Shown here: piece by piece, positions 1-64,000 of the stretch
Numbering within the stretch: the stretch's first letter is position 1
Layout of the letters: every line of letters starts with the position of its first letter
From: an uncultured Alphaproteobacteria bacterium
GTDB lineage: Bacteria; Pseudomonadota; Alphaproteobacteria; RF32; CAG-239
Direction of reading: 5' to 3'
Assembly (NCBI GenBank): GCA_949297145.1
Contig: CASFQO010000008.1
Location: 46,766-110,765, forward strand
DNA: 64,000 nt
The notes under the pieces: generated by a model
What the model saw: only the letters and a program-made list of their open reading frames with translations
The model's database searches: none
Told to the model about the DNA's origin: nothing
Program-made: the position numbers and the translations under genes

Positions 1-1
1 A

Positions 2-232
2 TTGCCAAATTCTGCAAAAGATAAAAACATAGTAAGCCTTCAAGATGGATTAAAAGAAAGCACAACAGCAAAAGACGATTACTCAATTGGAGCGCAAATT
101 AATTATTACACAACCCAGCAAATATTAAGTATTGTTGATGCGGATGCACAAAATCAACAAACAGAAATCTTAAAAGATCTTGAAACTTTTAACTACAACT
201 ATTTTGGAAAGCAGGCTGAAGGAGAAAGCTAA
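2..232 (+). CDS. C-terminal fragment of a hypothetical protein; no recognizable motif; translationally coupled (TAATG) to the next gene
   Basis: Open frame runs off the window start; stop overlaps the next start codon. Confidence 0.3.
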   Translation: MPNSAKDKNIVSLQDGLKESTTAKDDYSIGAQINYYTTQQILSIVDADAQNQQTEILKDLETFNYNYFGKQAEGES

Positions 233-930
233 TGAAAAAGAAACTATGTATCCTCCTCTTTGTCTCATTAATATCATATACGCGTGAAGCATATGCGATA
301 TTTGATATTATGGCAAAAGTAGAATCAGCCATGGAATTGTACAAAGATGTAGAGAATAAAGTACAGGAAGTTCAGAAAAAAATAAGAGATATAGAAAAAA
401 GAGCAAGACAAGGTTTTGAAATGGCAAGCAACTGCTATAAAAATCCAACGAAATGTGATCCCAAAGCCTTAAAATCATTTGCAGAAGATTCTGAAAGTTA
501 TGTAACCAGTCTGACAGAAATTAAAGTTATGCCGGGAGCAGAAGAATTAAAAGAAGGCGATTTAAAGAAGAAAAGCGATAACAGTTTGGCTCAAACAGTA
601 GAAAATACCTATATTTATCAAAGGGGACAAGGAGAAGATATTGATAAAACAGAAGAAAATCGTCGCTACATAAATGCCATTGTAGCAGACGATACAGCGT
701 TACTATTTGCCAAAGGCGTTTCCGCACGTCAAAGCATATTGGTGGAAGATGGTTCGTTATATCAGGCAGAATTCAAAAATGAAAATATGGATGAAATCCT
801 AAATGCACAAAATGTAGTGGCCATTGCAACAGAGCAAAGATTGAATAGGGTATTGGAAATGAGAGCGTATATGACAAGTGCCGGAGCAACGGCTGAGCTA
901 ACTCAACAAACAAGAGAAGCAGATGAATAG
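232..930 (+). CDS. Secreted hypothetical protein with Sec signal peptide (MKKKLCILLFVSLISYTREAYA) and a mostly helical, charged body; possible VirB5/TrbJ-like T4SS periplasmic component
   Basis: Signal peptide with AYA cleavage motif; coiled-coil-like K/E-rich composition; first complete gene of the T4SS operon. Confidence 0.5.
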   Translation: MKKKLCILLFVSLISYTREAYAIFDIMAKVESAMELYKDVENKVQEVQKKIRDIEKRARQGFEMASNCYKNPTKCDPKALKSFAEDSESYVTSLTEIKVMPGAEELKEGDLKKKSDNSLAQTVENTYIYQRGQGEDIDKTEENRRYINAIVADDTALLFAKGVSARQSILVEDGSLYQAEFKNENMDEILNAQNVVAIATEQRLNRVLEMRAYMTSAGATAELTQQTREADE

Positions 931-939
931 GAGGAAATT

Positions 940-2298
940 ATGAAGAAAAAAACAGCAATCATCTGCCTAATAATAGGACTAGCAACAGGAAATGCAAATC
1001 CTGCCAATGCCTTAATTTTGGATGCTCCGACATTAGCTGCCAAAATCAGTGAGTGGGTAGGAAAAATAACCGATGCCACAACAAAAGTGACCCAGCAAGT
1101 ATCACAAGTAAAACAAATGACATCACAGGGCTTTAACAAAGAAGAACTCTTCAGCATAGCAGAAGAATACGCCTCAAGTTATGGAAAAGATTTACTCAAA
1201 ACCAAAATGAAAAAAATAGTGGATGGCACAAAAAAGAAAAACCGAGACAAGATGGAAACAGAAAAAGAAGCCTATGTAGAAGCTCAGAATGCTTACTATG
1301 AAGAAAAAATTGGGATAATGGATGATAGTATAAAAGAAACCGAGAATGCACGCAATGAAGCGCAAACCGCTCGTACACAAAAGCAAGCAGAGGTTGATCA
1401 AAAAAAAAGCTACTATGAAAGCGTCAAAGGAAATCTGTCGAAAGAACCAAAAGCATATGATGAGTATATGAAGGCACAGATGGAATATGACGAATTAGAT
1501 AAGACTTGCCAAGAATTTGATGTTCTGCTGGAAAATTTAGAAATGCAGAGAAGCGTATTGCAAGAAGAAAAAGCCAAAGTAGGGACTTCTGATGATCCTC
1601 AGTATGCATTATATGAAAAACGTCTGGAAGAAATGGATAAAGAAATAGAAGAGGCCGATGGAGAAGGAGGAAAAGAAGAAATTGTTAATAAATCAAGTGG
1701 TAATGAGGCTGAATGGGACGATGAAAACGTTGTGAAAGATTTCTCACCTACCGAGAAAGATTACACAGATTTTCTTGAGAGATATTTCTACAATCCAGAG
1801 GATTTGTCTGCAGCTGGAGGAGATGCGCGAATTGAACACCAAACAAAAATAGATGCTGTCACCAGAGAAAGAAGATTTTTGCTTGTAAACAGTGCGGCAC
1901 ACTTACTACAGGTATCAGCAACATTAAGAAGGGAGATTCCAGTACGTAGTGAAATTATAGATGAGATGTTTCAAAATACTCCTAAATCGACAGGAGAATT
2001 AGAGGCAATATCATCATATTCAGCCACAAGAATAGAAAATATGAAAGCATTGCTTATGTATGCGAAACTTCAAAGTGCAAGATTACAGTATATGTCTGCT
2101 AAACAATTGCTTAGCATAGACGCCATAAAAGTACCAAATGGAAATTATTCTGATTTTAATTTAGAAAAATACATCTTGACCAAAGAAGATGTGGATAAGG
2201 CAATAGAAGAAGCCAACACAGCAAACAGCGGTGTAACTTCTGTTGAAGATAATTATGAAGTAAATGCGGGAGACTACCAATGGTTAACAAACAACTAA
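940..2298 (+). CDS. Secreted coiled-coil protein (signal peptide MKKKTAIICLIIGLATGNANPANA), 452 aa; candidate VirB5/TrbJ-like component; contains an A9 homopolymer at 1400-1408
   Basis: Signal peptide; long E/K-rich heptad-like segments; 9-nt gap from previous gene; 19-nt overlap with next gene. Confidence 0.5.
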   Translation: MKKKTAIICLIIGLATGNANPANALILDAPTLAAKISEWVGKITDATTKVTQQVSQVKQMTSQGFNKEELFSIAEEYASSYGKDLLKTKMKKIVDGTKKKNRDKMETEKEAYVEAQNAYYEEKIGIMDDSIKETENARNEAQTARTQKQAEVDQKKSYYESVKGNLSKEPKAYDEYMKAQMEYDELDKTCQEFDVLLENLEMQRSVLQEEKAKVGTSDDPQYALYEKRLEEMDKEIEEADGEGGKEEIVNKSSGNEAEWDDENVVKDFSPTEKDYTDFLERYFYNPEDLSAAGGDARIEHQTKIDAVTRERRFLLVNSAAHLLQVSATLRREIPVRSEIIDEMFQNTPKSTGELEAISSYSATRIENMKALLMYAKLQSARLQYMSAKQLLSIDAIKVPNGNYSDFNLEKYILTKEDVDKAIEEANTANSGVTSVEDNYEVNAGDYQWLTNN

Positions 2299-5200
2299 GA
2301 GTGCTACAAAGCCTAATCCTAAGTGTATTAATCTTAGGTGCAGGAATACAAGAGGCCAAAGCGTTTTTGTTTTTGCCACCGATGCCATGGGATATTGAAG
2401 TAGATATTCCGGGCAATGCTAATAAAATTGTATCAAACATAAAAGCAGCATATCGTCAGGCACAAACCATAAAGTCTGAGCTCAACAGCCAAAAATTGGA
2501 GATTTTAAAGAAAGGACAAGCTTTCTTAAAAACGAAGTTCAATAAATATTCAGAAAAGGGCAAGAGCAAAGTTCCCGGAAAAGGGGCACTTCGCAACAGT
2601 GAGCTGTTAAATATCACCAAAGGTGGATTGGATGAAGAAGAGAACTTTAACGCATTTCATACTCTATTTTTCGTATATCCGGCTAAGAGTGAATATCCGG
2701 ATAACTATCCTGCAGTAAAACAAGCTTATAAAAGAAAGGCCAATGAGTATAAGCAAGATGTAATTATGGAAACATACTTAACAGGACGTGTTACAGAAAA
2801 TTATTTGGCGTTAGTTGAAAAGACCATTGAACGTTTGGATAATTGCCAAAAGGGAATGTATACAGAAGCTGAAATGGCCGAACATTGCGTGTTCTTTGGA
2901 TTACAAATGGCTTATGTAGAACCGGAAAAAGAAAATTTGGACAATGAAGGCAGTCCGGAAGATAGTACAAATCCAGGACAATATGGCGAAGTTATGAATG
3001 CCTATATTGTGACGACCGTATACGATAGATTAATGCGCATTGTAGAAGACCTGACAGGAACAGAAGCGCAATTTATATCAGCTATGCAAATTGATAGTGT
3101 AGACCCGATAGAACCCGAAGAGCAGAGTTCCGCAGAAGAGTATTTAGATAAAGGATATCGTTTTGTATATAATGACAATAAAGATTATGCTTTAGCAACA
3201 GGGACAATGCTCGGGGGAAATTATATCCGCAGCCAAGAATGTAAAAATGGTGGTAAAAATTGCCCAGATCAAAACGAAGATAGAACAACAATTAAGAACA
3301 CAGATGATACAGCAATTTTAGGAAAGCTCCAGCCGATTGAAGAACAGTTAAATCGTGCAATGGATTTACATAATCTGAAATCTCAATTAGCCGAATATAA
3401 AACTCAGTACAGAAAATACCTAAAATCAAAAGAAATACACGATAGAATGATGAAGGTGCTGGAAAAGAGTGACAGCAGCGTTGTCGACTTTTTAAATAGA
3501 TATAGCGATGGCAAAGGCTCAGAAATTTGGTATGGCGAGAGTAAACCGACCAAAGTTAACGATCACAGTAGCCGTGGAGGTTTATCAAAAGATGTCATTA
3601 TGGAATATCAGGAAGATACAACAGATAAACTGATAGGTACGTCTACAGGGGAGTGCGATGGATTCTATGAAAGCTGCCCAGACGGATATACACCAGGAGA
3701 ACCTTGCACATATACGGACAGTACAGGTAAAACTGTAACAAGCACAACAATGTTTGCATGCGTACTTGATACAGTAACATCAGATACAGAACCGGTAGAT
3801 AGTCCAAAAGTTTCCTATGAGCCAAAATTAGAAGAAGATTATAGTATTGCCGGTAGTAATAATACCAGAGAATACAATGAGACAGATTATCTTAAAAACG
3901 GCAATCAAGCCGATGAAATAGAAACAGATAATAGGATCAAAGCTGAAAAGAACTGGCGCATCGGTTATGACAAAATTATGAAATTAACCGAAGACGGTAC
4001 ATTAAAATTTAAACCATGGAACGATCAAAAGAATTTGCAATCAGAATACTTGCGCAACAAATACCGTAATATTCGCATGATAATCAAAACAGCCGATCAG
4101 GGGATGTTATCACAACGTGTTGCAAAAGTTTTAGCAGACGGAAACAACAACATTGGTCCAATTGAAGAAGTTTTACCAGCAGTATCTGCTTGCCAATTAA
4201 CAACGGATGCTACAAAAGGCGATGCCTTTGATAAAGCTTGTGAGGGATACGATTTAAACAAATCTTGTACAGGGAGCGGAGATGAAGCATCTTGCCATGC
4301 AGAAAAGAAGATATTATGTACATGCTATGACTCTGATGGAGATCCATATTCTTGTAGTAAAAAATTAACATGTAACATTAGTGGCAGCAATGACACAGGC
4401 ATAATAACTGGTTCTAGAGAAGAAACTTGTGCTAAAGTATCTGTTCCGATTAGATATAGTCAAACGATTAAAAATTTAACTGGAGGCTGCGATTTCACCA
4501 AAGCCGGAAGTGACTATACCGCCGTTGAAGATAAAAGCGGAAAATGCCCGGGAGAATGGGATTTGACCACCAAATTCCTTGTCAAAAGGTATATTCCGGG
4601 TGTAACAGCAAGCTGGAAGCATGAGGGAGGTTATGAAGGTACTTGCCCAACATCATTAGATGCACAAAATACACATCTATATGAAAATACTCACGCAGCC
4701 GGAAGAGTTGTTGCATCAGATCATTTCCAAGAACTTTTGGATTTGCGTAAACAAGTAGAAGCGAAATTGAAAGCTTTTATACAACAGTATGAAAACGATA
4801 TTAGCGCCTTAAAATCCGAGCTCCGCACAACAATAGCTCAACGGAGCGAATATGGGCAAAAACTAAGTGATGCCACGGATATTAAAAATGAGGCGGTTCA
4901 ACAGCGTCAACGCTCATTAAAACGTGTAGATGCAATCATCTCACAAATAGCAGAGTTGGAAAATCGTGTTGTTGAACTAAAAGCACGCTTGAACGAAAGA
5001 ACGCCAAAGCCGAAGAGCCTACAAAAAGAAATAGAGTCTTTAGAAATTGGTGCTGGTGAAGACTTAAATAAATTTGAAAAGCCGACATTAGCTCAACGAA
5101 TTGGGCAGATTCCGGCACTTCGAGAAGAATTAGCGTACATCTGCTACAATTCGCCAACTGATGAAGCGTACAAAGTATGTGCCCCATATAGAGCAACGGA

Positions 5201-7685
5201 AAATAAAGAAAATCCTTATGATGAAAACACACGTGATGATGATAAGTTTGATAAGATAGCTGATTTACATAAAGTAATCACTGCTAAAAACACGGAAATT
5301 GACAGTGCACAGTCTATGATGAAAATTCTGCAAGATAAAATAGATTCGCTAAATGAACAGTTGGAGAACACTGCAACAAAATTTGCAGAAGACTATATTC
5401 AAAAATCAGAAGAAGGCCAAGCAGAAATAGAAACAGCCAATAAAGTATTTGAAGATAAGCTCGAAACCAAGGAGGATGGCACTGAGCCAGACAGAATGGT
5501 TAGTGAAAACAGGGAATGGTGCAAACGTTATGGTCCAATAGGCCTAATCTGCAGAGAACACAGCAGTGAATACAAATATGACAATTTAGGTTGGACGATG
5601 GCCCGCGTAATGTTTGGCACAGGAAGCTCAAACAACGAAGGCGATGTTAAAGGTGAATTGCCAAACATTGTAAAAGATACCATTAACCAGCGTTGGTTCT
5701 CTAACAGCAGTTGGATTAATAATGCTGCTTCCAAACTAACACAAAAAGGTGGTGTTGTTAGAAAATTTGTGGTTGAAGGGGGAGTTTTAGCGCCCTACGG
5801 CATTCCTGATGGTCTATATACGCCAAGTCTTTTAGCCCAAAAAATAAAAGAAAAATCTGTAGAAGAAGCCAAGACCGCTTTGGCAGAAGGTGACTATGCA
5901 TACATTAACAAAGCAGATAAACTCGTCAAAGACGAAATAGATGCAGCGGTTAATAAAGTCACAGAGGTTATGGAAGAATGGGGCGTAACCGGAGAAGAGG
6001 GTAAAGAAGCAAATCCTGCAATTTATGAGCATGATAACTATGCTGCAGACGGAGCCACAGAAGGTGAGCAAGTCGTAACAGCAAGGCACTATCAGTTACT
6101 GGAAGACTTAAAGAAAGCTGTACATCAAAGTACACTTGATGCAGCAGAGATTGATTTACAACAAGTCTTTGGTATTCCTAATAATATTGTAACTGATGAT
6201 GACTATTTTGCAGCTCTACCGGCAAGAGGAAACTACAAGGGAACAGATACCTTTGTTCAGTTCGGGCGTGAAAATGGAAAATTCATCTTTGATGAAAATG
6301 ACGGCCGCGATTACCAAGCTCCAAGAAAACCATTATTAAATTTAGCTCCAGTAAGAGAAGTATTTTACTTCAGTGCATTGGATTATGATGATGTTCCGCA
6401 AAAAGACGGAAAACCATCATTGTCAGCACTGGTAGATTTAAAATATAAAGGTACGGAAAACGCCGTAGAATATTTGCCTGAAACTTGGAGATATTTATTG
6501 GCAACTCCAAACTTAAGACCAGGCACGGAAAAATATCAGCACACCTTTGTAGAACGAGCATTTGGAGTGGATAAACTAAAGAAATACCTGAATAATGAGG
6601 GAATAATCGGTGCAGAAGAATGGCACTATAGAACCATCATTGATCGAGCAGGCGTATATCCATGCAAACTAGGTGGCACAATAATAGATATTGCCGGCGG
6701 CGATAATGTGGGCGATATACAATTTAAGCGCCGCAGTTCAATGCCCGCAGGTATAACCAAGATTGAAAATTGCCAAGAAGTACTTGCATATAAAAGCGGT
6801 GTACGACACTTATTGGCAGACCACGATTCGAAAGATGACAGCAAATCTAAAGCTTTACAAGGAAGTTTAGGAAATACATCCGAACCAATGTACTCAAAGT
6901 ATAGCGAATTAGGACAATTCCTAAATGGTAACTTGCAATATCGTCCGTTGCTAAAAAATATTTATGACTATTTACTTGATGAAAACAATCAAGAAAATAA
7001 CATAGAGCGTCAACGTGCAGATACGGCAATCTTTAAGCGCAATATCATAGGCTCCTTCCTTGAAGCTGTAAACGCAGAGCATACGGCAGAAAAGTCTTTG
7101 GAACAAAACAAAGAAGATGCTATGGATACACTGAAAAACTTATGTACACAACTTCACAATTTTGGCGAGAGCGTCAATGGAGAAAGCTGTGCAGATAGTG
7201 AAGACAGTGAATGCTCTGAAGATATTGCAACAAGTTGTGCTGAATACATCATGGCAAATGGCGGATTAGCTAAAAATTCGGCAGATGATGTATATGATGT
7301 TGATTGTGCAAAATCAAATACCGGTTCATATTATGAAACTATATTCTGCAAACTTAACGACTTAAAAGATGAGGCTATTAAGAATGCAGAGAATGGTTAT
7401 AGCGATGAAAATGGTGAATACGAAGGATATAATGAAGTGAAAGGAATGACTGGAAACGAAAAGGTAGAAGAACGCAAACAGCAAATTGAAAACTACATAA
7501 CCGTTTTCACAGAAACAGATCCTGATGAAATATCTTACGTACAACCAAATGCAACACCGGAAGCAGTAGCCGAAGATGTGAAAGAAGCTCAAGCTAACCG
7601 CGAGGCATCATTAGATGCAACTGAAGAAGGTCTGGCATCTATGGATAATCAAAGTCAAGCGGTACCTTACGCACCGATATATTAA
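2280..7685 (+). CDS. Giant (1801 aa) secreted Cys-rich, coiled-coil, acidic protein of unknown function, at the position occupied by rvhB9-1 in Rickettsia T4SS loci
   Basis: Signal peptide MVNKQLRVLQSLILSVLILGAGIQEAKA; GGGAGA RBS 8 nt upstream; no TM segments; Cys-dense block approx aa 450-800; long coiled coils (e.g. QELLDLRKQVEAKLKAF...); acidic C-terminus. Confidence 0.55.
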   Translation: MVNKQLRVLQSLILSVLILGAGIQEAKAFLFLPPMPWDIEVDIPGNANKIVSNIKAAYRQAQTIKSELNSQKLEILKKGQAFLKTKFNKYSEKGKSKVPGKGALRNSELLNITKGGLDEEENFNAFHTLFFVYPAKSEYPDNYPAVKQAYKRKANEYKQDVIMETYLTGRVTENYLALVEKTIERLDNCQKGMYTEAEMAEHCVFFGLQMAYVEPEKENLDNEGSPEDSTNPGQYGEVMNAYIVTTVYDRLMRIVEDLTGTEAQFISAMQIDSVDPIEPEEQSSAEEYLDKGYRFVYNDNKDYALATGTMLGGNYIRSQECKNGGKNCPDQNEDRTTIKNTDDTAILGKLQPIEEQLNRAMDLHNLKSQLAEYKTQYRKYLKSKEIHDRMMKVLEKSDSSVVDFLNRYSDGKGSEIWYGESKPTKVNDHSSRGGLSKDVIMEYQEDTTDKLIGTSTGECDGFYESCPDGYTPGEPCTYTDSTGKTVTSTTMFACVLDTVTSDTEPVDSPKVSYEPKLEEDYSIAGSNNTREYNETDYLKNGNQADEIETDNRIKAEKNWRIGYDKIMKLTEDGTLKFKPWNDQKNLQSEYLRNKYRNIRMIIKTADQGMLSQRVAKVLADGNNNIGPIEEVLPAVSACQLTTDATKGDAFDKACEGYDLNKSCTGSGDEASCHAEKKILCTCYDSDGDPYSCSKKLTCNISGSNDTGIITGSREETCAKVSVPIRYSQTIKNLTGGCDFTKAGSDYTAVEDKSGKCPGEWDLTTKFLVKRYIPGVTASWKHEGGYEGTCPTSLDAQNTHLYENTHAAGRVVASDHFQELLDLRKQVEAKLKAFIQQYENDISALKSELRTTIAQRSEYGQKLSDATDIKNEAVQQRQRSLKRVDAIISQIAELENRVVELKARLNERTPKPKSLQKEIESLEIGAGEDLNKFEKPTLAQRIGQIPALREELAYICYNSPTDEAYKVCAPYRATENKENPYDENTRDDDKFDKIADLHKVITAKNTEIDSAQSMMKILQDKIDSLNEQLENTATKFAEDYIQKSEEGQAEIETANKVFEDKLETKEDGTEPDRMVSENREWCKRYGPIGLICREHSSEYKYDNLGWTMARVMFGTGSSNNEGDVKGELPNIVKDTINQRWFSNSSWINNAASKLTQKGGVVRKFVVEGGVLAPYGIPDGLYTPSLLAQKIKEKSVEEAKTALAEGDYAYINKADKLVKDEIDAAVNKVTEVMEEWGVTGEEGKEANPAIYEHDNYAADGATEGEQVVTARHYQLLEDLKKAVHQSTLDAAEIDLQQVFGIPNNIVTDDDYFAALPARGNYKGTDTFVQFGRENGKFIFDENDGRDYQAPRKPLLNLAPVREVFYFSALDYDDVPQKDGKPSLSALVDLKYKGTENAVEYLPETWRYLLATPNLRPGTEKYQHTFVERAFGVDKLKKYLNNEGIIGAEEWHYRTIIDRAGVYPCKLGGTIIDIAGGDNVGDIQFKRRSSMPAGITKIENCQEVLAYKSGVRHLLADHDSKDDSKSKALQGSLGNTSEPMYSKYSELGQFLNGNLQYRPLLKNIYDYLLDENNQENNIERQRADTAIFKRNIIGSFLEAVNAEHTAEKSLEQNKEDAMDTLKNLCTQLHNFGESVNGESCADSEDSECSEDIATSCAEYIMANGGLAKNSADDVYDVDCAKSNTGSYYETIFCKLNDLKDEAIKNAENGYSDENGEYEGYNEVKGMTGNEKVEERKQQIENYITVFTETDPDEISYVQPNATPEAVAEDVKEAQANREASLDATEEGLASMDNQSQAVPYAPIY

Positions 7686-7704
7686 AGAGGAAAAATAGCA
7701 AAGA

Positions 7705-8463
7705 ATGGTTAATTTAATAAATCAAAAAATACTTCGGATAACAGATAAAGGAAAACCCAAAGAAGCTCCGGCATTTATTACGGAAGATGTCATAGAAGTA
7801 AAACGTGCAAAATTGATTTATTACAAATGGATAAGTAGATTAATGGCGCTACTTGCAACCATCTCTTTGCTATATGGTGTTTGTGCAACATTATCAATAT
7901 TAAAGTTAGCGCCGGAAATAGTAATAGATCCGCAATTATTTGTACGCCTATCCGATTCTGAGTCTTTAGTCAAAAGGGAGAGAGTTGACCGTTGGATGGA
8001 GTCTCGTGAAAAGATGATGGTGAATTTCATGAAACAATATGTAGAGCTCCGAAACACCTACATCAAAGATGAAAAAGAAATGAATAACCGCTGGTTATGG
8101 GGAGGTCTTGTGTCATACCTATCAACCTATCCGGTATATAAAGAATTTGAAAAGGTCTTTCCTAAATTAAAAGAAGAAATGCAAGAAAAGGAAGCAAGTC
8201 GTTCTGTAGAAATTCTCTCAGTTGAGCGAACGGGCGGTGAAAACAGTAATACATGGAAAATAGAGTTTAAGACGTATGATTTTACTTTTAAGCAAAATAG
8301 ATTAAGCCGACGAGCAAGCGTGAAGCCGATTATAGAAGAGAGATTCTGGACTGCGAACATTCGTGGATATGTCGATCCAAACAGAAGAACGGCCTACAGA
8401 CGCCTTTTAAATCCATTAGGATTTGTCGTATACAGTTATTTTCAAAGTGAAATTGAGACTTAA
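7705..8463 (+). CDS. virB8: VirB8-like T4SS inner-membrane protein, paralog 1 (bitopic: N-terminal cytoplasmic tail, one TM, periplasmic NTF2-like domain)
   Basis: Single TM WISRLMALLATISLLYGVCATLSIL; size 252 aa; conserved C-terminal NPLGF-V-Y motif shared with the second copy. Confidence 0.7.
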   Translation: MVNLINQKILRITDKGKPKEAPAFITEDVIEVKRAKLIYYKWISRLMALLATISLLYGVCATLSILKLAPEIVIDPQLFVRLSDSESLVKRERVDRWMESREKMMVNFMKQYVELRNTYIKDEKEMNNRWLWGGLVSYLSTYPVYKEFEKVFPKLKEEMQEKEASRSVEILSVERTGGENSNTWKIEFKTYDFTFKQNRLSRRASVKPIIEERFWTANIRGYVDPNRRTAYRRLLNPLGFVVYSYFQSEIET

Positions 8464-8606
8464 AAATTTTTTAAGTATTGATAGAGTATAATACAGATAA
8501 AACAATTTAGCCTGTTGATAAGTCGCGCCAATTTGTTTTCTAGTTAGACTTTTAAAAATAAAAGTTTTAATTATAAATAGATGGAAAATTATTTAGAGGG
8601 TTAATC

Positions 8607-8798
8607 ATGTATTATAAAGCTTTAGTAATCGGTTTCGCTGTTCTAATATTGGCTGCATGTAATTTAGTCGGCAGCTATTATGAACCAGAACCTGTTGGTA
8701 TAGGTAAAGATGTATACGAATTGAAACTATCACCATGTGCTTGCATAGAGGTGGAATTACCAAAAACATTGCCGGATTGGTTCAAGGCAATCAGCTAA
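8607..8798 (+). CDS. virB7: Small (63 aa) lipoprotein, VirB7-like candidate, sandwiched between two virB8 paralogs
   Basis: Lipobox L-A-A-C at residues 15-18 (LILAACNL); AGAGGG RBS; size and position match rvhB7 of Rickettsiales. Confidence 0.5.
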   Translation: MYYKALVIGFAVLILAACNLVGSYYEPEPVGIGKDVYELKLSPCACIEVELPKTLPDWFKAIS

Positions 8799-8809
8799 GG
8801 TAAAAATCT

Positions 8810-9568
8810 ATGGTAGAGCAGCTATCCTCGGAAAATACAAAAAAACTTTTATTGGAAGGGCAAACTGGAGAAAAGCCTCGTCCTAAAATGGCGCGTCCTC
8901 ACAAAAGAGGTTCAGCGGATGTTATTGTCGAAAACGCAACAGAAAAAAGATATTTATGGACTGCCAGAGCTTTTGCTATTATCTTTGCGGTGAGCTTGTG
9001 TTGTAACTTAATCTTAACATACGTTGTATTTGCTATAATGCCACTCTATCGTATAGAGCCGTATTTGTTTAGTTTTGCAGAGAAAAAAGATCAAATCTAT
9101 ACAATCCATCCGGTTAAAAATATTTATGAGTATAAATACTTAACGGAAATCTTTATAAGAGAATATGTTTTATTACGTAATACCTTTGTTAACGACGTTA
9201 ATGAGATGGAACAACGTTGGGGGACAGGAAGCACTATTCAAGAAATGTCATCCCCAGGGGTTTATAGTAAATTTAAAGAGGAATTTGCTGATAAGGCAAT
9301 TGATTTAATTAGAAATCACAATATTACACGCAACATTAAAATCGCCTCAGTAACAGAAGTTGGTGGTAAAAATGGTGAAATGTGGTGGCAGGTAGAGTTT
9401 AGAGTTGAAGATATGATGCCCGAATTTGAAACACCGAGGTTAAGTGTGTGGTTGGCATCTGTCAAAATACAATATAGGGCCAAAAGGGTAACTTTTGGAG
9501 AAAGATTAAAAAATCCATTAGGGTTTACGGTACTTGATTATAAACAAGTAGAGAGAAAAACAAACTGA
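8810..9568 (+). CDS. virB8: VirB8-like T4SS inner-membrane protein, paralog 2
   Basis: TM AFAIIFAVSLCCNLILTYVVFAI; C-terminal motif RLKNPLGFTVLDY parallel to paralog 1. Confidence 0.7.
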   Translation: MVEQLSSENTKKLLLEGQTGEKPRPKMARPHKRGSADVIVENATEKRYLWTARAFAIIFAVSLCCNLILTYVVFAIMPLYRIEPYLFSFAEKKDQIYTIHPVKNIYEYKYLTEIFIREYVLLRNTFVNDVNEMEQRWGTGSTIQEMSSPGVYSKFKEEFADKAIDLIRNHNITRNIKIASVTEVGGKNGEMWWQVEFRVEDMMPEFETPRLSVWLASVKIQYRAKRVTFGERLKNPLGFTVLDYKQVERKTN

Positions 9569-9587
9569 TTGGGTGTAGGATAATTAG

Positions 9588-11546
9588 ATGATGAAAAAAG
9601 TGAACATATTATCTGTAATGTTGGTATATTTGGGGATGCTAATGGCATCAGCTCAAGCTCAAGTGACAAAAGATAATCTGGATCAAAATGCAGATCAGAG
9701 TCAAGGAAACTATGCCGCAACCAATTTAAATTATTTAGGAGGTGTAGGGTCCTTAGGTATGATGCAAAGTGCATGGAAAGATCCTTTACAGCATATGGGA
9801 GAAGGACAAACTCGTCCAGGTTATACAAAATATTATTGGACACCAGAACTTGTCTTGCCTGTCAGAGTTAGAGAAGGTATGTATACCCTAATAAATTTTC
9901 CAAACTGGGAAGTGATTGAAAATGTCTACATAGGTGATGGACAATCATTTAATGCGGAAATACAAGGTCCATCAAGTTTGATGGTTTATCCTGATTCTTC
10001 GCAGTTTGTTGGTGTAGATACTAATATGATTGTCTTTGGTCGTTCTGGAAATAAATATGTTTTTTATGTTCAAAGTGAAACAGTTAATACAGATAGAATT
10101 ACAAATGCTATAATAGATATTGAAGTTGTGAAAAAAAGACAAAATGTTTCTGGTGCGTCAGCTATGGGGATAGGCACCGGAGGCGGTAATGGGCATATCA
10201 ATGCAAATACTTATGGGCAGAATGGAAGTAGTGTAGATGCAACATTTACAAGAGATTTACAAAAGGAAGACTGGATTGAAAAAATTCCGGTAGACCCGAC
10301 ACAGTTTCGTTTTGATATAGAAGTATATGTTCCCAATCCCGATGACATTGTTATAGCTCCAGAACGTGTTTGGAGAGATAATATTTTCACGTATATTGAT
10401 TTAGGAGATAAAGCGCTGACAGCAAACCAACGACCGATTGTAACTTTAATCGTAGAACGTTCAGAAACACCCGTTGGTTTTAGAACAGCAGGCCCAAATA
10501 ATCGTCTCATTATTGTAGAAGGCATGGGAGATATGGTTTTGCGTAGCGGAAAAAGAATTGTTTGCTTAAAATTAAGGCGCGCAGATTCGGATGGTTTGGA
10601 AAATACAGTTTATGCGAAGACAAATGAGTGGGATTTACAAGCTCAGCGCTACCAAAATCAGTCTTCAAGTACAGGAGAACCTGCTGAAAATTATGAAGAT
10701 GTTTATGGAAAAGAAACATCAGCTGATAATAAAAAAGATTCTTTCTTTGGTATTAATTCATTCTTTGGACCATCAGAAACTGCAACATCCTCGAAAGCAG
10801 AAACAGACAGTGGTATGAGCTATGAAGATATGATCAGTGGAAAACAATCTACGACGCCGCAAAACGAGGTTAAGTCCGAACCAAAAGAAAATAACCAAAA
10901 CAAGGTATCAGAGCCGTCAACTACAGATAAAGAAGCTTTGATAAATTCGATTCCAAAAGCGAAAACATATGTGGCTACACCGAATTCGGCTCCAAGTACG
11001 CCAGAATTGACAGGCCAATATGATGTAAATGCAAATGGAGCAGAATTAGTAACGCCTCAGTATGGTAATAAAAAAGAGGATACCATAACATACCAAAAGG
11101 ATGAACAACAAAGCTTGCAAAATTCTAACGTTGCTCCAAAACTTGGTAATTCTAGCAATAACTCTAGTCCTGTTTTGATTACACCAAAGGATGAAAATTT
11201 GGCCAAACAGAACTCTTTGGTTTCTGCGGAAACAGAAGCTCTCTTGAAAGAATTCAGGGACGGAAAGGTTTTTGAAAATACAGATGAAAGTAATATTTCT
11301 ATAGAATTAGGAACAGATAAAGACGTAAATAATCTGGAAAAATTATGGAATGATATTTCTAAAAATTACTCAGCAACATTGGGTAGATATCAACCATTTT
11401 ATTCTGTAGATACACCGGCAGACGGTCAAGGAAAAGAGGTCTTTCACCTGCGAGTAGGACCTGTAAAATCTCTGGAAGAAGGAGATAATATTTGCAGCCA
11501 ATTAGGGCGTAATGGAATATTTTGTAGTGTGGTTAGAATACAATGA
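9588..11546 (+). CDS. virB9: VirB9-like T4SS outer-membrane core protein, extended by a ~250-aa S/T/N/Q-rich low-complexity linker and a C-terminal SPOR-like peptidoglycan-binding domain
   Basis: Signal peptide MMKKVNILSVMLVYLGMLMASAQA; VirB9/TrbG/CagX-like beta-rich core approx aa 75-330 (…RFDIEVYVPNPDDIVIAPERVW…IVCLKLR); C-terminus …FHLRVGPVKSLEEGDNICSQLGRNGIFCSVVRI matches the SPOR consensus. Confidence 0.75.
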   Translation: MMKKVNILSVMLVYLGMLMASAQAQVTKDNLDQNADQSQGNYAATNLNYLGGVGSLGMMQSAWKDPLQHMGEGQTRPGYTKYYWTPELVLPVRVREGMYTLINFPNWEVIENVYIGDGQSFNAEIQGPSSLMVYPDSSQFVGVDTNMIVFGRSGNKYVFYVQSETVNTDRITNAIIDIEVVKKRQNVSGASAMGIGTGGGNGHINANTYGQNGSSVDATFTRDLQKEDWIEKIPVDPTQFRFDIEVYVPNPDDIVIAPERVWRDNIFTYIDLGDKALTANQRPIVTLIVERSETPVGFRTAGPNNRLIIVEGMGDMVLRSGKRIVCLKLRRADSDGLENTVYAKTNEWDLQAQRYQNQSSSTGEPAENYEDVYGKETSADNKKDSFFGINSFFGPSETATSSKAETDSGMSYEDMISGKQSTTPQNEVKSEPKENNQNKVSEPSTTDKEALINSIPKAKTYVATPNSAPSTPELTGQYDVNANGAELVTPQYGNKKEDTITYQKDEQQSLQNSNVAPKLGNSSNNSSPVLITPKDENLAKQNSLVSAETEALLKEFRDGKVFENTDESNISIELGTDKDVNNLEKLWNDISKNYSATLGRYQPFYSVDTPADGQGKEVFHLRVGPVKSLEEGDNICSQLGRNGIFCSVVRIQ

Positions 11547-14500
11547 GCGAGAATACTCGGTTTGAAGAATATGAGAGAAAAACCCGTAAGATAATTTTCA
11601 TCATAGGAATTATCGCGTTCTTTTTCTTTCTGTTTGGACTATTAGTAATATCATCAGAGACTGAGGTCTACAATCCGGAAGAAGCTACCCCTGACTTTGT
11701 AGAAAATCAAAACATACTACCTGAAATAACAACAGATACAGGGCCTATATTTGTTGACACAGAAGCCACAACAGGAGAAAGTAAAAATAAACCCATAAAA
11801 GTTACACCTGCACAGATAAATATGAATAAATTTATTTTAGGTGTAGATACGCAAAACCAAAGTGTTCTAACAATTGGAACAGATGGTAGTGAAAGTATTC
11901 ATATAGAACGTGTTGAATTGGTGGAAGAAACTGAAGACGGATTTGAATTTCGTGATAAATGCAGAAACAGAGATTTGCGAGGAGATGAAACATGTAACGT
12001 CTTGATCACCTGGGTTCCACATCTTCCGGGTAACGTGCAGAATAATTTTAAAATAATATGGTACGAGACGCGCTTGGATAAATCAAGTGCAAAATCTGAA
12101 GAGGTGAGCATTAAAGGGAGTGCAGTTTATCCTGAGGACAACCAACAAAATTGTCCACCAGGAAGCGGTTGCGCAATTGGCGAAGGAGAAAGTACTGGTG
12201 CACATCGATTAGCAATAGGACCTAATGGAGAAATAATAGGATATATAGACGAAGCAGGAAATGTACACGATAATGAGGGAAATATTATCGGTCGTGTCAA
12301 TGAAGACGGATTGATTGTCGATTCTGACGGCAATATTATTGGTGTAGCCCAAAATATGAAGTTAGCTTATGATAAAGATGGTAATATAATCGGATATGTA
12401 AAAACGGACGGAACAGTTGTTGATCTGCAAGGTGAAGTAATCGGAAAAGCATTACCAGATGGTACGATTGTTAACAGCAAAGGAGAAATCATCGGCAAAG
12501 CTGTTGAAGCAGGATTTGTATATGATAAAAATGGCAAAATTATAGGTCGCGTGCTACCGGATGGAACAGTTGTCGATATAAATGACCCCAAGAAAATCAT
12601 CGGTCGACTAAATGAAAATGGTGAGGTTGTAGACGAAAACGGCAATGTAATAGGCAAAGTTACCTCAGCTGGGAACATCGTTGTAGATGAAAATGGTAAT
12701 GTATTAGGTGTTGTTATGCCAGATAATAGCGTTGTAGACCAAGATGGCAATATTGTTGGCTATGTTGACGAAAATGGCAATGTTTACAAACTTGCAAAGG
12801 AAAAAATCGGCACAAATGGAGAAAGTCGGAAAATCGTGTATGACAAAGATGGTAAAGCCATCGGTTATATCGATGAAAATGGCAAAGTTGTTAAATTTGC
12901 AAAAGATAGCAATAAACCGGAAATAATTGGAAAAGTTGGGGCTAGCCGCCGGTTAGCCTATGATAAGAATGGCAATGTAATCGGCTATGTAGATAAAGAT
13001 GGTACAGTAAAGGATTTTAAGGGAAATACAATAGGCAAAGTCGATAAAGACGGAAATATAATAGATAAAAACGGCAATAAGATAGGCAAGGCCGGGGCTT
13101 TTGGTAAGTTGGCATTGGATAAAAACGGAAAAGTCATAGGGTATATTGATGACCAAGGCCGCGTATTTGACCATAATGGAAAGCATATCGGCAATGTCGA
13201 TAAAAATGGTAACATTGTAAAATTAGCTGAAAATGGCAATAAAGGGGAAGTAATAGGAAAATCTGGAGAAAGTCGCAGATTGGCCTTTGATAAAAATGGT
13301 AACGTTATCGGATACGTAGATAAAGATGGCACGGTAAAAGATTTTAAGGGAAACACAATAGGCAAAGTCGATAAAGATGGAAATATAATAGATAAAAACG
13401 GTAATAAGATAGGAAAAGTGAGCTCATATGGTAGATTAGCACTAGATGAAAATGGAAAAGTCATAGGGTATATTGATGACCAAGGCCGTGTATTTGACCA
13501 TAACGGGAAACAGATCGGTAACGTTGATAAAGATGGAAATATAATAGATAAAAATGGTAATAAAATTGGGAAATCAGGAGAAAGTCGAGAGTTGGCTTAT
13601 GATAAGAATGGCAATGTAATCGGCTATGTAGATAAAGATGGTACAGTAAAAGATTTTAAGGGAAATACAATAGGCAAAGTCGATAAAGACGGAAATATAA
13701 TAGATAAAAACGGCAATAAGATAGGCAAGGCTGGGGCTTTTGGTAAGTTGGCATTGGATAAAAACGGAAAAGTCATAGGGTATATTGATGACCAAGGCCG
13801 CGTATTTGACCATAATGGAAAGCATATCGGCAATGTCGATAAAAATGGTAATATCATTAGCACGCAACAGAAGAATGTAGCTGGAGAAAAAAAGAGGATA
13901 GCCTTAGGGAAAGACGGTAAGCCAATAGGGTATATAGATGATGATGGAAATGTTATAGATTTTGATGGAAATATCATAGGAAAGGTTAATGACAAAGGGG
14001 AAATTATAGGCAAGAATGGGCAAAAAATTGGTACTGCAGGAAATTATGAAACAGTTGCATATGATAAAAATGGCAAAGTAATAGGTTTCGTCGATGATAA
14101 AGGTCGTGTTGTTGGTAAAAATGGCAAATTACTTGGTTATGTTGACGACAAAGGGCAAATTATAGGGACAACAGGCGAGATAATTGGTAAAGTAGGAACA
14201 TCAAGAGAAATAGCCTATGATAACAATGGAAAATTTATCGGCTATGTAGACCAAGATGGCTCTGTGAAAGGCTGTGGTGGAGCAGTAATTGGTAAAAAAG
14301 ATAGTTCTGGAAATGTTATAGATAAAAATGGTAAAATTATCGGCAAAGTAGGTGGAATAAAAGAGTTAGCCTTTAATAATGAAGGAATTTTTATTGGCTA
14401 TATAGATGAAAAAAAACGAGTCATAGATTGTGAAGGCACAGCAATAGGTGTTGTGGATAAAAATGGTAATATTATAGCATCAAGTGGAGAAACGTTAGGA

Positions 14501-17500
14501 ACCGCAGGAACGTTTAAGCGCTTAGCCTATGATAAAAATGGAAAAGTCATTGGTTACGTAACGCCAGATGGTACAGTAAAAGATTTTAAGGGTAACTTGA
14601 TTGGACGTATGACTGAAGATGGAACGATTCTTGATAAAAATGGTCGTGTGATTGGTAAAGCTGGAGATTACAAACAGGTAGCGACAGACAAAAATGGTAA
14701 TGTTATCGGCTATGTGGATGAAAATGGTCGTGTTATAGATGAAAATGGCAAACTGATAGGCTTTATAGACAATGAAGGTAATGTCATTAAAGCAGGAACA
14801 AAGGTAATAGGTAGAACTTGTATTAAAAGAAAAATTATAAAAAACAAAAAGGGAAATATAATCGGATATCTGGATAAAAATAACATTGTAAAAAATTTTA
14901 GCAATAAAGTGCTTGGCACAAATAAAAATGGAGACATTCTAGATAATAAGGAATTGCTAATAGGTACGGTAAGCGAACTCCAAAATGTTGTACAAAAGGA
15001 AGCTGGAAATATCATAGGGTATTTAGATGCAAAAAACTATGTTAGAGGCGATGAAAATAAAATAATAGGAATTGTAGATGTAAAGGGAGACGTTTTAGCT
15101 GCAAAAGAAAATATAATTGGAAAATTAGACACAGATAGAAAAACCCTGAAAGACAATGGTAATAATATTATAGGCTACATGAAAGAGAATAATTTTGCTT
15201 TCAGTACTGATAATAAGCTAATGGGCTATGTAACGGAAGATAATGAAGTGAAAGCCGTTGGAGAAGTGATCTGTACTGCATGCAAAAGTGTCAAGTTGGC
15301 ATATGATGAAAATGGTAATATATTAGGATATATCGATGAAAATGGCAATGTAATAGATGAAAATGGTAAGATTGTCGGCAAGGTAGATGAAAACGGCAAT
15401 GTGATAAATGAAAACGGAAAAATTATCGGAAAAGTCGGAGATGCCCAAAATTTGGCCTATGATAAAGATGGAAAACTTATAGGATTCGTAGATAAGGACG
15501 GAAAAGTAAAAGATTTTAAGGGAAATGTAATAGGATATGTCGATGAAAATGGAAATATTCTTGAGAATACGAATGAAATAATAGGCAGTGTTGGAAAAAA
15601 TGGTAAATTAGCCTATGATAAAAATGGAAAAGTCATTGGTTACGTCGATAAAGATGGTAATGTCCGTGACTTTAAAGGCAATTTAATCGGAAAAGCTACA
15701 AAAGATGGTAAAATAATAGATCAGTATGGCCGTGAAATAGGAAAAGTTGGTGATACTAAAACATTAGCACTGGATAAAAATGGAAATGTAATAGGCTATG
15801 TCGGTGAAGATGGAAAGGTCTACGGTGAAAAAGGAGATTTGATAGGATTTCTGGATAATGACGGTAATGTTGTTGGTTTAACCGATGAAGTACTAGGCAA
15901 AGCCTCTACAAATCGTCAATTAGCACTTGATAAAAATGGAAATGTAATAGGATACATAGATGAAGACGGTACTGTTCGTGATTTTGAAGGAAAGCTGCTA
16001 GGGTATTTAGGCGAAGATGGAAGTATAAACGATATAAATGGCAATATTATTGGAAAAGCGGGCGATTATGCAAAAGTTGTTCTCGATAAGAATGGTAACA
16101 TAATAGGTTACACAGATGAACAAGGAAAAGTAATTGGAAATAATGGAAAAGTCATTGGTTTTGTAGGAGAAGATGGCAATGTTTATGGAAGCAGTGGTGA
16201 AGTTATTGGCCGACTAGCCGAAAAAGGGGAGGGAGATCTCAAGGTAATCAGTAGAAAATCAGTAATGGATGAAAAAGGTAATATAATTGGTTACATAGAT
16301 GAGAATGGTCTGGCTCGAGATTTTGATGGCAACATTCTGGGAACTCTTCAAGAAGATGGAAGCATTAAAGATAGCAAAGGAAATATAATAGGTCGAGCAG
16401 GAGATAATATTGATTTAACAGTAGATGGAAACGGAAAAATTGTTGGTCGAGTAGGTGATTATTCAAATTTAGCAATTGATGATGAAGGGAACGTTATTGG
16501 TTATATTGGTAACGATGGAAAAGTTTATGATGCAAATGGAATTGTCATTGGCTATATAGATGAAAACGGTAATGTCATTAGTACTAGGGGAATAAGAATT
16601 GGAACAGTTGTTAAAAAGGATATGATAGCTATATCACCAGCAGGATACAGTCTGGGGATTATTAACAATCGAGGTGAAGTTACTAACAATAAAGAGGAAG
16701 TTATCGGCAAAATATTACCAAATTCATTAATAAAAGCAACTGAAGGCGATCAAATAATCGGTAAAACAGTTATCGGAGGAATGGCTATAGGCTGGGGCTG
16801 CCAACATTACGGATATGTAGACAGAGATGCAAGAGTGAAAAAAAATGGAAAAGACACCGGATATAAAATGCTATTTGACAGAACAATTGTAGACAAAGAT
16901 GGCAATTATGTTGGAGATATAGCAAAAGTTGGAGCTGTGCGCGATGAAAAGTGTAACATTATTGGAAAAGCTGAATATGACGGTTATGTAAGAAACGATG
17001 CCGGAGATTATGTCGGTTGTGTAAACCCAGATGGAGGTGTGCTTGATCAAGATGGAAAACTTATAGGAAAGGTCTTTGAACCAGGATATGCACTATATTA
17101 TAGCGGAGAAATGATGGGAATAGTCAATCAAAATGGTTCAATAACATCCGGAACACAAGCTATTGGATGTACGAATTTTGATGGAGAAGTATTAAATAAA
17201 GATGGATTTGTCATTGGACAGGTAATGGATAAAACTCAAGCGTTTGATATTGAAGGGAATTTTATTGATAACCTATCAACATTTAAGTATGATAATACGG
17301 AAATCTTGCCTAATACGAAGATATTATTTAATAAATTCATAGTTAATCCGAAATTGGAAATAAAAGGAATTATATTGCCAGAGAGAAATGTTGTCATAAA
17401 TTCGGATGGAGACGTTATAGGACATCTGTTTGCAGATGGGTATATTTATAATCAAAAGGGAATTGCTGTTGATAAAATAGCATATGAAGGAAGAGCTTTT

Positions 17501-18463
17501 TATTCCCAAAAAGCTGGAAAGATTATGGAGCCTGGAAAAGTAGTTGACTTTAACGGTAACTATATAGGATTGGCAAATGCATCAGGTAAAGTAATAGACG
17601 TACTGGGTACAGAATTAGGCCATATAGATGGAAAAGGACGAATGTTTGATAAAGCAGGAGAATATAAAGGAGGACTGGTTAAAACAGGTGTTGGCATAGG
17701 TTATGATGGATCATATCTCGGATATGTAAGTAAAAGCGGCAAAGTTATAGATGTTGACGGAAATGTGAGTGGAAACGTCAGCTCTGAGGGACATATTTTA
17801 GATGCGAATAAACAAATTGTCGGAGAAGTTATAGCAGAAGACCTGACAATAGATATTCAGGGTAAAGTAAGAGGATATGTAAATGCTTTGGGCGATATTA
17901 TAGATGAAGATGGCAACATCATAACAACTATATTGCCAGGAGGCGCATCAAACAAAAATTATAATGTAATAAAAAGAGGGGTTGTGCTAACTTATTCAGG
18001 AAATGTTTTAGGACAAGTTGTTGCTGATGGAACAGTAATTTCGACAAACAATACTAAGATTGGTCACATATTAAATTCAGGACAAGCTGTTAATGATAAG
18101 GGGGTATTAATAGGAGAAATTGCAGAAGGCGACATCGTAATTGATGAAAAAGATCAAGTTGTAGGCTTCATAAATGCAGAAGGAAAAGTACTGGATAAAA
18201 ATAAGACGGTAATAGGAAAAACCATATCCTCAAATTTAATTGTAGATAACAATGGAAAAATATTGGGATATAGTTATAAAATAGGTGCTAATATACTAGG
18301 AAATGACGGAAAGTTTTTGGGAAGGCTGTCCTCAGATGGGACGATATTCAGCCTGACAAATGGAAAAATTGGATATTTAAAGAGCAACGGCTCATATGTA
18401 AATATTCGAAATCAAGTTTCCGGATATGTATTAGATGAAGTAGCGCAAAACCGGAGGAACTGA
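11543..18463 (+). CDS. Giant (2306 aa) membrane-anchored repeat protein. It has an N-terminal VirB10-like topology (short cytoplasmic tail, one TM, then a periplasmic region). The rest of the protein is an array of >200 copies of a ~10-residue D-x-(D/N)-G-x-(V/I)-I-G-x-V module (about 20-aa double units).
   Basis: TM IIFIIGIIAFFFFLFGLLVISS at aa 17-38; ATGA overlap with virB9 stop; repeat array from about nt 12218 to the end; near-identical DNA-level tandem repeats. Confidence 0.8.
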   Translation: MSENTRFEEYERKTRKIIFIIGIIAFFFFLFGLLVISSETEVYNPEEATPDFVENQNILPEITTDTGPIFVDTEATTGESKNKPIKVTPAQINMNKFILGVDTQNQSVLTIGTDGSESIHIERVELVEETEDGFEFRDKCRNRDLRGDETCNVLITWVPHLPGNVQNNFKIIWYETRLDKSSAKSEEVSIKGSAVYPEDNQQNCPPGSGCAIGEGESTGAHRLAIGPNGEIIGYIDEAGNVHDNEGNIIGRVNEDGLIVDSDGNIIGVAQNMKLAYDKDGNIIGYVKTDGTVVDLQGEVIGKALPDGTIVNSKGEIIGKAVEAGFVYDKNGKIIGRVLPDGTVVDINDPKKIIGRLNENGEVVDENGNVIGKVTSAGNIVVDENGNVLGVVMPDNSVVDQDGNIVGYVDENGNVYKLAKEKIGTNGESRKIVYDKDGKAIGYIDENGKVVKFAKDSNKPEIIGKVGASRRLAYDKNGNVIGYVDKDGTVKDFKGNTIGKVDKDGNIIDKNGNKIGKAGAFGKLALDKNGKVIGYIDDQGRVFDHNGKHIGNVDKNGNIVKLAENGNKGEVIGKSGESRRLAFDKNGNVIGYVDKDGTVKDFKGNTIGKVDKDGNIIDKNGNKIGKVSSYGRLALDENGKVIGYIDDQGRVFDHNGKQIGNVDKDGNIIDKNGNKIGKSGESRELAYDKNGNVIGYVDKDGTVKDFKGNTIGKVDKDGNIIDKNGNKIGKAGAFGKLALDKNGKVIGYIDDQGRVFDHNGKHIGNVDKNGNIISTQQKNVAGEKKRIALGKDGKPIGYIDDDGNVIDFDGNIIGKVNDKGEIIGKNGQKIGTAGNYETVAYDKNGKVIGFVDDKGRVVGKNGKLLGYVDDKGQIIGTTGEIIGKVGTSREIAYDNNGKFIGYVDQDGSVKGCGGAVIGKKDSSGNVIDKNGKIIGKVGGIKELAFNNEGIFIGYIDEKKRVIDCEGTAIGVVDKNGNIIASSGETLGTAGTFKRLAYDKNGKVIGYVTPDGTVKDFKGNLIGRMTEDGTILDKNGRVIGKAGDYKQVATDKNGNVIGYVDENGRVIDENGKLIGFIDNEGNVIKAGTKVIGRTCIKRKIIKNKKGNIIGYLDKNNIVKNFSNKVLGTNKNGDILDNKELLIGTVSELQNVVQKEAGNIIGYLDAKNYVRGDENKIIGIVDVKGDVLAAKENIIGKLDTDRKTLKDNGNNIIGYMKENNFAFSTDNKLMGYVTEDNEVKAVGEVICTACKSVKLAYDENGNILGYIDENGNVIDENGKIVGKVDENGNVINENGKIIGKVGDAQNLAYDKDGKLIGFVDKDGKVKDFKGNVIGYVDENGNILENTNEIIGSVGKNGKLAYDKNGKVIGYVDKDGNVRDFKGNLIGKATKDGKIIDQYGREIGKVGDTKTLALDKNGNVIGYVGEDGKVYGEKGDLIGFLDNDGNVVGLTDEVLGKASTNRQLALDKNGNVIGYIDEDGTVRDFEGKLLGYLGEDGSINDINGNIIGKAGDYAKVVLDKNGNIIGYTDEQGKVIGNNGKVIGFVGEDGNVYGSSGEVIGRLAEKGEGDLKVISRKSVMDEKGNIIGYIDENGLARDFDGNILGTLQEDGSIKDSKGNIIGRAGDNIDLTVDGNGKIVGRVGDYSNLAIDDEGNVIGYIGNDGKVYDANGIVIGYIDENGNVISTRGIRIGTVVKKDMIAISPAGYSLGIINNRGEVTNNKEEVIGKILPNSLIKATEGDQIIGKTVIGGMAIGWGCQHYGYVDRDARVKKNGKDTGYKMLFDRTIVDKDGNYVGDIAKVGAVRDEKCNIIGKAEYDGYVRNDAGDYVGCVNPDGGVLDQDGKLIGKVFEPGYALYYSGEMMGIVNQNGSITSGTQAIGCTNFDGEVLNKDGFVIGQVMDKTQAFDIEGNFIDNLSTFKYDNTEILPNTKILFNKFIVNPKLEIKGIILPERNVVINSDGDVIGHLFADGYIYNQKGIAVDKIAYEGRAFYSQKAGKIMEPGKVVDFNGNYIGLANASGKVIDVLGTELGHIDGKGRMFDKAGEYKGGLVKTGVGIGYDGSYLGYVSKSGKVIDVDGNVSGNVSSEGHILDANKQIVGEVIAEDLTIDIQGKVRGYVNALGDIIDEDGNIITTILPGGASNKNYNVIKRGVVLTYSGNVLGQVVADGTVISTNNTKIGHILNSGQAVNDKGVLIGEIAEGDIVIDEKDQVVGFINAEGKVLDKNKTVIGKTISSNLIVDNNGKILGYSYKIGANILGNDGKFLGRLSSDGTIFSLTNGKIGYLKSNGSYVNIRNQVSGYVLDEVAQNRRN

Positions 18464-18464
18464 G

Positions 18465-21400
18465 TTGCGAAAAAAAATATTAAATTTTATCCATATTCTT
18501 GAACTGGTGGTAGTCTGTATTGCCTTCAGTGTGAAGGCTATGGCTGCAGATATTAGTGCACTCAATTTTAATGGAGATTTAATAGGAAAAGTAATTCCTG
18601 ACGGTTCCGTAATAAATAGTGATAATGAGCTTATTGGGTATATGACTGCAGATGGGTTTATTTTTGATAATGATAATAATTTAATTGGAGGCATTGTACC
18701 GCAGGGTATAGCTATTTCATACAACAATAATATTTTAGGAAAAATCAACAATGATGGATCAGTTACGTCGCTAAACGATAGTCTAATTGGAAAGGTCTTA
18801 CCAAATGGCTTAGTCGTTAATGATAATTATGATATTTTAGGAGCCGCCGTTTCACCAAATTTAGTGTATAATGATGGTGGACAAGTTGTTGGACGAGTAT
18901 CAGGCGATGGTAAGTTTTATAATTTATCTGGAGAAAATACCGGATTTGTAACTGCAACAGGATTCGTCTATTCATCTAATGATAACGGAACAGAAAAAAA
19001 AATTAGCCTTATAGGAAAATTAATTACATCAAAGATGGTAATATCGTCAGGTGGAAAATATTTAGGCAGCATAGCTCCGGATGGAAAAGTACTAGATTTA
19101 AGGAAAAATATCATAGGGAATATTCATGCCAATGGTTTTGTATATAACAAAGAAGGGCAGGCAATAGGTCATGTTGTTGATAACGGGTATGCGTTTAATA
19201 ACAACGGACAATACATAGGGGTCGTAAGCTATAACGGTGAGGTTATAAATAAAGGAACAGTAGTTGCCCATGCCATAAATGGTAACAGAGTCATAAATAA
19301 AGAAGGAAATACAATTGGCTTTACAGTCAATATGGCTGCTACAGCAAATACATTAGATGGCAAGTATCTGGGGCGTATTACGGCAGAAGGAAAAATACTT
19401 GATAAAAGAAATATTATAGGAAGCATAGGTGCCTCTGGAAAAGTAGTTAATGAACAAGGTGCTGTTATCGGTATGGTCAATCCGGTAGGTCCTGTATTTG
19501 ATTATTTAGGAAATTTACGAGCAAATGCCGCCATAGGAGGTAAAATTGTTTCATTAGAAGGAATAGAACAGGGAACAGTTCGTCAAAATGAAGCAATAGA
19601 TAATAATGGAAACATTATTGGTAAAACGATAGATAATAATTTATGCTTTAACAGTAATAATGAATTTTTAGGAATAAGCGGTATAGGAACGTATCTAAAG
19701 GCAAATGGGCAGACATATAAAATCTCGCCTTACGGGTATGTCTTTAATGAAAATGGAGAATTAAGCGGTATCAATATTAAGCAAGGTGGTGTATACACAG
19801 AAGATGGAGCAACACTATCATATACATCAAATGAAGGAAAAACCGAAAATACTTCATTAAATGAAATAGCTAAATTTACAGGAGCCGGAATTTTTCTTGA
19901 TAAAAATAATAAGCTATTAGGAAAGATGATAGAAAACAAGTATATCACGAATTTTGAAGGCGAAATGCAAGGTGTCATCAATGCAGGCAATTTGGTTGTA
20001 AATAATAAAAATAAGATTTTTGCAAAAATATTACCAAATAATAATGTTGTTGGCATATCAGAGCGTATTGCCCAAAATTATGGAAGAGCCGGAACTGCAC
20101 CGATTAGCATAAGTATAAATGGGGATTACCTTGGTGCAAACAGTGTGACAGGGCAAATAACAAAAGGCTCCGAAATTGTAGGGAAAATAAGCTCAGATGG
20201 TTACGCTATAGATAATATGGGGGCATTATACGGAAAAACATTAAATATGGGAGCCGTAATCTCGCCAGAATGTAAAGTACTAGGAGTAGTCTCAGATAAG
20301 GGCGAAGCAAGAACATCTAAAGGAGCATATCTGGGGATGATACTAGCCAATAGGCAAGTTGTAGATGAGACAGAAAATGTGATAGGCTATGTTGTTGAAT
20401 CCCAACCGATAAACGGTAAAAATGGAGAAAGTATCGGTGTGGCTAATACATCTGGTAATGTTCTCAATTATAATAATCAAAATTTGGGATGTTTAGACAA
20501 TACCGGTAAAGTAAAAAATTCTCAGCAAGAAATAATTGGACAGGTGATTCCGTATATGTCTATTATGGGATATGACAATAAAATTATCGGATATACGAAT
20601 TTTTATGGAAATGTCATAGATAATTCGGGAATACAAATAGCAACTATAGATTTAGATGAAAGCGTATTATCTAAAACAGGAGAAAATATTGGTGTTCCGT
20701 TTCAATATACAGTAGCTTTTGATGCAAATAACATTTATTTAGGGCGAGTTAAGCCTGATGGAAATGTTGTGTCAGATGGTGGAGAAATTTTAGGTACAGT
20801 CTTATACACAGGAGAAGTAAAAACAACAAAAGGCGAAAATGGTTATGCCCTATATGATTTATATGTTTATGATAATGATGGAAAGACAATAGGCTATATA
20901 GCCAAGAATGGCCGCGTTTACAGTATTATGGGTGAATTAAAAGGTGCTATCTCCCAAGGATTTGTCTTAGATAAAAAACAAAATTTAATAGGTAGAGGAT
21001 TGAGAGATTATAATATAAGAAACAAAGATAATCAAATTATTGGATATTTGAAATTAGATGGAAGCGTTGTTGATATTAAGAATATTGAGATCGGAAAAAT
21101 TGATGAAAAAGGAAATGTCATAACCCTCTCGGGTCAAAACATTGCACAGGCTGGAAAGTTGCAATATTATCACCGTCCAGCTGAACCAATGACAGAAGAA
21201 AAGGTTTCGCAACAAGATACAAAAGAAACTAAACAGAATGAAAATATCGATACAATAAGAGATACAAAAAATACAGAAGAAGCAGAAGAAACAGAAGAAA
21301 TAGAAGAAGCAGAAAATCTAGAGGGTACAAAACGAGAACCCCAGGAAGATGTTGAAGCTTTATCTCCGGAGGAAGCCGCAGCAGCGGAAGTCAAAGACAA

Positions 21401-22820
21401 ATATCGAGTTATAGGCATTGCTGTAACACCAGGTGGACGCTATATTGGAGATGTATACAGCAATAATCAAGTAATAGATGAATCAGGAACTGTTATAGGT
21501 AGCACAAATGCTAATGGTGAGATTTTAGATAAGGAAGGTAACAAAGTAGGGACTTTTGAAAAAAACAAAGAAACCTCCAATCAAGGAATAAAAACAAAAT
21601 GGTGGGAACAAGTCGCGACCGGAGAAACAATTAGCCCCTACAGTAGCGGCAATGAAATAACTAATGTTGGCCCTGGAGGCGGTATTGGCCCTGGAGGAAG
21701 ATATAATCCAAGGCGTGCAGCAATATTATCCCAATTGCAAGATGAAAGACGGAGAACCATGGTCGCCGCGAAAATTGAGCCGGGATACGATGCTGCATCC
21801 TATACAGGTTGGCAAGATGACTGGGGAATTAATCGTTCCGTATCGACATTAAGGGTTAATATGGATAATATGATTACGGGAGATAAACCAATTCCGGCTG
21901 TTTTAGCAAGGTCCTTAATATCTCTTGGTTCTGCTCCGGTAACAGCAATTGTTGAAAGAAATATATATGGTGATTCAGGGCGTAACGTTATTATTCCTGC
22001 CGGTAGCAGAATTATAGGAGGTTTACAAACAACAGACGCAGAATCAAGATTTGACAGTACGAGTGGCGGTGTCAAATTAGAAATATCATGGGAAAGAATT
22101 ATACGTCCGGATGGAATAGCATTCTTGCTATCGGCTGGGAGGACACAAACAGGTGATGCACAAGGTCGCGGTGGTGGTGCGTTAGGTTATGTGGATGAGC
22201 AATTAGTAAAAAAATACACATTGCCGATTGTTGGTACAATGGTAACATCAGCCATAACATACATGATGGCAGTGGATGAAGAAAGCACGGGAGAAGTAGA
22301 AACCTCTAAACAGCAAGCTGCATCAGATGCACGTCAACAATTTATGGAAAAGATGGATGAAATTTTGCAAGAAATTATAGATAGTAAATCACAGATAGAG
22401 CCTGTTACCTATGTTCCGGCTGGCACAAGGGTTATCATTTATCCAATGCAAGATTTGTGGCTAAGAAGTACAAAAGATATTCAAAAAGGAATAATAACGA
22501 ATGTTCCAGGTGGCGGAGAAGGCGGACTTGTAAATGAAACGTTCTACGATGGAGGTGGAACAACCAGCACATCAACAGTTCAGAGTAACAACTCAAAGAA
22601 TAGCCAAAAGGTGATTTTGGGCAATCAGGCACAAACAAATAACACCAATAATAATGGTGGTGGCGGTACACCTCTTATGGAAGATACTTCTCAAAACAAC
22701 ACGCAGCAGCAACCTCATAGAAACATAGGAGCAATACCACCTCCAGCAGCTGATGGAACCATAACAGAAGCTCCAGAAAGCGAAGAGGATTTATCTGGAG
22801 AGGTGGAATTAATATACTAA
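18465..22820 (+). CDS. virB10: Giant (1451 aa) VirB10/TrbI-family protein: Sec signal peptide, ~870 aa of the same D-x-D/N-G hairpin repeats, an acidic E-rich linker, a VirB10 C-terminal beta-barrel domain (approx nt 21735-22575), and a G/N/T/Q-rich tail
   Basis: TTG start 6 nt after a GGAGGA RBS; h-region ILNFIHILELVVVCIAFSV with VKA-MAA cleavage motif; C-terminal …IPAGSRIIGGLQ…ISWERIIRPDGIAF…ALGYVDEQL…VPAGTRVIIYP… matches VirB10/TrbI CTD. Confidence 0.8.
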   Translation: MRKKILNFIHILELVVVCIAFSVKAMAADISALNFNGDLIGKVIPDGSVINSDNELIGYMTADGFIFDNDNNLIGGIVPQGIAISYNNNILGKINNDGSVTSLNDSLIGKVLPNGLVVNDNYDILGAAVSPNLVYNDGGQVVGRVSGDGKFYNLSGENTGFVTATGFVYSSNDNGTEKKISLIGKLITSKMVISSGGKYLGSIAPDGKVLDLRKNIIGNIHANGFVYNKEGQAIGHVVDNGYAFNNNGQYIGVVSYNGEVINKGTVVAHAINGNRVINKEGNTIGFTVNMAATANTLDGKYLGRITAEGKILDKRNIIGSIGASGKVVNEQGAVIGMVNPVGPVFDYLGNLRANAAIGGKIVSLEGIEQGTVRQNEAIDNNGNIIGKTIDNNLCFNSNNEFLGISGIGTYLKANGQTYKISPYGYVFNENGELSGINIKQGGVYTEDGATLSYTSNEGKTENTSLNEIAKFTGAGIFLDKNNKLLGKMIENKYITNFEGEMQGVINAGNLVVNNKNKIFAKILPNNNVVGISERIAQNYGRAGTAPISISINGDYLGANSVTGQITKGSEIVGKISSDGYAIDNMGALYGKTLNMGAVISPECKVLGVVSDKGEARTSKGAYLGMILANRQVVDETENVIGYVVESQPINGKNGESIGVANTSGNVLNYNNQNLGCLDNTGKVKNSQQEIIGQVIPYMSIMGYDNKIIGYTNFYGNVIDNSGIQIATIDLDESVLSKTGENIGVPFQYTVAFDANNIYLGRVKPDGNVVSDGGEILGTVLYTGEVKTTKGENGYALYDLYVYDNDGKTIGYIAKNGRVYSIMGELKGAISQGFVLDKKQNLIGRGLRDYNIRNKDNQIIGYLKLDGSVVDIKNIEIGKIDEKGNVITLSGQNIAQAGKLQYYHRPAEPMTEEKVSQQDTKETKQNENIDTIRDTKNTEEAEETEEIEEAENLEGTKREPQEDVEALSPEEAAAAEVKDKYRVIGIAVTPGGRYIGDVYSNNQVIDESGTVIGSTNANGEILDKEGNKVGTFEKNKETSNQGIKTKWWEQVATGETISPYSSGNEITNVGPGGGIGPGGRYNPRRAAILSQLQDERRRTMVAAKIEPGYDAASYTGWQDDWGINRSVSTLRVNMDNMITGDKPIPAVLARSLISLGSAPVTAIVERNIYGDSGRNVIIPAGSRIIGGLQTTDAESRFDSTSGGVKLEISWERIIRPDGIAFLLSAGRTQTGDAQGRGGGALGYVDEQLVKKYTLPIVGTMVTSAITYMMAVDEESTGEVETSKQQAASDARQQFMEKMDEILQEIIDSKSQIEPVTYVPAGTRVIIYPMQDLWLRSTKDIQKGIITNVPGGGEGGLVNETFYDGGGTTSTSTVQSNNSKNSQKVILGNQAQTNNTNNNGGGGTPLMEDTSQNNTQQQPHRNIGAIPPPAADGTITEAPESEEDLSGEVELIY

Positions 22821-22889
22821 AAAAGAACAGATTGACGAAGGTTAAGATGTTTGCTAAGATAAGACATAAGGAAATTTGGGAGTGTATAA

Positions 22890-23870
22890 ATGGGAAAGCT
22901 TGAGGATGAAGTTCTTTGCTCTGTATTAAGACCATTATCATATTGGTATGATCAGGAGAATATAGAAGAAGTCGCTATAAATCATCCTGGCGATATATGG
23001 CTGCGCTTGCGCGGCAAAAGAGCCTTTCCATGGGTGAACTATAAGGATCCTAAATTAACCAGAGAATATTTGACAAATTTACTGCATATAATAGCAAATT
23101 TAAATGATCAAGAGTTTGATCCGATAAATGGTTCACCGGTTGTTTACGCCAGAATTCCTGGAGGACATCGTTTTACAGGTATCGCCGGAAAAAATATTGA
23201 GTATGATTTAGATGATGCCGCGACTGGAGGAATAGCGATAGCGATACGTTTGCATTCGGATGATGTAGCATTTGGCTTTGGAGATTATGGCTTGGAGCAG
23301 GGGAAAAAATTAAAAGAGATTAATCCCTTAAAGCATATCAAAGATCCTGATGATGCGTATGAAAGGTTGCTGCTGGCATTACGCCGTGGAGACCATATCC
23401 TAGTGAGTGGTGGTACAGGAACTGGTAAAACGACATTATTAAACAACTTGCTAAAACTTCTGGATATACATAAAAGAGTAATAACGGTGGAGGATACGCG
23501 AGAACTTAATGTGCCGCAACCAAATCATGTACATATTGTTTTATCGCGTACAGAGCAGACGAATACGATGGATTATTCCAAAGTAATTGACTTGATTGTA
23601 CGTTTTACTCCAGATGCAATCATCGGCGGAGAAATTTCTACAAGTAATGCGGGAGCAATTTGGGAATTGATGGGATCAGGACACGATAACTGCCTAGCCA
23701 CAATACACGCAGAGAGCTCGACCGCCGCCTATGAAGCATTTGTAAAACGTATTATGAGAACACAGCCGAACATAGATGTTGAAAAAACGATAGAAGAGAT
23801 GCGTCGCAAACTTCACGTTGTGCAAATCGTAAGAGACGGCAATATTCGTGGAATTACAGAAATAACTTAA
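22890..23870 (+). CDS. virB11: VirB11 T4SS traffic ATPase
   Basis: Walker A VSGGTGTGKTT; 326 aa; VirB11/CpaF-like N- and C-terminal domains. Confidence 0.88.
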   Translation: MGKLEDEVLCSVLRPLSYWYDQENIEEVAINHPGDIWLRLRGKRAFPWVNYKDPKLTREYLTNLLHIIANLNDQEFDPINGSPVVYARIPGGHRFTGIAGKNIEYDLDDAATGGIAIAIRLHSDDVAFGFGDYGLEQGKKLKEINPLKHIKDPDDAYERLLLALRRGDHILVSGGTGTGKTTLLNNLLKLLDIHKRVITVEDTRELNVPQPNHVHIVLSRTEQTNTMDYSKVIDLIVRFTPDAIIGGEISTSNAGAIWELMGSGHDNCLATIHAESSTAAYEAFVKRIMRTQPNIDVEKTIEEMRRKLHVVQIVRDGNIRGITEIT

Positions 23871-23877
23871 ACATGAG

Positions 23878-24525
23878 CTAAGAATTTGCTAATTCAGCAA
23901 TTTCATATTTAAGCTCATCTAAATAAAGATTCTTTTCAGAGCTTGTTTTAAGTATGGTAACATGCGCAGCAGTATGTTCTTTAAGCTGTTTTTGAGTATC
24001 TTCGAGAATTCTTTCAAGTGCAGAAAGGCTAATTTTATCAATTTTCGTTAACACAACCTGATAAGTAACGGCCGCCTTATCCAACATATCCATAATTTCT
24101 GTATCAATTTTTTTGATACCATGCCTTGCATCTATCAGCAAGAAAACTCGCCGCAGATTAGGTCTGCCGACTAAATAAGCATTTATAAGTTGCTGCCAAT
24201 TACGAACAATATCTTTAGGCGCTTTCGCAAACCCATATCCGGGCAAATCAACAAGATAAAGTTTATCATCAAGATTAAAGTAATTAAGTTGTTGAGTGCG
24301 CCCTGGTGTAGATGATGTTTTAGCTAATTTTTTCTGCCCAAAGAGAGCATTAATCAAACTAGATTTTCCAACATTAGAACGTCCTGCAAAAGCAATCTCG
24401 GAGCGATCACCGTTTGGCAGCTGTTTCAGATTAGCGACGCTTAAAAGAAACGTGCATTTTTTATTGAAAAAATCTCGCCCTAATGCATATTTATCCATTT
24501 CGTCGTTGCTGTCATTAACCATCAA
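23878..24525 (-). CDS. engB: Ribosome biogenesis GTP-binding protein EngB/YihA
   Basis: G1 motif GRSNVGKSSLINAL; DLPGYG G3 motif; TKIDK G4. Confidence 0.9.
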   Translation of the reverse strand: MMVNDSNDEMDKYALGRDFFNKKCTFLLSVANLKQLPNGDRSEIAFAGRSNVGKSSLINALFGQKKLAKTSSTPGRTQQLNYFNLDDKLYLVDLPGYGFAKAPKDIVRNWQQLINAYLVGRPNLRRVFLLIDARHGIKKIDTEIMDMLDKAAVTYQVVLTKIDKISLSALERILEDTQKQLKEHTAAHVTILKTSSEKNLYLDELKYEIAELANS

Positions 24526-26198
24526 TCTACTCCGTTTTTGTGCATAATTGCTTTCTGTTGAATAATGGAGAGAATATTACTAAGTGTCCAGTAAATAACT
24601 AATCCGGATGCAAAATGTCCCAACATAAAGGTAAAGAATATAGGCATCAAAGCAAACATTCTAGCTTGATCTTTATTAACCGGAGCAGGGTTTAACTTTT
24701 GTTGCATCCACATCGTGAACCCCATGAAAATCGGCCATAAACCAATATCAATAAATCCCGGAACATAAATATGTAGAATTTGCGATAAAGTCAACGGGTC
24801 CGGAGCAGACAAATCCTTAATCCAACCAATGAAAGGAGCGTGTCTGATTTCAATAGCAATATTCAAAACTTTATACAAAGAAAAGAAGATAGGAATTTGA
24901 ATAAACAAAGGCAAACATCCTGCAGCCGGATTGATTTTTTCCCTTTTATATAATTCCATCGTAGCCTGCTGAATAAGCATCTGATTATCGCCGTATTTGG
25001 CACGAATATCATTGATTTTAGGTTGCAAAGCTTTCATCTTGGCCATACTGGTATAAGATTTATTTGCGATAGGGAACATACACAAACGTAGTAAAGCTGC
25101 AAACAATAAAATAGCCCATCCCATATTTCCAAGAAATCCGTACAAGAAATCAAGAATATAGAAGAATGGTTTGGTTAAGAAGTAATACCAACCAAAATCA
25201 ACCGCTAAATCAAACTTTGGAATATTATTGTCATTTGTATAAGAATCTAGCAATTTAACTTCTTTTGCCCCAGAGAAAAATCTATAAGAGTAAGACAGAG
25301 ATTTATGAGGAGGAACAATCATTCTGGAACCAAGGTAGTCTACTTGATAGTTATAATCGCCGTTATTTTTGAAACTAACAGAAGCCTTATCATCATTACC
25401 TAAAATGAGCGCAGAGAACCAATAACGATCAGAGAAACCAATCCATCCGCCCTTTGTATCAAATTTTTCACTATCTTCAGCATCCAAATCAGAATATTTA
25501 AACTCTTGGAGCGTATTATCAATAACGCCATTCATTCCTTCATGAACAACCGAACGAGTCTGAGCAAAATTCTTAATGTTACGACTAATAAGGGCATAAG
25601 GGAACAAATCAATATCCTGATTTGTATTATTGATAACAGTATCTTCAATCGTAAAGAGGTAGTTTTTATCAAGCGTGATTTTTCTCACAAATTCAAGCCC
25701 GTTACCATTATTCCAAGTTAAAACGACGGCGTTATCCGGAGTTAACTCAGAGGATGTTGAATTCCAAACAGTATCAGCAGTTGGTAATTTCAGAGACTTA
25801 TCTAGGGACAGCCATCCTAAATCAGCAAAATATTGATTTTCAGCCGCAGAAGGCTTTAATAGTTCAACCTTTGAACTATTTTCATCAAGAGAAACATTGT
25901 ATTTAGTTAAATACAAATCATCAAAGCGAGCACCTTTAAGCCGAATACTTCCGGAAACGGCATCATTTTTAAAATTAATGCGTTTATCCTCGGCAACAAT
26001 TTCCTGTGGTGTTTTTGCAGCTATCGGCGCTTTTTCTTCAACAACGGCATGATTTAAATTTTCAGCCATTTGCTCAACTTCAGAAACCTGTGTCTGAACA
26101 GTGCTGCTTTTATTAATACCAAAAAAATAATTAACGGTATAAATAGCAATAAACGATAAAACGATTGCTAAAGATAAAGCTCTTAAATCATCTTTCAT
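24522..26198 (-). CDS. yidC: Membrane protein insertase YidC
   Basis: 558 aa; large periplasmic domain followed by 5 TMs; conserved NPAAGCLPLFIQIP segment. Confidence 0.92.
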   Translation of the reverse strand: MKDDLRALSLAIVLSFIAIYTVNYFFGINKSSTVQTQVSEVEQMAENLNHAVVEEKAPIAAKTPQEIVAEDKRINFKNDAVSGSIRLKGARFDDLYLTKYNVSLDENSSKVELLKPSAAENQYFADLGWLSLDKSLKLPTADTVWNSTSSELTPDNAVVLTWNNGNGLEFVRKITLDKNYLFTIEDTVINNTNQDIDLFPYALISRNIKNFAQTRSVVHEGMNGVIDNTLQEFKYSDLDAEDSEKFDTKGGWIGFSDRYWFSALILGNDDKASVSFKNNGDYNYQVDYLGSRMIVPPHKSLSYSYRFFSGAKEVKLLDSYTNDNNIPKFDLAVDFGWYYFLTKPFFYILDFLYGFLGNMGWAILLFAALLRLCMFPIANKSYTSMAKMKALQPKINDIRAKYGDNQMLIQQATMELYKREKINPAAGCLPLFIQIPIFFSLYKVLNIAIEIRHAPFIGWIKDLSAPDPLTLSQILHIYVPGFIDIGLWPIFMGFTMWMQQKLNPAPVNKDQARMFALMPIFFTFMLGHFASGLVIYWTLSNILSIIQQKAIMHKNGVD

Positions 26199-26282
26199 TG
26201 GTAATGTTTCTCCTGTTTCTTATTAAATGATTTCTAGTCTTTCTAATATAAAAAAGCGTTTTTGTAAAGTCCAAGTAAAGAG

Positions 26283-26555
26283 TTAATCCGAGTGTTTCTG
26301 AGAGGATTGTTTAGGAGGAACAGGATCATAACCATGCCCGCCCCAAGGATTGCATCTTAAAAGTCTTTTAATCCCCAAATATAATCCCTTAATTAAACCG
26401 TGAATTTGAATAGCCTGCATCATATATTCCGAACAAGTTGGTGTAAAACGACAGGCGTGAGGCAAATAAGGAGAAATAGCCTTTTTATAAAACTGAAGCA
26501 AAGAAAGGACAATTTGCTCAAAAAAATAGCTCAAAAAAGAAAGTTTTTTAAACAT
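26283..26555 (-). CDS. yidD: Putative membrane protein insertion efficiency factor YidD
   Basis: [18 protein letters not shown]…[13 protein letters not shown] motif. Confidence 0.85.
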
Positions 26556-26570
26556 ACTAAATCTGATTAC

Positions 26571-26942
26571 TTAGCAATCAGCCTCTTCCTCAGATGATGG
26601 TAAAAAGTTTTTATTGATACGTTTAATGGCGTAAATAGTATCTTTTTTTAATTCAGAATAGGAGCATGCCGCCGTAGAATTACGTGCAATAAAAACATAA
26701 TCCGTATGAGGCAAAGCATATGTGGTCAAAACCTCTCTGACAACGGCTCTCAACCGACGTTTACTGCGATTTCTGCCCACAGCATTCCCAATTTTTTTAG
26801 TGGCAGTATATCCGACAAATAAATCATCAGATTCAAATAAACTAGGAGCCGCTTGAAGCACCACATTGCGAGTAGCAACATAAAATGCCTGAGCGACTCT
26901 TAAAAAATCTTTTCTTTTTTTGAAAACAATTATTTTAGTCAT
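26571..26942 (-). CDS. rnpA: Ribonuclease P protein component
   Basis: 123 aa basic protein; conserved position between rpmH and yidD. Confidence 0.85.
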   Translation of the reverse strand: MTKIIVFKKRKDFLRVAQAFYVATRNVVLQAAPSLFESDDLFVGYTATKKIGNAVGRNRSKRRLRAVVREVLTTYALPHTDYVFIARNSTAACSYSELKKDTIYAIKRINKNFLPSSEEEADC

Positions 26943-26954
26943 CTGCGAAAAGAC

Positions 26955-27089
26955 TAAGCTGAAAGTTTTTTACGACCTCTAGCACGACGAGCAGCTAAAA
27001 CTTTCCGACCACCAGCTGTAGCCATACGAGTGCGAAAACCATGGCGACGAGCTCTTACCAATTTACTTGGTTGATATGTACGTTTCATA
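26955..27089 (-). CDS. rpmH: 50S ribosomal protein L34 (not present in the supplied ORF track)
   Basis: Manual reverse-strand translation gives [44 protein letters not shown] (44 aa); classic rpmH-rnpA-yidD-yidC order. Confidence 0.85.
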
Positions 27090-27289
27090 TTAAAATCTCC
27101 GGTTAATTATTAATTATTTAAAGGTAAAATAAAATTACCTCTCGGTTTTACACAAGCGTTTATAATATAAAAGAAAAAGAAGTCAATCATTTTTTAAACA
27201 AATAAGGTTTAGAATACAAAAAAGATAAAAAACGAGCGATACAAAATCACTTGAAAAATAAAATCTATATGGTATAAAATCTATATACT

Positions 27290-27667
27290 ATGGAGGTTTA
27301 CGTTTTCGCCATGATAATTGATAGCAAAAATGAAACACAGAAAAGTATTTTAACAAACAAGTGTTTTTACCAGACAACAGCTCAAATTATGCGTGAATTT
27401 GAGAAGAAAGGGTATGCTAACTCTGCGGATGAAACCGCCAAGGTAATAGCCGCCTATCACGATCTGGTTCAAAAGAAAACGAAAAACAATTTCAGCAAAG
27501 ATTATAACGAAGCTTTTAAAAGAATAGACGATGCGATAAAAGGTTTGGCAAACAAAGTCTTTTATGGCTATGATAACAAGAGCTTAGATTATGCATACAA
27601 ATCTTTTGCAAAGTTTGACTATATAAATGCGATTATTGGTCGCCAAAGAATTAAAAAGAAATCATAA
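27290..27667 (+). CDS. Hypothetical small helical protein (125 aa)
   Basis: ORF only; no recognizable motif. Confidence 0.35.
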   Translation: MEVYVFAMIIDSKNETQKSILTNKCFYQTTAQIMREFEKKGYANSADETAKVIAAYHDLVQKKTKNNFSKDYNEAFKRIDDAIKGLANKVFYGYDNKSLDYAYKSFAKFDYINAIIGRQRIKKKS

Positions 27668-27773
27668 ATTTTATTTTCCATGTCTCCTGTTGATTCTTTA
27701 GAAAGTTAATTGCTAAAGTATGGATTTTAGCTTACATTGACATATATAAAGAAGATAACCAAGGAGAGAGACA

Positions 27774-28745
27774 ATGTCTGGAATATCTGTGATTGGTGGT
27801 GGACGCTGGGGAACATTTTTGGCGTGGTACGCGGCAAATTGTTGCAAAATGGATGCAGTAAAGCTTTATAGCCACCCTTCTTTAGAATATAAAAAAATGC
27901 AACAAACACGGAAAAATGCATATTTAACCCTGAGTGACAATATGTTGTTGTTTGAGAAATTATCAGATGTTCTGGACAATGATTTTATAATTATCTCCAT
28001 TGGCAGTCAAAATTTAAGAGGATTGGCTCAAGAATTAAATGAATATAATATAGCCGGAAAAACTTTTCTCCTGGCGATGAAAGGTTTAGAAGAACCTGCA
28101 GCAACACTTTTGAGCACGGTCATGGAAGAAGAGATACATCAGCCGATACACATCGCGACGTTAGGAGGCCCCGGACATGTCCAAGATTATGTTAAAGGTG
28201 TCCCATCATGCGCCGTGATAGATAGCAAAGAAGAAGAAGTGAAAGATAGAGCAATTAAAATGCTTCAAAGTGATTTAATCAGATTCTACTATGGTGAAGA
28301 TTTTATCGGTAATCAAATTGGCGCAGCGTTGAAAAATGTAATAGGTATCGCAGCCGGTATCTTGGATGGTTTAGAATGGTATGGCCTAAAAGGGGCTTTA
28401 ATGGCAAGAGCACCGGTAGAAGTTGGTCGCTTTATAAAATATTATGGCGGAAATCCTATGTCAGCTTACGGGTTAGCTCATTTGGGAGATTATGAAGCAA
28501 CTTTGTTTTCACAACATAGTCACAATCGAACCTTTGGTGAAATGTTTGCAAAAGGGGAGAAATTTACCAAATTAGCAGAAGGTTTCTATACATTAAAAGC
28601 TGTAAAAAATATTGCCGATAGAGAAAATATCAATATGCCTATTTGTCAGGCTTTATATCGTGTTGTGTACGAAAATGCGGATATCAAACAAACGATTCGC
28701 TCTATGTTCGATCGTGATTTAAAACACGAATTTGAGCAATTTTAA
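27774..28745 (+). CDS. gpsA: NAD(P)H-dependent glycerol-3-phosphate dehydrogenase
   Basis: N-terminal Rossmann motif ISVIGGGRWGTFLA; conserved GLKGALMARA…LAHLGDY C-terminal region. Confidence 0.88.
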   Translation: MSGISVIGGGRWGTFLAWYAANCCKMDAVKLYSHPSLEYKKMQQTRKNAYLTLSDNMLLFEKLSDVLDNDFIIISIGSQNLRGLAQELNEYNIAGKTFLLAMKGLEEPAATLLSTVMEEEIHQPIHIATLGGPGHVQDYVKGVPSCAVIDSKEEEVKDRAIKMLQSDLIRFYYGEDFIGNQIGAALKNVIGIAAGILDGLEWYGLKGALMARAPVEVGRFIKYYGGNPMSAYGLAHLGDYEATLFSQHSHNRTFGEMFAKGEKFTKLAEGFYTLKAVKNIADRENINMPICQALYRVVYENADIKQTIRSMFDRDLKHEFEQF

Positions 28746-28753
28746 AAGGAATA

Positions 28754-29992
28754 CTAAAAAGATAAAGTAACTTCTTTGACCGTGTTATCTTTAACTTCAA
28801 AAAATTGTGAGATATCCTTAAAAGAAACAAATTCAGATAAATCTGTGGTTGTTAACCATGCTTGCAGTTGTAAATTCTGAATTTTAGCCAAGAAAGCATC
28901 TCTTTTCGCCTCGTCAAGGTGAGCCGCAACTTCATCAAGTAATAAAATAGAAGGCATACCTCTGGAACAAAGTAAAGATTTAGCTTGCGCTAAAATAATA
29001 TTTAAAAGCAATGATTTCTGCTCTCCTGTAGAACATAAGGCTGCAGGAACATTTTTCTTTTTGTAAATAACACATAAGTCAGTTTTATTAAGATTATTGC
29101 CAGCATCATTAAATAATATATTCCGCCGCTGATTAAACAGGGATTCTCTGTAATAATCTTCCACATAAATAGCAGGCTTCTCGTCAAGCATGGTCTCAAT
29201 AGTGCCATCAAGGGTGAGAAGAGCGTCAGGAAAAGTGTCATCTGGATTCTGCTCAATAAAAGTATTAAGTTTTTGAACTTGTTCCCTTCTTGCCGCTGCA
29301 ATAGCAACACCAATTCCAGACATTTGTTCTTCTAAGGCCTCGAGCCAAGAAGTATTAATGTTACCACTTTTCAGAATTTGCAACCACTGCCGATAAAGAT
29401 TATCATAAGCGGAGATTCTTCTGGCATGTTCTACATCAAAAGCATATACGATTCTATCAAGAAAACTCCGGCGTAACTGAGCGCCCCCCTGAAAGAGCCT
29501 ATCCATCTGAGGTGTGACCCAAATAATAGAAAGATAATTGCCTAATTCATTTTGGGAAGAAAGTTTTTGATTATTGATTTGAACAATACGACGTTCAACT
29601 TCTTTTGTTTCATTGTAATCAAATTCTTTGAGGACACTTTCAACGGCGGTACCAATATTAAATTCTTCACCAAATTTTTCAACTTGAGCAGAAACGGCCC
29701 ACCCGCTATTATTGATAAAAACTGGGGAAGATTGTTGCTTAGCTAAAAAATCAAAAGTCTTAACTTCAGCGAGTTTTGCATTACGTAAACCTCTTCCTTG
29801 AGATAAAAAAGAAACTGCTTCAAGCACGTTAGTCTTGCCGCTACCGTTTTCTCCACCAAACACAATAAAAGGCTTATGCAGATTAAGACGCAAATATTTA
29901 TAGTTCCGAAAATTAACTAAGGTCAGGCGCCTTACGGCAGACCTAACCTTAGCATCATCAATGATAGAACTACTAAAAGCTACAGCACTCAC
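28754..29992 (-). CDS. recF: DNA replication and repair protein RecF
   Basis: Walker A GENGSGKTNVLEA; ABC-type signature; dnaA-dnaN-recF synteny. Confidence 0.9.
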   Translation of the reverse strand: MSAVAFSSSIIDDAKVRSAVRRLTLVNFRNYKYLRLNLHKPFIVFGGENGSGKTNVLEAVSFLSQGRGLRNAKLAEVKTFDFLAKQQSSPVFINNSGWAVSAQVEKFGEEFNIGTAVESVLKEFDYNETKEVERRIVQINNQKLSSQNELGNYLSIIWVTPQMDRLFQGGAQLRRSFLDRIVYAFDVEHARRISAYDNLYRQWLQILKSGNINTSWLEALEEQMSGIGVAIAAARREQVQKLNTFIEQNPDDTFPDALLTLDGTIETMLDEKPAIYVEDYYRESLFNQRRNILFNDAGNNLNKTDLCVIYKKKNVPAALCSTGEQKSLLLNIILAQAKSLLCSRGMPSILLLDEVAAHLDEAKRDAFLAKIQNLQLQAWLTTTDLSEFVSFKDISQFFEVKDNTVKEVTLSF

Positions 29993-31111
29993 TTAGATTC
30001 TCATTGGCATCAAAACATAAATAGCACTGTTATCAGAAGTGTCGTTAATTACCGTAGCAGCCGCACTGCCAGATAAACTAAAGCGTACTTCTTCACCTTT
30101 AATTTGAGCTAAAATATCCAACAAATAACGGAAGTTATATCCTGTATCTATCGGTTCCTTGTCATATTTTGCTTCTAATTCTTCTGTTGCATTACCAAGT
30201 TCTGCATTAGAAGCAGCAATTGTAACACGATTTGTATCTGTAATCATACGAATACCGCGGCTTCTTTCTGTAACAACGGAAACACGATCGACAGCAGCAG
30301 CTAGTTCTTTAACATTAACCTCTAAAATTTTATCATTATCGGTCGGAATAACTCTTTCATAATCAGGAAAAGTACCGTCAATAAGTTTAGAAGTCAAAGT
30401 GATGTCTTCAAACGAAATGCGAACTTTGTTTTCGGATAAGGCCATAGAAACCGTTTCAGTTGATGCATCATCAAGTAATTTTCTGATTTCAAGAACAGAC
30501 TTTCTCGGAATAATAACACCTTCCAACTTTTCAGCTCCCTCAGGAAGAGGAGATTCGGCGCAAGCTAATCTATGCCCATCTGTTGCAACAACACGCAAAA
30601 CTTTGGTATCACCTTCATTCTTAGCATGAACATAAAGACCGTTCAAATAATAACGAGCTTCTTCAACAGATGCTGAAAATTGTGTGCGATCAATAAGAGT
30701 CTTTAATTCATCTCTGCTAATATCAAAATTAACCGGTAAATCATCGCCTGAAATAATTGGAAAATCTTCAACCCCAATTGTTGATAAAGAAAACTTAGAA
30801 CGACCGGAAGAAATACTTAAAGCATTTTTTTCATCAGGATATGTAATTTCAACATCAGAACCATCAGACAGTTTTCTGACAATGTCATAAAGCATATGTG
30901 CCGGAGCTGTTGTTGCACCTGGTTCAATAACTTGAGCTTCAACGATTTCGGTTATTTCAATATCCATATCCGTTGCTTTAAAATTGATGCAAGAGTCTTT
31001 AGCTTCGATTCTGACATTAGATAAAACCGGAATGGTGTTTCTCTTCTCAACGATGCTCTGAACATGGCTGAGAGTCTTTAATAGATGTGCGCGTTCAATT
31101 GTAAATTTCAT
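29993..31111 (-). CDS. dnaN: DNA polymerase III beta sliding clamp. Start placed at the internal MKFTIERAHL; the upstream in-frame 20 codons are a likely ORF-caller over-extension.
   Basis: Three-domain clamp; typical N-terminus MKFTIER…; C-terminal …MPMRI. Confidence 0.9.
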   Translation of the reverse strand: MKFTIERAHLLKTLSHVQSIVEKRNTIPVLSNVRIEAKDSCINFKATDMDIEITEIVEAQVIEPGATTAPAHMLYDIVRKLSDGSDVEITYPDEKNALSISSGRSKFSLSTIGVEDFPIISGDDLPVNFDISRDELKTLIDRTQFSASVEEARYYLNGLYVHAKNEGDTKVLRVVATDGHRLACAESPLPEGAEKLEGVIIPRKSVLEIRKLLDDASTETVSMALSENKVRISFEDITLTSKLIDGTFPDYERVIPTDNDKILEVNVKELAAAVDRVSVVTERSRGIRMITDTNRVTIAASNAELGNATEELEAKYDKEPIDTGYNFRYLLDILAQIKGEEVRFSLSGSAAATVINDTSDNSAIYVLMPMRI

Positions 31112-31218
31112 TATCTTTATCCTAAAAAAAGACTTATTTTTATCTTTCCACACTGTATCACAAATCAACAAAAGCAGAAGTCAAAAAATAAGTCTTCAAC
31201 AAGTTTTTTTATATAGTT

Positions 31219-32679
31219 TTAATTTTCAAGCGTTCTTCTTAAAATTTCAATATTTTCAGCTAAAGACTGATCTTCAAGAATCAGTTCTTCAACTTTTCTG
31301 ACCGCATGCATAACAGTTGTATGATCTCTATCAAATTTACGGCCGATTTCCGGCAAAGAACGAGAGGTCAATTGCTTAGCAAGATACATGGCAATCTGTC
31401 TTGGTCTTGCAACTGTTCTAGCTCTGCGAGAAGACTGAAGTTCTTTAACGGAGATATTAAAGTGTTCAGCAACTTTTTTCTGAATTTCATCAATGGTTGT
31501 TTTTCTGTCAATAGAACGCAACATATCCTTAAGAACATCTTGTGTCATATCAAGAGTAATTTCTTTGCCTGACAAAAGCTGAGAATGTGCCGCAACTCTC
31601 TTTAAAGAACCTTCCAATTCGCGGACGTTTGAAGTAATTTTCTGAGCCAAGAATTCAGCAACTTTTTGAGGCAATTCAATTCCCATTAATTCAGCTTTTT
31701 TCTGTAAGATGCCCATTCTTAATTCAAAATTCGTCGGCATAATGTCAACAACCAAACCACCAACCAAACGAGATTTTAAGCGCTCTTCGATTCCTTCCAA
31801 ATCTGTTGGAGATTTGTCGGCTGAAATAATAACTTGTTTGCCTTCCTCAACCAATGAACTGAATGTGTGGAAGAATTCTTCTTGAGTCGTACCTTTGTTA
31901 CCCATAAACTGGAAGTCATCAACCATTAACACGTCAACAGAGCGAAATTGTTCTTTAAATGCTGCAGTATCTTTGTAACGAAGCGCCTTAACAAATTTAT
32001 AAACAAATTGCTCAGCTGTAAGATAGATAACATTACGGGTCGGATCATTCTTTTTGATGTGCCAAATAATGGAATGCATCAAGTGAGTCTTTCCTAATCC
32101 AACACTGGAATATAGGAACAGTGGGTTGAATGATACATTTTTAGATTCTGCAACTTTACGAGCAGCGGCATAAGCAAATTCATTTGTCTTACCAACAACA
32201 AAGTTTTCAAAAGTGTAGTTCGGATTTAAAGGTGTTCCGTTAGTGATATTGTTGTTTGAGCTGTCGTTAGCAAGACTTGATCCGGCAACCAAACCAAATG
32301 AACTGCTGTTTATATTACATCCATAAATATTTTGAGGTGTTGGTGAAGATGAAATCTTTTTCAAAAGAGATGTATCAACGCTACGTCTATCACCAAACCC
32401 TGTTTGAACAACAAAATTAATCTTCTTAACATCTGGATTCTGTTGCTCCCAAATTTTATTGATTCTGTCTGAATAGTGAGTAACAACCCAGTTTTTCATA
32501 AAAGCGGTCGGTGCGCATATATTCATAACTCCGTCTTTGAAGTCACCGACTGTAAGCGGTTTTAACCAACTGTCAAACGCAGTTTCCCCAAACTCCATTT
32601 TCAGTTGGTTGCAAATTTGGCTCCATTGTGTATCAATAGAACGTCCTTCACTTACAAATGCTTCTTCTGCCATATCCAT
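31219..32679 (-). CDS. dnaA: Chromosomal replication initiator DnaA
   Basis: AAA+ Walker A GSVGLGKTHLMHSI; C-terminal DNA-binding signature …FDRDHTTVMHA. Confidence 0.93.
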   Translation of the reverse strand: MDMAEEAFVSEGRSIDTQWSQICNQLKMEFGETAFDSWLKPLTVGDFKDGVMNICAPTAFMKNWVVTHYSDRINKIWEQQNPDVKKINFVVQTGFGDRRSVDTSLLKKISSSPTPQNIYGCNINSSSFGLVAGSSLANDSSNNNITNGTPLNPNYTFENFVVGKTNEFAYAAARKVAESKNVSFNPLFLYSSVGLGKTHLMHSIIWHIKKNDPTRNVIYLTAEQFVYKFVKALRYKDTAAFKEQFRSVDVLMVDDFQFMGNKGTTQEEFFHTFSSLVEEGKQVIISADKSPTDLEGIEERLKSRLVGGLVVDIMPTNFELRMGILQKKAELMGIELPQKVAEFLAQKITSNVRELEGSLKRVAAHSQLLSGKEITLDMTQDVLKDMLRSIDRKTTIDEIQKKVAEHFNISVKELQSSRRARTVARPRQIAMYLAKQLTSRSLPEIGRKFDRDHTTVMHAVRKVEELILEDQSLAENIEILRRTLEN

Positions 32680-33396
32680 CTCCCACAGTTAGATATTTAA
32701 ACATAAATACATAGTTGTTTGTTTTTTATTTCCCGAAACATCGGATGGCTCATAATACTTTTTACAATCAAAATTACAAACTTAAAACAACCCCTCATAA
32801 AACAAACTTTTGAATGAAGTTTTAAAAGTCTTGCACTGCATTTAAAAGTACCATCGCCATAATAATCATAAAAATAAGGTTATACTTTAAAAAATTTAAA
32901 ACAAACCATAGTAAATTCCAAGCGTAATTTACCCTAGCAATATAACATTGCATCACTAATTATTTTATAAGCAAGCCTTCCCCCGTAACGAAATCCTCCT
33001 AATGTTGGATGAGATACTCCTTAACAAAACTAATCAATAAAAACTAATCTGCTAATGCGTGCGTCCAACAAAGCTCAGCTCAATAAAATAATACAAGTGC
33101 TATCATCAGAGAAATATATAGAATTTTTTTATTACAAAGTCTGTTGGTTATATTTAGTAAAGCCACTCACACTTCAATTATAAAGTACAACTCTGTGCCT
33201 CTCATCTCATAACATGAAAAGACCTTATGCTATAAAAAAGTAAAAAACAACACATTATTTTAAGAATTTTTAAATAAAAGCGCTTGACAAAGATTCTAAA
33301 AGTGATTCGGAATAAGTGTTTGAAAAATAAACAAAAAAGCGCAAACAACTCTCTAACAACAAGAGGTGTTTGCGCTTTATGAAAAATCAAGAAAAA
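32680..33396. promoter_or_regulatory. 717-bp AT-rich non-coding region between rpsT and dnaA; candidate dnaA promoter / replication-control region
   Basis: No ORF of significant size; rpsT-dnaA adjacency is conserved in alphaproteobacteria; no canonical TTATCCACA boxes found by eye. Confidence 0.3.
33337..33383 (-). terminator. Rho-independent terminator of rpsT
   Basis: Perfect 12-bp stem AAAGCGCAAACA / TGTTTGCGCTTT with an 11-nt loop, followed on the minus strand by a T-rich run. Confidence 0.7.
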
Positions 33397-33657
33397 TTAT
33401 AAAGCTTTAACTTTTTGAGAAAGACGAGAAATTGTTCTGGAAGCTTTATTCTTATGGAATACACCTTTTTGAGCAGCTCTCATCATTTCGCTTTCAGCAA
33501 CTTTCAAAGCAGCAGCAGCTGATTCTTTATCACCAGCCAAAACAGCAGCAATAACTTTCTTTACAAAAGTTCTAACTCTGCTTCTGCGTGCACCGTTAAT
33601 GATGCTTCTTTTATTGTTTCTGTTTATTCTTGTTTTTGCCGATTTATGATTGGCCAT
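33397..33657 (-). CDS. rpsT: 30S ribosomal protein S20
   Basis: MANHKSAKTRINRNNKRSIINGARRSRVRTFVKKV… characteristic S20 N-terminus. Confidence 0.92.
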   Translation of the reverse strand: MANHKSAKTRINRNNKRSIINGARRSRVRTFVKKVIAAVLAGDKESAAAALKVAESEMMRAAQKGVFHKNKASRTISRLSQKVKAL

Positions 33658-33760
33658 ATTTTTTATCCTGTCAAAATTAAGTTAAACACAAATAAAATTC
33701 TGACACACTTATACTCTATAATCTGTGATAGTCAACAAATTTTTTCAAAAATCATTAAAT

Positions 33761-34132
33761 TTAGTTCTTGTTTTTTAAGCTAATACTGATTTTTAGAGGA
33801 TTTGAAGAAATTTTATTGATTTCTAGAATGTCATTTTCTCTAGAGAATTTCAAAAAGGTTGCAGAGGATTCTTGTAATACCCATCCAAGTTGAGGCAGAG
33901 TCTTGATGTAAAAATCTTTTATATGCTGAAAGTTCTTTTTTCTGACCGCCACTAACTGTGCTTCAAGATAGCGAGTTTCTTCGTTGCCAAACGCAACATC
34001 ATCAGCTTCAATTTGCTTTAAGCCTTCCATAAGAGGAATATCTTCAAATCCGGCCACAAAGTCTCTTCCATAAGAATTAAAAGAAAAACACATGATAACT
34101 AAAGACAAAAATGTATAAACAATTTTTTTCAT
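33761..34132 (-). CDS. Small secreted hypothetical protein (approx 123 aa). Start placed at the internal MKKIVYTFLSLVIMCFSFNSYG; the longer ORF in the track overlaps mutM.
   Basis: Signal peptide at the internal Met; avoids a 250-nt overlap with the mutM 3' end. Confidence 0.45.
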   Translation of the reverse strand: MKKIVYTFLSLVIMCFSFNSYGRDFVAGFEDIPLMEGLKQIEADDVAFGNEETRYLEAQLVAVRKKNFQHIKDFYIKTLPQLGWVLQESSATFLKFSRENDILEINKISSNPLKISISLKNKN

Positions 34133-34142
34133 TTTCGATTCC

Positions 34143-34991
34143 TCATTTTTGTAAGTGGTTGCAATAAAAAGTAGAACGTCCGGCCTGGATAATTTTTTGT
34201 ATGCCGCCGGTTTTGCAAATATCACATTGACAATCAGGGCAAGAGCTCCCCTCTTTGCCATACACGGCATGTTGAAATTGAAAATATCCCATACTTCCAT
34301 CTGGTTGCCGATAATCTTTAAGAGTCGAGCCTCCGGCAAGTATTGCTTTTTGTAGAATGGTTTTAACGGCTTCAATGAGAATTTGACATTCATGCAAAGA
34401 AATATCTTTGCAGAGTCTTAATGGTGAGATACGCGCTAAATACAAAGCCTCCGATGCATAAATATTTCCGATTCCACAGATAATGGATTGGTCTAATAAA
34501 GCGACTTTAATCGGAATATGCTTATCTTTTAATTTAGAAAAGAGGTATTGTTTGTTTAAGCGCTCATCAAAAGGATCGATTCCCAATTTTGCAAAAAGTG
34601 TTGATGCATAGAGTTCGTCCGTTTTAAGATAAGTCATTAAACCAAAACGCCGCGCATCATTAAAAACTAAGGTGCATTTATTTGTATAGATAATCACATG
34701 ATCATGCTTTTCTCGCGTAAAGCTCTCTAATTTATCCCGAGAAATGATACGAACTCTGCCGCTCATTCCAAAGTGCCACACAATGCTCAGCCCATTATCC
34801 AAATCTATGATAACATATTTAGCGATGCGCCGAAGATATTTGACAGTAGCGCCGGTGATTTTTTTTGCAAAATCATCAGGGATAAGAACACGAAAGCGCC
34901 TCTCTGTAATCGATACAGATTGTATAGCGGCTCCGTTCACGGCTCTGTTTAGGGCTTCTTTAATGGTTTCTACTTCAGGAAGTTCTGGCAT
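34143..34991 (-). CDS. mutM: Formamidopyrimidine-DNA glycosylase (Fpg/MutM)
   Basis: N-terminal MPELPEVE catalytic Pro/Glu; H2TH; C-terminal zinc finger CPDCQCDICKTGGIQKIIQAGRSTFYC. Confidence 0.92.
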   Translation of the reverse strand: MPELPEVETIKEALNRAVNGAAIQSVSITERRFRVLIPDDFAKKITGATVKYLRRIAKYVIIDLDNGLSIVWHFGMSGRVRIISRDKLESFTREKHDHVIIYTNKCTLVFNDARRFGLMTYLKTDELYASTLFAKLGIDPFDERLNKQYLFSKLKDKHIPIKVALLDQSIICGIGNIYASEALYLARISPLRLCKDISLHECQILIEAVKTILQKAILAGGSTLKDYRQPDGSMGYFQFQHAVYGKEGSSCPDCQCDICKTGGIQKIIQAGRSTFYCNHLQK

Positions 34992-35149
34992 AATATCCTC
35001 ATAAAATTACATAACCAAGATAAATCCAAAAAAAACGTATGCGAGCACAAACTTTTGTTTATACACTAACTTTTTTATTTTTTTATGTTTGACTGGAAGA
35101 GAAGTTTATACTAATATCCCAAAGATTCTAATCAAGAAAGGATAAAAAC

Positions 35150-35707
35150 GTGATAAAAGGGGCCACAACAAGGAAAAGAACGCGAAAATATTTTGCACCG
35201 CAAAATGAAGGTGTAAAACATAAATGCGATCATCCCGGATGTAATAAAGAAGGAGAATTTAAAGCCCCTAAAGACAGAACGTTAAAAGACTATTATTGGT
35301 TCTGCTTGGAGCATGTTCAGGAATATAATGCCAAATGGAATTATTATATGGATGATGAAGCTTCAGCAGAACAAGAAACTTTTAAGAAAAGAACAAAGTT
35401 CAGCGGATTTCACTCAAAAATAAAATACAAATTTGGCTGTGATTTAGATGAAGAGCTGGAATTTTTACATGGATTCTCCGGATATGACAAAGTAACGGAT
35501 AACGTTTACTTCAGCCAAGAAGATAGAAAAGAGATGGAGCATTTGGAATTATCTTCGGAAGATTTCAATATCGAGAACTTAAAAAAACAATATAAGAAAT
35601 TAGCCAAAACTTGCCATCCGGACTTAAATCCAGACGACAAAGATGCCGAAGAAAAGTTTAAACGTTTAACGGCTGCATATAAAAAACTCTTAGAAAAATT
35701 GTCATAA
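35150..35707 (+). CDS. J-domain protein with an N-terminal Cys/His (C-x-H-x2-C … C-x2-H) putative zinc-binding motif
   Basis: C-terminal J domain with HPD (…[31 protein letters not shown]). Confidence 0.7.
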
Positions 35708-35716
35708 GGGGCTTAC

Positions 35717-38700
35717 TCAAAGAGAAAGCTCATACAATTTAGAAACATATTTTTTAATAATGTCTAATCGTGTTTTATAAGAGGTTAAATCTCGTTCAAT
35801 AAATAGTTTCTGGTCAGGACGAATTTTAATGGCGCCCAGTTGTTTGGTAACAAAATCCATAAGTTTGTCAACATTCTTAAACGTATTATTATGAAAAGCA
35901 ATCAAAATACCTCGGGCTCCTGCTTCAATGCGTTCAATTCCCGTGAGCCAGCATATTTGTTTAATTTCTACCGTCTTAAGCAAATTTTCAACTTCTTCAG
36001 GAATAGGCCCAAAGCGATCAATCAATTCTTCTCTCATATCACTGATTTCTTCAACGGTTTTAAGTGAGCCTATGCGCTTATAAAGTCCCAAACGAACACC
36101 AAGATCTGCAACATATTTTTCTGGAATAATAATCGGAACACCCGTCAAAATCTGAACCGACCAATCAGAAGAAGCAGCAGTAATTTGATGTTCATCGCCG
36201 GATTGACGTGCTTTAATACGGTTGATTTCTTCTTCTAACAAATGATGATACAGCGCAATACCGACATCTTTGATATGACCGGATTGTTCCACACCTAAAA
36301 TATTTCCGGCCCCGCGAATATCCAGGTCATGATTAGCCAAAGAAAAACCGGCACCCAATTGGTTTAGCGCCTGTAAAATATTTAACCTCTTTTCAGCAAC
36401 AGGAGTTAAGACTTTTTGGTTCGGAATGGTAAAATAGCAATAGCCGCGAAGTTTAGAGCGTCCGATTCTCCCACGTAGTTGATATAATTGCGCCAAGCCA
36501 AACATATCGGCGCGATAAATAATCATTGTATTAACTTTAGGCAAGTCAATACCGGATTCTATAATTGTAGTAGAGAGTAAAATATCTGCCTTACCATCGG
36601 CAAAGTCACACATCACATCTTCAAGGTGTGTAGGAGACATTTGTCCATGAGCCACAGCAATTTTAACATCAGGAACCAACTCTTTTAATTTGGGTTCAAT
36701 TTGTAAAATATCAGAAACTCTGGGGCATACAAAGAAAATCTGCCCGCCACGATATTTTTCGCGATAAATAGCCTCTTTAATCATCACTCTGTCAAAAGGC
36801 ATGACAAACGTACGCGCTGCCAATCTGTCAACCGGAGGTGTCGCGATAATACTAAGCTGCTTAACGCCGGTTAGAGAAAGTTGTAATGTTCTGGGGATTG
36901 GTGTAGCGCTGAGTGTCAGAATATGCACATCCGACTTCAAATGTTTTAATCTCTCCTTGTGAGCAACCCCAAAATGTTGTTCCTCATCAATAATCAATAG
37001 TCCTAAATTACAAAATTCAATATCTTTAGCAAGCAAGGCGTGTGTTCCGATAACAATCTCCAAACTGCCGTCTTTAAGCTCTTGTTTAATCTCTCGTGCC
37101 TCTTTTGGGGTAACGAGTCTTGATAACATTTTAACTTTAACCGGAAATCCCTGTAAGCGTTCTTTAAAGTTCAGATAATGCTGTCTTGCTAATAGCGTCG
37201 TTGGAACAATAAGGGCAACTTGCGCGCCACAAGTAGCCACGGTAAAAGCGGCTCGCAAAGCAACTTCGGTTTTACCAAAACCAACATCACCGCAAATTAA
37301 CCGATCCATCGGAACGCCCAAAGATAAATCTTTTAAAACATCATTGACGGCATTCAGTTGATCATCTGTTTCGGTATACAAAAAACGGCTGCAAAATTCG
37401 TCATATAAACCACGTTCAGGAACGAAAATTTCAGCTTTTTTCATTTGTCTTTGCGCAGCAATTTGAATAAGCTTTTCAGCAATATCTTTAATTTTCTCTT
37501 TAACACGAGATTTTTTGGCTTCCCAGGCTGAGCCGCCCAAAACATCTAGTGTAACATTACTGTCTTCCGCGCCATATCGGCTGATAACGTCAATATTTTC
37601 AACAGGAACATAGAGTTTATCATTGTTCGCATAAATAAGTTTCAAACAATCATGGGCAACCCCATCGGTTACAATATTTTCCAATCCCTCAAAGCGCCCG
37701 ATACCATGTTCGATGTGAACCACATATTCCCCAACGTTAAGAGAAGAAATATCTGAGATCAGATTCTCTGCCGAAACTTTTTTATGCGAGCGAATATTTT
37801 TACGTTCGCCCCAAATATCCTGTTCGGTAACAATAAAGAAGTCGTCGTTGATGAAACCATGCTGAAGTTCAAGGACAATAAGAACGATTTTACCTTTTTC
37901 AGCATTCTTAAGAGCATCTTTCCAATTCTCGGTAATAATAAGATTCTTAAATTTGTTCTCCTTAAGGAGATTAAACATACGGTCCAAAGAACCCTGAGTA
38001 TAGCAACAAATAATTTTTTTCTTAGATTTGTTTAGCTGGCACTCTTGCGCTAAATCTTCGTACACGGTCAGATTGCTGATATTTTTAAGTGAAGCGAAAA
38101 TTTTTTGCGGAACAGAACCATAATTGATGTTGTCTTTAGCTTCCGGCAAAGCAAGTTTAGAAAGTTTCACATAAGAACGAGAATGAATAAGGTCAGTAAC
38201 CGCCTGAGTATTAAGATAAAGCAGGTTAGAATCAATCGGCCGATATTTATCAACTTCTGAAACATCCCGAATTTTTAGGGCTTCCAACCGTGCATCATAG
38301 TGGTCGGCAATAGTTTCTTCTTTGGCTTTAAGAGCATTATCGCAGTCAATTCCCAAAATAACATCGGCACCGGGCATATAATCAAATAAAGAAGGAAGCC
38401 CTTCTTCATAAAAGAAAGGCAGCCAGTTTTCCATACCCAAATATTTTTTACCTTCAGAAATACTGGCATACAATTCATCTTTAAGCCCCTCAGCGCCAAA
38501 AGCCTCACGATATTTAGAACGAAAAGTTTTAATGGTATTTTTATCTAAAACAACTTCGTTGGCGCTATCAAAACTATAAAATTTTAAATCTTCGGTACTG
38601 CGTTGCGTTTCCACATCAAAAAGTCTAAGCCGCTCCACTTCATCATCAAACAAATCAATACGAAGAGGCTGCTCCGCCCCACTTGGAAAAATATCAATAA

Positions 38701-39196
38701 TATCACCGCGAACGGCATATTCTCCGGATTCCATAACTTGTTCCACACGCGAATAGCCGTTAATGGCAACATAATGCAAAAACTCATCAAAATTAAGTTT
38801 GCCGCCAACCTGAATAGATTTACGCGTGTTAAGAAAGATTTTTTTAGGTGGCAGCTTTTGAATGGCCGCGCCGATACTGGTTAAAACGACTTTACGTTTT
38901 TTTGTATCGTCTAAGACAAGTTTGGCAAGTGTTTCAATACGCTTAGAAAGAACGGTAGCGTTTGGAGAAACTCTGTCATAAGGTACGGTATCCCACGCCG
39001 GAAAAGTTAATAACTCAATTTCCGGTGCAATAAATCTAAGAGTATCATAAGCTTGTTTTAGAGAAGTTCCATCGCTTAAAATACAAAGCACATCTTTTTT
39101 TGTTTTTTCTAATAAATCATATATAGCAAAAGCTTCCGCATCTTTGGCAACGCCGGACAAGTTTTTCTTATTAAAGTAATCAAAATCATTAGACAT
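35717..39196 (-). CDS. mfd: Transcription-repair coupling factor Mfd
   Basis: 1159 aa; superfamily-2 helicase motifs (GDVGFGKTEVA, DEEQHFGV), UvrB-homology and TRG motif. Confidence 0.93.
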   Translation of the reverse strand: MSNDFDYFNKKNLSGVAKDAEAFAIYDLLEKTKKDVLCILSDGTSLKQAYDTLRFIAPEIELLTFPAWDTVPYDRVSPNATVLSKRIETLAKLVLDDTKKRKVVLTSIGAAIQKLPPKKIFLNTRKSIQVGGKLNFDEFLHYVAINGYSRVEQVMESGEYAVRGDIIDIFPSGAEQPLRIDLFDDEVERLRLFDVETQRSTEDLKFYSFDSANEVVLDKNTIKTFRSKYREAFGAEGLKDELYASISEGKKYLGMENWLPFFYEEGLPSLFDYMPGADVILGIDCDNALKAKEETIADHYDARLEALKIRDVSEVDKYRPIDSNLLYLNTQAVTDLIHSRSYVKLSKLALPEAKDNINYGSVPQKIFASLKNISNLTVYEDLAQECQLNKSKKKIICCYTQGSLDRMFNLLKENKFKNLIITENWKDALKNAEKGKIVLIVLELQHGFINDDFFIVTEQDIWGERKNIRSHKKVSAENLISDISSLNVGEYVVHIEHGIGRFEGLENIVTDGVAHDCLKLIYANNDKLYVPVENIDVISRYGAEDSNVTLDVLGGSAWEAKKSRVKEKIKDIAEKLIQIAAQRQMKKAEIFVPERGLYDEFCSRFLYTETDDQLNAVNDVLKDLSLGVPMDRLICGDVGFGKTEVALRAAFTVATCGAQVALIVPTTLLARQHYLNFKERLQGFPVKVKMLSRLVTPKEAREIKQELKDGSLEIVIGTHALLAKDIEFCNLGLLIIDEEQHFGVAHKERLKHLKSDVHILTLSATPIPRTLQLSLTGVKQLSIIATPPVDRLAARTFVMPFDRVMIKEAIYREKYRGGQIFFVCPRVSDILQIEPKLKELVPDVKIAVAHGQMSPTHLEDVMCDFADGKADILLSTTIIESGIDLPKVNTMIIYRADMFGLAQLYQLRGRIGRSKLRGYCYFTIPNQKVLTPVAEKRLNILQALNQLGAGFSLANHDLDIRGAGNILGVEQSGHIKDVGIALYHHLLEEEINRIKARQSGDEHQITAASSDWSVQILTGVPIIIPEKYVADLGVRLGLYKRIGSLKTVEEISDMREELIDRFGPIPEEVENLLKTVEIKQICWLTGIERIEAGARGILIAFHNNTFKNVDKLMDFVTKQLGAIKIRPDQKLFIERDLTSYKTRLDIIKKYVSKLYELSL

Positions 39197-39266
39197 TTGC
39201 AGACACTTCTGTTATTAAGTTACTTAATTAATAACCTAAACCGGAAATTTGTAAAGAACATAAATT

Positions 39267-41348
39267 ATGCGTCCGAATATTTTATATCCTTTATTTGCCA
39301 GTATTGAAAGCATAAAAGGGGTAGGAACGAAATATAGTAAGTTAATAAAGAAGTTGTGCGGTGAAAAAATTATAGACATTTTGTTTCACCTTCCGGTGAG
39401 TTTGGTGGATAGAACTTATAATGAACCTTTGATAAATGCAAAAGATGGAAAAATCTGGACCGGTATTGTAACCATAACGGAACACGTTCCACCCCAAACC
39501 AAAAAACACCCATATCGCATATATTGCACAGATGGAACAGCAGAATTGGTTTTGGTGTTTTTTAAAGTATATGCGGATTCTATAGAAAAAAATTATCCAT
39601 TAGGCGGCAAAAGAGCCATTAGTGGAAAATTAGAATATTTCAACGGAATGTGGCAGATGAGTCATCCGGATTACTCCGTTTCGCCGGAACTACTGCCGCA
39701 AATTATGCGCTTAGAACCGGTTTATCCCCTCACGGCCGGCGTAACCAATAAAATGATATGTAAGCTCGTGGAAGAGGGGCTGAGAAACGTTCCGACTTTG
39801 CCGGAATGGCTATCGCCGGATTCGTTAGGAGATTTAGAATATATAGATTTTAAGTCAGCCTTATATCGTGTACATCATCCCAAAAATCCGGCGGATTTAT
39901 TACCATCATCAACCGCACGAAGAAGATTAGCCTATGATGAAATACTTTCAAACCAATTAGCTTTAGCGCTCATTCGTCAAAAAGTCAGAGCCAAAAACGG
40001 ACGTTCTTTTATTGGCACGGGGAAGCTTTATAAAAAGGCCATAGAAAATCTCCCGTTTAAGCTCACGTCAGCGCAAGAAGAAGCCTTGGCTGAAATAACC
40101 AAAGACCAAAATGCGCCGCATAAGATGCTGCGTTTATTGCAAGGAGATGTCGGCTCGGGGAAAACCGTCGTTGCATTTTTAAGTATGCTGAAAGTGATAG
40201 AAGAGGGGGCGCAAGCGGCACTAATGGCACCAACGGAAATTCTAGCCAAACAACATTATGAAACCATAAGCTCTTTGAGCAAAGGCTTAGGCATCACCGT
40301 AGGATTACTGACCGGCAAACTAAAAGTTAAAGAAAAAAGAGAAATTTACGAAAAGCTGCAAAATGGAGAAATCAATCTTTTAATAGGCACGCATGCCTTA
40401 TTTACGGAAGGCGTTACGTTTAAAGATTTAGGTTATGCCGTAATTGATGAACAACACAGATTCGGTGTAAATCAAAGACTATCGCTTTCCTCAAAAGGAA
40501 CAATGAGTGATGTTTTGGTAATGACGGCAACCCCGATTCCAAGAAGTCTATTATTAACTGCTTATGGAGATATGGATTATACCAAAATAGGAGAGCTTCC
40601 AGCCGGAAGAAAACCCTGCGTCACAGCGGTGATGAACGTGAATAAAATGCCAGACATTATCGCGGCATTACATCGCAAATTAGCAGAAGGAGGACGTGCA
40701 TACTGGGTTTGCCCGCTGGTGGAGGAGTCGGAAAAATCCGATTTGGCAGCAGCAACCGAACGAAGCGAAATGTTGAAGCAGTACTTTGGCGATGTTGTGG
40801 GGCTAATTCATGGAAAGATGAAAGAAGCCGAAAAAGACGCAGTCATGGAGCAATTTAAAAAAGGCGAAAAGAAACTGCTCGTTGCAACCACAGTCATAGA
40901 GGTTGGTGTGAATGTACCGGAAGCAACCGTGATGATAATAGAGCACGCGGAAAGATTTGGTCTTTCACAATTGCATCAATTAAGAGGAAGAATAAAAAGA
41001 GGATATGAAGCCGGAACTTGCATTTTGCTTTATTCATATCCGATAAGCAGTATTGCCAGAGAGCGTTTAAATATCATGAAGCAAACTGAAGATGGATTTT
41101 ATATTGCAGAAAAGGATTTGGAACTAAGAGGCGGTGGAGAGATATTAGGAACAAGACAATCTGGATTTACACAATTCAAGTTAGCCGATATGAGTGTCCA
41201 CCAAGATTTATTGATAAAAGCGCGAGATGATGTCCATAATATATTAAAACAAGACCAGAGTTTAACAACGCCTCGCGGACAAGCTTTAAGAGTATTGCTA
41301 TATTTATTTGAACAAAACGAAGCAGTAAAGACTTACCTTGCCGGATAG
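39267..41348 (+). CDS. recG: ATP-dependent DNA helicase RecG
   Basis: 693 aa; wedge domain plus helicase motifs GDVGSGKTVVA, DEQHRFGV, QLHQLRGRIKRG. Confidence 0.92.
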   Translation: MRPNILYPLFASIESIKGVGTKYSKLIKKLCGEKIIDILFHLPVSLVDRTYNEPLINAKDGKIWTGIVTITEHVPPQTKKHPYRIYCTDGTAELVLVFFKVYADSIEKNYPLGGKRAISGKLEYFNGMWQMSHPDYSVSPELLPQIMRLEPVYPLTAGVTNKMICKLVEEGLRNVPTLPEWLSPDSLGDLEYIDFKSALYRVHHPKNPADLLPSSTARRRLAYDEILSNQLALALIRQKVRAKNGRSFIGTGKLYKKAIENLPFKLTSAQEEALAEITKDQNAPHKMLRLLQGDVGSGKTVVAFLSMLKVIEEGAQAALMAPTEILAKQHYETISSLSKGLGITVGLLTGKLKVKEKREIYEKLQNGEINLLIGTHALFTEGVTFKDLGYAVIDEQHRFGVNQRLSLSSKGTMSDVLVMTATPIPRSLLLTAYGDMDYTKIGELPAGRKPCVTAVMNVNKMPDIIAALHRKLAEGGRAYWVCPLVEESEKSDLAAATERSEMLKQYFGDVVGLIHGKMKEAEKDAVMEQFKKGEKKLLVATTVIEVGVNVPEATVMIIEHAERFGLSQLHQLRGRIKRGYEAGTCILLYSYPISSIARERLNIMKQTEDGFYIAEKDLELRGGGEILGTRQSGFTQFKLADMSVHQDLLIKARDDVHNILKQDQSLTTPRGQALRVLLYLFEQNEAVKTYLAG

Positions 41349-41491
41349 ATGAAAGTTAAAACAACTATCAAGCAACCCCTTATACACATACAAGTACAAT
41401 CAAAGAGATGACGAGACTTTAATTTCTCTTTTAACGATAAATTCAGCATTCACCGCTAAAATACCATCAAAATCATAGGAGAAGAGAAAAG

Positions 41492-42274
41492 ATGAAAAAA
41501 ATCAGTATTGCCTGCATAATTGCCACAATCATAACCACCAGTTGCTCCTTGTTTAATCTGAACAAGGAAGAAAAATTTGTAAATCCGGTCTTTTATGAAA
41601 AAATGATTTCAGCATCGCATGCAAAGTTTGAAATGCAATTAACCCCAACAAATATTTATATGGTCTCCAGTAAAGACTTTAAGTATAATTATACCTGCAA
41701 ACTCATTAACAACCAAATGGATACAGTTAGTTTGGAATGTTTTAAATATAACTACAAAAACGAAAAAGAAGAGACACAAGTTTTCACATATACTCTAAAA
41801 CCTTGCAATGAAGAAAATATGTGTCTGGATAAAGGGGGCTGGCTCGTTTATCAAAAAATCAGACCTATCAAATATTATGATGAAACAATCACCTATATAA
41901 TTCCTTCAAAATCTGAAAACGCTCCCAAAGATAAATTTGTAAATCCTTTGTTTTATAAAAAATTATCTCCCAGATCCAAAAATACAAGACCAACCTTTTT
42001 AACACCGACTTCTGTCACATACTATGACTTATATGGCAACGCGGTTGTTGGAAGATGTAAAATACTGGAAAACACACCGATGTTTGTGACATTAGATTGT
42101 ACTTTTTATGTTGAAGAAACTAAAGAAACATATAGTCAAATTGTTCGCTATGTATTAAGAGGTTGCGATGAGCAAAAAGAATATTGCTTTGGCGGTAAAT
42201 GGTTTGTACTGGAAAATGCATTCGGAAATAGTATAGGAACACTCGTCATAGATAAAAAAGATATGGGGCAGTAA
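41492..42274 (+). CDS. Lipoprotein, tandem paralog A (260 aa), with an internal two-fold repeat of a ~125-aa 4-Cys module
   Basis: Lipobox ITTSC; about 90% identity to the next gene; conserved 5' region. Confidence 0.6.
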   Translation: MKKISIACIIATIITTSCSLFNLNKEEKFVNPVFYEKMISASHAKFEMQLTPTNIYMVSSKDFKYNYTCKLINNQMDTVSLECFKYNYKNEKEETQVFTYTLKPCNEENMCLDKGGWLVYQKIRPIKYYDETITYIIPSKSENAPKDKFVNPLFYKKLSPRSKNTRPTFLTPTSVTYYDLYGNAVVGRCKILENTPMFVTLDCTFYVEETKETYSQIVRYVLRGCDEQKEYCFGGKWFVLENAFGNSIGTLVIDKKDMGQ

Positions 42275-42288
42275 AAACCGCCCCTTTT
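42265..42288 (+). terminator. Rho-independent terminator after lipoprotein paralog A
   Basis: GGGGCAG…CCGCCCC stem followed by TTTT; the same element recurs at 43121-43144. Confidence 0.55.
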
Positions 42289-42347
42289 AACGATAAATTC
42301 AACTTTTCTCCCTAAAATACCATCAAAATCAATGGAGAAGATAAAAG

Positions 42348-43130
42348 ATGAAAAAAATCAGTATCGCCTGCATAATTGCCACAATCATAACCACCAGTTG
42401 CTCCTTGTTTAATCTGAACAAGGAAGAAAAATTTGTAAATCCGGTCTTTTATGAAAAAATGATTTCGGCATCGCATTCAAAGTTTGAAGTGCAATTAACC
42501 CCAACAAGTATCTATATGGTTTCCAGTAAAGATTTTAAGTATAATTATACTTGCAAACTCATTAACAACCAAATGGATACAGTTAGCTTGGAATGTTTTA
42601 AATATAACTACAAAAACGAAAAAGAAGAGACACAAGTTTTCACATATACTCTAAAACCTTGCAATGAAGAAAATATGTGTCTGGATAAAGGGGGCTGGCT
42701 CGTTTATCAAAAAATCAGACCTTTCAAATATTTTGATGAAACAATCACCTATATAATCCCCTCAAAGTCTGAAAACGCTCCCAAAGATAAATTTGTAAAT
42801 CCATTGTTTTATAAAAAATTATCTCCCATATCACGAGATACAAGACCAACCTTTTTAACGCCAACTTCTGTTACCACGATAGATTTATATGGAAAAGAGG
42901 ACGTTGGAAGATGTAAAATGCTGGAAAACACACCGATGTTTGTGACATTAGATTGTACTTTTTATGTTGAAGAAACTAAAGAAACATATAGTCATGTTGT
43001 TCGTTATGTATTAAGAGGTTGCAACGAGCAAAAAGAATATTGCTTTGGAGGTAAATGGTTTGTATTGGAAAATGAATCTGGTAGTGCTTTTGGAACATTT
43101 GTAATCAAAGAAAAAGATATGGGGCAGTAA
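42348..43130 (+). CDS. Lipoprotein, tandem paralog B (260 aa)
   Basis: N-terminus identical to paralog A; divergent in the last third. Confidence 0.6.
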   Translation: MKKISIACIIATIITTSCSLFNLNKEEKFVNPVFYEKMISASHSKFEVQLTPTSIYMVSSKDFKYNYTCKLINNQMDTVSLECFKYNYKNEKEETQVFTYTLKPCNEENMCLDKGGWLVYQKIRPFKYFDETITYIIPSKSENAPKDKFVNPLFYKKLSPISRDTRPTFLTPTSVTTIDLYGKEDVGRCKMLENTPMFVTLDCTFYVEETKETYSHVVRYVLRGCNEQKEYCFGGKWFVLENESGSAFGTFVIKEKDMGQ

Positions 43131-43144
43131 AAACCGCCCCTTTT
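43121..43144 (+). terminator. Rho-independent terminator after lipoprotein paralog B
   Basis: Same GGGGCAGTAAAAACCGCCCC TTTT element as after paralog A. Confidence 0.55.
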
Positions 43145-43203
43145 AACGATAAATTCAACATTCACCGCTAAAATGCCATTAAAATCAGTGGAGAAGAGAA
43201 AAG

Positions 43204-43701
43204 ATGAAAAAAATAGGCACAATTTTAGTTATCATACTACTAAGCATATCCGTAGCAAATGCCAAAGAAGTTATTCATGGAATTGATATTGATGAAGTGT
43301 ACAATAATGGCGATTGGAGTAGTAAAGAATACATTAAACAATTAATAAACGACTATACTTTATTTATAGAGATAAAAAAGCAATTAAACGAATGTTCAAC
43401 AAATCAATCAGATCAAGCAAACTGCATAGATACAATAACTCAAAAAATACTGCAAAATTTCTATACGGATTTTACCTTAAATTGGAATAATTACAATGAA
43501 TTTAAAAAAATAAGTCAAAAAATTTATTCCGTACCATATTGCTCTGATAAATTTTCAGGTGCAGGAGGTACAATGTGCGAAATAGACACAGAAATTCATA
43601 TTTCATCTATTTTAAATGCATATGCAGAAACGCTACTATCATCGCTAAATAATATTTTTAGTGAAAACTACCCTTTTTTACAAAATTACACCTCAAACTA
43701 A
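43204..43701 (+). CDS. Secreted hypothetical protein (165 aa, 4 Cys) sharing the repeated 5' UTR/RBS of the two lipoprotein genes
   Basis: Signal peptide MKKIGTILVIILLSISVANA; third copy of the conserved upstream element. Confidence 0.5.
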   Translation: MKKIGTILVIILLSISVANAKEVIHGIDIDEVYNNGDWSSKEYIKQLINDYTLFIEIKKQLNECSTNQSDQANCIDTITQKILQNFYTDFTLNWNNYNEFKKISQKIYSVPYCSDKFSGAGGTMCEIDTEIHISSILNAYAETLLSSLNNIFSENYPFLQNYTSN

Positions 43702-43741
43702 ATAGAGAGATGGAATTTTCCTCCATCTCTCTATTGGGCAA

Positions 43742-44575
43742 TTAGTCCGCTAGATGTGCATCTCGAGCTCTATTAAGCCAACCTTGTAAAAATTTTTTCT
43801 TTTTAGGTTCTTTTCTTACAACCTTATAAAAGTATTTCATCATTTCTGTCCGATATTGATTCAAAAAAAGCTCATAATCTTTCTGTGTAAAAGATTTAAA
43901 CTTATCTAATGTTGTTGTCCCGATAATATTACCTTCAGGAATACCTAAAACCCGATGTGTTGTTTTTATTGCTGTTAAAGGATTAGAAACAACACCAAAA
44001 TCAACAACAGCCCCACGTATTTGATAAGGTAGCTTATTAAGACCATTCCATTTATAATAATTTTTATAGAAAATAGCATTAGCTCTTTCTCTCGTTAAAT
44101 TTTTAATATCTTCATTTGGATAAGTATTTTTTGAAATACCCATATTTGTTTCACCACCACTATCATCTTTATCATTATTATATCCGCCCTCGTTAGGAAT
44201 AAGATAATCATTTACTATATGATAAAACTCTGCATCATTCAACATTTCATCAATAAAATTTTTACTAAAACCTTCACCATATTTTGCATAATCCACTGTG
44301 GCATCACTTGCATGGTTAGTCCTATCATTTTTGGCGTATTGTGTGCCTTGAGATGATAAAAGCGAATTTCCGGTTTCTTGTGTTAAAATTTTCTGAGCCA
44401 GCCCATTTTGATTAGCCATCATATAAGCCATTGAGTCATGAATATCGGCATTTTTTTCAATTCCCTCTAATGAGCCATATTTTCGCAACAATCTTTTCAA
44501 TTCCAATTCATTATCTGCATCCGCCAATCGCTGATGTTCAAGAATATCATCATCAAAATTATAAGAAAAGGTCAT
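43742..44575 (-). CDS. Glycoside hydrolase family 108 (lysozyme-like) protein with a C-terminal peptidoglycan-binding (PG_binding_3-like) region and a ~120-aa N-terminal extension
   Basis: NEGGYNNDKDDSGGETNMGI matches the GH108 EGGY-x-D-GG-T-x-GI signature; C-terminal …FLQGWLNRARD. Confidence 0.6.
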   Translation of the reverse strand: MTFSYNFDDDILEHQRLADADNELELKRLLRKYGSLEGIEKNADIHDSMAYMMANQNGLAQKILTQETGNSLLSSQGTQYAKNDRTNHASDATVDYAKYGEGFSKNFIDEMLNDAEFYHIVNDYLIPNEGGYNNDKDDSGGETNMGISKNTYPNEDIKNLTRERANAIFYKNYYKWNGLNKLPYQIRGAVVDFGVVSNPLTAIKTTHRVLGIPEGNIIGTTTLDKFKSFTQKDYELFLNQYRTEMMKYFYKVVRKEPKKKKFLQGWLNRARDAHLAD

Positions 44576-44861
44576 GTTTCTTTCCTTTCATAACAAAAAT
44601 TAAAACAAAAAAGAGCCACGAAAAAATGTCGTAGCTCTTGGTTAAAAATAGGATTGTCCACTTGTAAATTTCCCATAAAAAAAGCCCTCAAACCGAGAGC
44701 CAAATCCGGGATATACAAACACACTCACCCATTATGACAACATTTATACCTTCCCCCGACAGAACTGTCAATACATCTGAAAATAAAACGAAAAATATTT
44801 TTGCAAAGTAAAAATAAGACCATACAAATTGAATAAAATCTTCACGCAAGAATAAAGGCAC

Positions 44862-44895
44862 CGAGTAAAGAGCTTGGTGCCTTTATTTTATATAT
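44862..44895 (+). terminator. Orphan rho-independent terminator-like hairpin in a 490-bp intergenic region
   Basis: AAAGGCACC-(loop)-GGTGCCTTT followed by ATTTTAT. Confidence 0.35.
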
Positions 44896-45066
44896 AACTT
44901 TTGCCAAAAATTATTTTTCCAGTGGACTATAAATAATTCCTGCAAAAAATCATAAAGGTATTATAATTTCTATAACTATAAATTTGCTTTAAATGAGTTA
45001 AGCAGAATATTAGCAAATATTTTACCATTTGACGCTTATGATTTCTCAAACATAAGGAGAAAGATA

Positions 45067-46104
45067 ATGTCGTGCTATTTAATTACCGGAGGAGCCGGAT
45101 TTTTCGGAACAGTACTAAAACAATATTTGTTGGATAAAGGAAACGAATGCATCAGCATAGATTTGGAGCCGGATGCTTTTAGACATAAAAATTTCACAGC
45201 CTACCAAGGCGACATTAACGATAAAGAACTAATGGAAAAAATCTTCTCCACCCATAAAATAGACGCCATCTTTCATTGTGCCGCATTATTAGCACACGTA
45301 AAAAAAGACTTGAAGAGATTATGGCATGCCAATGTAGACGGTACACAAAGCGTATATGATTTTGCTCTTCGTTATGGTGTAAAAAAGATAGTGTTTATTT
45401 CAAGCAATTGCTTGTGGGCCAAAAATTTTGATACGGAAGTAACCGAAGAAGAAACACCAAATCCGGTAGAAATATATGGCAAGTCAAAATTAGAAGGTGA
45501 AAAAATCTTATTATCGCAACCAGATAAAATAAACAGTATCATTTTCCGCAGTCCAACGATAATGGATGAGGGGCGCTTGGGGTTGCTAGGAATCCTTTTT
45601 GAATTTATTGATGAGGGCCGAAAATTACCGATGGTCGGCGATGGCACAAACCGTTATCAATTTATTTACGCAAAAGATTTAGCAAGAGCTTGCGAATTAG
45701 CTTTAGATGCAGATTATTCGGACGTATTTAATATAGGCGCCGATGATGTTAAAAGTTTCAATGAAGTCTATGAATATGTCATCAAAAAATCCGGTTCCAA
45801 ATCACGCTTATTCCATTTTCCGAAACTCCCAATGATATGGGCGATGAAAATCTGTTTTTGGCTTGGAATATCGCCTTTAGGTCCGTACCAATATAAAATG
45901 ATTGCTTCAAATTTTATTTTTGATACTCAAAAAATAAAACAAAAATTAGGATTCAAACCAACCTTAACCAATGAAGAAATGCTTTTACGCGCTTATGAGT
46001 TTTACCACAAAAATAAGGATGAAATTTTACACCGTAAAAATGTATCAGCACACAATTCCGTTGCTAAAATGGGTGTAATAAAAATCTTAAAATGGTTGAT
46101 GTAG
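45067..46104 (+). CDS. NAD-dependent epimerase/dehydratase family protein (SDR extended family)
   Basis: N-terminal ITGGAGFFG Rossmann motif; Y-x3-K active-site pair (YGKSK). Confidence 0.8.
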   Translation: MSCYLITGGAGFFGTVLKQYLLDKGNECISIDLEPDAFRHKNFTAYQGDINDKELMEKIFSTHKIDAIFHCAALLAHVKKDLKRLWHANVDGTQSVYDFALRYGVKKIVFISSNCLWAKNFDTEVTEEETPNPVEIYGKSKLEGEKILLSQPDKINSIIFRSPTIMDEGRLGLLGILFEFIDEGRKLPMVGDGTNRYQFIYAKDLARACELALDADYSDVFNIGADDVKSFNEVYEYVIKKSGSKSRLFHFPKLPMIWAMKICFWLGISPLGPYQYKMIASNFIFDTQKIKQKLGFKPTLTNEEMLLRAYEFYHKNKDEILHRKNVSAHNSVAKMGVIKILKWLM

Positions 46105-46128
46105 AAATCTAAATCAACTATCTTCTTA

Positions 46129-47166
46129 TTACTTTTTAAATTTAAGAAAGTAATAAGCTGTGTAAGCAAAGGCATAATTTATGGCAAGCCAACCTATCCA
46201 ATAAATAATTTGCCAAATGGCAGATTGAGATTCAACAGCATACTGAATGAAATTTCCCCGATACAGAAAACCATTAAAACCAAAAAGATATGGACTTATT
46301 TTTCCAGTAAAAACCCAAAACTGGTTTTGAGTAGGAAATAATTTATAAATACTCAAAAAGATAACAGCACTAAAAAGGAAACTGAAAGCAAAAGCATAGA
46401 AGTATATTTGAGCCAAAATAAGTACTATAAGTGATACGAGTAGAGAGAGCAGATTGAAGCGACGTGCACTAAGAAAAAGTAATTTTTGCTCATACAAGGC
46501 TAAAAATATCCCTAAAGAAAATTCAGGAATATGTCCGGCAGCATTTGCATACAGACTAACCGTGGCTCCATTAAAATTAATCCAATAAAAGGCAAGAACA
46601 ACGTAAACAAACCAAATAAAAATAATGTTAGAAATATCTTTAGAAATCAATTTATATAAAACGAAAAAACAAAGATAAAGTTGAATAATTAAAGAAAAGA
46701 ACCACCATGGTCCACAAACAATAAATAAGGTTTCAGGAGTTAAAGTAGATGTTAACGATAAAACCTTACCAAGAGCTTTAAAATTAATATCAGGGACAAT
46801 AACACAGTAGACGCAAGCACTAATAAGAAATAGTTTATAAATCTTAAAAATATGCGCAGCAATAAATGGAATAACCTTTTTCTTTGTATTTACAAAAGAC
46901 TTAGTAATTCCGTATCCGCTGAGAAAAACAAAAATATACACGCCATAAAATCCTAAGAAGGAAAAAAGACAGTTAACAATTTCCGACCAACTGAAGTCTT
47001 GAATAAATTTAGAAAAGTTAGCAGGATTAAGCGCCATTTCATTTTGATAAGTAACAGGAGGAAAAAGATGAAAAAAATTATGGGAAATAATACAGAAAAT
47101 TGCGATTCCCTTTAAGGCAAGAGATTGATTTCTGGTCAAATATACCTCACTGTTATCGCTCATCAC
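46129..47166 (-). CDS. Acyltransferase-3 family integral membrane protein
   Basis: 345 aa with ~10 hydrophobic segments; composition typical of OafA/acyltransferase_3 proteins. Confidence 0.6.
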   Translation of the reverse strand: MMSDNSEVYLTRNQSLALKGIAIFCIISHNFFHLFPPVTYQNEMALNPANFSKFIQDFSWSEIVNCLFSFLGFYGVYIFVFLSGYGITKSFVNTKKKVIPFIAAHIFKIYKLFLISACVYCVIVPDINFKALGKVLSLTSTLTPETLFIVCGPWWFFSLIIQLYLCFFVLYKLISKDISNIIFIWFVYVVLAFYWINFNGATVSLYANAAGHIPEFSLGIFLALYEQKLLFLSARRFNLLSLLVSLIVLILAQIYFYAFAFSFLFSAVIFLSIYKLFPTQNQFWVFTGKISPYLFGFNGFLYRGNFIQYAVESQSAIWQIIYWIGWLAINYAFAYTAYYFLKFKK

Positions 47167-47698
47167 AAACCTCCTTATTTAAAATTTCCGAAGCAACGTC
47201 ATAATTAAAACCAGCCCGGATAAGCGTAGCAAGATCTTTTTGTTGCATCTCTTTACGGGTACTTTCATCGGCGCGAAAACAAGCAATTTTCTTTTTGCGG
47301 GCAAAGTTTAGAGCTGTTTCAAATTCAGAATATTCTGAATTATCAAAAAAACGATTGACAATTTGCTCATCAATACCTTTTGCTCGAAGTTTTTGCTCAA
47401 TGTATCGACGAGATTTTCCGGCACGAAGATAATCATTGATTTTAAATTCCGCAAAACGTTCATCACTAACAAAATGATGAGAAACACACTCCTCGATAAT
47501 TTCCTCCACCCACTGATAGGCTTGTTCTGGAGAGTAATCTTTATTGACGAAAGCATATTTATCAATCCGTTTACGCAAAACGCTGCGAAGATTGTCAACA
47601 GAAGTTTCGTAGCGCTCCAAATAATATAGAGCCACATTGCGCAAGCGAACTTTTGTCGGTATTTTAGGTTGCGATTTTTTCGTTTTTTCTGTAAACAC
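47153..47698 (-). CDS. recX: Regulatory protein RecX-like
   Basis: 181 aa; triple helical-repeat pattern; …AEFKINDYLRAGKSRRYIEQKLRAKGIDEQIV… resembles the RecX consensus. Confidence 0.6.
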   Translation of the reverse strand: MFTEKTKKSQPKIPTKVRLRNVALYYLERYETSVDNLRSVLRKRIDKYAFVNKDYSPEQAYQWVEEIIEECVSHHFVSDERFAEFKINDYLRAGKSRRYIEQKLRAKGIDEQIVNRFFDNSEYSEFETALNFARKKKIACFRADESTRKEMQQKDLATLIRAGFNYDVASEILNKEVCDER

Positions 47699-47769
47699 TT
47701 GAAAATTACCTTTTAATATACTAACTTCAACATAAGTGTATATATCTTTATATAATAGGAGATAAAGAA

Positions 47770-48693
47770 TTGTCTAACAAAAGTTTTGATGAATGTGCAT
47801 CATTCTTGATTGATAATGGCATATTTGTAGGTCGTATATGCCGCTTAGAAAATGTTTTAAAAACGATAATAGAAAAACATGGATATATGAAAAACGTATC
47901 AGCAGCGCTTAGTGAAACAACAGCGTTAGCGGTATTGTTGGCAAATGCATTAAAGTTTGAAGGCTTGTTTACTTTACAATTACAAGGTAACGGCCCTGTT
48001 TCAACCATTGTAGTGGATGTAACCTCAGATGGTAAACTTCGCGCATGCGCAAATTATGACAAAGAGAGATTGGAAAAAGCATTTGCTCTGCGTAAAAACG
48101 AAGGAGAAATAGAGGCAACGCCTCATTTGTTGGGAGAAGGGACTCTTGCTTTCACAATAGACGATGGCAAAAACAATTACCATCAAGGTGTAGTTGATTT
48201 GCAAGGTAAAACGTTGGAAGAATGTGCTTTGAGATATTTCAAGCAATCCGAGCAAATTGAAACAATGCTGAAATTATATATAGACATACCAACAACAGAT
48301 GAGGGAGTTTGGAAAGCAGGCGGGATAATCTTACAAAAGATACCGGAACTAGGAGGTAAACAAATTGACGTTTCTGAAATACCTGAGTTACGCAACGAAG
48401 CAGAAATTTTGCTGAATTCATTGACTAAAGAAGAATTGTTTGATGAAAAATTGAGTTTACAAGAAATTTTACACCGCCTATATCACGGTAATAATTTAAT
48501 GCTGACCAAAGATAATCATTACGAATTCAAATGTCGTTGCAGTAGAGAGAAACTCTTGAAAACGTTAAGAAGTTTTTCAGAAGATGAATTAGCATCAATG
48601 CTTGATGAAAATTCAAAAATAACTGCAAAATGCGGATTCTGTTCAGAAATTTATGAATTTACGATTCCAGAAATAAAAGAAAAACTTAATTGA
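47770..48693 (+). CDS. hslO: 33-kDa redox-regulated chaperonin Hsp33
   Basis: C-terminal zinc centre CRCSREK…AKCGFCSEIY (C-x-C … C-x2-C). Confidence 0.88.
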   Translation: MSNKSFDECASFLIDNGIFVGRICRLENVLKTIIEKHGYMKNVSAALSETTALAVLLANALKFEGLFTLQLQGNGPVSTIVVDVTSDGKLRACANYDKERLEKAFALRKNEGEIEATPHLLGEGTLAFTIDDGKNNYHQGVVDLQGKTLEECALRYFKQSEQIETMLKLYIDIPTTDEGVWKAGGIILQKIPELGGKQIDVSEIPELRNEAEILLNSLTKEELFDEKLSLQEILHRLYHGNNLMLTKDNHYEFKCRCSREKLLKTLRSFSEDELASMLDENSKITAKCGFCSEIYEFTIPEIKEKLN

Positions 48694-48777
48694 TATTAAA
48701 TAAGTATTAAACTTTATACACTAGAATCCCTTTATAAAGTAAGGCCTTGATTAAAATAACAGAAATGGAATAAATCT

Positions 48778-49395
48778 ATGAATAAGTTAAGAAATATCGC
48801 ATTAGTGTTTAGCAGTTTATTTTTATTCGCTTGCTCCACAACAAGTGACATTGATGCCGTTCCTCTAAGATACAGTGAGCCACGGTTTCAAACCATGGCG
48901 CCAATAGAATTGGATGTAGAAAAAGTAGAAGTAATATCCGAATTTATTCCATCTTTTACACGTCCGAATGTAGAGCATCTGTTTCCTGTATCAATTGAGA
49001 AATCTGCCAAATTATGGGCAGAAGATCGCTTGAAAGCAGATGGATTCTCCTCAAATCGTGTTGCAGAATATATCATCAAAGATGCATCAGTAACAGAAGA
49101 AGTAGAAAAATCAGAAGAGCTGTTACAAAAGGATAGATTAAAATACCGTGCAAATTTATCTGTTGTATTAAAGATAACGGATAAATCCAACATGGCTGCA
49201 GCTGAAACAACCATCAATGCATGGAGGGAATTGCGAATTCCGGTAGATACAAAAATAGCTGATAAAGAGAAATATTGGAACGATATGGTCTACAAATTAT
49301 TCGATGAGTTTAATCAGCGTATGGAGAAAAATATCAACGAGTATTTGAATATGTACGTCAAAAACAATTACTCAATTAAAGAATATCAAAACTAA
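48778..49395 (+). CDS. Hypothetical lipoprotein (205 aa)
   Basis: Lipobox LFAC. Confidence 0.5.
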   Translation: MNKLRNIALVFSSLFLFACSTTSDIDAVPLRYSEPRFQTMAPIELDVEKVEVISEFIPSFTRPNVEHLFPVSIEKSAKLWAEDRLKADGFSSNRVAEYIIKDASVTEEVEKSEELLQKDRLKYRANLSVVLKITDKSNMAAAETTINAWRELRIPVDTKIADKEKYWNDMVYKLFDEFNQRMEKNINEYLNMYVKNNYSIKEYQN

Positions 49396-49400
49396 AAAAA

Positions 49401-49420
49401 ATCCCCCATTGCTGGGGGAT
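49401..49420. terminator. Bidirectional hairpin terminator between the convergent lipoprotein gene and apaG
   Basis: ATCCCCCA-ttgc-TGGGGGAT flanked by A-run and T-run. Confidence 0.6.
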
Positions 49421-49435
49421 TTAATTTTATATAAA

Positions 49436-49840
49436 TTAATTGAGGATTCGCTGCTGATTATCATTGGCAATAAGACTAAGTACCGGAATTTCAATATTCA
49501 TAATTTTATGAGAACTATCAGCAATGCGGCAACTTCCGCACAGAACGGCACTTGCTTTCGAGGTGGCATAATCCTCAAATTCAAACACTTCACCGGGTTC
49601 AAGCTCAGGCAACTGACCTCCAAAGCCTTCAGAATTTAAGGAAACGGAACGTCCTTTAATATCCGTAATAGAGATATTTCGTCCCAATAAACTAATTTTA
49701 TCCTGTGAATTATTCTCTATACGGAGATAAAATCCCCAACAGAATTCATCTCCGGCAACTTTTTCTTGTAAAAGCTCATTGTAAGCAGAAATAACAATTT
49801 CTCCTTGCTGAGTTGTTTCAAAGTCCTGAGTCGAATACAT
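49436..49840 (-). CDS. apaG: ApaG-domain protein (DUF525); start placed at MYSTQDFE
   Basis: …GFYLRIENNSQDKISLLGRNISITDIKGRS…GQLPELEPGEVFEFED… matches the ApaG fold signature. Confidence 0.75.
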   Translation of the reverse strand: MYSTQDFETTQQGEIVISAYNELLQEKVAGDEFCWGFYLRIENNSQDKISLLGRNISITDIKGRSVSLNSEGFGGQLPELEPGEVFEFEDYATSKASAVLCGSCRIADSSHKIMNIEIPVLSLIANDNQQRILN

Positions 49841-49929
49841 AAAAAAGTCCCTCAAAGTTATTTTATATAAACAGTAATAAAAGACTTTGAGGGAAGTGTA
49901 AAAATGAATCTATACTTTTTCAACAGGGA

Positions 49930-50298
49930 TTACTTAATTCTGCCATAACTGTCTTCAAAACGAACAATATCATTTTCATCCAAAGTGGAACCTGTTTGTA
50001 TCTCAATAAAAGTTAGCGGCTTAGAGGAGGATACATTTTTAATGCGATGTTTTGTTTTCTCTGGAATGTAAATAGCATCATTTTGATGCCTAAAGAGCGT
50101 ATCTTCACCAAGAACAACCATCGCATCACCTTCAACAATAATCCAATGCTCTGCTCTAAAATGATGCAATTGCAAAGAAAGAATAGCCTCTGGATTGACT
50201 GTAATTTTTTTAACACAAAAATGTTCACCGGAATCAAGAACTTCCCATGTTCCCCATGGACGCGTATCGTGATCTCCTTTTTTGTAATTAGTCGTCAT
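49930..50298 (-). CDS. Cupin-domain protein (mannose-6-phosphate isomerase-like small barrel)
   Basis: 122 aa; cupin motifs G-x5-H-x-H…E and P-x-G-x2-H-x3-N. Confidence 0.65.
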   Translation of the reverse strand: MTTNYKKGDHDTRPWGTWEVLDSGEHFCVKKITVNPEAILSLQLHHFRAEHWIIVEGDAMVVLGEDTLFRHQNDAIYIPEKTKHRIKNVSSSKPLTFIEIQTGSTLDENDIVRFEDSYGRIK

Positions 50299-50393
50299 AA
50301 TATTTTATCCTTTTCATAAAAAATAGTCTGGAATAAAAGAATAATAAGATGTATAAAGAAAAAAACAAGCAAGAAATTTAGAGAGAGGGAAAG

Positions 50394-52601
50394 ATGTCGG
50401 AAACTAAAAATTTTGCACTGGAAGTGATAAAAAGAATACATCACGAGTTAAGCATGGAAAATAACGCCGACAAACTCAACCAAGTAATACAAATTATTGC
50501 AGAAGAAAGTAAAGTTCTGTCAGCAGACATTTATGTGAAAGCAGATGATGTTACGCTGGAACATATTACGGGCTATCCGATAGATTCAAAAGAAAAAAAA
50601 GCAGCCAGAATAGGCGAAGGAGTCGTAGGTAAAGCTGGCGCTGATAATCGAATTTCTTTTGTGAAAACTCAGCAAAATTTTCAGGTTGCAACTCCGTTAA
50701 GAAGATGGAACAAACCTGTAGGGGTACTGCTAGTGACATACCCATTGCCTCACGATTATGATGAGGTAGAAGCAGAAACTTTGGAAACAGTATGTATGTT
50801 TTTAAGTGAATTTCTTTCCTCAGAAGAAATGTCACAATATATCAGAAAATATATCAAAAGCCGAGGTATTGTTGCCAAAGATCGCCTTAAAGGAACGATT
50901 ATCAACGCTGGGTACGGACTAGGTAATGTTGTTGTTCATAGAAGAAGAAAAGCTGTTACAAAAATTTTTGCGAAAGATAAAGACAAAGAGTTGCAAAATT
51001 TGGAACAAGCTCGGCAAAAGATGAATGAAGATCTGAATGCTAAAATGAATCAAGAAGGAATGCAGAAAGGTGAGCACTTGGAGATTCTGGATGCATACAG
51101 AATGATAGCCAATGATAAGGGATGGTATAATCGTATTACCAATCATATCAATTTAGGTCTGACAGCAGAGGCCGCTGTAGAGCAGGCATACACAGAAATG
51201 TGGAACCGACTGTCAGGGGCTGCAGATGAATATCTCAAGGAAAGATTGCATGATTTACGAGATATTGCAGATAGGCTGAGATTGTATTTGAGTGGAGAAG
51301 ATTGTAATTCCGGTATGAATAATGACTATAAAGATATCATTATTGTTGCTACTTCAATGGGGCCGGCCGATTTAATGGATTATGATTATAAAAAGATTAG
51401 GGGCCTGATTATAGAAGAGTGCACACCAACGATGCACGTAGCTATTGTCGCAAAAGCATTGAATGTTCCGGTTATTGCAGGTATTGAGGGCTTATTTAAG
51501 GATATTAAAGATGGCTCATTAATTGCGATGGATGGCGCAGATGGGTCAGTCTATGTTAATCCTTCAAAATCCATTATTGAAAAAATAAGTGCCAAAGTTG
51601 AGGAGAAAAAGCAAGAATACAAACAAATACAAAAGCTCCGCAACTATAAGAGTCGCACAAAGGACGGCGAAAGAGTAAATCTTTATTTAAATATCGGTAT
51701 GGATTTTGATTTTGACTATATAAAAAGTACAAATTGTGATGGTGTCGGACTGTATCGAACGGAAATATTATTTATGTCATCAGATAAAATGCCAGATATA
51801 GAAAAGCAGGTTGAGTGCTACAAAAAACTATATCAAGCAGCAGATGGTAAAAAAATTATATTTAGGAGCTTAGATGTTGGATCGGATAAATTATTACCAT
51901 ATTGGAATGGAATAACCGAAGATAATCCGGCCATTGGATGGCGCTCGATTCGCATTACCTTGGATAGAAGAGCTATTCTCCGTAAGCAGATGAGAGCTTT
52001 CATTCGTGCAGCATCCGGAAAAGAATTAAATGTGATGTTTCCGATGATTTCAAATTTAGACGAATTCTTAGAAGCAAAAGAGACATTTATGTTTGCCTAT
52101 GAACGTGAAAAAAGAGAAGGGTATGAATTGCCGACAAAAGTAAATTTAGGCATGATGATAGAAGTTCCATCAGTTGTATTTCAATTAAGAGAAATATTAA
52201 AGTACTGTGATTTTATCTCGGTTGGAACAAATGATTTATTCCAGTTTTTCTTTGCAAGCGACCGAGGAAACCCCAGACTAAACGGACGTTATGATGTTTT
52301 ATCGGCCCCGTTTTTAAATTTGATGAAAAAAATAATCAAAGAAGCTAACAATGCCGGCGTACCATGCTCAGTATGCGGAGAAATGGCAAGTTCACCGCTG
52401 GATGCGATGGCTCTAATTGGATTAGGGTTTAGAAATCTATCAGTGTCGAGTGCTTCATATGGTAAGGTAAAAGCGATGATTCGTTCCTTATCGGCAAAGG
52501 GGATAGGAGATTATCTGAATAATATCTTATCGTCATCACGAAAGACGTTGCGCCCGCAGTTAAAATCTTATGCGGCAGATCACGCTATTGAAATATATTA
52601 A
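50394..52601 (+). CDS. ptsP: Phosphoenolpyruvate-protein phosphotransferase of the nitrogen PTS (EI-Ntr) with N-terminal GAF domain
   Basis: 735 aa; PEP-utilizing enzyme phosphohistidine region …TMHVAIVAKALNVPVIAG; C-terminal CGEMASSP. Confidence 0.85.
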   Translation: MSETKNFALEVIKRIHHELSMENNADKLNQVIQIIAEESKVLSADIYVKADDVTLEHITGYPIDSKEKKAARIGEGVVGKAGADNRISFVKTQQNFQVATPLRRWNKPVGVLLVTYPLPHDYDEVEAETLETVCMFLSEFLSSEEMSQYIRKYIKSRGIVAKDRLKGTIINAGYGLGNVVVHRRRKAVTKIFAKDKDKELQNLEQARQKMNEDLNAKMNQEGMQKGEHLEILDAYRMIANDKGWYNRITNHINLGLTAEAAVEQAYTEMWNRLSGAADEYLKERLHDLRDIADRLRLYLSGEDCNSGMNNDYKDIIIVATSMGPADLMDYDYKKIRGLIIEECTPTMHVAIVAKALNVPVIAGIEGLFKDIKDGSLIAMDGADGSVYVNPSKSIIEKISAKVEEKKQEYKQIQKLRNYKSRTKDGERVNLYLNIGMDFDFDYIKSTNCDGVGLYRTEILFMSSDKMPDIEKQVECYKKLYQAADGKKIIFRSLDVGSDKLLPYWNGITEDNPAIGWRSIRITLDRRAILRKQMRAFIRAASGKELNVMFPMISNLDEFLEAKETFMFAYEREKREGYELPTKVNLGMMIEVPSVVFQLREILKYCDFISVGTNDLFQFFFASDRGNPRLNGRYDVLSAPFLNLMKKIIKEANNAGVPCSVCGEMASSPLDAMALIGLGFRNLSVSSASYGKVKAMIRSLSAKGIGDYLNNILSSSRKTLRPQLKSYAADHAIEIY

Positions 52602-52650
52602 AAAGTATGTTTTAATACCCACATTGTAACAACAAAAGGAAGAGAATGCT

Positions 52651-53508
52651 ATGGAAAATACGGAAGAGTTAGATATAGATATTGATGATATCGGTACAAT
52701 ATTAAAAAGTAGCCGTCTAAAAAGTAAAAAAAGCTTGGAAGAAATTTCCAGTGAGCTTTGTATCAGAAAAATCTATTTGATAGCACTGGAAGAAGGGGAT
52801 TATGAGACACTCCCACCGATTCCTTATGGCGTTGGTTATGTAAGAACCTATGCTCGCTATTTAGGGTTAAATCCTGAACGAGCCGTAAAACTATACAAAA
52901 ATGCTTCAAAGACAGAAGAACAGAACCAAGAAGAAGAGATGACAGAAAAAACAGAAGCCAATAAAATAAGCAGCAAACATCTGATTGTTGGAATAATATC
53001 TTTGATTGCAATTTATGCTATATGGTCTTTTTATGCAAATATGACAACACCACAGCCGCAGCCTATTCAAAATCTAGCACCAGAAATGAATGTGTCAGAG
53101 GAAATAGCTAATCCTGAAATAGAAGAAAGATCTCCTGCAGAAGACGTTCAAACAAATGAACAACCTACAGAAAGCATGTCAGAAACGGTTATAAACACTC
53201 CTGAAACTGCAGATGATCTAAAACAGACGCCAATTCCGGAAGAGCCAGAAGTTGCCGAAGAAAAAGTTGAAGATAATAAAGTTGTGGTAGAGTTTCTGAA
53301 CGAGAGCTGGGTTGAATTGAAAGATAAAAATAAAGTATATTTTCAAGGAGTTTTCCATAAAGGGGATAAAAAAGAGATTGACTATATCGGAAATTTGTTT
53401 TTATCAGTAGGAAGACCTGAAAACGTAAAAGTTTATATTAAAGGAACAGAAAAAAATATCTTAGCGAAAAAGAGAAAAATGAATATACCATTGGATTCTC
53501 TCGATTAG
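52651..53508 (+). CDS. rodZ: RodZ-like cytoskeleton protein (N-terminal HTH, one TM, acidic linker, C-terminal DUF4115-like domain)
   Basis: HTH …[27 protein letters not shown]; [20 protein letters not shown]; C-terminal [14 protein letters not shown]. Confidence 0.65.
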
Positions 53509-53557
53509 AAAGATTTCTGATAAAACAAAAAAAATAAACATAAATAAGGAAGAATTA

Positions 53558-54631
53558 ATGAATTTTCAAGAAAAACTGGCTGGTGTCGTCAACCGCTATG
53601 AAGAAGTGCAATCTTTGGTGTCTTCCCCCAATCTCAATGCAGAGGAATTGGTGAAATTAAACAAAGAAATGGCTGTTCTGGAGCCGGTTGTGGACGCTAT
53701 ACATAACTATCAGCAGCAAGAAAAAAGTCTGAAAGAAGCAGAAGAACTCAAGGATGATGCAAGCTTAGATAAAGAAATGCGTGAGCTTGCTGAAGCCGAA
53801 TATTATGAAATAAAAGAAAAATTGCCGGAACTTGAAAAGGAAATAAAAATACTCTTATTGCCCAAAGAAGACGATGATGAAAAAAATGCGATTCTTGAGG
53901 TAAGAGCTGGTACCGGTGGAGATGAAGCAGCCTTGTTTGCCGCTGTTTTGTTTGAAATGTATCAACGCTATGCTCAAAAACAAGGATGGAAGTTTGAAAT
54001 TTTAGATGCAAACGAAAATGGTCTCGGCGGCTATAAAGAAGCATCTGCAAAAATTACCGGAAAAGATGTTTTTGCAAAATTAAAATTTGAGTCAGGGGCA
54101 CATCGTGTTCAGCGTGTTCCGATAACGGAGTCGCAAGGGCGTGTTCACACTTCCGCGGCTACGGTAGCTGTATTGCCGGAAATTGAAGAAGTAGACATGT
54201 ATATCAATCCGGCAGATTTGAAAATTGATGTGTATAGAGCATCGGGAGCAGGTGGACAGCACGTTAACAGAACGGAGTCTGCTGTAAGAATTACGCATAT
54301 TCCGACGGGTATCGTTGTACAATGTCAAGATGATCGTTCACAATTTAAAAACAAAGAAAAGGCCATGAATCACTTGCGCGCAAAATTATATGATGCGCAA
54401 AAAGCAAAAATTGATGCAACATATTCCGAAAAACGTAAATTACAAGTCGGAAGCGGCGACAGAAGTGAAAGAATTCGCACCTACAACTATCCGCAAGGCC
54501 GTGTAACAGATCACAGAATTAATTTGACTTTGTATAAATTAGATGAAGTTGTCTCAGGTGAAGCTTTGGGTGAAATCATCGACGCTTTGATAGCAGAAGA
54601 CCAAGCACAAAGATTAGCAGAACTGGATTAA
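53558..54631 (+). CDS. prfA: Peptide chain release factor 1
   Basis: GGQ motif [26 protein letters not shown]; tripeptide recognition motif PIT in [26 protein letters not shown]. Confidence 0.92.
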
Positions 54632-54725
54632 AAAATATTGTAACAAAATGTAACATCTTTTTAAAAGCATTTTAAAATAAAGAATGTTATATAAACCTCA
54701 AAAGATACTTAAAAAGGGGTTTACT

Positions 54726-55748
54726 ATGTCAAATTTAATTAAAGTTGCTGTTATTGGCGCAGGTATGATGGGTAGAAACCATCTTAAAACATATAAAACA
54801 TTACCGGGTGTAAAACTTGTTGGTGTATATGATATATTTCCTGAAAGTGCTAAAAAAGCCGCTGAAATGTTTGGTATTAAAGCATTCACATCTTTGCAGG
54901 AAGTTGCAAAGCACGTTGATGCCGTAAGTGTTGTAACAACATCTGTTGCTCACTGTGAAGTTGGTGAATTCTTCTTAAACCAAGGTATTCACTGCATGAT
55001 AGAAAAACCATTGGCAACAACTGAAGAAGAATGCCAAAGATTGATTAGTGCAGCCAAGAAAAACAATGTAACACTGTTAGTTGGACATATTGAACGTTTT
55101 AATCCGGCGGTAGAGCAGATGGGAAAAATCTTATCTGACACAAGCAAGATTCGTTCTTTGACAGCACAGAGAATGTCTGCAGCAAGCGGCCGAATTACAG
55201 ACGTAGACGTAGCAATGGATCTGATGATTCATGATGTGGAAGTAATCCAATCTTTAGTAAAATCTCCTGTAGCAAACATACAAGCTGCAGCCGTTAGAAC
55301 CCCGGGAAATGAAAGCGGAAAAGATTATATCACCGCTTTGCTTGAATTTGAAAATGGGGCAACTGCAAACATTACGGCAAGTCGTATTACACAGGCAAGA
55401 GTTCGTACATTAACCGTAACAACAGATACAAACTACATTGATATGGACTTCATCAATCAAAGTATAAATGTACACTCCCAAGGCCGTATGCCGTATGTAA
55501 ACCAAGAAAATATACCGGATTGGATGAATTATGGCTTAAAGGGAAGTGTTGAGCAATTATTCATTCCGACAAATCAACCGCTGCAAGCTGAATTATCTCA
55601 CTTTATCAGTTGCGTAAAAGGCGAAGCAACACCGCGTATCAGTGGTGAAGATGCGTTGAATGCATTGCGTGTAATTTGGAAAATACAAGATGTTTTGGGC
55701 TTATCAAGAACATCTGCTCCGGCAGAACCGATGCTCAAAGTAGCTTAA
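54726..55748 (+). CDS. Gfo/Idh/MocA family NAD(P)-dependent oxidoreductase; start placed at MSNLIKVAVIGAG with AAAAGGGG RBS
   Basis: N-terminal Rossmann VAVIGAGMMGRNH; conserved EKP motif. Confidence 0.75.
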   Translation: MSNLIKVAVIGAGMMGRNHLKTYKTLPGVKLVGVYDIFPESAKKAAEMFGIKAFTSLQEVAKHVDAVSVVTTSVAHCEVGEFFLNQGIHCMIEKPLATTEEECQRLISAAKKNNVTLLVGHIERFNPAVEQMGKILSDTSKIRSLTAQRMSAASGRITDVDVAMDLMIHDVEVIQSLVKSPVANIQAAAVRTPGNESGKDYITALLEFENGATANITASRITQARVRTLTVTTDTNYIDMDFINQSINVHSQGRMPYVNQENIPDWMNYGLKGSVEQLFIPTNQPLQAELSHFISCVKGEATPRISGEDALNALRVIWKIQDVLGLSRTSAPAEPMLKVA

Positions 55749-55754
55749 TAAGCA

Positions 55755-56495
55755 ATGCGTTATAAAATTACAATAGAATATGATGGCACTAACCTCCTCG
55801 GCTGGCAAAAACAAGACGAGGGGGTTAGTGTTCAATATTATCTTGAAAAAGCATTACAAGGATTCTCTCACCAAAATATAGATGTCTTTGGGGCAGGAAG
55901 AACAGATGCCGGAGTTCACGCTCTTGGACAAGTTGCACACTTTGACTTAGAAACAAAAATGGATTTATTCCACATCAGAGAAGCATTTAATGCGTGGTTA
56001 AGAGAGCTGAAAGCACCTGTTTCGGTGTTGGAAGTGGAAAATGTTTCACCAGATTTTCATGCGCGTTTTTCTGCAAAGGGAAGAGGATATATCTATCGCA
56101 TATTAAATCGTCGCGCTCCGACAGTTTTGTTAGCTGATCGTGTCTGGAATGTTGGCTATCCGCTGGATGTTGATCGTATGAAAGCCGGCGCGCAATATTT
56201 GCTCGGTCATCATGATTTTACATCGTTTAGAGGAGCAGGGTGTCAGGCTTTATCACCGATAAAAACCTTAGATAAATTAGAAATTGTAACCAATGGGGCC
56301 GAGATAGACTTTATTGTCGAGGCGCGCTCATTTTTATATCATCAAGTGCGCAATATGGTTGGAACACTAAAATCTGTTGGGGATGGAAAATTCTCTCCGG
56401 AAGATGTAAAAATAATTCTGGAAAAGAAAAATCGCGCTTGTGCCGGAGCAACGGCTCCCGCATGTGGTTTGTACTTAAATAAAGTCATGTATTAA
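55755..56495 (+). CDS. truA: tRNA pseudouridine(38-40) synthase TruA
   Basis: Catalytic Asp motif GAGRTDAGVHALGQV; 246 aa. Confidence 0.9.
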   Translation: MRYKITIEYDGTNLLGWQKQDEGVSVQYYLEKALQGFSHQNIDVFGAGRTDAGVHALGQVAHFDLETKMDLFHIREAFNAWLRELKAPVSVLEVENVSPDFHARFSAKGRGYIYRILNRRAPTVLLADRVWNVGYPLDVDRMKAGAQYLLGHHDFTSFRGAGCQALSPIKTLDKLEIVTNGAEIDFIVEARSFLYHQVRNMVGTLKSVGDGKFSPEDVKIILEKKNRACAGATAPACGLYLNKVMY

Positions 56496-56903
56496 TCAAA
56501 CCGTAAAATCCCGATGCAAGGCATTCTTAATATGTTTTACATGAAAAGGAAGATGGACAAAGAAAACATCAAATCGGATGGAAAAAGTAGAATATTGCGG
56601 ATTCTTGCGAATAAAATATTGAGCTCCGTTCATAATACGCTGCTGCTGTTTATAGGATAAAGCAAATAAAAAAGCTTTATCATTCTTCCGCTTTTTTACT
56701 TCACAAAAAACAAGAATTTTATGTTTTGCCGCTATAAAATCAAGTTCTCCGTAAGGCGTATTCTTGCCTCTGCCGCACCGATAATCTTTGGCAATAATTT
56801 TATAGCCTAAGAAACGCATATACCAGCGACAAAGAAATTCAGCAATTTTTCCGGAATTATTTGCTGTTATTTTTAATGGCCAAGGCTTTTTCATAAACAT
56901 CAT
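56496..56903 (-). CDS. yraN: UPF0102/YraN family endonuclease-like protein
   Basis: GELDFIA…VFCEVKKR motif; synteny with rsmI and lpoA. Confidence 0.75.
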   Translation of the reverse strand: MMFMKKPWPLKITANNSGKIAEFLCRWYMRFLGYKIIAKDYRCGRGKNTPYGELDFIAAKHKILVFCEVKKRKNDKAFLFALSYKQQQRIMNGAQYFIRKNPQYSTFSIRFDVFFVHLPFHVKHIKNALHRDFTV

Positions 56904-57702
56904 TTCTTTTAAGGTTATATTTTTGCGAAATATTTTTAACGGCTTCTTTGAGTGAAAAATGCTTCATTTCTTCCGCCAACAATGCATCAATATCCAAAGC
57001 AGACAGCTCTGATTCTGTATCAGCTGGAGGGGCAATAACCAAAACAATTTCCCCTTTAATCGGCATAGCAGAAATTTGTTGAATAACCTCCACAACGGTT
57101 CCTTGAATGCACTCTTCATAAATTTTACTAATTTCACGAATAACTGCAATTTCACGTAGAGGCATAACTTCTGCTAACACATTCAGTGTCTTTTCAATGC
57201 GCAAAGCCGTTTCGTACAAAACCAAAGTAGAATTGATATTTTTCAATTCATTGAATAAATCGAGCCTCGCTTTATCTTTGTTAGGGATAAAACCAGCAAA
57301 CATAAAACGATTCGTCGGAAGACCGGAAAGTTGTAAAGCACAAATAACCGCGCAAGGACCGGGAAGTGTTGTAACTTTAAGGTCTAATTTTCGACATTCT
57401 TTGACGAGCTTATAACCAGGATCAGAAATCAAAGGAGAGCCGGCATCGCTAATCAACGCAATGCTTTTACCCTCTAAGATAAGATTGATGATATATTGAT
57501 ATTTGTCTTGTTCAGAGTGATCTTCATAGGTAATAAAAGTTTTATTTGTAGGAATACCTAGAAGCGAAAAAAGCTTTTTACTGACGCGAGTATCTTCGGC
57601 AGCAATAATATCAGCCTCACTCAGAACATCAATGGCTCTTGGCGAAATATCGCGTAAATTTCCAATAGGAGTGGCAACAATATACAAACCTGCATCTAAC
57701 AT
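56857..57702 (-). CDS. rsmI: 16S rRNA (cytidine1402-2'-O)-methyltransferase RsmI; start placed at the internal MLDAGLYIVATP
   Basis: GLYIVATPIGNLRDISPRA…AEDTR tetrapyrrole-methylase-like N-terminus. Confidence 0.88.
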   Translation of the reverse strand: MLDAGLYIVATPIGNLRDISPRAIDVLSEADIIAAEDTRVSKKLFSLLGIPTNKTFITYEDHSEQDKYQYIINLILEGKSIALISDAGSPLISDPGYKLVKECRKLDLKVTTLPGPCAVICALQLSGLPTNRFMFAGFIPNKDKARLDLFNELKNINSTLVLYETALRIEKTLNVLAEVMPLREIAVIREISKIYEECIQGTVVEVIQQISAMPIKGEIVLVIAPPADTESELSALDIDALLAEEMKHFSLKEAVKNISQKYNLKRNDVYEKALAIKNNSK

Positions 57703-57774
57703 GTTATAGCTCTTTACAAAAAAGGTTTTTTGATTTAAATAGAATAACATAATTGTTTAATATTTTGGGAATAA

Positions 57775-59037
57775 ATGCAAGTGTTAAAAAAAATCGCTAT
57801 ATTTTTTCTTTGTTTTGGCATCTTTGGGTGCAATAGTCAGCTGACGAACAATCGTATAGAATTATCAGACCAACGCTATGATATTATAGATTATGATACT
57901 GTAAATAGGCCGATTTCTTTAGAAGGACAATTAAATGTTGCGATACTTTTGCCATTAACGGGTAAGGCATCTAATATCGGCTTAGGAATGCAAAATGCCA
58001 TGTTTATGGCTTTAGATGATTTGCAAAGCAATCGCTTAACCCTAAAATTTTATGATACAAAGAGCAACAAAATGGGAGCAAGCCTTGCAGCAGAAAAAGC
58101 AATTGATGAGGGAGCACAGCTAATTTTGGGGCCGCTGATGAGTGAAGAGGTAGAAGGAGCTTCTGCAGAAGCTTTGTCAGCCAATATCCCGATGGTATCA
58201 TTTACAACATCTCCGCAAGTGTTGCAAAAAGGAGTCTATAGTATAGGATTGTTAAATGGTGAACAAGTAGACCGAGCAATATCTTACGCGTCATCAAAAG
58301 GACGGCACAAAATGGCATTGCTTGTTCCAGATACAAATAGTGGACTAAATATTGTTAAATCAGCAATCATGTCCTCCATTGCTAAAGATATGTCACTGGA
58401 AAAAGTTGGGTTCTATAGCTCAGGAAATGTTGATTTTTCTATGCTTGTAAAAGAAATGTCCGAGGGGGCAGACTTTGATGCAGTAATGATAGCCGATAGC
58501 GGCAACAGATTAAAATCTTTAGCCTCAATGTTTGCATACAACGATATTATGTATCCGGATGTCTTGTTTATGGGAACATCGGCTTGGGATAATACAAATT
58601 TGAGTAAAGAAACAATTTTATACCATGGCGTATATCCGATGGTTTCTAAAAGTTACGGAACCTATTTTACAGATAAATATAAAGAGACCTTTGGGGAACA
58701 GCCGAAGAGTATATATTCATTCGCATATGATAGTGTGTTGTTGGCTTCAGTAGTATCAGGAAAAAGTGAAGAAAACATAGAAAATATCTTGACACAAACT
58801 AGTGGTTTTATAGGTGTAAATGGATTCTTTAAAATTTTACCGACAGGCCAGAGCTATCACAGCTTAGAAATGGTGGAAGTTACCAAGGACGGACCAAAAG
58901 TCGTATCTAGCGCGGATAATAGAGAGTCAGACTACATAGATAGTGAAATAGATATTCGATATGTCCCATATGAAAAATTACCGAAATTTTATGGAAAGAG
59001 CAGTTCGGAAGTGCTAAAGTGGTTATACAACAATTAG
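57775..59037 (+). CDS. lpoA: LpoA/YraM-like lipoprotein (periplasmic-binding-protein type I fold)
   Basis: Lipobox IFGCNS; PBP-like domain; conserved yraL-yraM-yraN neighbourhood. Confidence 0.6.
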   Translation: MQVLKKIAIFFLCFGIFGCNSQLTNNRIELSDQRYDIIDYDTVNRPISLEGQLNVAILLPLTGKASNIGLGMQNAMFMALDDLQSNRLTLKFYDTKSNKMGASLAAEKAIDEGAQLILGPLMSEEVEGASAEALSANIPMVSFTTSPQVLQKGVYSIGLLNGEQVDRAISYASSKGRHKMALLVPDTNSGLNIVKSAIMSSIAKDMSLEKVGFYSSGNVDFSMLVKEMSEGADFDAVMIADSGNRLKSLASMFAYNDIMYPDVLFMGTSAWDNTNLSKETILYHGVYPMVSKSYGTYFTDKYKETFGEQPKSIYSFAYDSVLLASVVSGKSEENIENILTQTSGFIGVNGFFKILPTGQSYHSLEMVEVTKDGPKVVSSADNRESDYIDSEIDIRYVPYEKLPKFYGKSSSEVLKWLYNN

Positions 59038-59103
59038 TGTTGATAGATACTTTTTAGCTTGAAAAATAGCTGGATATATTTCATAAAAGATAAGTATAAA
59101 TAT

Positions 59104-59189
59104 GAAGGGTGCAGGGTTGTTTTGCTGCCAACTCGGTCAGGTTCGGAAGAAAGCAGCCGTAACAGTTAAAATAAGGTCTGTTACCCTTC
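59104..59189 (+). ncRNA. ffs: Signal recognition particle RNA (small bacterial 4.5S type)
   Basis: Conserved domain IV motif GGUCAGGUUCGGAAGAAAGCAGCC; 5' GAAGGGU pairs with 3' ACCCUUC; typical position immediately upstream of dnaX. Confidence 0.7.
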
Positions 59190-59208
59190 TCCTCAAAAGA
59201 TAGAAAAG

Positions 59209-60903
59209 ATGGCAGAAGAAAATACAAACGAAAATCAATATGTCGTGTTGGCACGCAAATATCGTCCCCAAAATTTTGAAGATTTATTGGGGCAAGATGC
59301 ACTTGTGCAGACATTAACAAATGCCATTCAAAATAACAGATTACATCATGCCTATATATTAACAGGGATTCGCGGTGTTGGAAAAACAACAACAGCACGT
59401 CTAATTGCAAGAGCATTGAACTGCGTGGGGCCGGATGGTAAAGGTGGACCGACGATACATCCGTGCGGCGTATGTGATAATTGTAAAGCGATTGCAGCAG
59501 GGCGCCACATGGACGTTATGGAATTGGATGCTGCATCACATACCGGTGTAGACGATATTAGGGAATTGTTGGATAGTGCACGCTATGCCCCAACAAATGC
59601 GCGCTATAAAGTTTATATTATTGACGAAGTACATATGCTGTCCAAAGGAGCTTTTAATGCCTTGCTTAAGACATTGGAAGAGCCTCCGGCTCACGTAAAA
59701 TTTATTTTTGCAACAACTGAAATCAGAAAAGTTCCGGTAACGATTCTATCCAGATGCCAACGGTTTGATTTGCAACGCCTATCCGTTGAAACTCTGACGA
59801 AACTATTTACAAAAATATTGGCACAAGAAAATATTCCGGCGGAGAGCGAATGCTTGGATATTATAGCCAAAGCTGCTGACGGTTCTGCAAGAGACGGCCT
59901 ATCTCTATTAGATCAAGCCATTGTTTTGAGCAATGGAAACATCAAAACTGACACCGTTAAAAAAATGCTGGGTTTGGCAGATAGAAGCCAGACATTATCG
60001 CTGTTTGAAAAACTTGTAAAAGGTGATATGGAAGGCGTACTGAAAGATATTTCAGAACAATATACAAATGGCGCCACCCCGCTGATTATTCTGCAAGATT
60101 TAATCAACATCACACATGATTTAGCAAAGATAAAAATCGTTCCGGCTCTATTAAATTCTACAAGTTTGAGTGAGATAGAAAAAACAACCTTTACGGATTT
60201 AAGTGGAAAATGCTCTTTGGCAATATTATCTAAGATATGGCAAATGTTGATTAAAGGAATAACAGAAATCAATATGGCACCATCAGCAGTAGAAGCACTG
60301 GAAATGATTTTATTGCGGGTGGCATATTCTGCTTCACTTCCAACACCATATGAAATCTTAAACGAAGTAAAAAAAAACTCTAATTTAATAAGCTCAATCA
60401 ATACCAATCCTACTCAAGGAAATGAAAAAAAAAATAATGTAGCACCAGAAAATCAAAGTGAAGGGGTTACATTTAATACGATAGAAGATTTTTTACGCTA
60501 TTTAGAGGGAGCGAAAAAAGCTCTATTGGAATATTCCATCAAAAATGATGTCTGCATCAGAGAGTTTTCCAATGGCCATATAGCCATGAATATTGCTCCG
60601 ACAATCCATCAAGATTTCATAATGAATTTGCACAAATTGCTGAGCGAAGTAACCGGAAAACAATGGGAAATAGAGATAGTTAAAGGTGAATTAGGGGAAA
60701 CAATTGCCGACAAAGAAAAATCAGCGGTGGAAGCAAAGAAAAAAAATGTTGCAGAATATCCATTGGTAAAGAAAATATTAGAAGAATTTAAGGGTTCCAA
60801 AATTGAAACAGTCGTTCGTAAAAACTTAGATAACTTAGCGGAAGAAGAACCCGAAATTTCAGAAGAAAATAATAGTTCAACAGATTATGAAGAAGAGGAA
60901 TAA
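59209..60903 (+). CDS. dnaX: DNA polymerase III subunits gamma/tau
   Basis: Walker A GIRGVGKTTTARL; zinc module CVGPDGKGGPTIHPCGVCDNC; SRC sensor motif. Confidence 0.93.
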   Translation: MAEENTNENQYVVLARKYRPQNFEDLLGQDALVQTLTNAIQNNRLHHAYILTGIRGVGKTTTARLIARALNCVGPDGKGGPTIHPCGVCDNCKAIAAGRHMDVMELDAASHTGVDDIRELLDSARYAPTNARYKVYIIDEVHMLSKGAFNALLKTLEEPPAHVKFIFATTEIRKVPVTILSRCQRFDLQRLSVETLTKLFTKILAQENIPAESECLDIIAKAADGSARDGLSLLDQAIVLSNGNIKTDTVKKMLGLADRSQTLSLFEKLVKGDMEGVLKDISEQYTNGATPLIILQDLINITHDLAKIKIVPALLNSTSLSEIEKTTFTDLSGKCSLAILSKIWQMLIKGITEINMAPSAVEALEMILLRVAYSASLPTPYEILNEVKKNSNLISSINTNPTQGNEKKNNVAPENQSEGVTFNTIEDFLRYLEGAKKALLEYSIKNDVCIREFSNGHIAMNIAPTIHQDFIMNLHKLLSEVTGKQWEIEIVKGELGETIADKEKSAVEAKKKNVAEYPLVKKILEEFKGSKIETVVRKNLDNLAEEEPEISEENNSSTDYEEEE

Positions 60904-60906
60904 ATT

Positions 60907-61224
60907 ATGCTAAACATACAAGGATTGATGAAACAAGCTCAAATGATGCAAAGAAAGATGCAAGAAGCGCAAGAAAAACTTGCTGGAACGGAAATAACCG
61001 GTACATCTGGAAATGGCTTAGTAAGCGTTGTTTTAAATGGCAAATCCGAAATGAAAAAAATATCCATTGATAAAACATTAGCATCTGATGATATTGAAAT
61101 GTTAGAAGACCTAATAATGGTTGCCTATAATAATGCGCATGCACAAGTAGAAAATCTTGCAGAAGAAGGAATGAAAGAAGCGACCGGTGGCGTTAATCTA
61201 GGTGGGTTAAAACTTCCATTTTAG
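60907..61224 (+). CDS. ybaB: Nucleoid-associated protein YbaB/EbfC
   Basis: 105 aa; dnaX-ybaB-recR synteny. Confidence 0.88.
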   Translation: MLNIQGLMKQAQMMQRKMQEAQEKLAGTEITGTSGNGLVSVVLNGKSEMKKISIDKTLASDDIEMLEDLIMVAYNNAHAQVENLAEEGMKEATGGVNLGGLKLPF

Positions 61225-61232
61225 GAATATAA

Positions 61233-61826
61233 ATGTCAGGACAATATATAGAAGATTTAATAAAGATAATTGCGAAATTTCCATCGCTTGGATCTCGCTC
61301 TGCACGCAGAATAGTGTTACATTTGCTAAAGAAAAAAGAGACTCAGATACCGCAATTGATAAAAGCGTTGCAAGACGTTTATGATAATATAAAAGTGTGC
61401 GAAATATGTGGCAATTATGATACAGAAACACCGTGTTCAATATGCAGCTCATCAACAAGGGAGCAAAATACTTTGTGCGTCGTTCAGGATATAAGCGACT
61501 TATGGGCCTTAGAACGAGGAGGACTTTATCGAGGAAAATATCACGTATTGGGGGGAGTTCTTTCTGCAATAGAGGGCGTAACACCTGAAGATTTAAATAT
61601 AGATAAACTCATTCAAAGAATAGACACGGAAGAAATAACAGAAATCATATTAGCGCTTCCGGCAACAGTAGATGGGCAAATAACAATGCATTATATTTCT
61701 TCATTGTTGAAAGATAAGCCTATAAAGGTATCAACATTAGCGCAAGGCATTCCGGTTGGTGGAGAACTGGATTATATGGATGATGGCACCATAAAATTAG
61801 CGCTAGATCTACGCAAGCAAATTTAA
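61233..61826 (+). CDS. recR: Recombination protein RecR
   Basis: C4 zinc finger CEICGNYDTETPCSICSS; Toprim domain. Confidence 0.92.
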   Translation: MSGQYIEDLIKIIAKFPSLGSRSARRIVLHLLKKKETQIPQLIKALQDVYDNIKVCEICGNYDTETPCSICSSSTREQNTLCVVQDISDLWALERGGLYRGKYHVLGGVLSAIEGVTPEDLNIDKLIQRIDTEEITEIILALPATVDGQITMHYISSLLKDKPIKVSTLAQGIPVGGELDYMDDGTIKLALDLRKQI

Positions 61827-61832
61827 AGAAAA

Positions 61833-61866
61833 AGAGGATGGCTTTAGAGCTCATCCTCTTTTTCTT
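61833..61866. terminator. Bidirectional hairpin terminator between recR and the convergent response-regulator gene
   Basis: AAGAGGATG-(loop)-CATCCTCTT followed by TTTTC. Confidence 0.55.
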
Positions 61867-62566
61867 CAGTATTCTCCGGAAGCGAATTTTTATCAATGGA
61901 ATACCCATTAGCTCGTACCGTCCTGATATAATCCGGTCCATACTGATTAAGGGCTTTACGTAATCTTCTGATATGAACATCAACTGTTCTCGATTCGACA
62001 TAGATATTTTCACCCCAAACGGACTTCAAAAGCACCTCTCGAGAAAAGACTTTCCCAGGTTCTTTAAGAAGCATTTTAAGAAGCCTGAATTCTGTAGGAC
62101 TGAGGTGAAGTAAATGACCATTACGAAAAACTTTTCGCTCAGATAAATCCATCGTAATATCATCAAATACAATTATTTTTTCTTTTTCTTCAAACAGAGG
62201 AGCGCGTCGCATATTTGTTTTAACACGTGCCATCAACTCCGGAACAGAAAAAGGCTTTGTTACATAATCATCAGCACCCGCTCCCAAACCTTTGATTTTA
62301 TCCTCTTCTTGACCTTTTGCTGTCAACATAATAATGGGGATATTTTTGATATCTGGTTTAGAACGAATCATCTTACAAATTTCAATACCGGAAACTTCCG
62401 GAAGCATCCAATCAAGCAAAATAACGGAAGGCATCAATTTTTCAACTTCACTAACGGCATTTAAGCCATTGGTGACTGTTGCAACTTTATATCCTTCCTT
62501 TTCAAGATTATAGCTTAAAAGCATAGCTAAAGGTTCTTCATCTTCAATAATCATAACCAAACTCAT
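61844..62566 (-). CDS. phoB: OmpR/PhoB-family two-component response regulator
   Basis: Receiver domain with ILLDWMLPEVSGI; winged-helix output; strong similarity to the E. coli PhoB pattern …MLTAKGQEEDKIKGLGAGADDYVTKPFS. Confidence 0.7.
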   Translation of the reverse strand: MSLVMIIEDEEPLAMLLSYNLEKEGYKVATVTNGLNAVSEVEKLMPSVILLDWMLPEVSGIEICKMIRSKPDIKNIPIIMLTAKGQEEDKIKGLGAGADDYVTKPFSVPELMARVKTNMRRAPLFEEKEKIIVFDDITMDLSERKVFRNGHLLHLSPTEFRLLKMLLKEPGKVFSREVLLKSVWGENIYVESRTVDVHIRRLRKALNQYGPDYIRTVRANGYSIDKNSLPENTEEKEDEL

Positions 62567-63210
62567 CAGGCTATTCCTTTCAATTTTGCAATATTGTCAG
62601 CATAAGCATCATTTTTAAAAACAGTTGTGCCGGCAACAAGAATATCCGCTCCGGCATCAATGCATAAAGGTGCATTCTGAAAATTTATTCCCCCATCAAC
62701 TTCAAGTAAGATAGGTCGATTCCCAATAATTTTTTTTGTATGCATGAGGCGCTCAGGTGTATCTTCATAAAATTTTTGCCCACCAAAACCGGGCTGAACC
62801 CCCATCACTAAGATTAAATCAACCAAGTCAACTAATGGAGCAAGTAACTGCATATCTGAATTTGGCTTTAGGGTAACACCTGCTTTAATACCAAAGCTTT
62901 TAATCAATTGAATAGCTTGCAAGGGATTTGATGACGCCTCTAAATGAAAAGTAATCAAATCAGCTCCCGCTTCTGCATACCAAGGAATACAGTCATCGGG
63001 ATTGGTAACCATAAGATGTACATCAAAGGGAAGTTGTGAGAGAGGTTTTAATTCCTTAAGAATTTTAGGGCCAAAGGTAAGATTTGGAACAAAGTGCCCG
63101 TCCATAACGTCAAAATGGATAAAATCAGCTCCGGCCGCATCAAGACAAGCCACAGCTTTACCCAAAGAAGCGCTGTTTGCGGCTAAAAGACTAGGTGCTA
63201 TTTTGACCAT
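62566..63210 (-). CDS. rpe: Ribulose-phosphate 3-epimerase
   Basis: N-terminus IAPSLLAANSASLGKAV…HFDVMDGHFVPNLTFGP. Confidence 0.92.
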   Translation of the reverse strand: MVKIAPSLLAANSASLGKAVACLDAAGADFIHFDVMDGHFVPNLTFGPKILKELKPLSQLPFDVHLMVTNPDDCIPWYAEAGADLITFHLEASSNPLQAIQLIKSFGIKAGVTLKPNSDMQLLAPLVDLVDLILVMGVQPGFGGQKFYEDTPERLMHTKKIIGNRPILLEVDGGINFQNAPLCIDAGADILVAGTTVFKNDAYADNIAKLKGIA

Positions 63211-63352
63211 ATATAAACTCCTCTAATTACTATATTCACACTTTAAGCTACAAAACTTAAAGTGAGGTAAATAAAGAAAAGAGCAACTTGATAAATAGCA
63301 AGTAGAGATTATTTAGAGGACGTAATCATTTTATTAGTCAAAGGAGAAAACA

Positions 63353-63838
63353 ATGGGAGAAGTAGCACAGAGAATATGTAAACTGGAAAAGGAAGAAGTC
63401 ATAAAAATGCTGAATATTGCGTTTGCCGAGGAGTGGCTTGCATACTATCAATATTGGCTAGGTGCAAAGGTTGCCAAAGGGATAGAACGCCCTAAAATTG
63501 CCAAAGAGTTAAAAGAACATGGCGAAGAAGAATTAAAACATGCCGATTGGTTGGCAGAACGCATTATACAATTAGGAGGAACACCTCTGCTTGATCCATC
63601 CGAATGGAAAGAAACCGCTCAATGCAAATATGAAGCTCCTACAGATGGCAATACAGAAATCTTAGTATCACAAAATTTAACCGGAGAGCGATGCGCAATA
63701 GGTCGGTATCAGCAAATATGTGATAAATGCCGAGATAAAGATATAGAAACATACCGGATATCAGAGAAAATATTAAAAGAAGAAATAGAACATGAACAGG
63801 AAATGGAAGATTTTCTGACCGATTTTAAATACTATTAG
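63353..63838 (+). CDS. bfr: Bacterioferritin-like ferritin-family protein
   Basis: 161 aa; four-helix-bundle di-iron pattern E…E-x2-H…E…E-x2-H (…AEEWLAYYQYW…EELKHADWLAERI…). Confidence 0.7.
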   Translation: MGEVAQRICKLEKEEVIKMLNIAFAEEWLAYYQYWLGAKVAKGIERPKIAKELKEHGEEELKHADWLAERIIQLGGTPLLDPSEWKETAQCKYEAPTDGNTEILVSQNLTGERCAIGRYQQICDKCRDKDIETYRISEKILKEEIEHEQEMEDFLTDFKYY

Positions 63839-63863
63839 GTCATCAAGCGTTATAACCTATTAT

Positions 63864-63901
63864 TAACCTCTTAATGTTAAAACCAAAACATTAAGAGGTT
63901 A
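63864..63901 (+). terminator. Rho-independent terminator downstream of bfr
   Basis: Perfect 14-bp stem AACCTCTTAATGTT / AACATTAAGAGGTT followed by ATTTGAT. Confidence 0.6.
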
Positions 63902-63918
63902 TTTGATAGGGAGGTAGT

Positions 63919-64000
63919 TATGTTAGATAGAGAGCTCAAAAAACAGATGCAAAGATGGATAGATTGGCTCCAAACTCAAAGAAACTATTCTCCCCATACA
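63919..64000 (+). CDS. N-terminal fragment of a probable tyrosine recombinase (XerC/XerD-like), truncated by the window end
   Basis: MLDRELKKQMQRWIDWLQTQRNYSPHT resembles the integrase N-terminal SAM-like domain (…LSPHT). Confidence 0.35.

Follow-up and report, generated by a model that had tools for sequence, protein, structure and literature searches.

A putative array of periplasmic muramidase-immunity genes with a shared promoter/leader repeat in an uncultured gut alphaproteobacterium

Downstream of recG, in the 64-kb window (the whole 64,000-nt stretch of DNA analyzed), three tandem genes are each preceded by a copy of the same short sequence. The first two, A1 and A2, encode closely similar proteins and the third, B, a different one (Table 1). 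The question raised by this locus is what such genes do, and why a common upstream sequence should serve products of different kinds. The reading preferred here, with a probability of roughly two-thirds (0.68), is that the array encodes periplasmic immunity proteins (muramidase inhibitors) and is part of a polymorphic toxin system, directed at the cell wall, of uncultured gut Alphaproteobacteria. For A1, A2 and B alike, it is the gene neighborhood, here and in related genomes, that suggests an immunity function.

Table 1. Features of the array and its surroundings (positions are those of the 64-kb window).
Feature	Positions	Strand	Description
Type IV secretion genes	7705-23870	+	VirB8 (two copies), VirB9/CagX-SPOR, 2306-aa beta-flower protein, VirB10/TrbI (1451 aa), VirB11
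U1	41428-41491	+	Putative promoter/leader; motif TTAACGATAAATTCAG at 41431-41446; -10-like TAAAAT at 41457-41462; Shine-Dalgarno GGAG at 41478-41481
A1 (gene 1)	41492-42274	+	260-aa lipoprotein, two 4-Cys all-beta modules
Hairpin 1	42265-42284		GGGGCAGTAAAAACCGCCCC; 5' arm overlaps A1 stop codon
U2	42285-42347	+	Second copy of promoter/leader; variable segment ACTTTTCTCCC
A2 (gene 2)	42348-43130	+	260-aa paralog of A1, 90% amino-acid identity
Hairpin 2	43121-43140		GGGGCAGTAAAAACCGCCCC, identical to hairpin 1; overlaps A2 stop codon
U3	43141-43203	+	Third copy of promoter/leader, ahead of gene 3
B (gene 3)	43204-43701	+	165-aa Sec-secreted protein, 4 Cys, predicted helical bundle
B/GH108 intergenic hairpin	43701-43735		Perfect 14-bp stem, -21.5 kcal/mol, z -5.7
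GH108 gene (putative effector)	43742-44575	-	277 aa; ~115-aa N-terminal domain, GH108, PG_binding_3

The repeat unit and its promoter/leader

The tandem unit is 856 bp long and is made up of the promoter/leader (U), a lipoprotein gene and a hairpin. Its two copies (41428-42283 and 42284-43139) are identical at 786 of 856 bases (92%). The A1 and A2 proteins agree at 235 of 260 residues, and just 10 of the 61 coding differences fall in the first 375 nt, with 51 beyond; dN/dS is ~0.2 overall, 0.10 in the N-terminal domain and 0.29 in the C-terminal one. Each protein is itself an internal duplication, its halves 29% identical (E 1e-12) with four cysteines per module, and the AlphaFold model of A (pLDDT 83) has two all-beta domains of like strand order. 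B is unrelated to A1 and A2 and has only U and the MKKI start in common with them. On all of these points the first-pass annotation was borne out: it had described an upstream element occurring three times, two ~90% identical lipoproteins diverging mainly toward their 3' ends, an internal duplication of a 4-Cys module, and a third gene sharing only the leader.

A1 and A2 have a lipobox, read off the sequence as ITTSC with Cys18 (N-terminus MKKISIACIIATIITTS-C18), where a lipobox was taken as [LVI][ASTVI][GAS]C closing an N-terminal signal peptide. The lipobox cysteine is kept in 18 of 22 aligned relatives, the cysteine pairs are conserved, and a lipobox is present in 86 of 172 family representatives, the remainder being plain periplasmic proteins. 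B has a Sec signal, with a predicted cleavage site between VANA and K. These signals support the view, put forward in the first-pass annotation, that the products are envelope proteins, probably two lipoproteins and one Sec-exported protein.

The 17-mer TTTTAACGATAAATTCA has exactly three plus-strand sites in the whole 64 kb (41429, 42285, and 43141), against a chance expectation of 0.2; three were reached in none of 100 shuffles. Column identity among the three upstream regions is 88% as far as ATGAAAAAAAT, beyond which gene 3 diverges. The core of U is the motif TTAAC-N6-TTCAAC, with a -10-like box (TAnnaT) 20 nt after TTAAC; transcription is predicted to start ~7 nt beyond TAAAAT, near 41469, 42325, and 43181. 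Across clades, 57 of 81 immunity-type genes have this motif at about -61 (-57 to -66), vs. 19 of 1046 other ORFs; the consensus, built from 47 distinct sites, is near-invariant at the A and the last T of the -10-like box (46 of 47 each), and near-identical copies of U can front unrelated genes inside one genome. A generic sigma-70 scan did not rise above background, and it is because of this cross-clade conservation, not the scan, that U is proposed as a promoter. It appears to be a functional compact promoter/leader, more than a duplication scar. The motif TTAACNNTWWNTTCAA marks no other genes within the 64-kb window, so a wider regulon is unsupported here. An Rfam search with U and its surroundings gave nothing relevant. 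A candidate anti-Shine-Dalgarno pairing in U2 (TTTTCTCC with GGAGAAGA) was set aside, being no better than in shuffles (z -1.1) and missing from U1 and U3.

Convergent muramidase genes in the window and in related loci

B adjoins and converges with a gene whose product matches GH108 (E 3.6e-19) and is homologous to solved SagA/TtsA-type muramidases (SagA, 7DNP, E 1e-11), with neither a signal peptide nor a transmembrane anchor. This protein is probably a cell-wall toxin, or effector, with B as its cognate immunity protein. No GH24-like gene was found within the 64 kb, where A1, A2 and B all face the single GH108 gene.

The counterpart for A is found in ~60 related loci, taken for comparison from MAGs of gut Alphaproteobacteria. 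Among 62 A-type genes, each with at least 400 bp of downstream sequence, 41 are followed by a convergent gene for a GH24-like (T4-lysozyme-like) muramidase, mostly after a gap of 16-18 bp. Five more have another A gene next downstream, and nine, mostly single-module forms, have no recognizable effector nearby. The convergent pairing persists to ~30% identity of A. It is also type-specific, with A beside GH24-like, B and D beside GH108, and C beside VgrG3-like proteins.

Several comparisons bear on the nature of the A partners. Their catalytic spacing, E-9-D-6-T (E121, D130, T136), is invariant and T4 lysozyme-like; among PDB families T4 lysozyme ranks first, and hhalign aligns its residues 3-110 with 85.7% probability and E 5.5e-6; and Pfam matches to Pesticin and Phage_lysozyme fall below the gathering score. 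Taken together, the sub-threshold Pfam matches, hhalign alignment and catalytic spacing identify the A partners as likely GH24 muramidases.

None of the effectors has a signal peptide and all of their partners do. The effectors share an N-terminal domain of ~115 aa (MTFSYNFDDDILEHQRL...), 72-92% identical across differing C-terminal domains, which are T4-lysozyme/pesticin-like, GH108 plus PG_binding_3, or VgrG3-like_C (Pfam T6SS_VgrG3-like_C, E 1e-26 and 2e-33). A word-indexed search with the N-terminal domain returned two proteins only, so its breadth is known just from the fetched loci. Two or three effector-partner pairs occur per genome in L032, L036, L043, and L052; truncated effector copies lie beside a retained partner gene in L001, L010, L011, and L034. 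The modules sit between housekeeping genes (recG/epimerase, dnaJ/dnaK).

Polymorphic toxin systems typically combine a conserved delivery or trafficking domain with interchangeable toxin domains, have the immunity gene adjacent to the toxin gene, and locate the immunity protein at the toxin's site of action. The effectors here have this architecture, one N-terminal domain with interchangeable hydrolase domains. Peptidoglycan hydrolase toxins and partners with signal peptides would meet in the same compartment, the periplasm. Adjacency of toxin and immunity genes is seen for B in the window and for A in its relatives (the 41 of 62 above), and not for A1 and A2 in the window. That the effector and immunity genes are convergent, and not co-transcribed, is unusual for effector-immunity pairs.

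The hairpins between the genes can be read in the same terms. GGGGCAGTAAAAACCGCCCC is a 20-nt hairpin (-11.1 kcal/mol, z -2.6) whose 5' arm encodes the conserved lipoprotein C-terminus, MGQ and the stop. The first-pass annotation had taken the two copies as identical terminators for genes 1 and 2; identical they are, but only four T residues follow on the plus strand, and a terminator scanner accepts the minus strand. In L005, L006, L007, L031, and L043 the same hairpin lies between A and the convergent effector gene, where it presumably serves both as a bidirectional terminator, and the minus-strand signal in the window is probably a relic of that convergent gene. In the window the hairpin directly abuts U, an arrangement that may be the scar of an effector deletion and is counted as support for the loss of a partner gene; AAAAACCGCCCCTTTT is also present in L043 and L036, upstream of the U that precedes B. 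The B/GH108 intergenic hairpin is probably a bidirectional terminator of those two convergent genes.

With GH108 the only effector gene in the window and GH24-like genes absent from it, A1 and A2 look like orphan immunity genes, their partner toxin gene having been lost, although a GH24-like effector could be encoded elsewhere in the genome, beyond the window. Orphan immunity genes are known in T6SS effector systems (PMC10539506). A1 and A2 would shield the cell wall, in the periplasm, from T4-lysozyme-like effectors delivered by neighboring strains, and B would shield it from the GH108 effector that the strain itself encodes. U, as a compact promoter with a ~23-nt leader, Shine-Dalgarno sequence and MKK start, would allow each immunity gene to be expressed independently of an effector.

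The type IV secretion (T4SS) genes of Table 1 lie ~20 kb upstream of the array. They are a candidate delivery machine for the effectors; no T6SS genes were seen within the window. The XVIPCD, the C-terminal domain that VirD4 recognizes in effectors of known killing T4SS, was absent from Pfam scans of six effectors here, whose conserved domain is N-terminal instead.

Known systems and other readings of the pairs

Immunity proteins of bacteria-killing T4SS are periplasmic lipoproteins, and the X-Tfe/X-Tfi pairs (PMC6536674) offer several parallels: dispersed chromosomal modules, peptidoglycan hydrolase domains joined to a conserved recognition domain of ~120 aa, periplasmic lipoprotein immunity and common truncated effector fragments. 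Here, T4SS genes lie in the same genome region. The X-Tfe domain is however C-terminal, while the one shared here is N-terminal, unrelated and without a Pfam match; X-Tfe/X-Tfi genes are bicistronic and these are convergent; and the candidate deliverer here is a host T4SS with duplicated VirB8 and giant beta-flower components. The Tge/Tgi glycoside hydrolase effector-immunity pairs and VgrG3/TsiV3 (PMC6099711) are similar in having periplasm-acting muramidase toxins and immunity proteins with signal peptides, and one effector class here has the Pfam T6SS_VgrG3-like_C domain. They differ in that no T6SS gene lies in the window, the effectors lack VgrG, PAAR or MIX features, and no relation could be detected between the A and B families and Tgi or TsiV3. 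Tandem immunity paralogs are known to recombine in the esaG and tipC arrays of T7SS (PMC9484751), which are strings of non-identical paralogs with conserved blocks at the gene ends, at which homologous recombination leads to loss, gain and hybrids. Those arrays encode cytoplasmic proteins, whereas the present one, with just two copies, encodes periplasmic lipoproteins in a Gram-negative host, and its main block of homology is the promoter/leader, common to unrelated immunity families as well.

At 50% identity, the A family falls into 137 clusters in a set of 1.84 billion proteins, and it is without a Pfam or NCBIfam model. Both collections gave only sub-threshold noise for A, B, C, and D (CD47 V-set, Staphostatin, Euplotes pheromone), with no Pfam match of A to the MliC/PliC lysozyme inhibitors, a family of eight-stranded beta-barrels, and PDB sequences searched with a profile of A gave no match. 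Foldseek searches of the PDB found nothing with E <0.009 for the model of A, with MliC, PliC, and PhiA absent among the matches, and nothing with E <0.001 for that of B (pLDDT 82). The top matches, lipocalin-like/DUF4822 and TetR-like, had TM <0.25 and were discarded. Neither A nor B has fold or sequence kin among known immunity proteins or lysozyme inhibitors. The immunity reading would give the A family, so far without annotation, a testable role, define muramidase toxins and cognate inhibitors for a poorly known group of uncultured human-gut Alphaproteobacteria, and offer proteins that may specifically inhibit muramidases of the T4-lysozyme and GH108 types.

A more far-reaching and less likely reading gives uncultured gut Alphaproteobacteria a weapon system against other bacteria that has not been described before, four of its components being new. 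The first would be the N-terminal targeting domain, possibly delivering interchangeable muramidase toxins via the beta-flower T4SS. The second, if true, is the 4-Cys beta-module (motif FxNPxF) as the first dedicated proteinaceous GH24 inhibitor family. As the third, TTAAC-N6-TTCAAC would be a response-regulator-like direct repeat placing all immunity genes in one regulon; it is reminiscent of the CtrA box, TTAA-N7-TTAAC. The fourth, if true, is the doubling of the same promoter as a recombination substrate that reshuffles immunity cassettes.

Among other functions considered for the pairs, all of them unlikely, the one that survives best takes the muramidases as the cell's own wall-remodeling autolysins, restrained by secreted partners including A1 and A2, after the model of Brucella SagA/PhiA (PMC8334348). 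There, a GH108 muramidase of an alphaproteobacterium, connected with a T4SS, is genetically paired with PhiA, a small disulfide-containing periplasmic protein. The homology of the window's GH108 protein to SagA and TtsA-type enzymes and the T4SS encoded 20 kb upstream are in its favor, and the core idea, a periplasmic muramidase inhibitor, is common to both readings. The roles suggested for such a muramidase are making room for the T4SS machine or TtsA-like release of cargo. However, SagA has a C-terminal membrane anchor and lacks the shared N-terminal domain, the window protein being without an anchor; PhiA has the MliC/PliC fold, while B is helical and A is another beta module without an MliC/PliC signature; and the Brucella pair is single and conserved where these are polymorphic. 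One N-terminal domain fused to several hydrolase domains (a T6SS VgrG3-type toxin domain among them), multiple pairs per genome, truncated effectors beside retained partners, and strain-level presence/absence with orphan partners all form a pattern of antagonistic toxins, not of a single assembly factor.

Less probable again is the proposal in the first-pass annotation that these are antigenic or variable surface lipoproteins, recombining to evade recognition by host or phage, with the muramidase link incidental. Mosaic alleles, variation in patches of the C-terminal domain, copy number that may vary across strains, and lipoproteins without Asp at +2 all speak for it. The envelope location stands, but the muramidase pairing of A, kept down to ~30% identity, that of B with GH108, and the low dN/dS in both domains fit periplasmic immunity or inhibitor proteins better than antigens. 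About half of the A family is plain periplasmic, and the same promoter precedes unrelated partners of other muramidases.

Remnants of a phage lysis cassette (an endolysin with a spanin-like lipoprotein) are the least credible source. In favor of this reading, GH108, GH24, and PG_binding_3 are common among endolysin domains and the nearest NCBIfam model is a holin-associated muramidase (58 bits vs. a cut-off of 240). Against it, the modules are flanked by housekeeping genes with no holin, phage structural or integrase gene, the muramidases have the conserved N-terminal domain of ~115 aa in addition, A, beta-rich and 260 aa long, has none of the features of o-spanins or u-spanins, and the gene orientation is convergent.

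Recombination, strain variants and assembly

Under the immunity-array reading, recombination would add, delete and shuffle cassettes, giving rise to the A1-A2 tandem and to mosaic alleles. As direct repeats, U, the hairpin and the 5' stretch conserved in A are likely substrates for homologous recombination. A shared promoter cassette of this kind could both express and reshuffle immunity genes, with consequences for strain-level competition in the gut.

The A family is amplified and recombining, with alleles mosaic in the C-terminal domain. Segments of the A2 C-terminal allele match other strains (L007, L027) at 97-98% identity; over gene 2 positions 521-650, identity is 97-98.5% to these two vs. 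87% to gene 1, and in the segment that follows L007 changes partner. L075 is a block mosaic, and L081 a hybrid with its crossover within a 101-nt identical run. Strains with 99.5% identical flanks have A1-A2-B, A1-B or hybrid-B, and differ exactly at identical repeat stretches, so that the single-copy variants could be assembler collapses. The cross-strain comparison proposed in the first-pass annotation found apparent differences in copy number as well as C-terminal mosaicism, and its suggestion of a recently amplified, recombining family holds as to amplification and recombination. A very recent duplication in situ was rejected: A1 and A2 are as far apart in dS (0.23) as alleles from different species-level MAGs, and segments of gene 2 are closer to other strains than to gene 1. 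An apparent zero-copy variant, L076, is a scaffold gap of Ns.

An assembly artifact fusing two co-existing strains, one with allele A1 and one with A2, is very improbable as the origin of the tandem. Contigs with a single copy, either A1 (L001/L073) or an A2-bodied gene (L081), do occur in samples of the same study, and several contigs end inside the repeat. The 61 coding differences and the unique hairpin-U2(ACTTTTCTCCC)-A2 junction, missing from the single-copy contigs, argue against any trivial assembly duplication; in L081 it is U1, not U2, that precedes A2, and the two sides of a chimeric join would share only ~20 nt. L078, from another sample, begins inside A2 and is 100% identical to window positions 42624-48201, and tandem A-A arrangements are found in other species (L014, L063, L065, L067). 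The repeat structure itself explains the breaks in metagenome assemblies at this locus.

The tandem array and its lipoproteins

The array is a head-to-tail 856-bp repeat whose two units agree at 786 of 856 bases, followed by a third, partial copy (~75 nt) ahead of gene 3. The first-pass annotation had described an upstream element in three copies, and the 17-mer TTTTAACGATAAATTCA is indeed found at 41429, 42285 and 43141 and nowhere else in the 64 kb (0.2 occurrences expected by chance). The three upstream regions can be aligned as far as ATGAAAAAAAT, the Shine-Dalgarno sequence included; beyond that point gene 3 (B) departs from genes 1 and 2 (A1 and A2). A1 and A2 are, also as described, nearly identical (235 of 260 residues), with differences weighted toward the 3' end (51 of 61 coding differences lie beyond nucleotide 375), and are followed by identical hairpins, GGGGCAGTAAAAACCGCCCC, both overlapping the stop codons. 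Each has a lipobox, ITTSC, with Cys18. The internal duplication was recovered as well: each lipoprotein has two homologous 4-Cys modules, 29% identical (E 1e-12), modelled by AlphaFold as two all-beta domains in which the strand order is the same (pLDDT 83, pTM 0.78). B is modelled as a helical bundle (pLDDT 82). Searches of the PDB with A and B gave no significant structural neighbours. The array is flanked by recG on one side and a GH108 gene on the other, in housekeeping surroundings (mfd, recG, epimerase, recX, hsp33).

Coordinates of features in the window
Feature	Position	Strand	Description
Repeat unit 1	41428-42283		
Repeat unit 2	42284-43139		
Gene 1 (A1)	41492-42274		260-aa lipoprotein
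Gene 2 (A2)	42348-43130		260-aa lipoprotein
Gene 3 (B)	43204-43701		165 aa, Sec signal, 4 Cys
GH108+PG_binding_3 gene	43742-44575	-	convergent with B
Hypervariable segment, U1	41448-41456		
Hypervariable segment, U2	42304-42312		
Hypervariable segment, U3	43160-43168		
Type IV secretion locus	7705-23870	+	VirB8 (two), VirB9/CagX, VirB10/TrbI, VirB11
recF, dnaN, dnaA	28754-32679	-	in a row
yidC, EngB-like GTPase	24522-26198	-	
Bacterial small SRP RNA	59101-59195	+	55.8 bits

The window DNA is low in GC (36%) and comes from an uncultured gut alphaproteobacterium. Every related locus belongs to a human-gut MAG whose label is uncultured Alphaproteobacteria, proteobacterium or Rickettsiales. Family A has no model in Pfam or NCBIfam; an exhaustive HMMER search of 1.84 billion proteins gave 137 clusters at 50% identity, mainly of single-module members (120-160 aa), about half with a lipobox and the remainder with a plain signal peptide. 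In a few members the 4-Cys FxNPxF module is present three or four times (P0184, 579 aa; P0193, 454 aa; P0207, 388 aa) and has thus undergone repeated amplification inside proteins.

Convergent muramidase genes and probable orphan partners

ORFs were called in the fetched loci and classes assigned by HMMs made from seed sequences. Downstream sequence of 400 bp or more was available for 62 A-type genes. In 41 of them a convergent gene of 250-460 aa comes next, lacking a signal peptide and mostly separated by a gap of 16-18 bp. The next gene is a second A gene in five cases, a B- or D-type gene in six and a GH108 gene in one; nine have no recognisable neighbour nearby. In the convergent partner, Glu, Asp and Thr are invariant and spaced like the catalytic residues of T4 lysozyme. 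That enzyme is also the partner's top PDB family match, and hhalign against it gives probability 85.7%, E 5.5e-6; Pfam matches to Pesticin and Phage_lysozyme are weak. B-type genes face GH108+PG_binding_3 genes convergently, in the window as elsewhere, and two further types of secreted protein, C and D, face VgrG3-like_C (E 1e-26, 2e-33) or variant GH108 genes in the same way. In the window's clade all of these hydrolase genes open with a ~115-aa N-terminal domain (MTFSYNFDDDILEHQRL..., 72-92% identity); one domain thus bears interchangeable cell-wall-degrading domains, each with its own signal-peptide partner. Some genomes have more than one pair (L032, L036, L043, L052), and truncated effector copies with the partner kept are frequent (L001, L010, L011, L034).

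Judged from sequence, these modular effectors, matched partners and truncated copies have the architecture of polymorphic effector-immunity systems. Such loci, orphan immunity genes and recombination between tandem paralogues are of a known kind (PMC9484751, PMC10539506, PMC6099711); new here are the host group, the two immunity-type families A and B, the effectors' N-terminal domain, a convergent layout in which a terminator is shared, and the conserved immunity-gene promoter. A and B would bind and block muramidases in the periplasm. An autolysin-inhibitor system like SagA/PhiA (PMC8334348) would have the same molecular core; it is nonetheless an unlikely explanation, accounting neither for multiple interchangeable toxin domains nor for truncated effector copies and orphan partner genes.

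Locus L043 has the full arrangement: an A gene opposite a GH24-like (T4-lysozyme-like) gene, then B opposite a GH108 gene. In the window a single GH108 gene lies opposite A1, A2 and B, and across the 64 kb a GH24-like gene and a further copy of the N-terminal domain are both absent. In five related loci (L005, L006, L007, L031, L043) nothing but the A-stop hairpin separates A from the stop codon at the end of the convergent effector; with T-runs on either side, this hairpin resembles a bidirectional terminator. The same hairpin in the window directly adjoins U, the putative shared promoter/leader, and AAAAACCGCCCCTTTT lies upstream of B's U in L043 and L036 too. The abutment has the look of a deletion scar left by loss of the effector gene. 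With only one GH108 gene, no GH24-like gene and the hairpin abutting U, we read A1 and A2 as putative orphan immunity genes, and B as the probable cognate immunity gene of the GH108 effector. A1 and A2 may then guard against GH24-like effectors of neighbouring strains.

Other loci show further arrangements. In L001:7395-8814, compared with window 44115-44837 (flanks 99.5% identical), a 254-aa OMP_b-brl (porin-like) gene stands in place of the 5' half of the GH108 gene and the region upstream of it; the effector is reduced to a 128-aa stump, so B is an orphan there too. In L017:3131-8783, on an 80-kb contig, C-type, single-module A and two-module A genes are interleaved with three N-terminal-domain genes or fragments (88, 258 and 402 aa, the last with a weak SLT match), and the region looks like an effector-immunity hotspot. 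L067:7001-9166, from another species, has a two-module and a single-module A gene with a signal peptide in common and a convergent GH24-like gene, all between dnaJ and dnaK; these modules thus land in differing housekeeping contexts.

A probable shared promoter and recombining alleles

U is part of the tandem repeat and is more than a mark left by duplication: in the window's clade it stands before unrelated genes of all four types, A to D. C and D types have an identical signal peptide, MKKIGYKIFLSTILGISLLSNSA, on unrelated mature parts (L008:8803-9273, L036:422-880, L004:8856-9341), and two relatives of B (P0101, P0102) match it over the first ~40 residues, at 45% identity overall; the exchanged unit thus reaches from the promoter into the signal peptide. 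In other clades a near-identical upstream region, differing in sequence from U, is common to unrelated immunity-type genes within a genome. The cross-clade core is tTTAACcaTAtnTTCAActTT, five variable bases and tTAtaaT, a box whose A and final T are near-invariant (46/47 distinct sites each). Of 81 immunity-type genes, 57 have the relaxed motif TT[AT]A-N7-TT[CT]AA at 57-66 nt ahead of the ATG (mode 61); among 1046 other ORFs, just 19 have it at any point up to 130 nt upstream.

U is therefore probably a compact promoter, with a -10 box, an upstream direct-repeat site and a ~23-nt leader with GGAG, and would drive expression independently of the effector. At 20 nt from the -10 box, the TTAAC element is more distant than a standard -35 element would be, which makes it a plausible activator site. 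The motif resembles the CtrA box (TTAA-N7-TTAAC), at this point only a lead. An Rfam search of U matched no family. A hypervariable segment of 9-11 nt interrupts otherwise conserved U, with the TTCAAC motif before it and the -10-like box after it; its forms across strains are ATTCACCGC, TTTTCTCCC, ATTCGCATA and ATTTTTCTC; U1 and U3 (ahead of A1 and B) have one form in common, and that of U2 (ahead of A2) is different and also found in L006 and L044.

A1 and A2 (dS 0.23) are as divergent as alleles of different species-level MAGs, with dN/dS 0.22 overall (N-terminal domain 0.10, C-terminal domain 0.29). Positions 521-650 of gene 2 are 97-98.5% identical to L007 and L027 and 87% to gene 1, and L007 turns gene-1-like in the following segment. 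This switch of partner and the block mosaics in L008 and L075 bear out the suggestion of a recombining family with C-terminal mosaicism. The suggestion that the lipoproteins are antigenic, variable surface proteins fared less well: it leaves the conserved pairing with muramidases unexplained, is at odds with the low dN/dS and seems quite improbable.

Strain forms were compared on contigs with flanks 99.5-100% identical to the window. L001 and L073 carry A1-B, with the GH108 gene cut short and a porin-like gene inserted. L081 has a hybrid gene, unit-1-like for its first 82 nt and gene-2-like after, and then B, with the crossover within a 101-nt identical run. Contigs L077, L078 (100% identical to window 42624-48201) and L079 start inside gene 2 at a 135-nt identical run. 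The junctions coincide exactly with identical stretches, which fits homologous recombination and assembler collapse alike. Copy-number polymorphism is therefore likely rather than established; recombination may use U, the hairpin and the A-gene 5' end as substrates. That the window's own tandem is an assembly artefact is very unlikely: the hairpin-U2-gene 2 junction is unique and the copies have 61 coding differences, so a trivial artefact would not produce it, and tandem A-A genes occur in other species (L014, L063, L065, L067).

Secretion and replication genes in the window

An origin of the array as phage lysis remnants is the least likely of the alternatives, since holins and phage context are absent. 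The window has a type IV secretion locus. Its VirB8 duplication is reminiscent of Rickettsiales-type systems. VirB9/CagX bears a C-terminal SPOR domain, VirB10/TrbI (1451 aa) has a beta-flower extension, and a 2306-aa protein combines beta-flower, DUF3659 and RHS-like repeats; proteins of 1801, 452 and 232 aa upstream of these genes (locus from 2280, + strand) have no Pfam match. The locus is a candidate delivery route by analogy with bacteria-killing type IV systems (PMC6536674), whose defining C-terminal XVIPCD signal is absent here.

The window probably adjoins the chromosomal replication origin, with recF, dnaN and dnaA in a row and yidC and an EngB-like GTPase gene close by. The small SRP RNA is the sole Rfam family above gathering score in the window.
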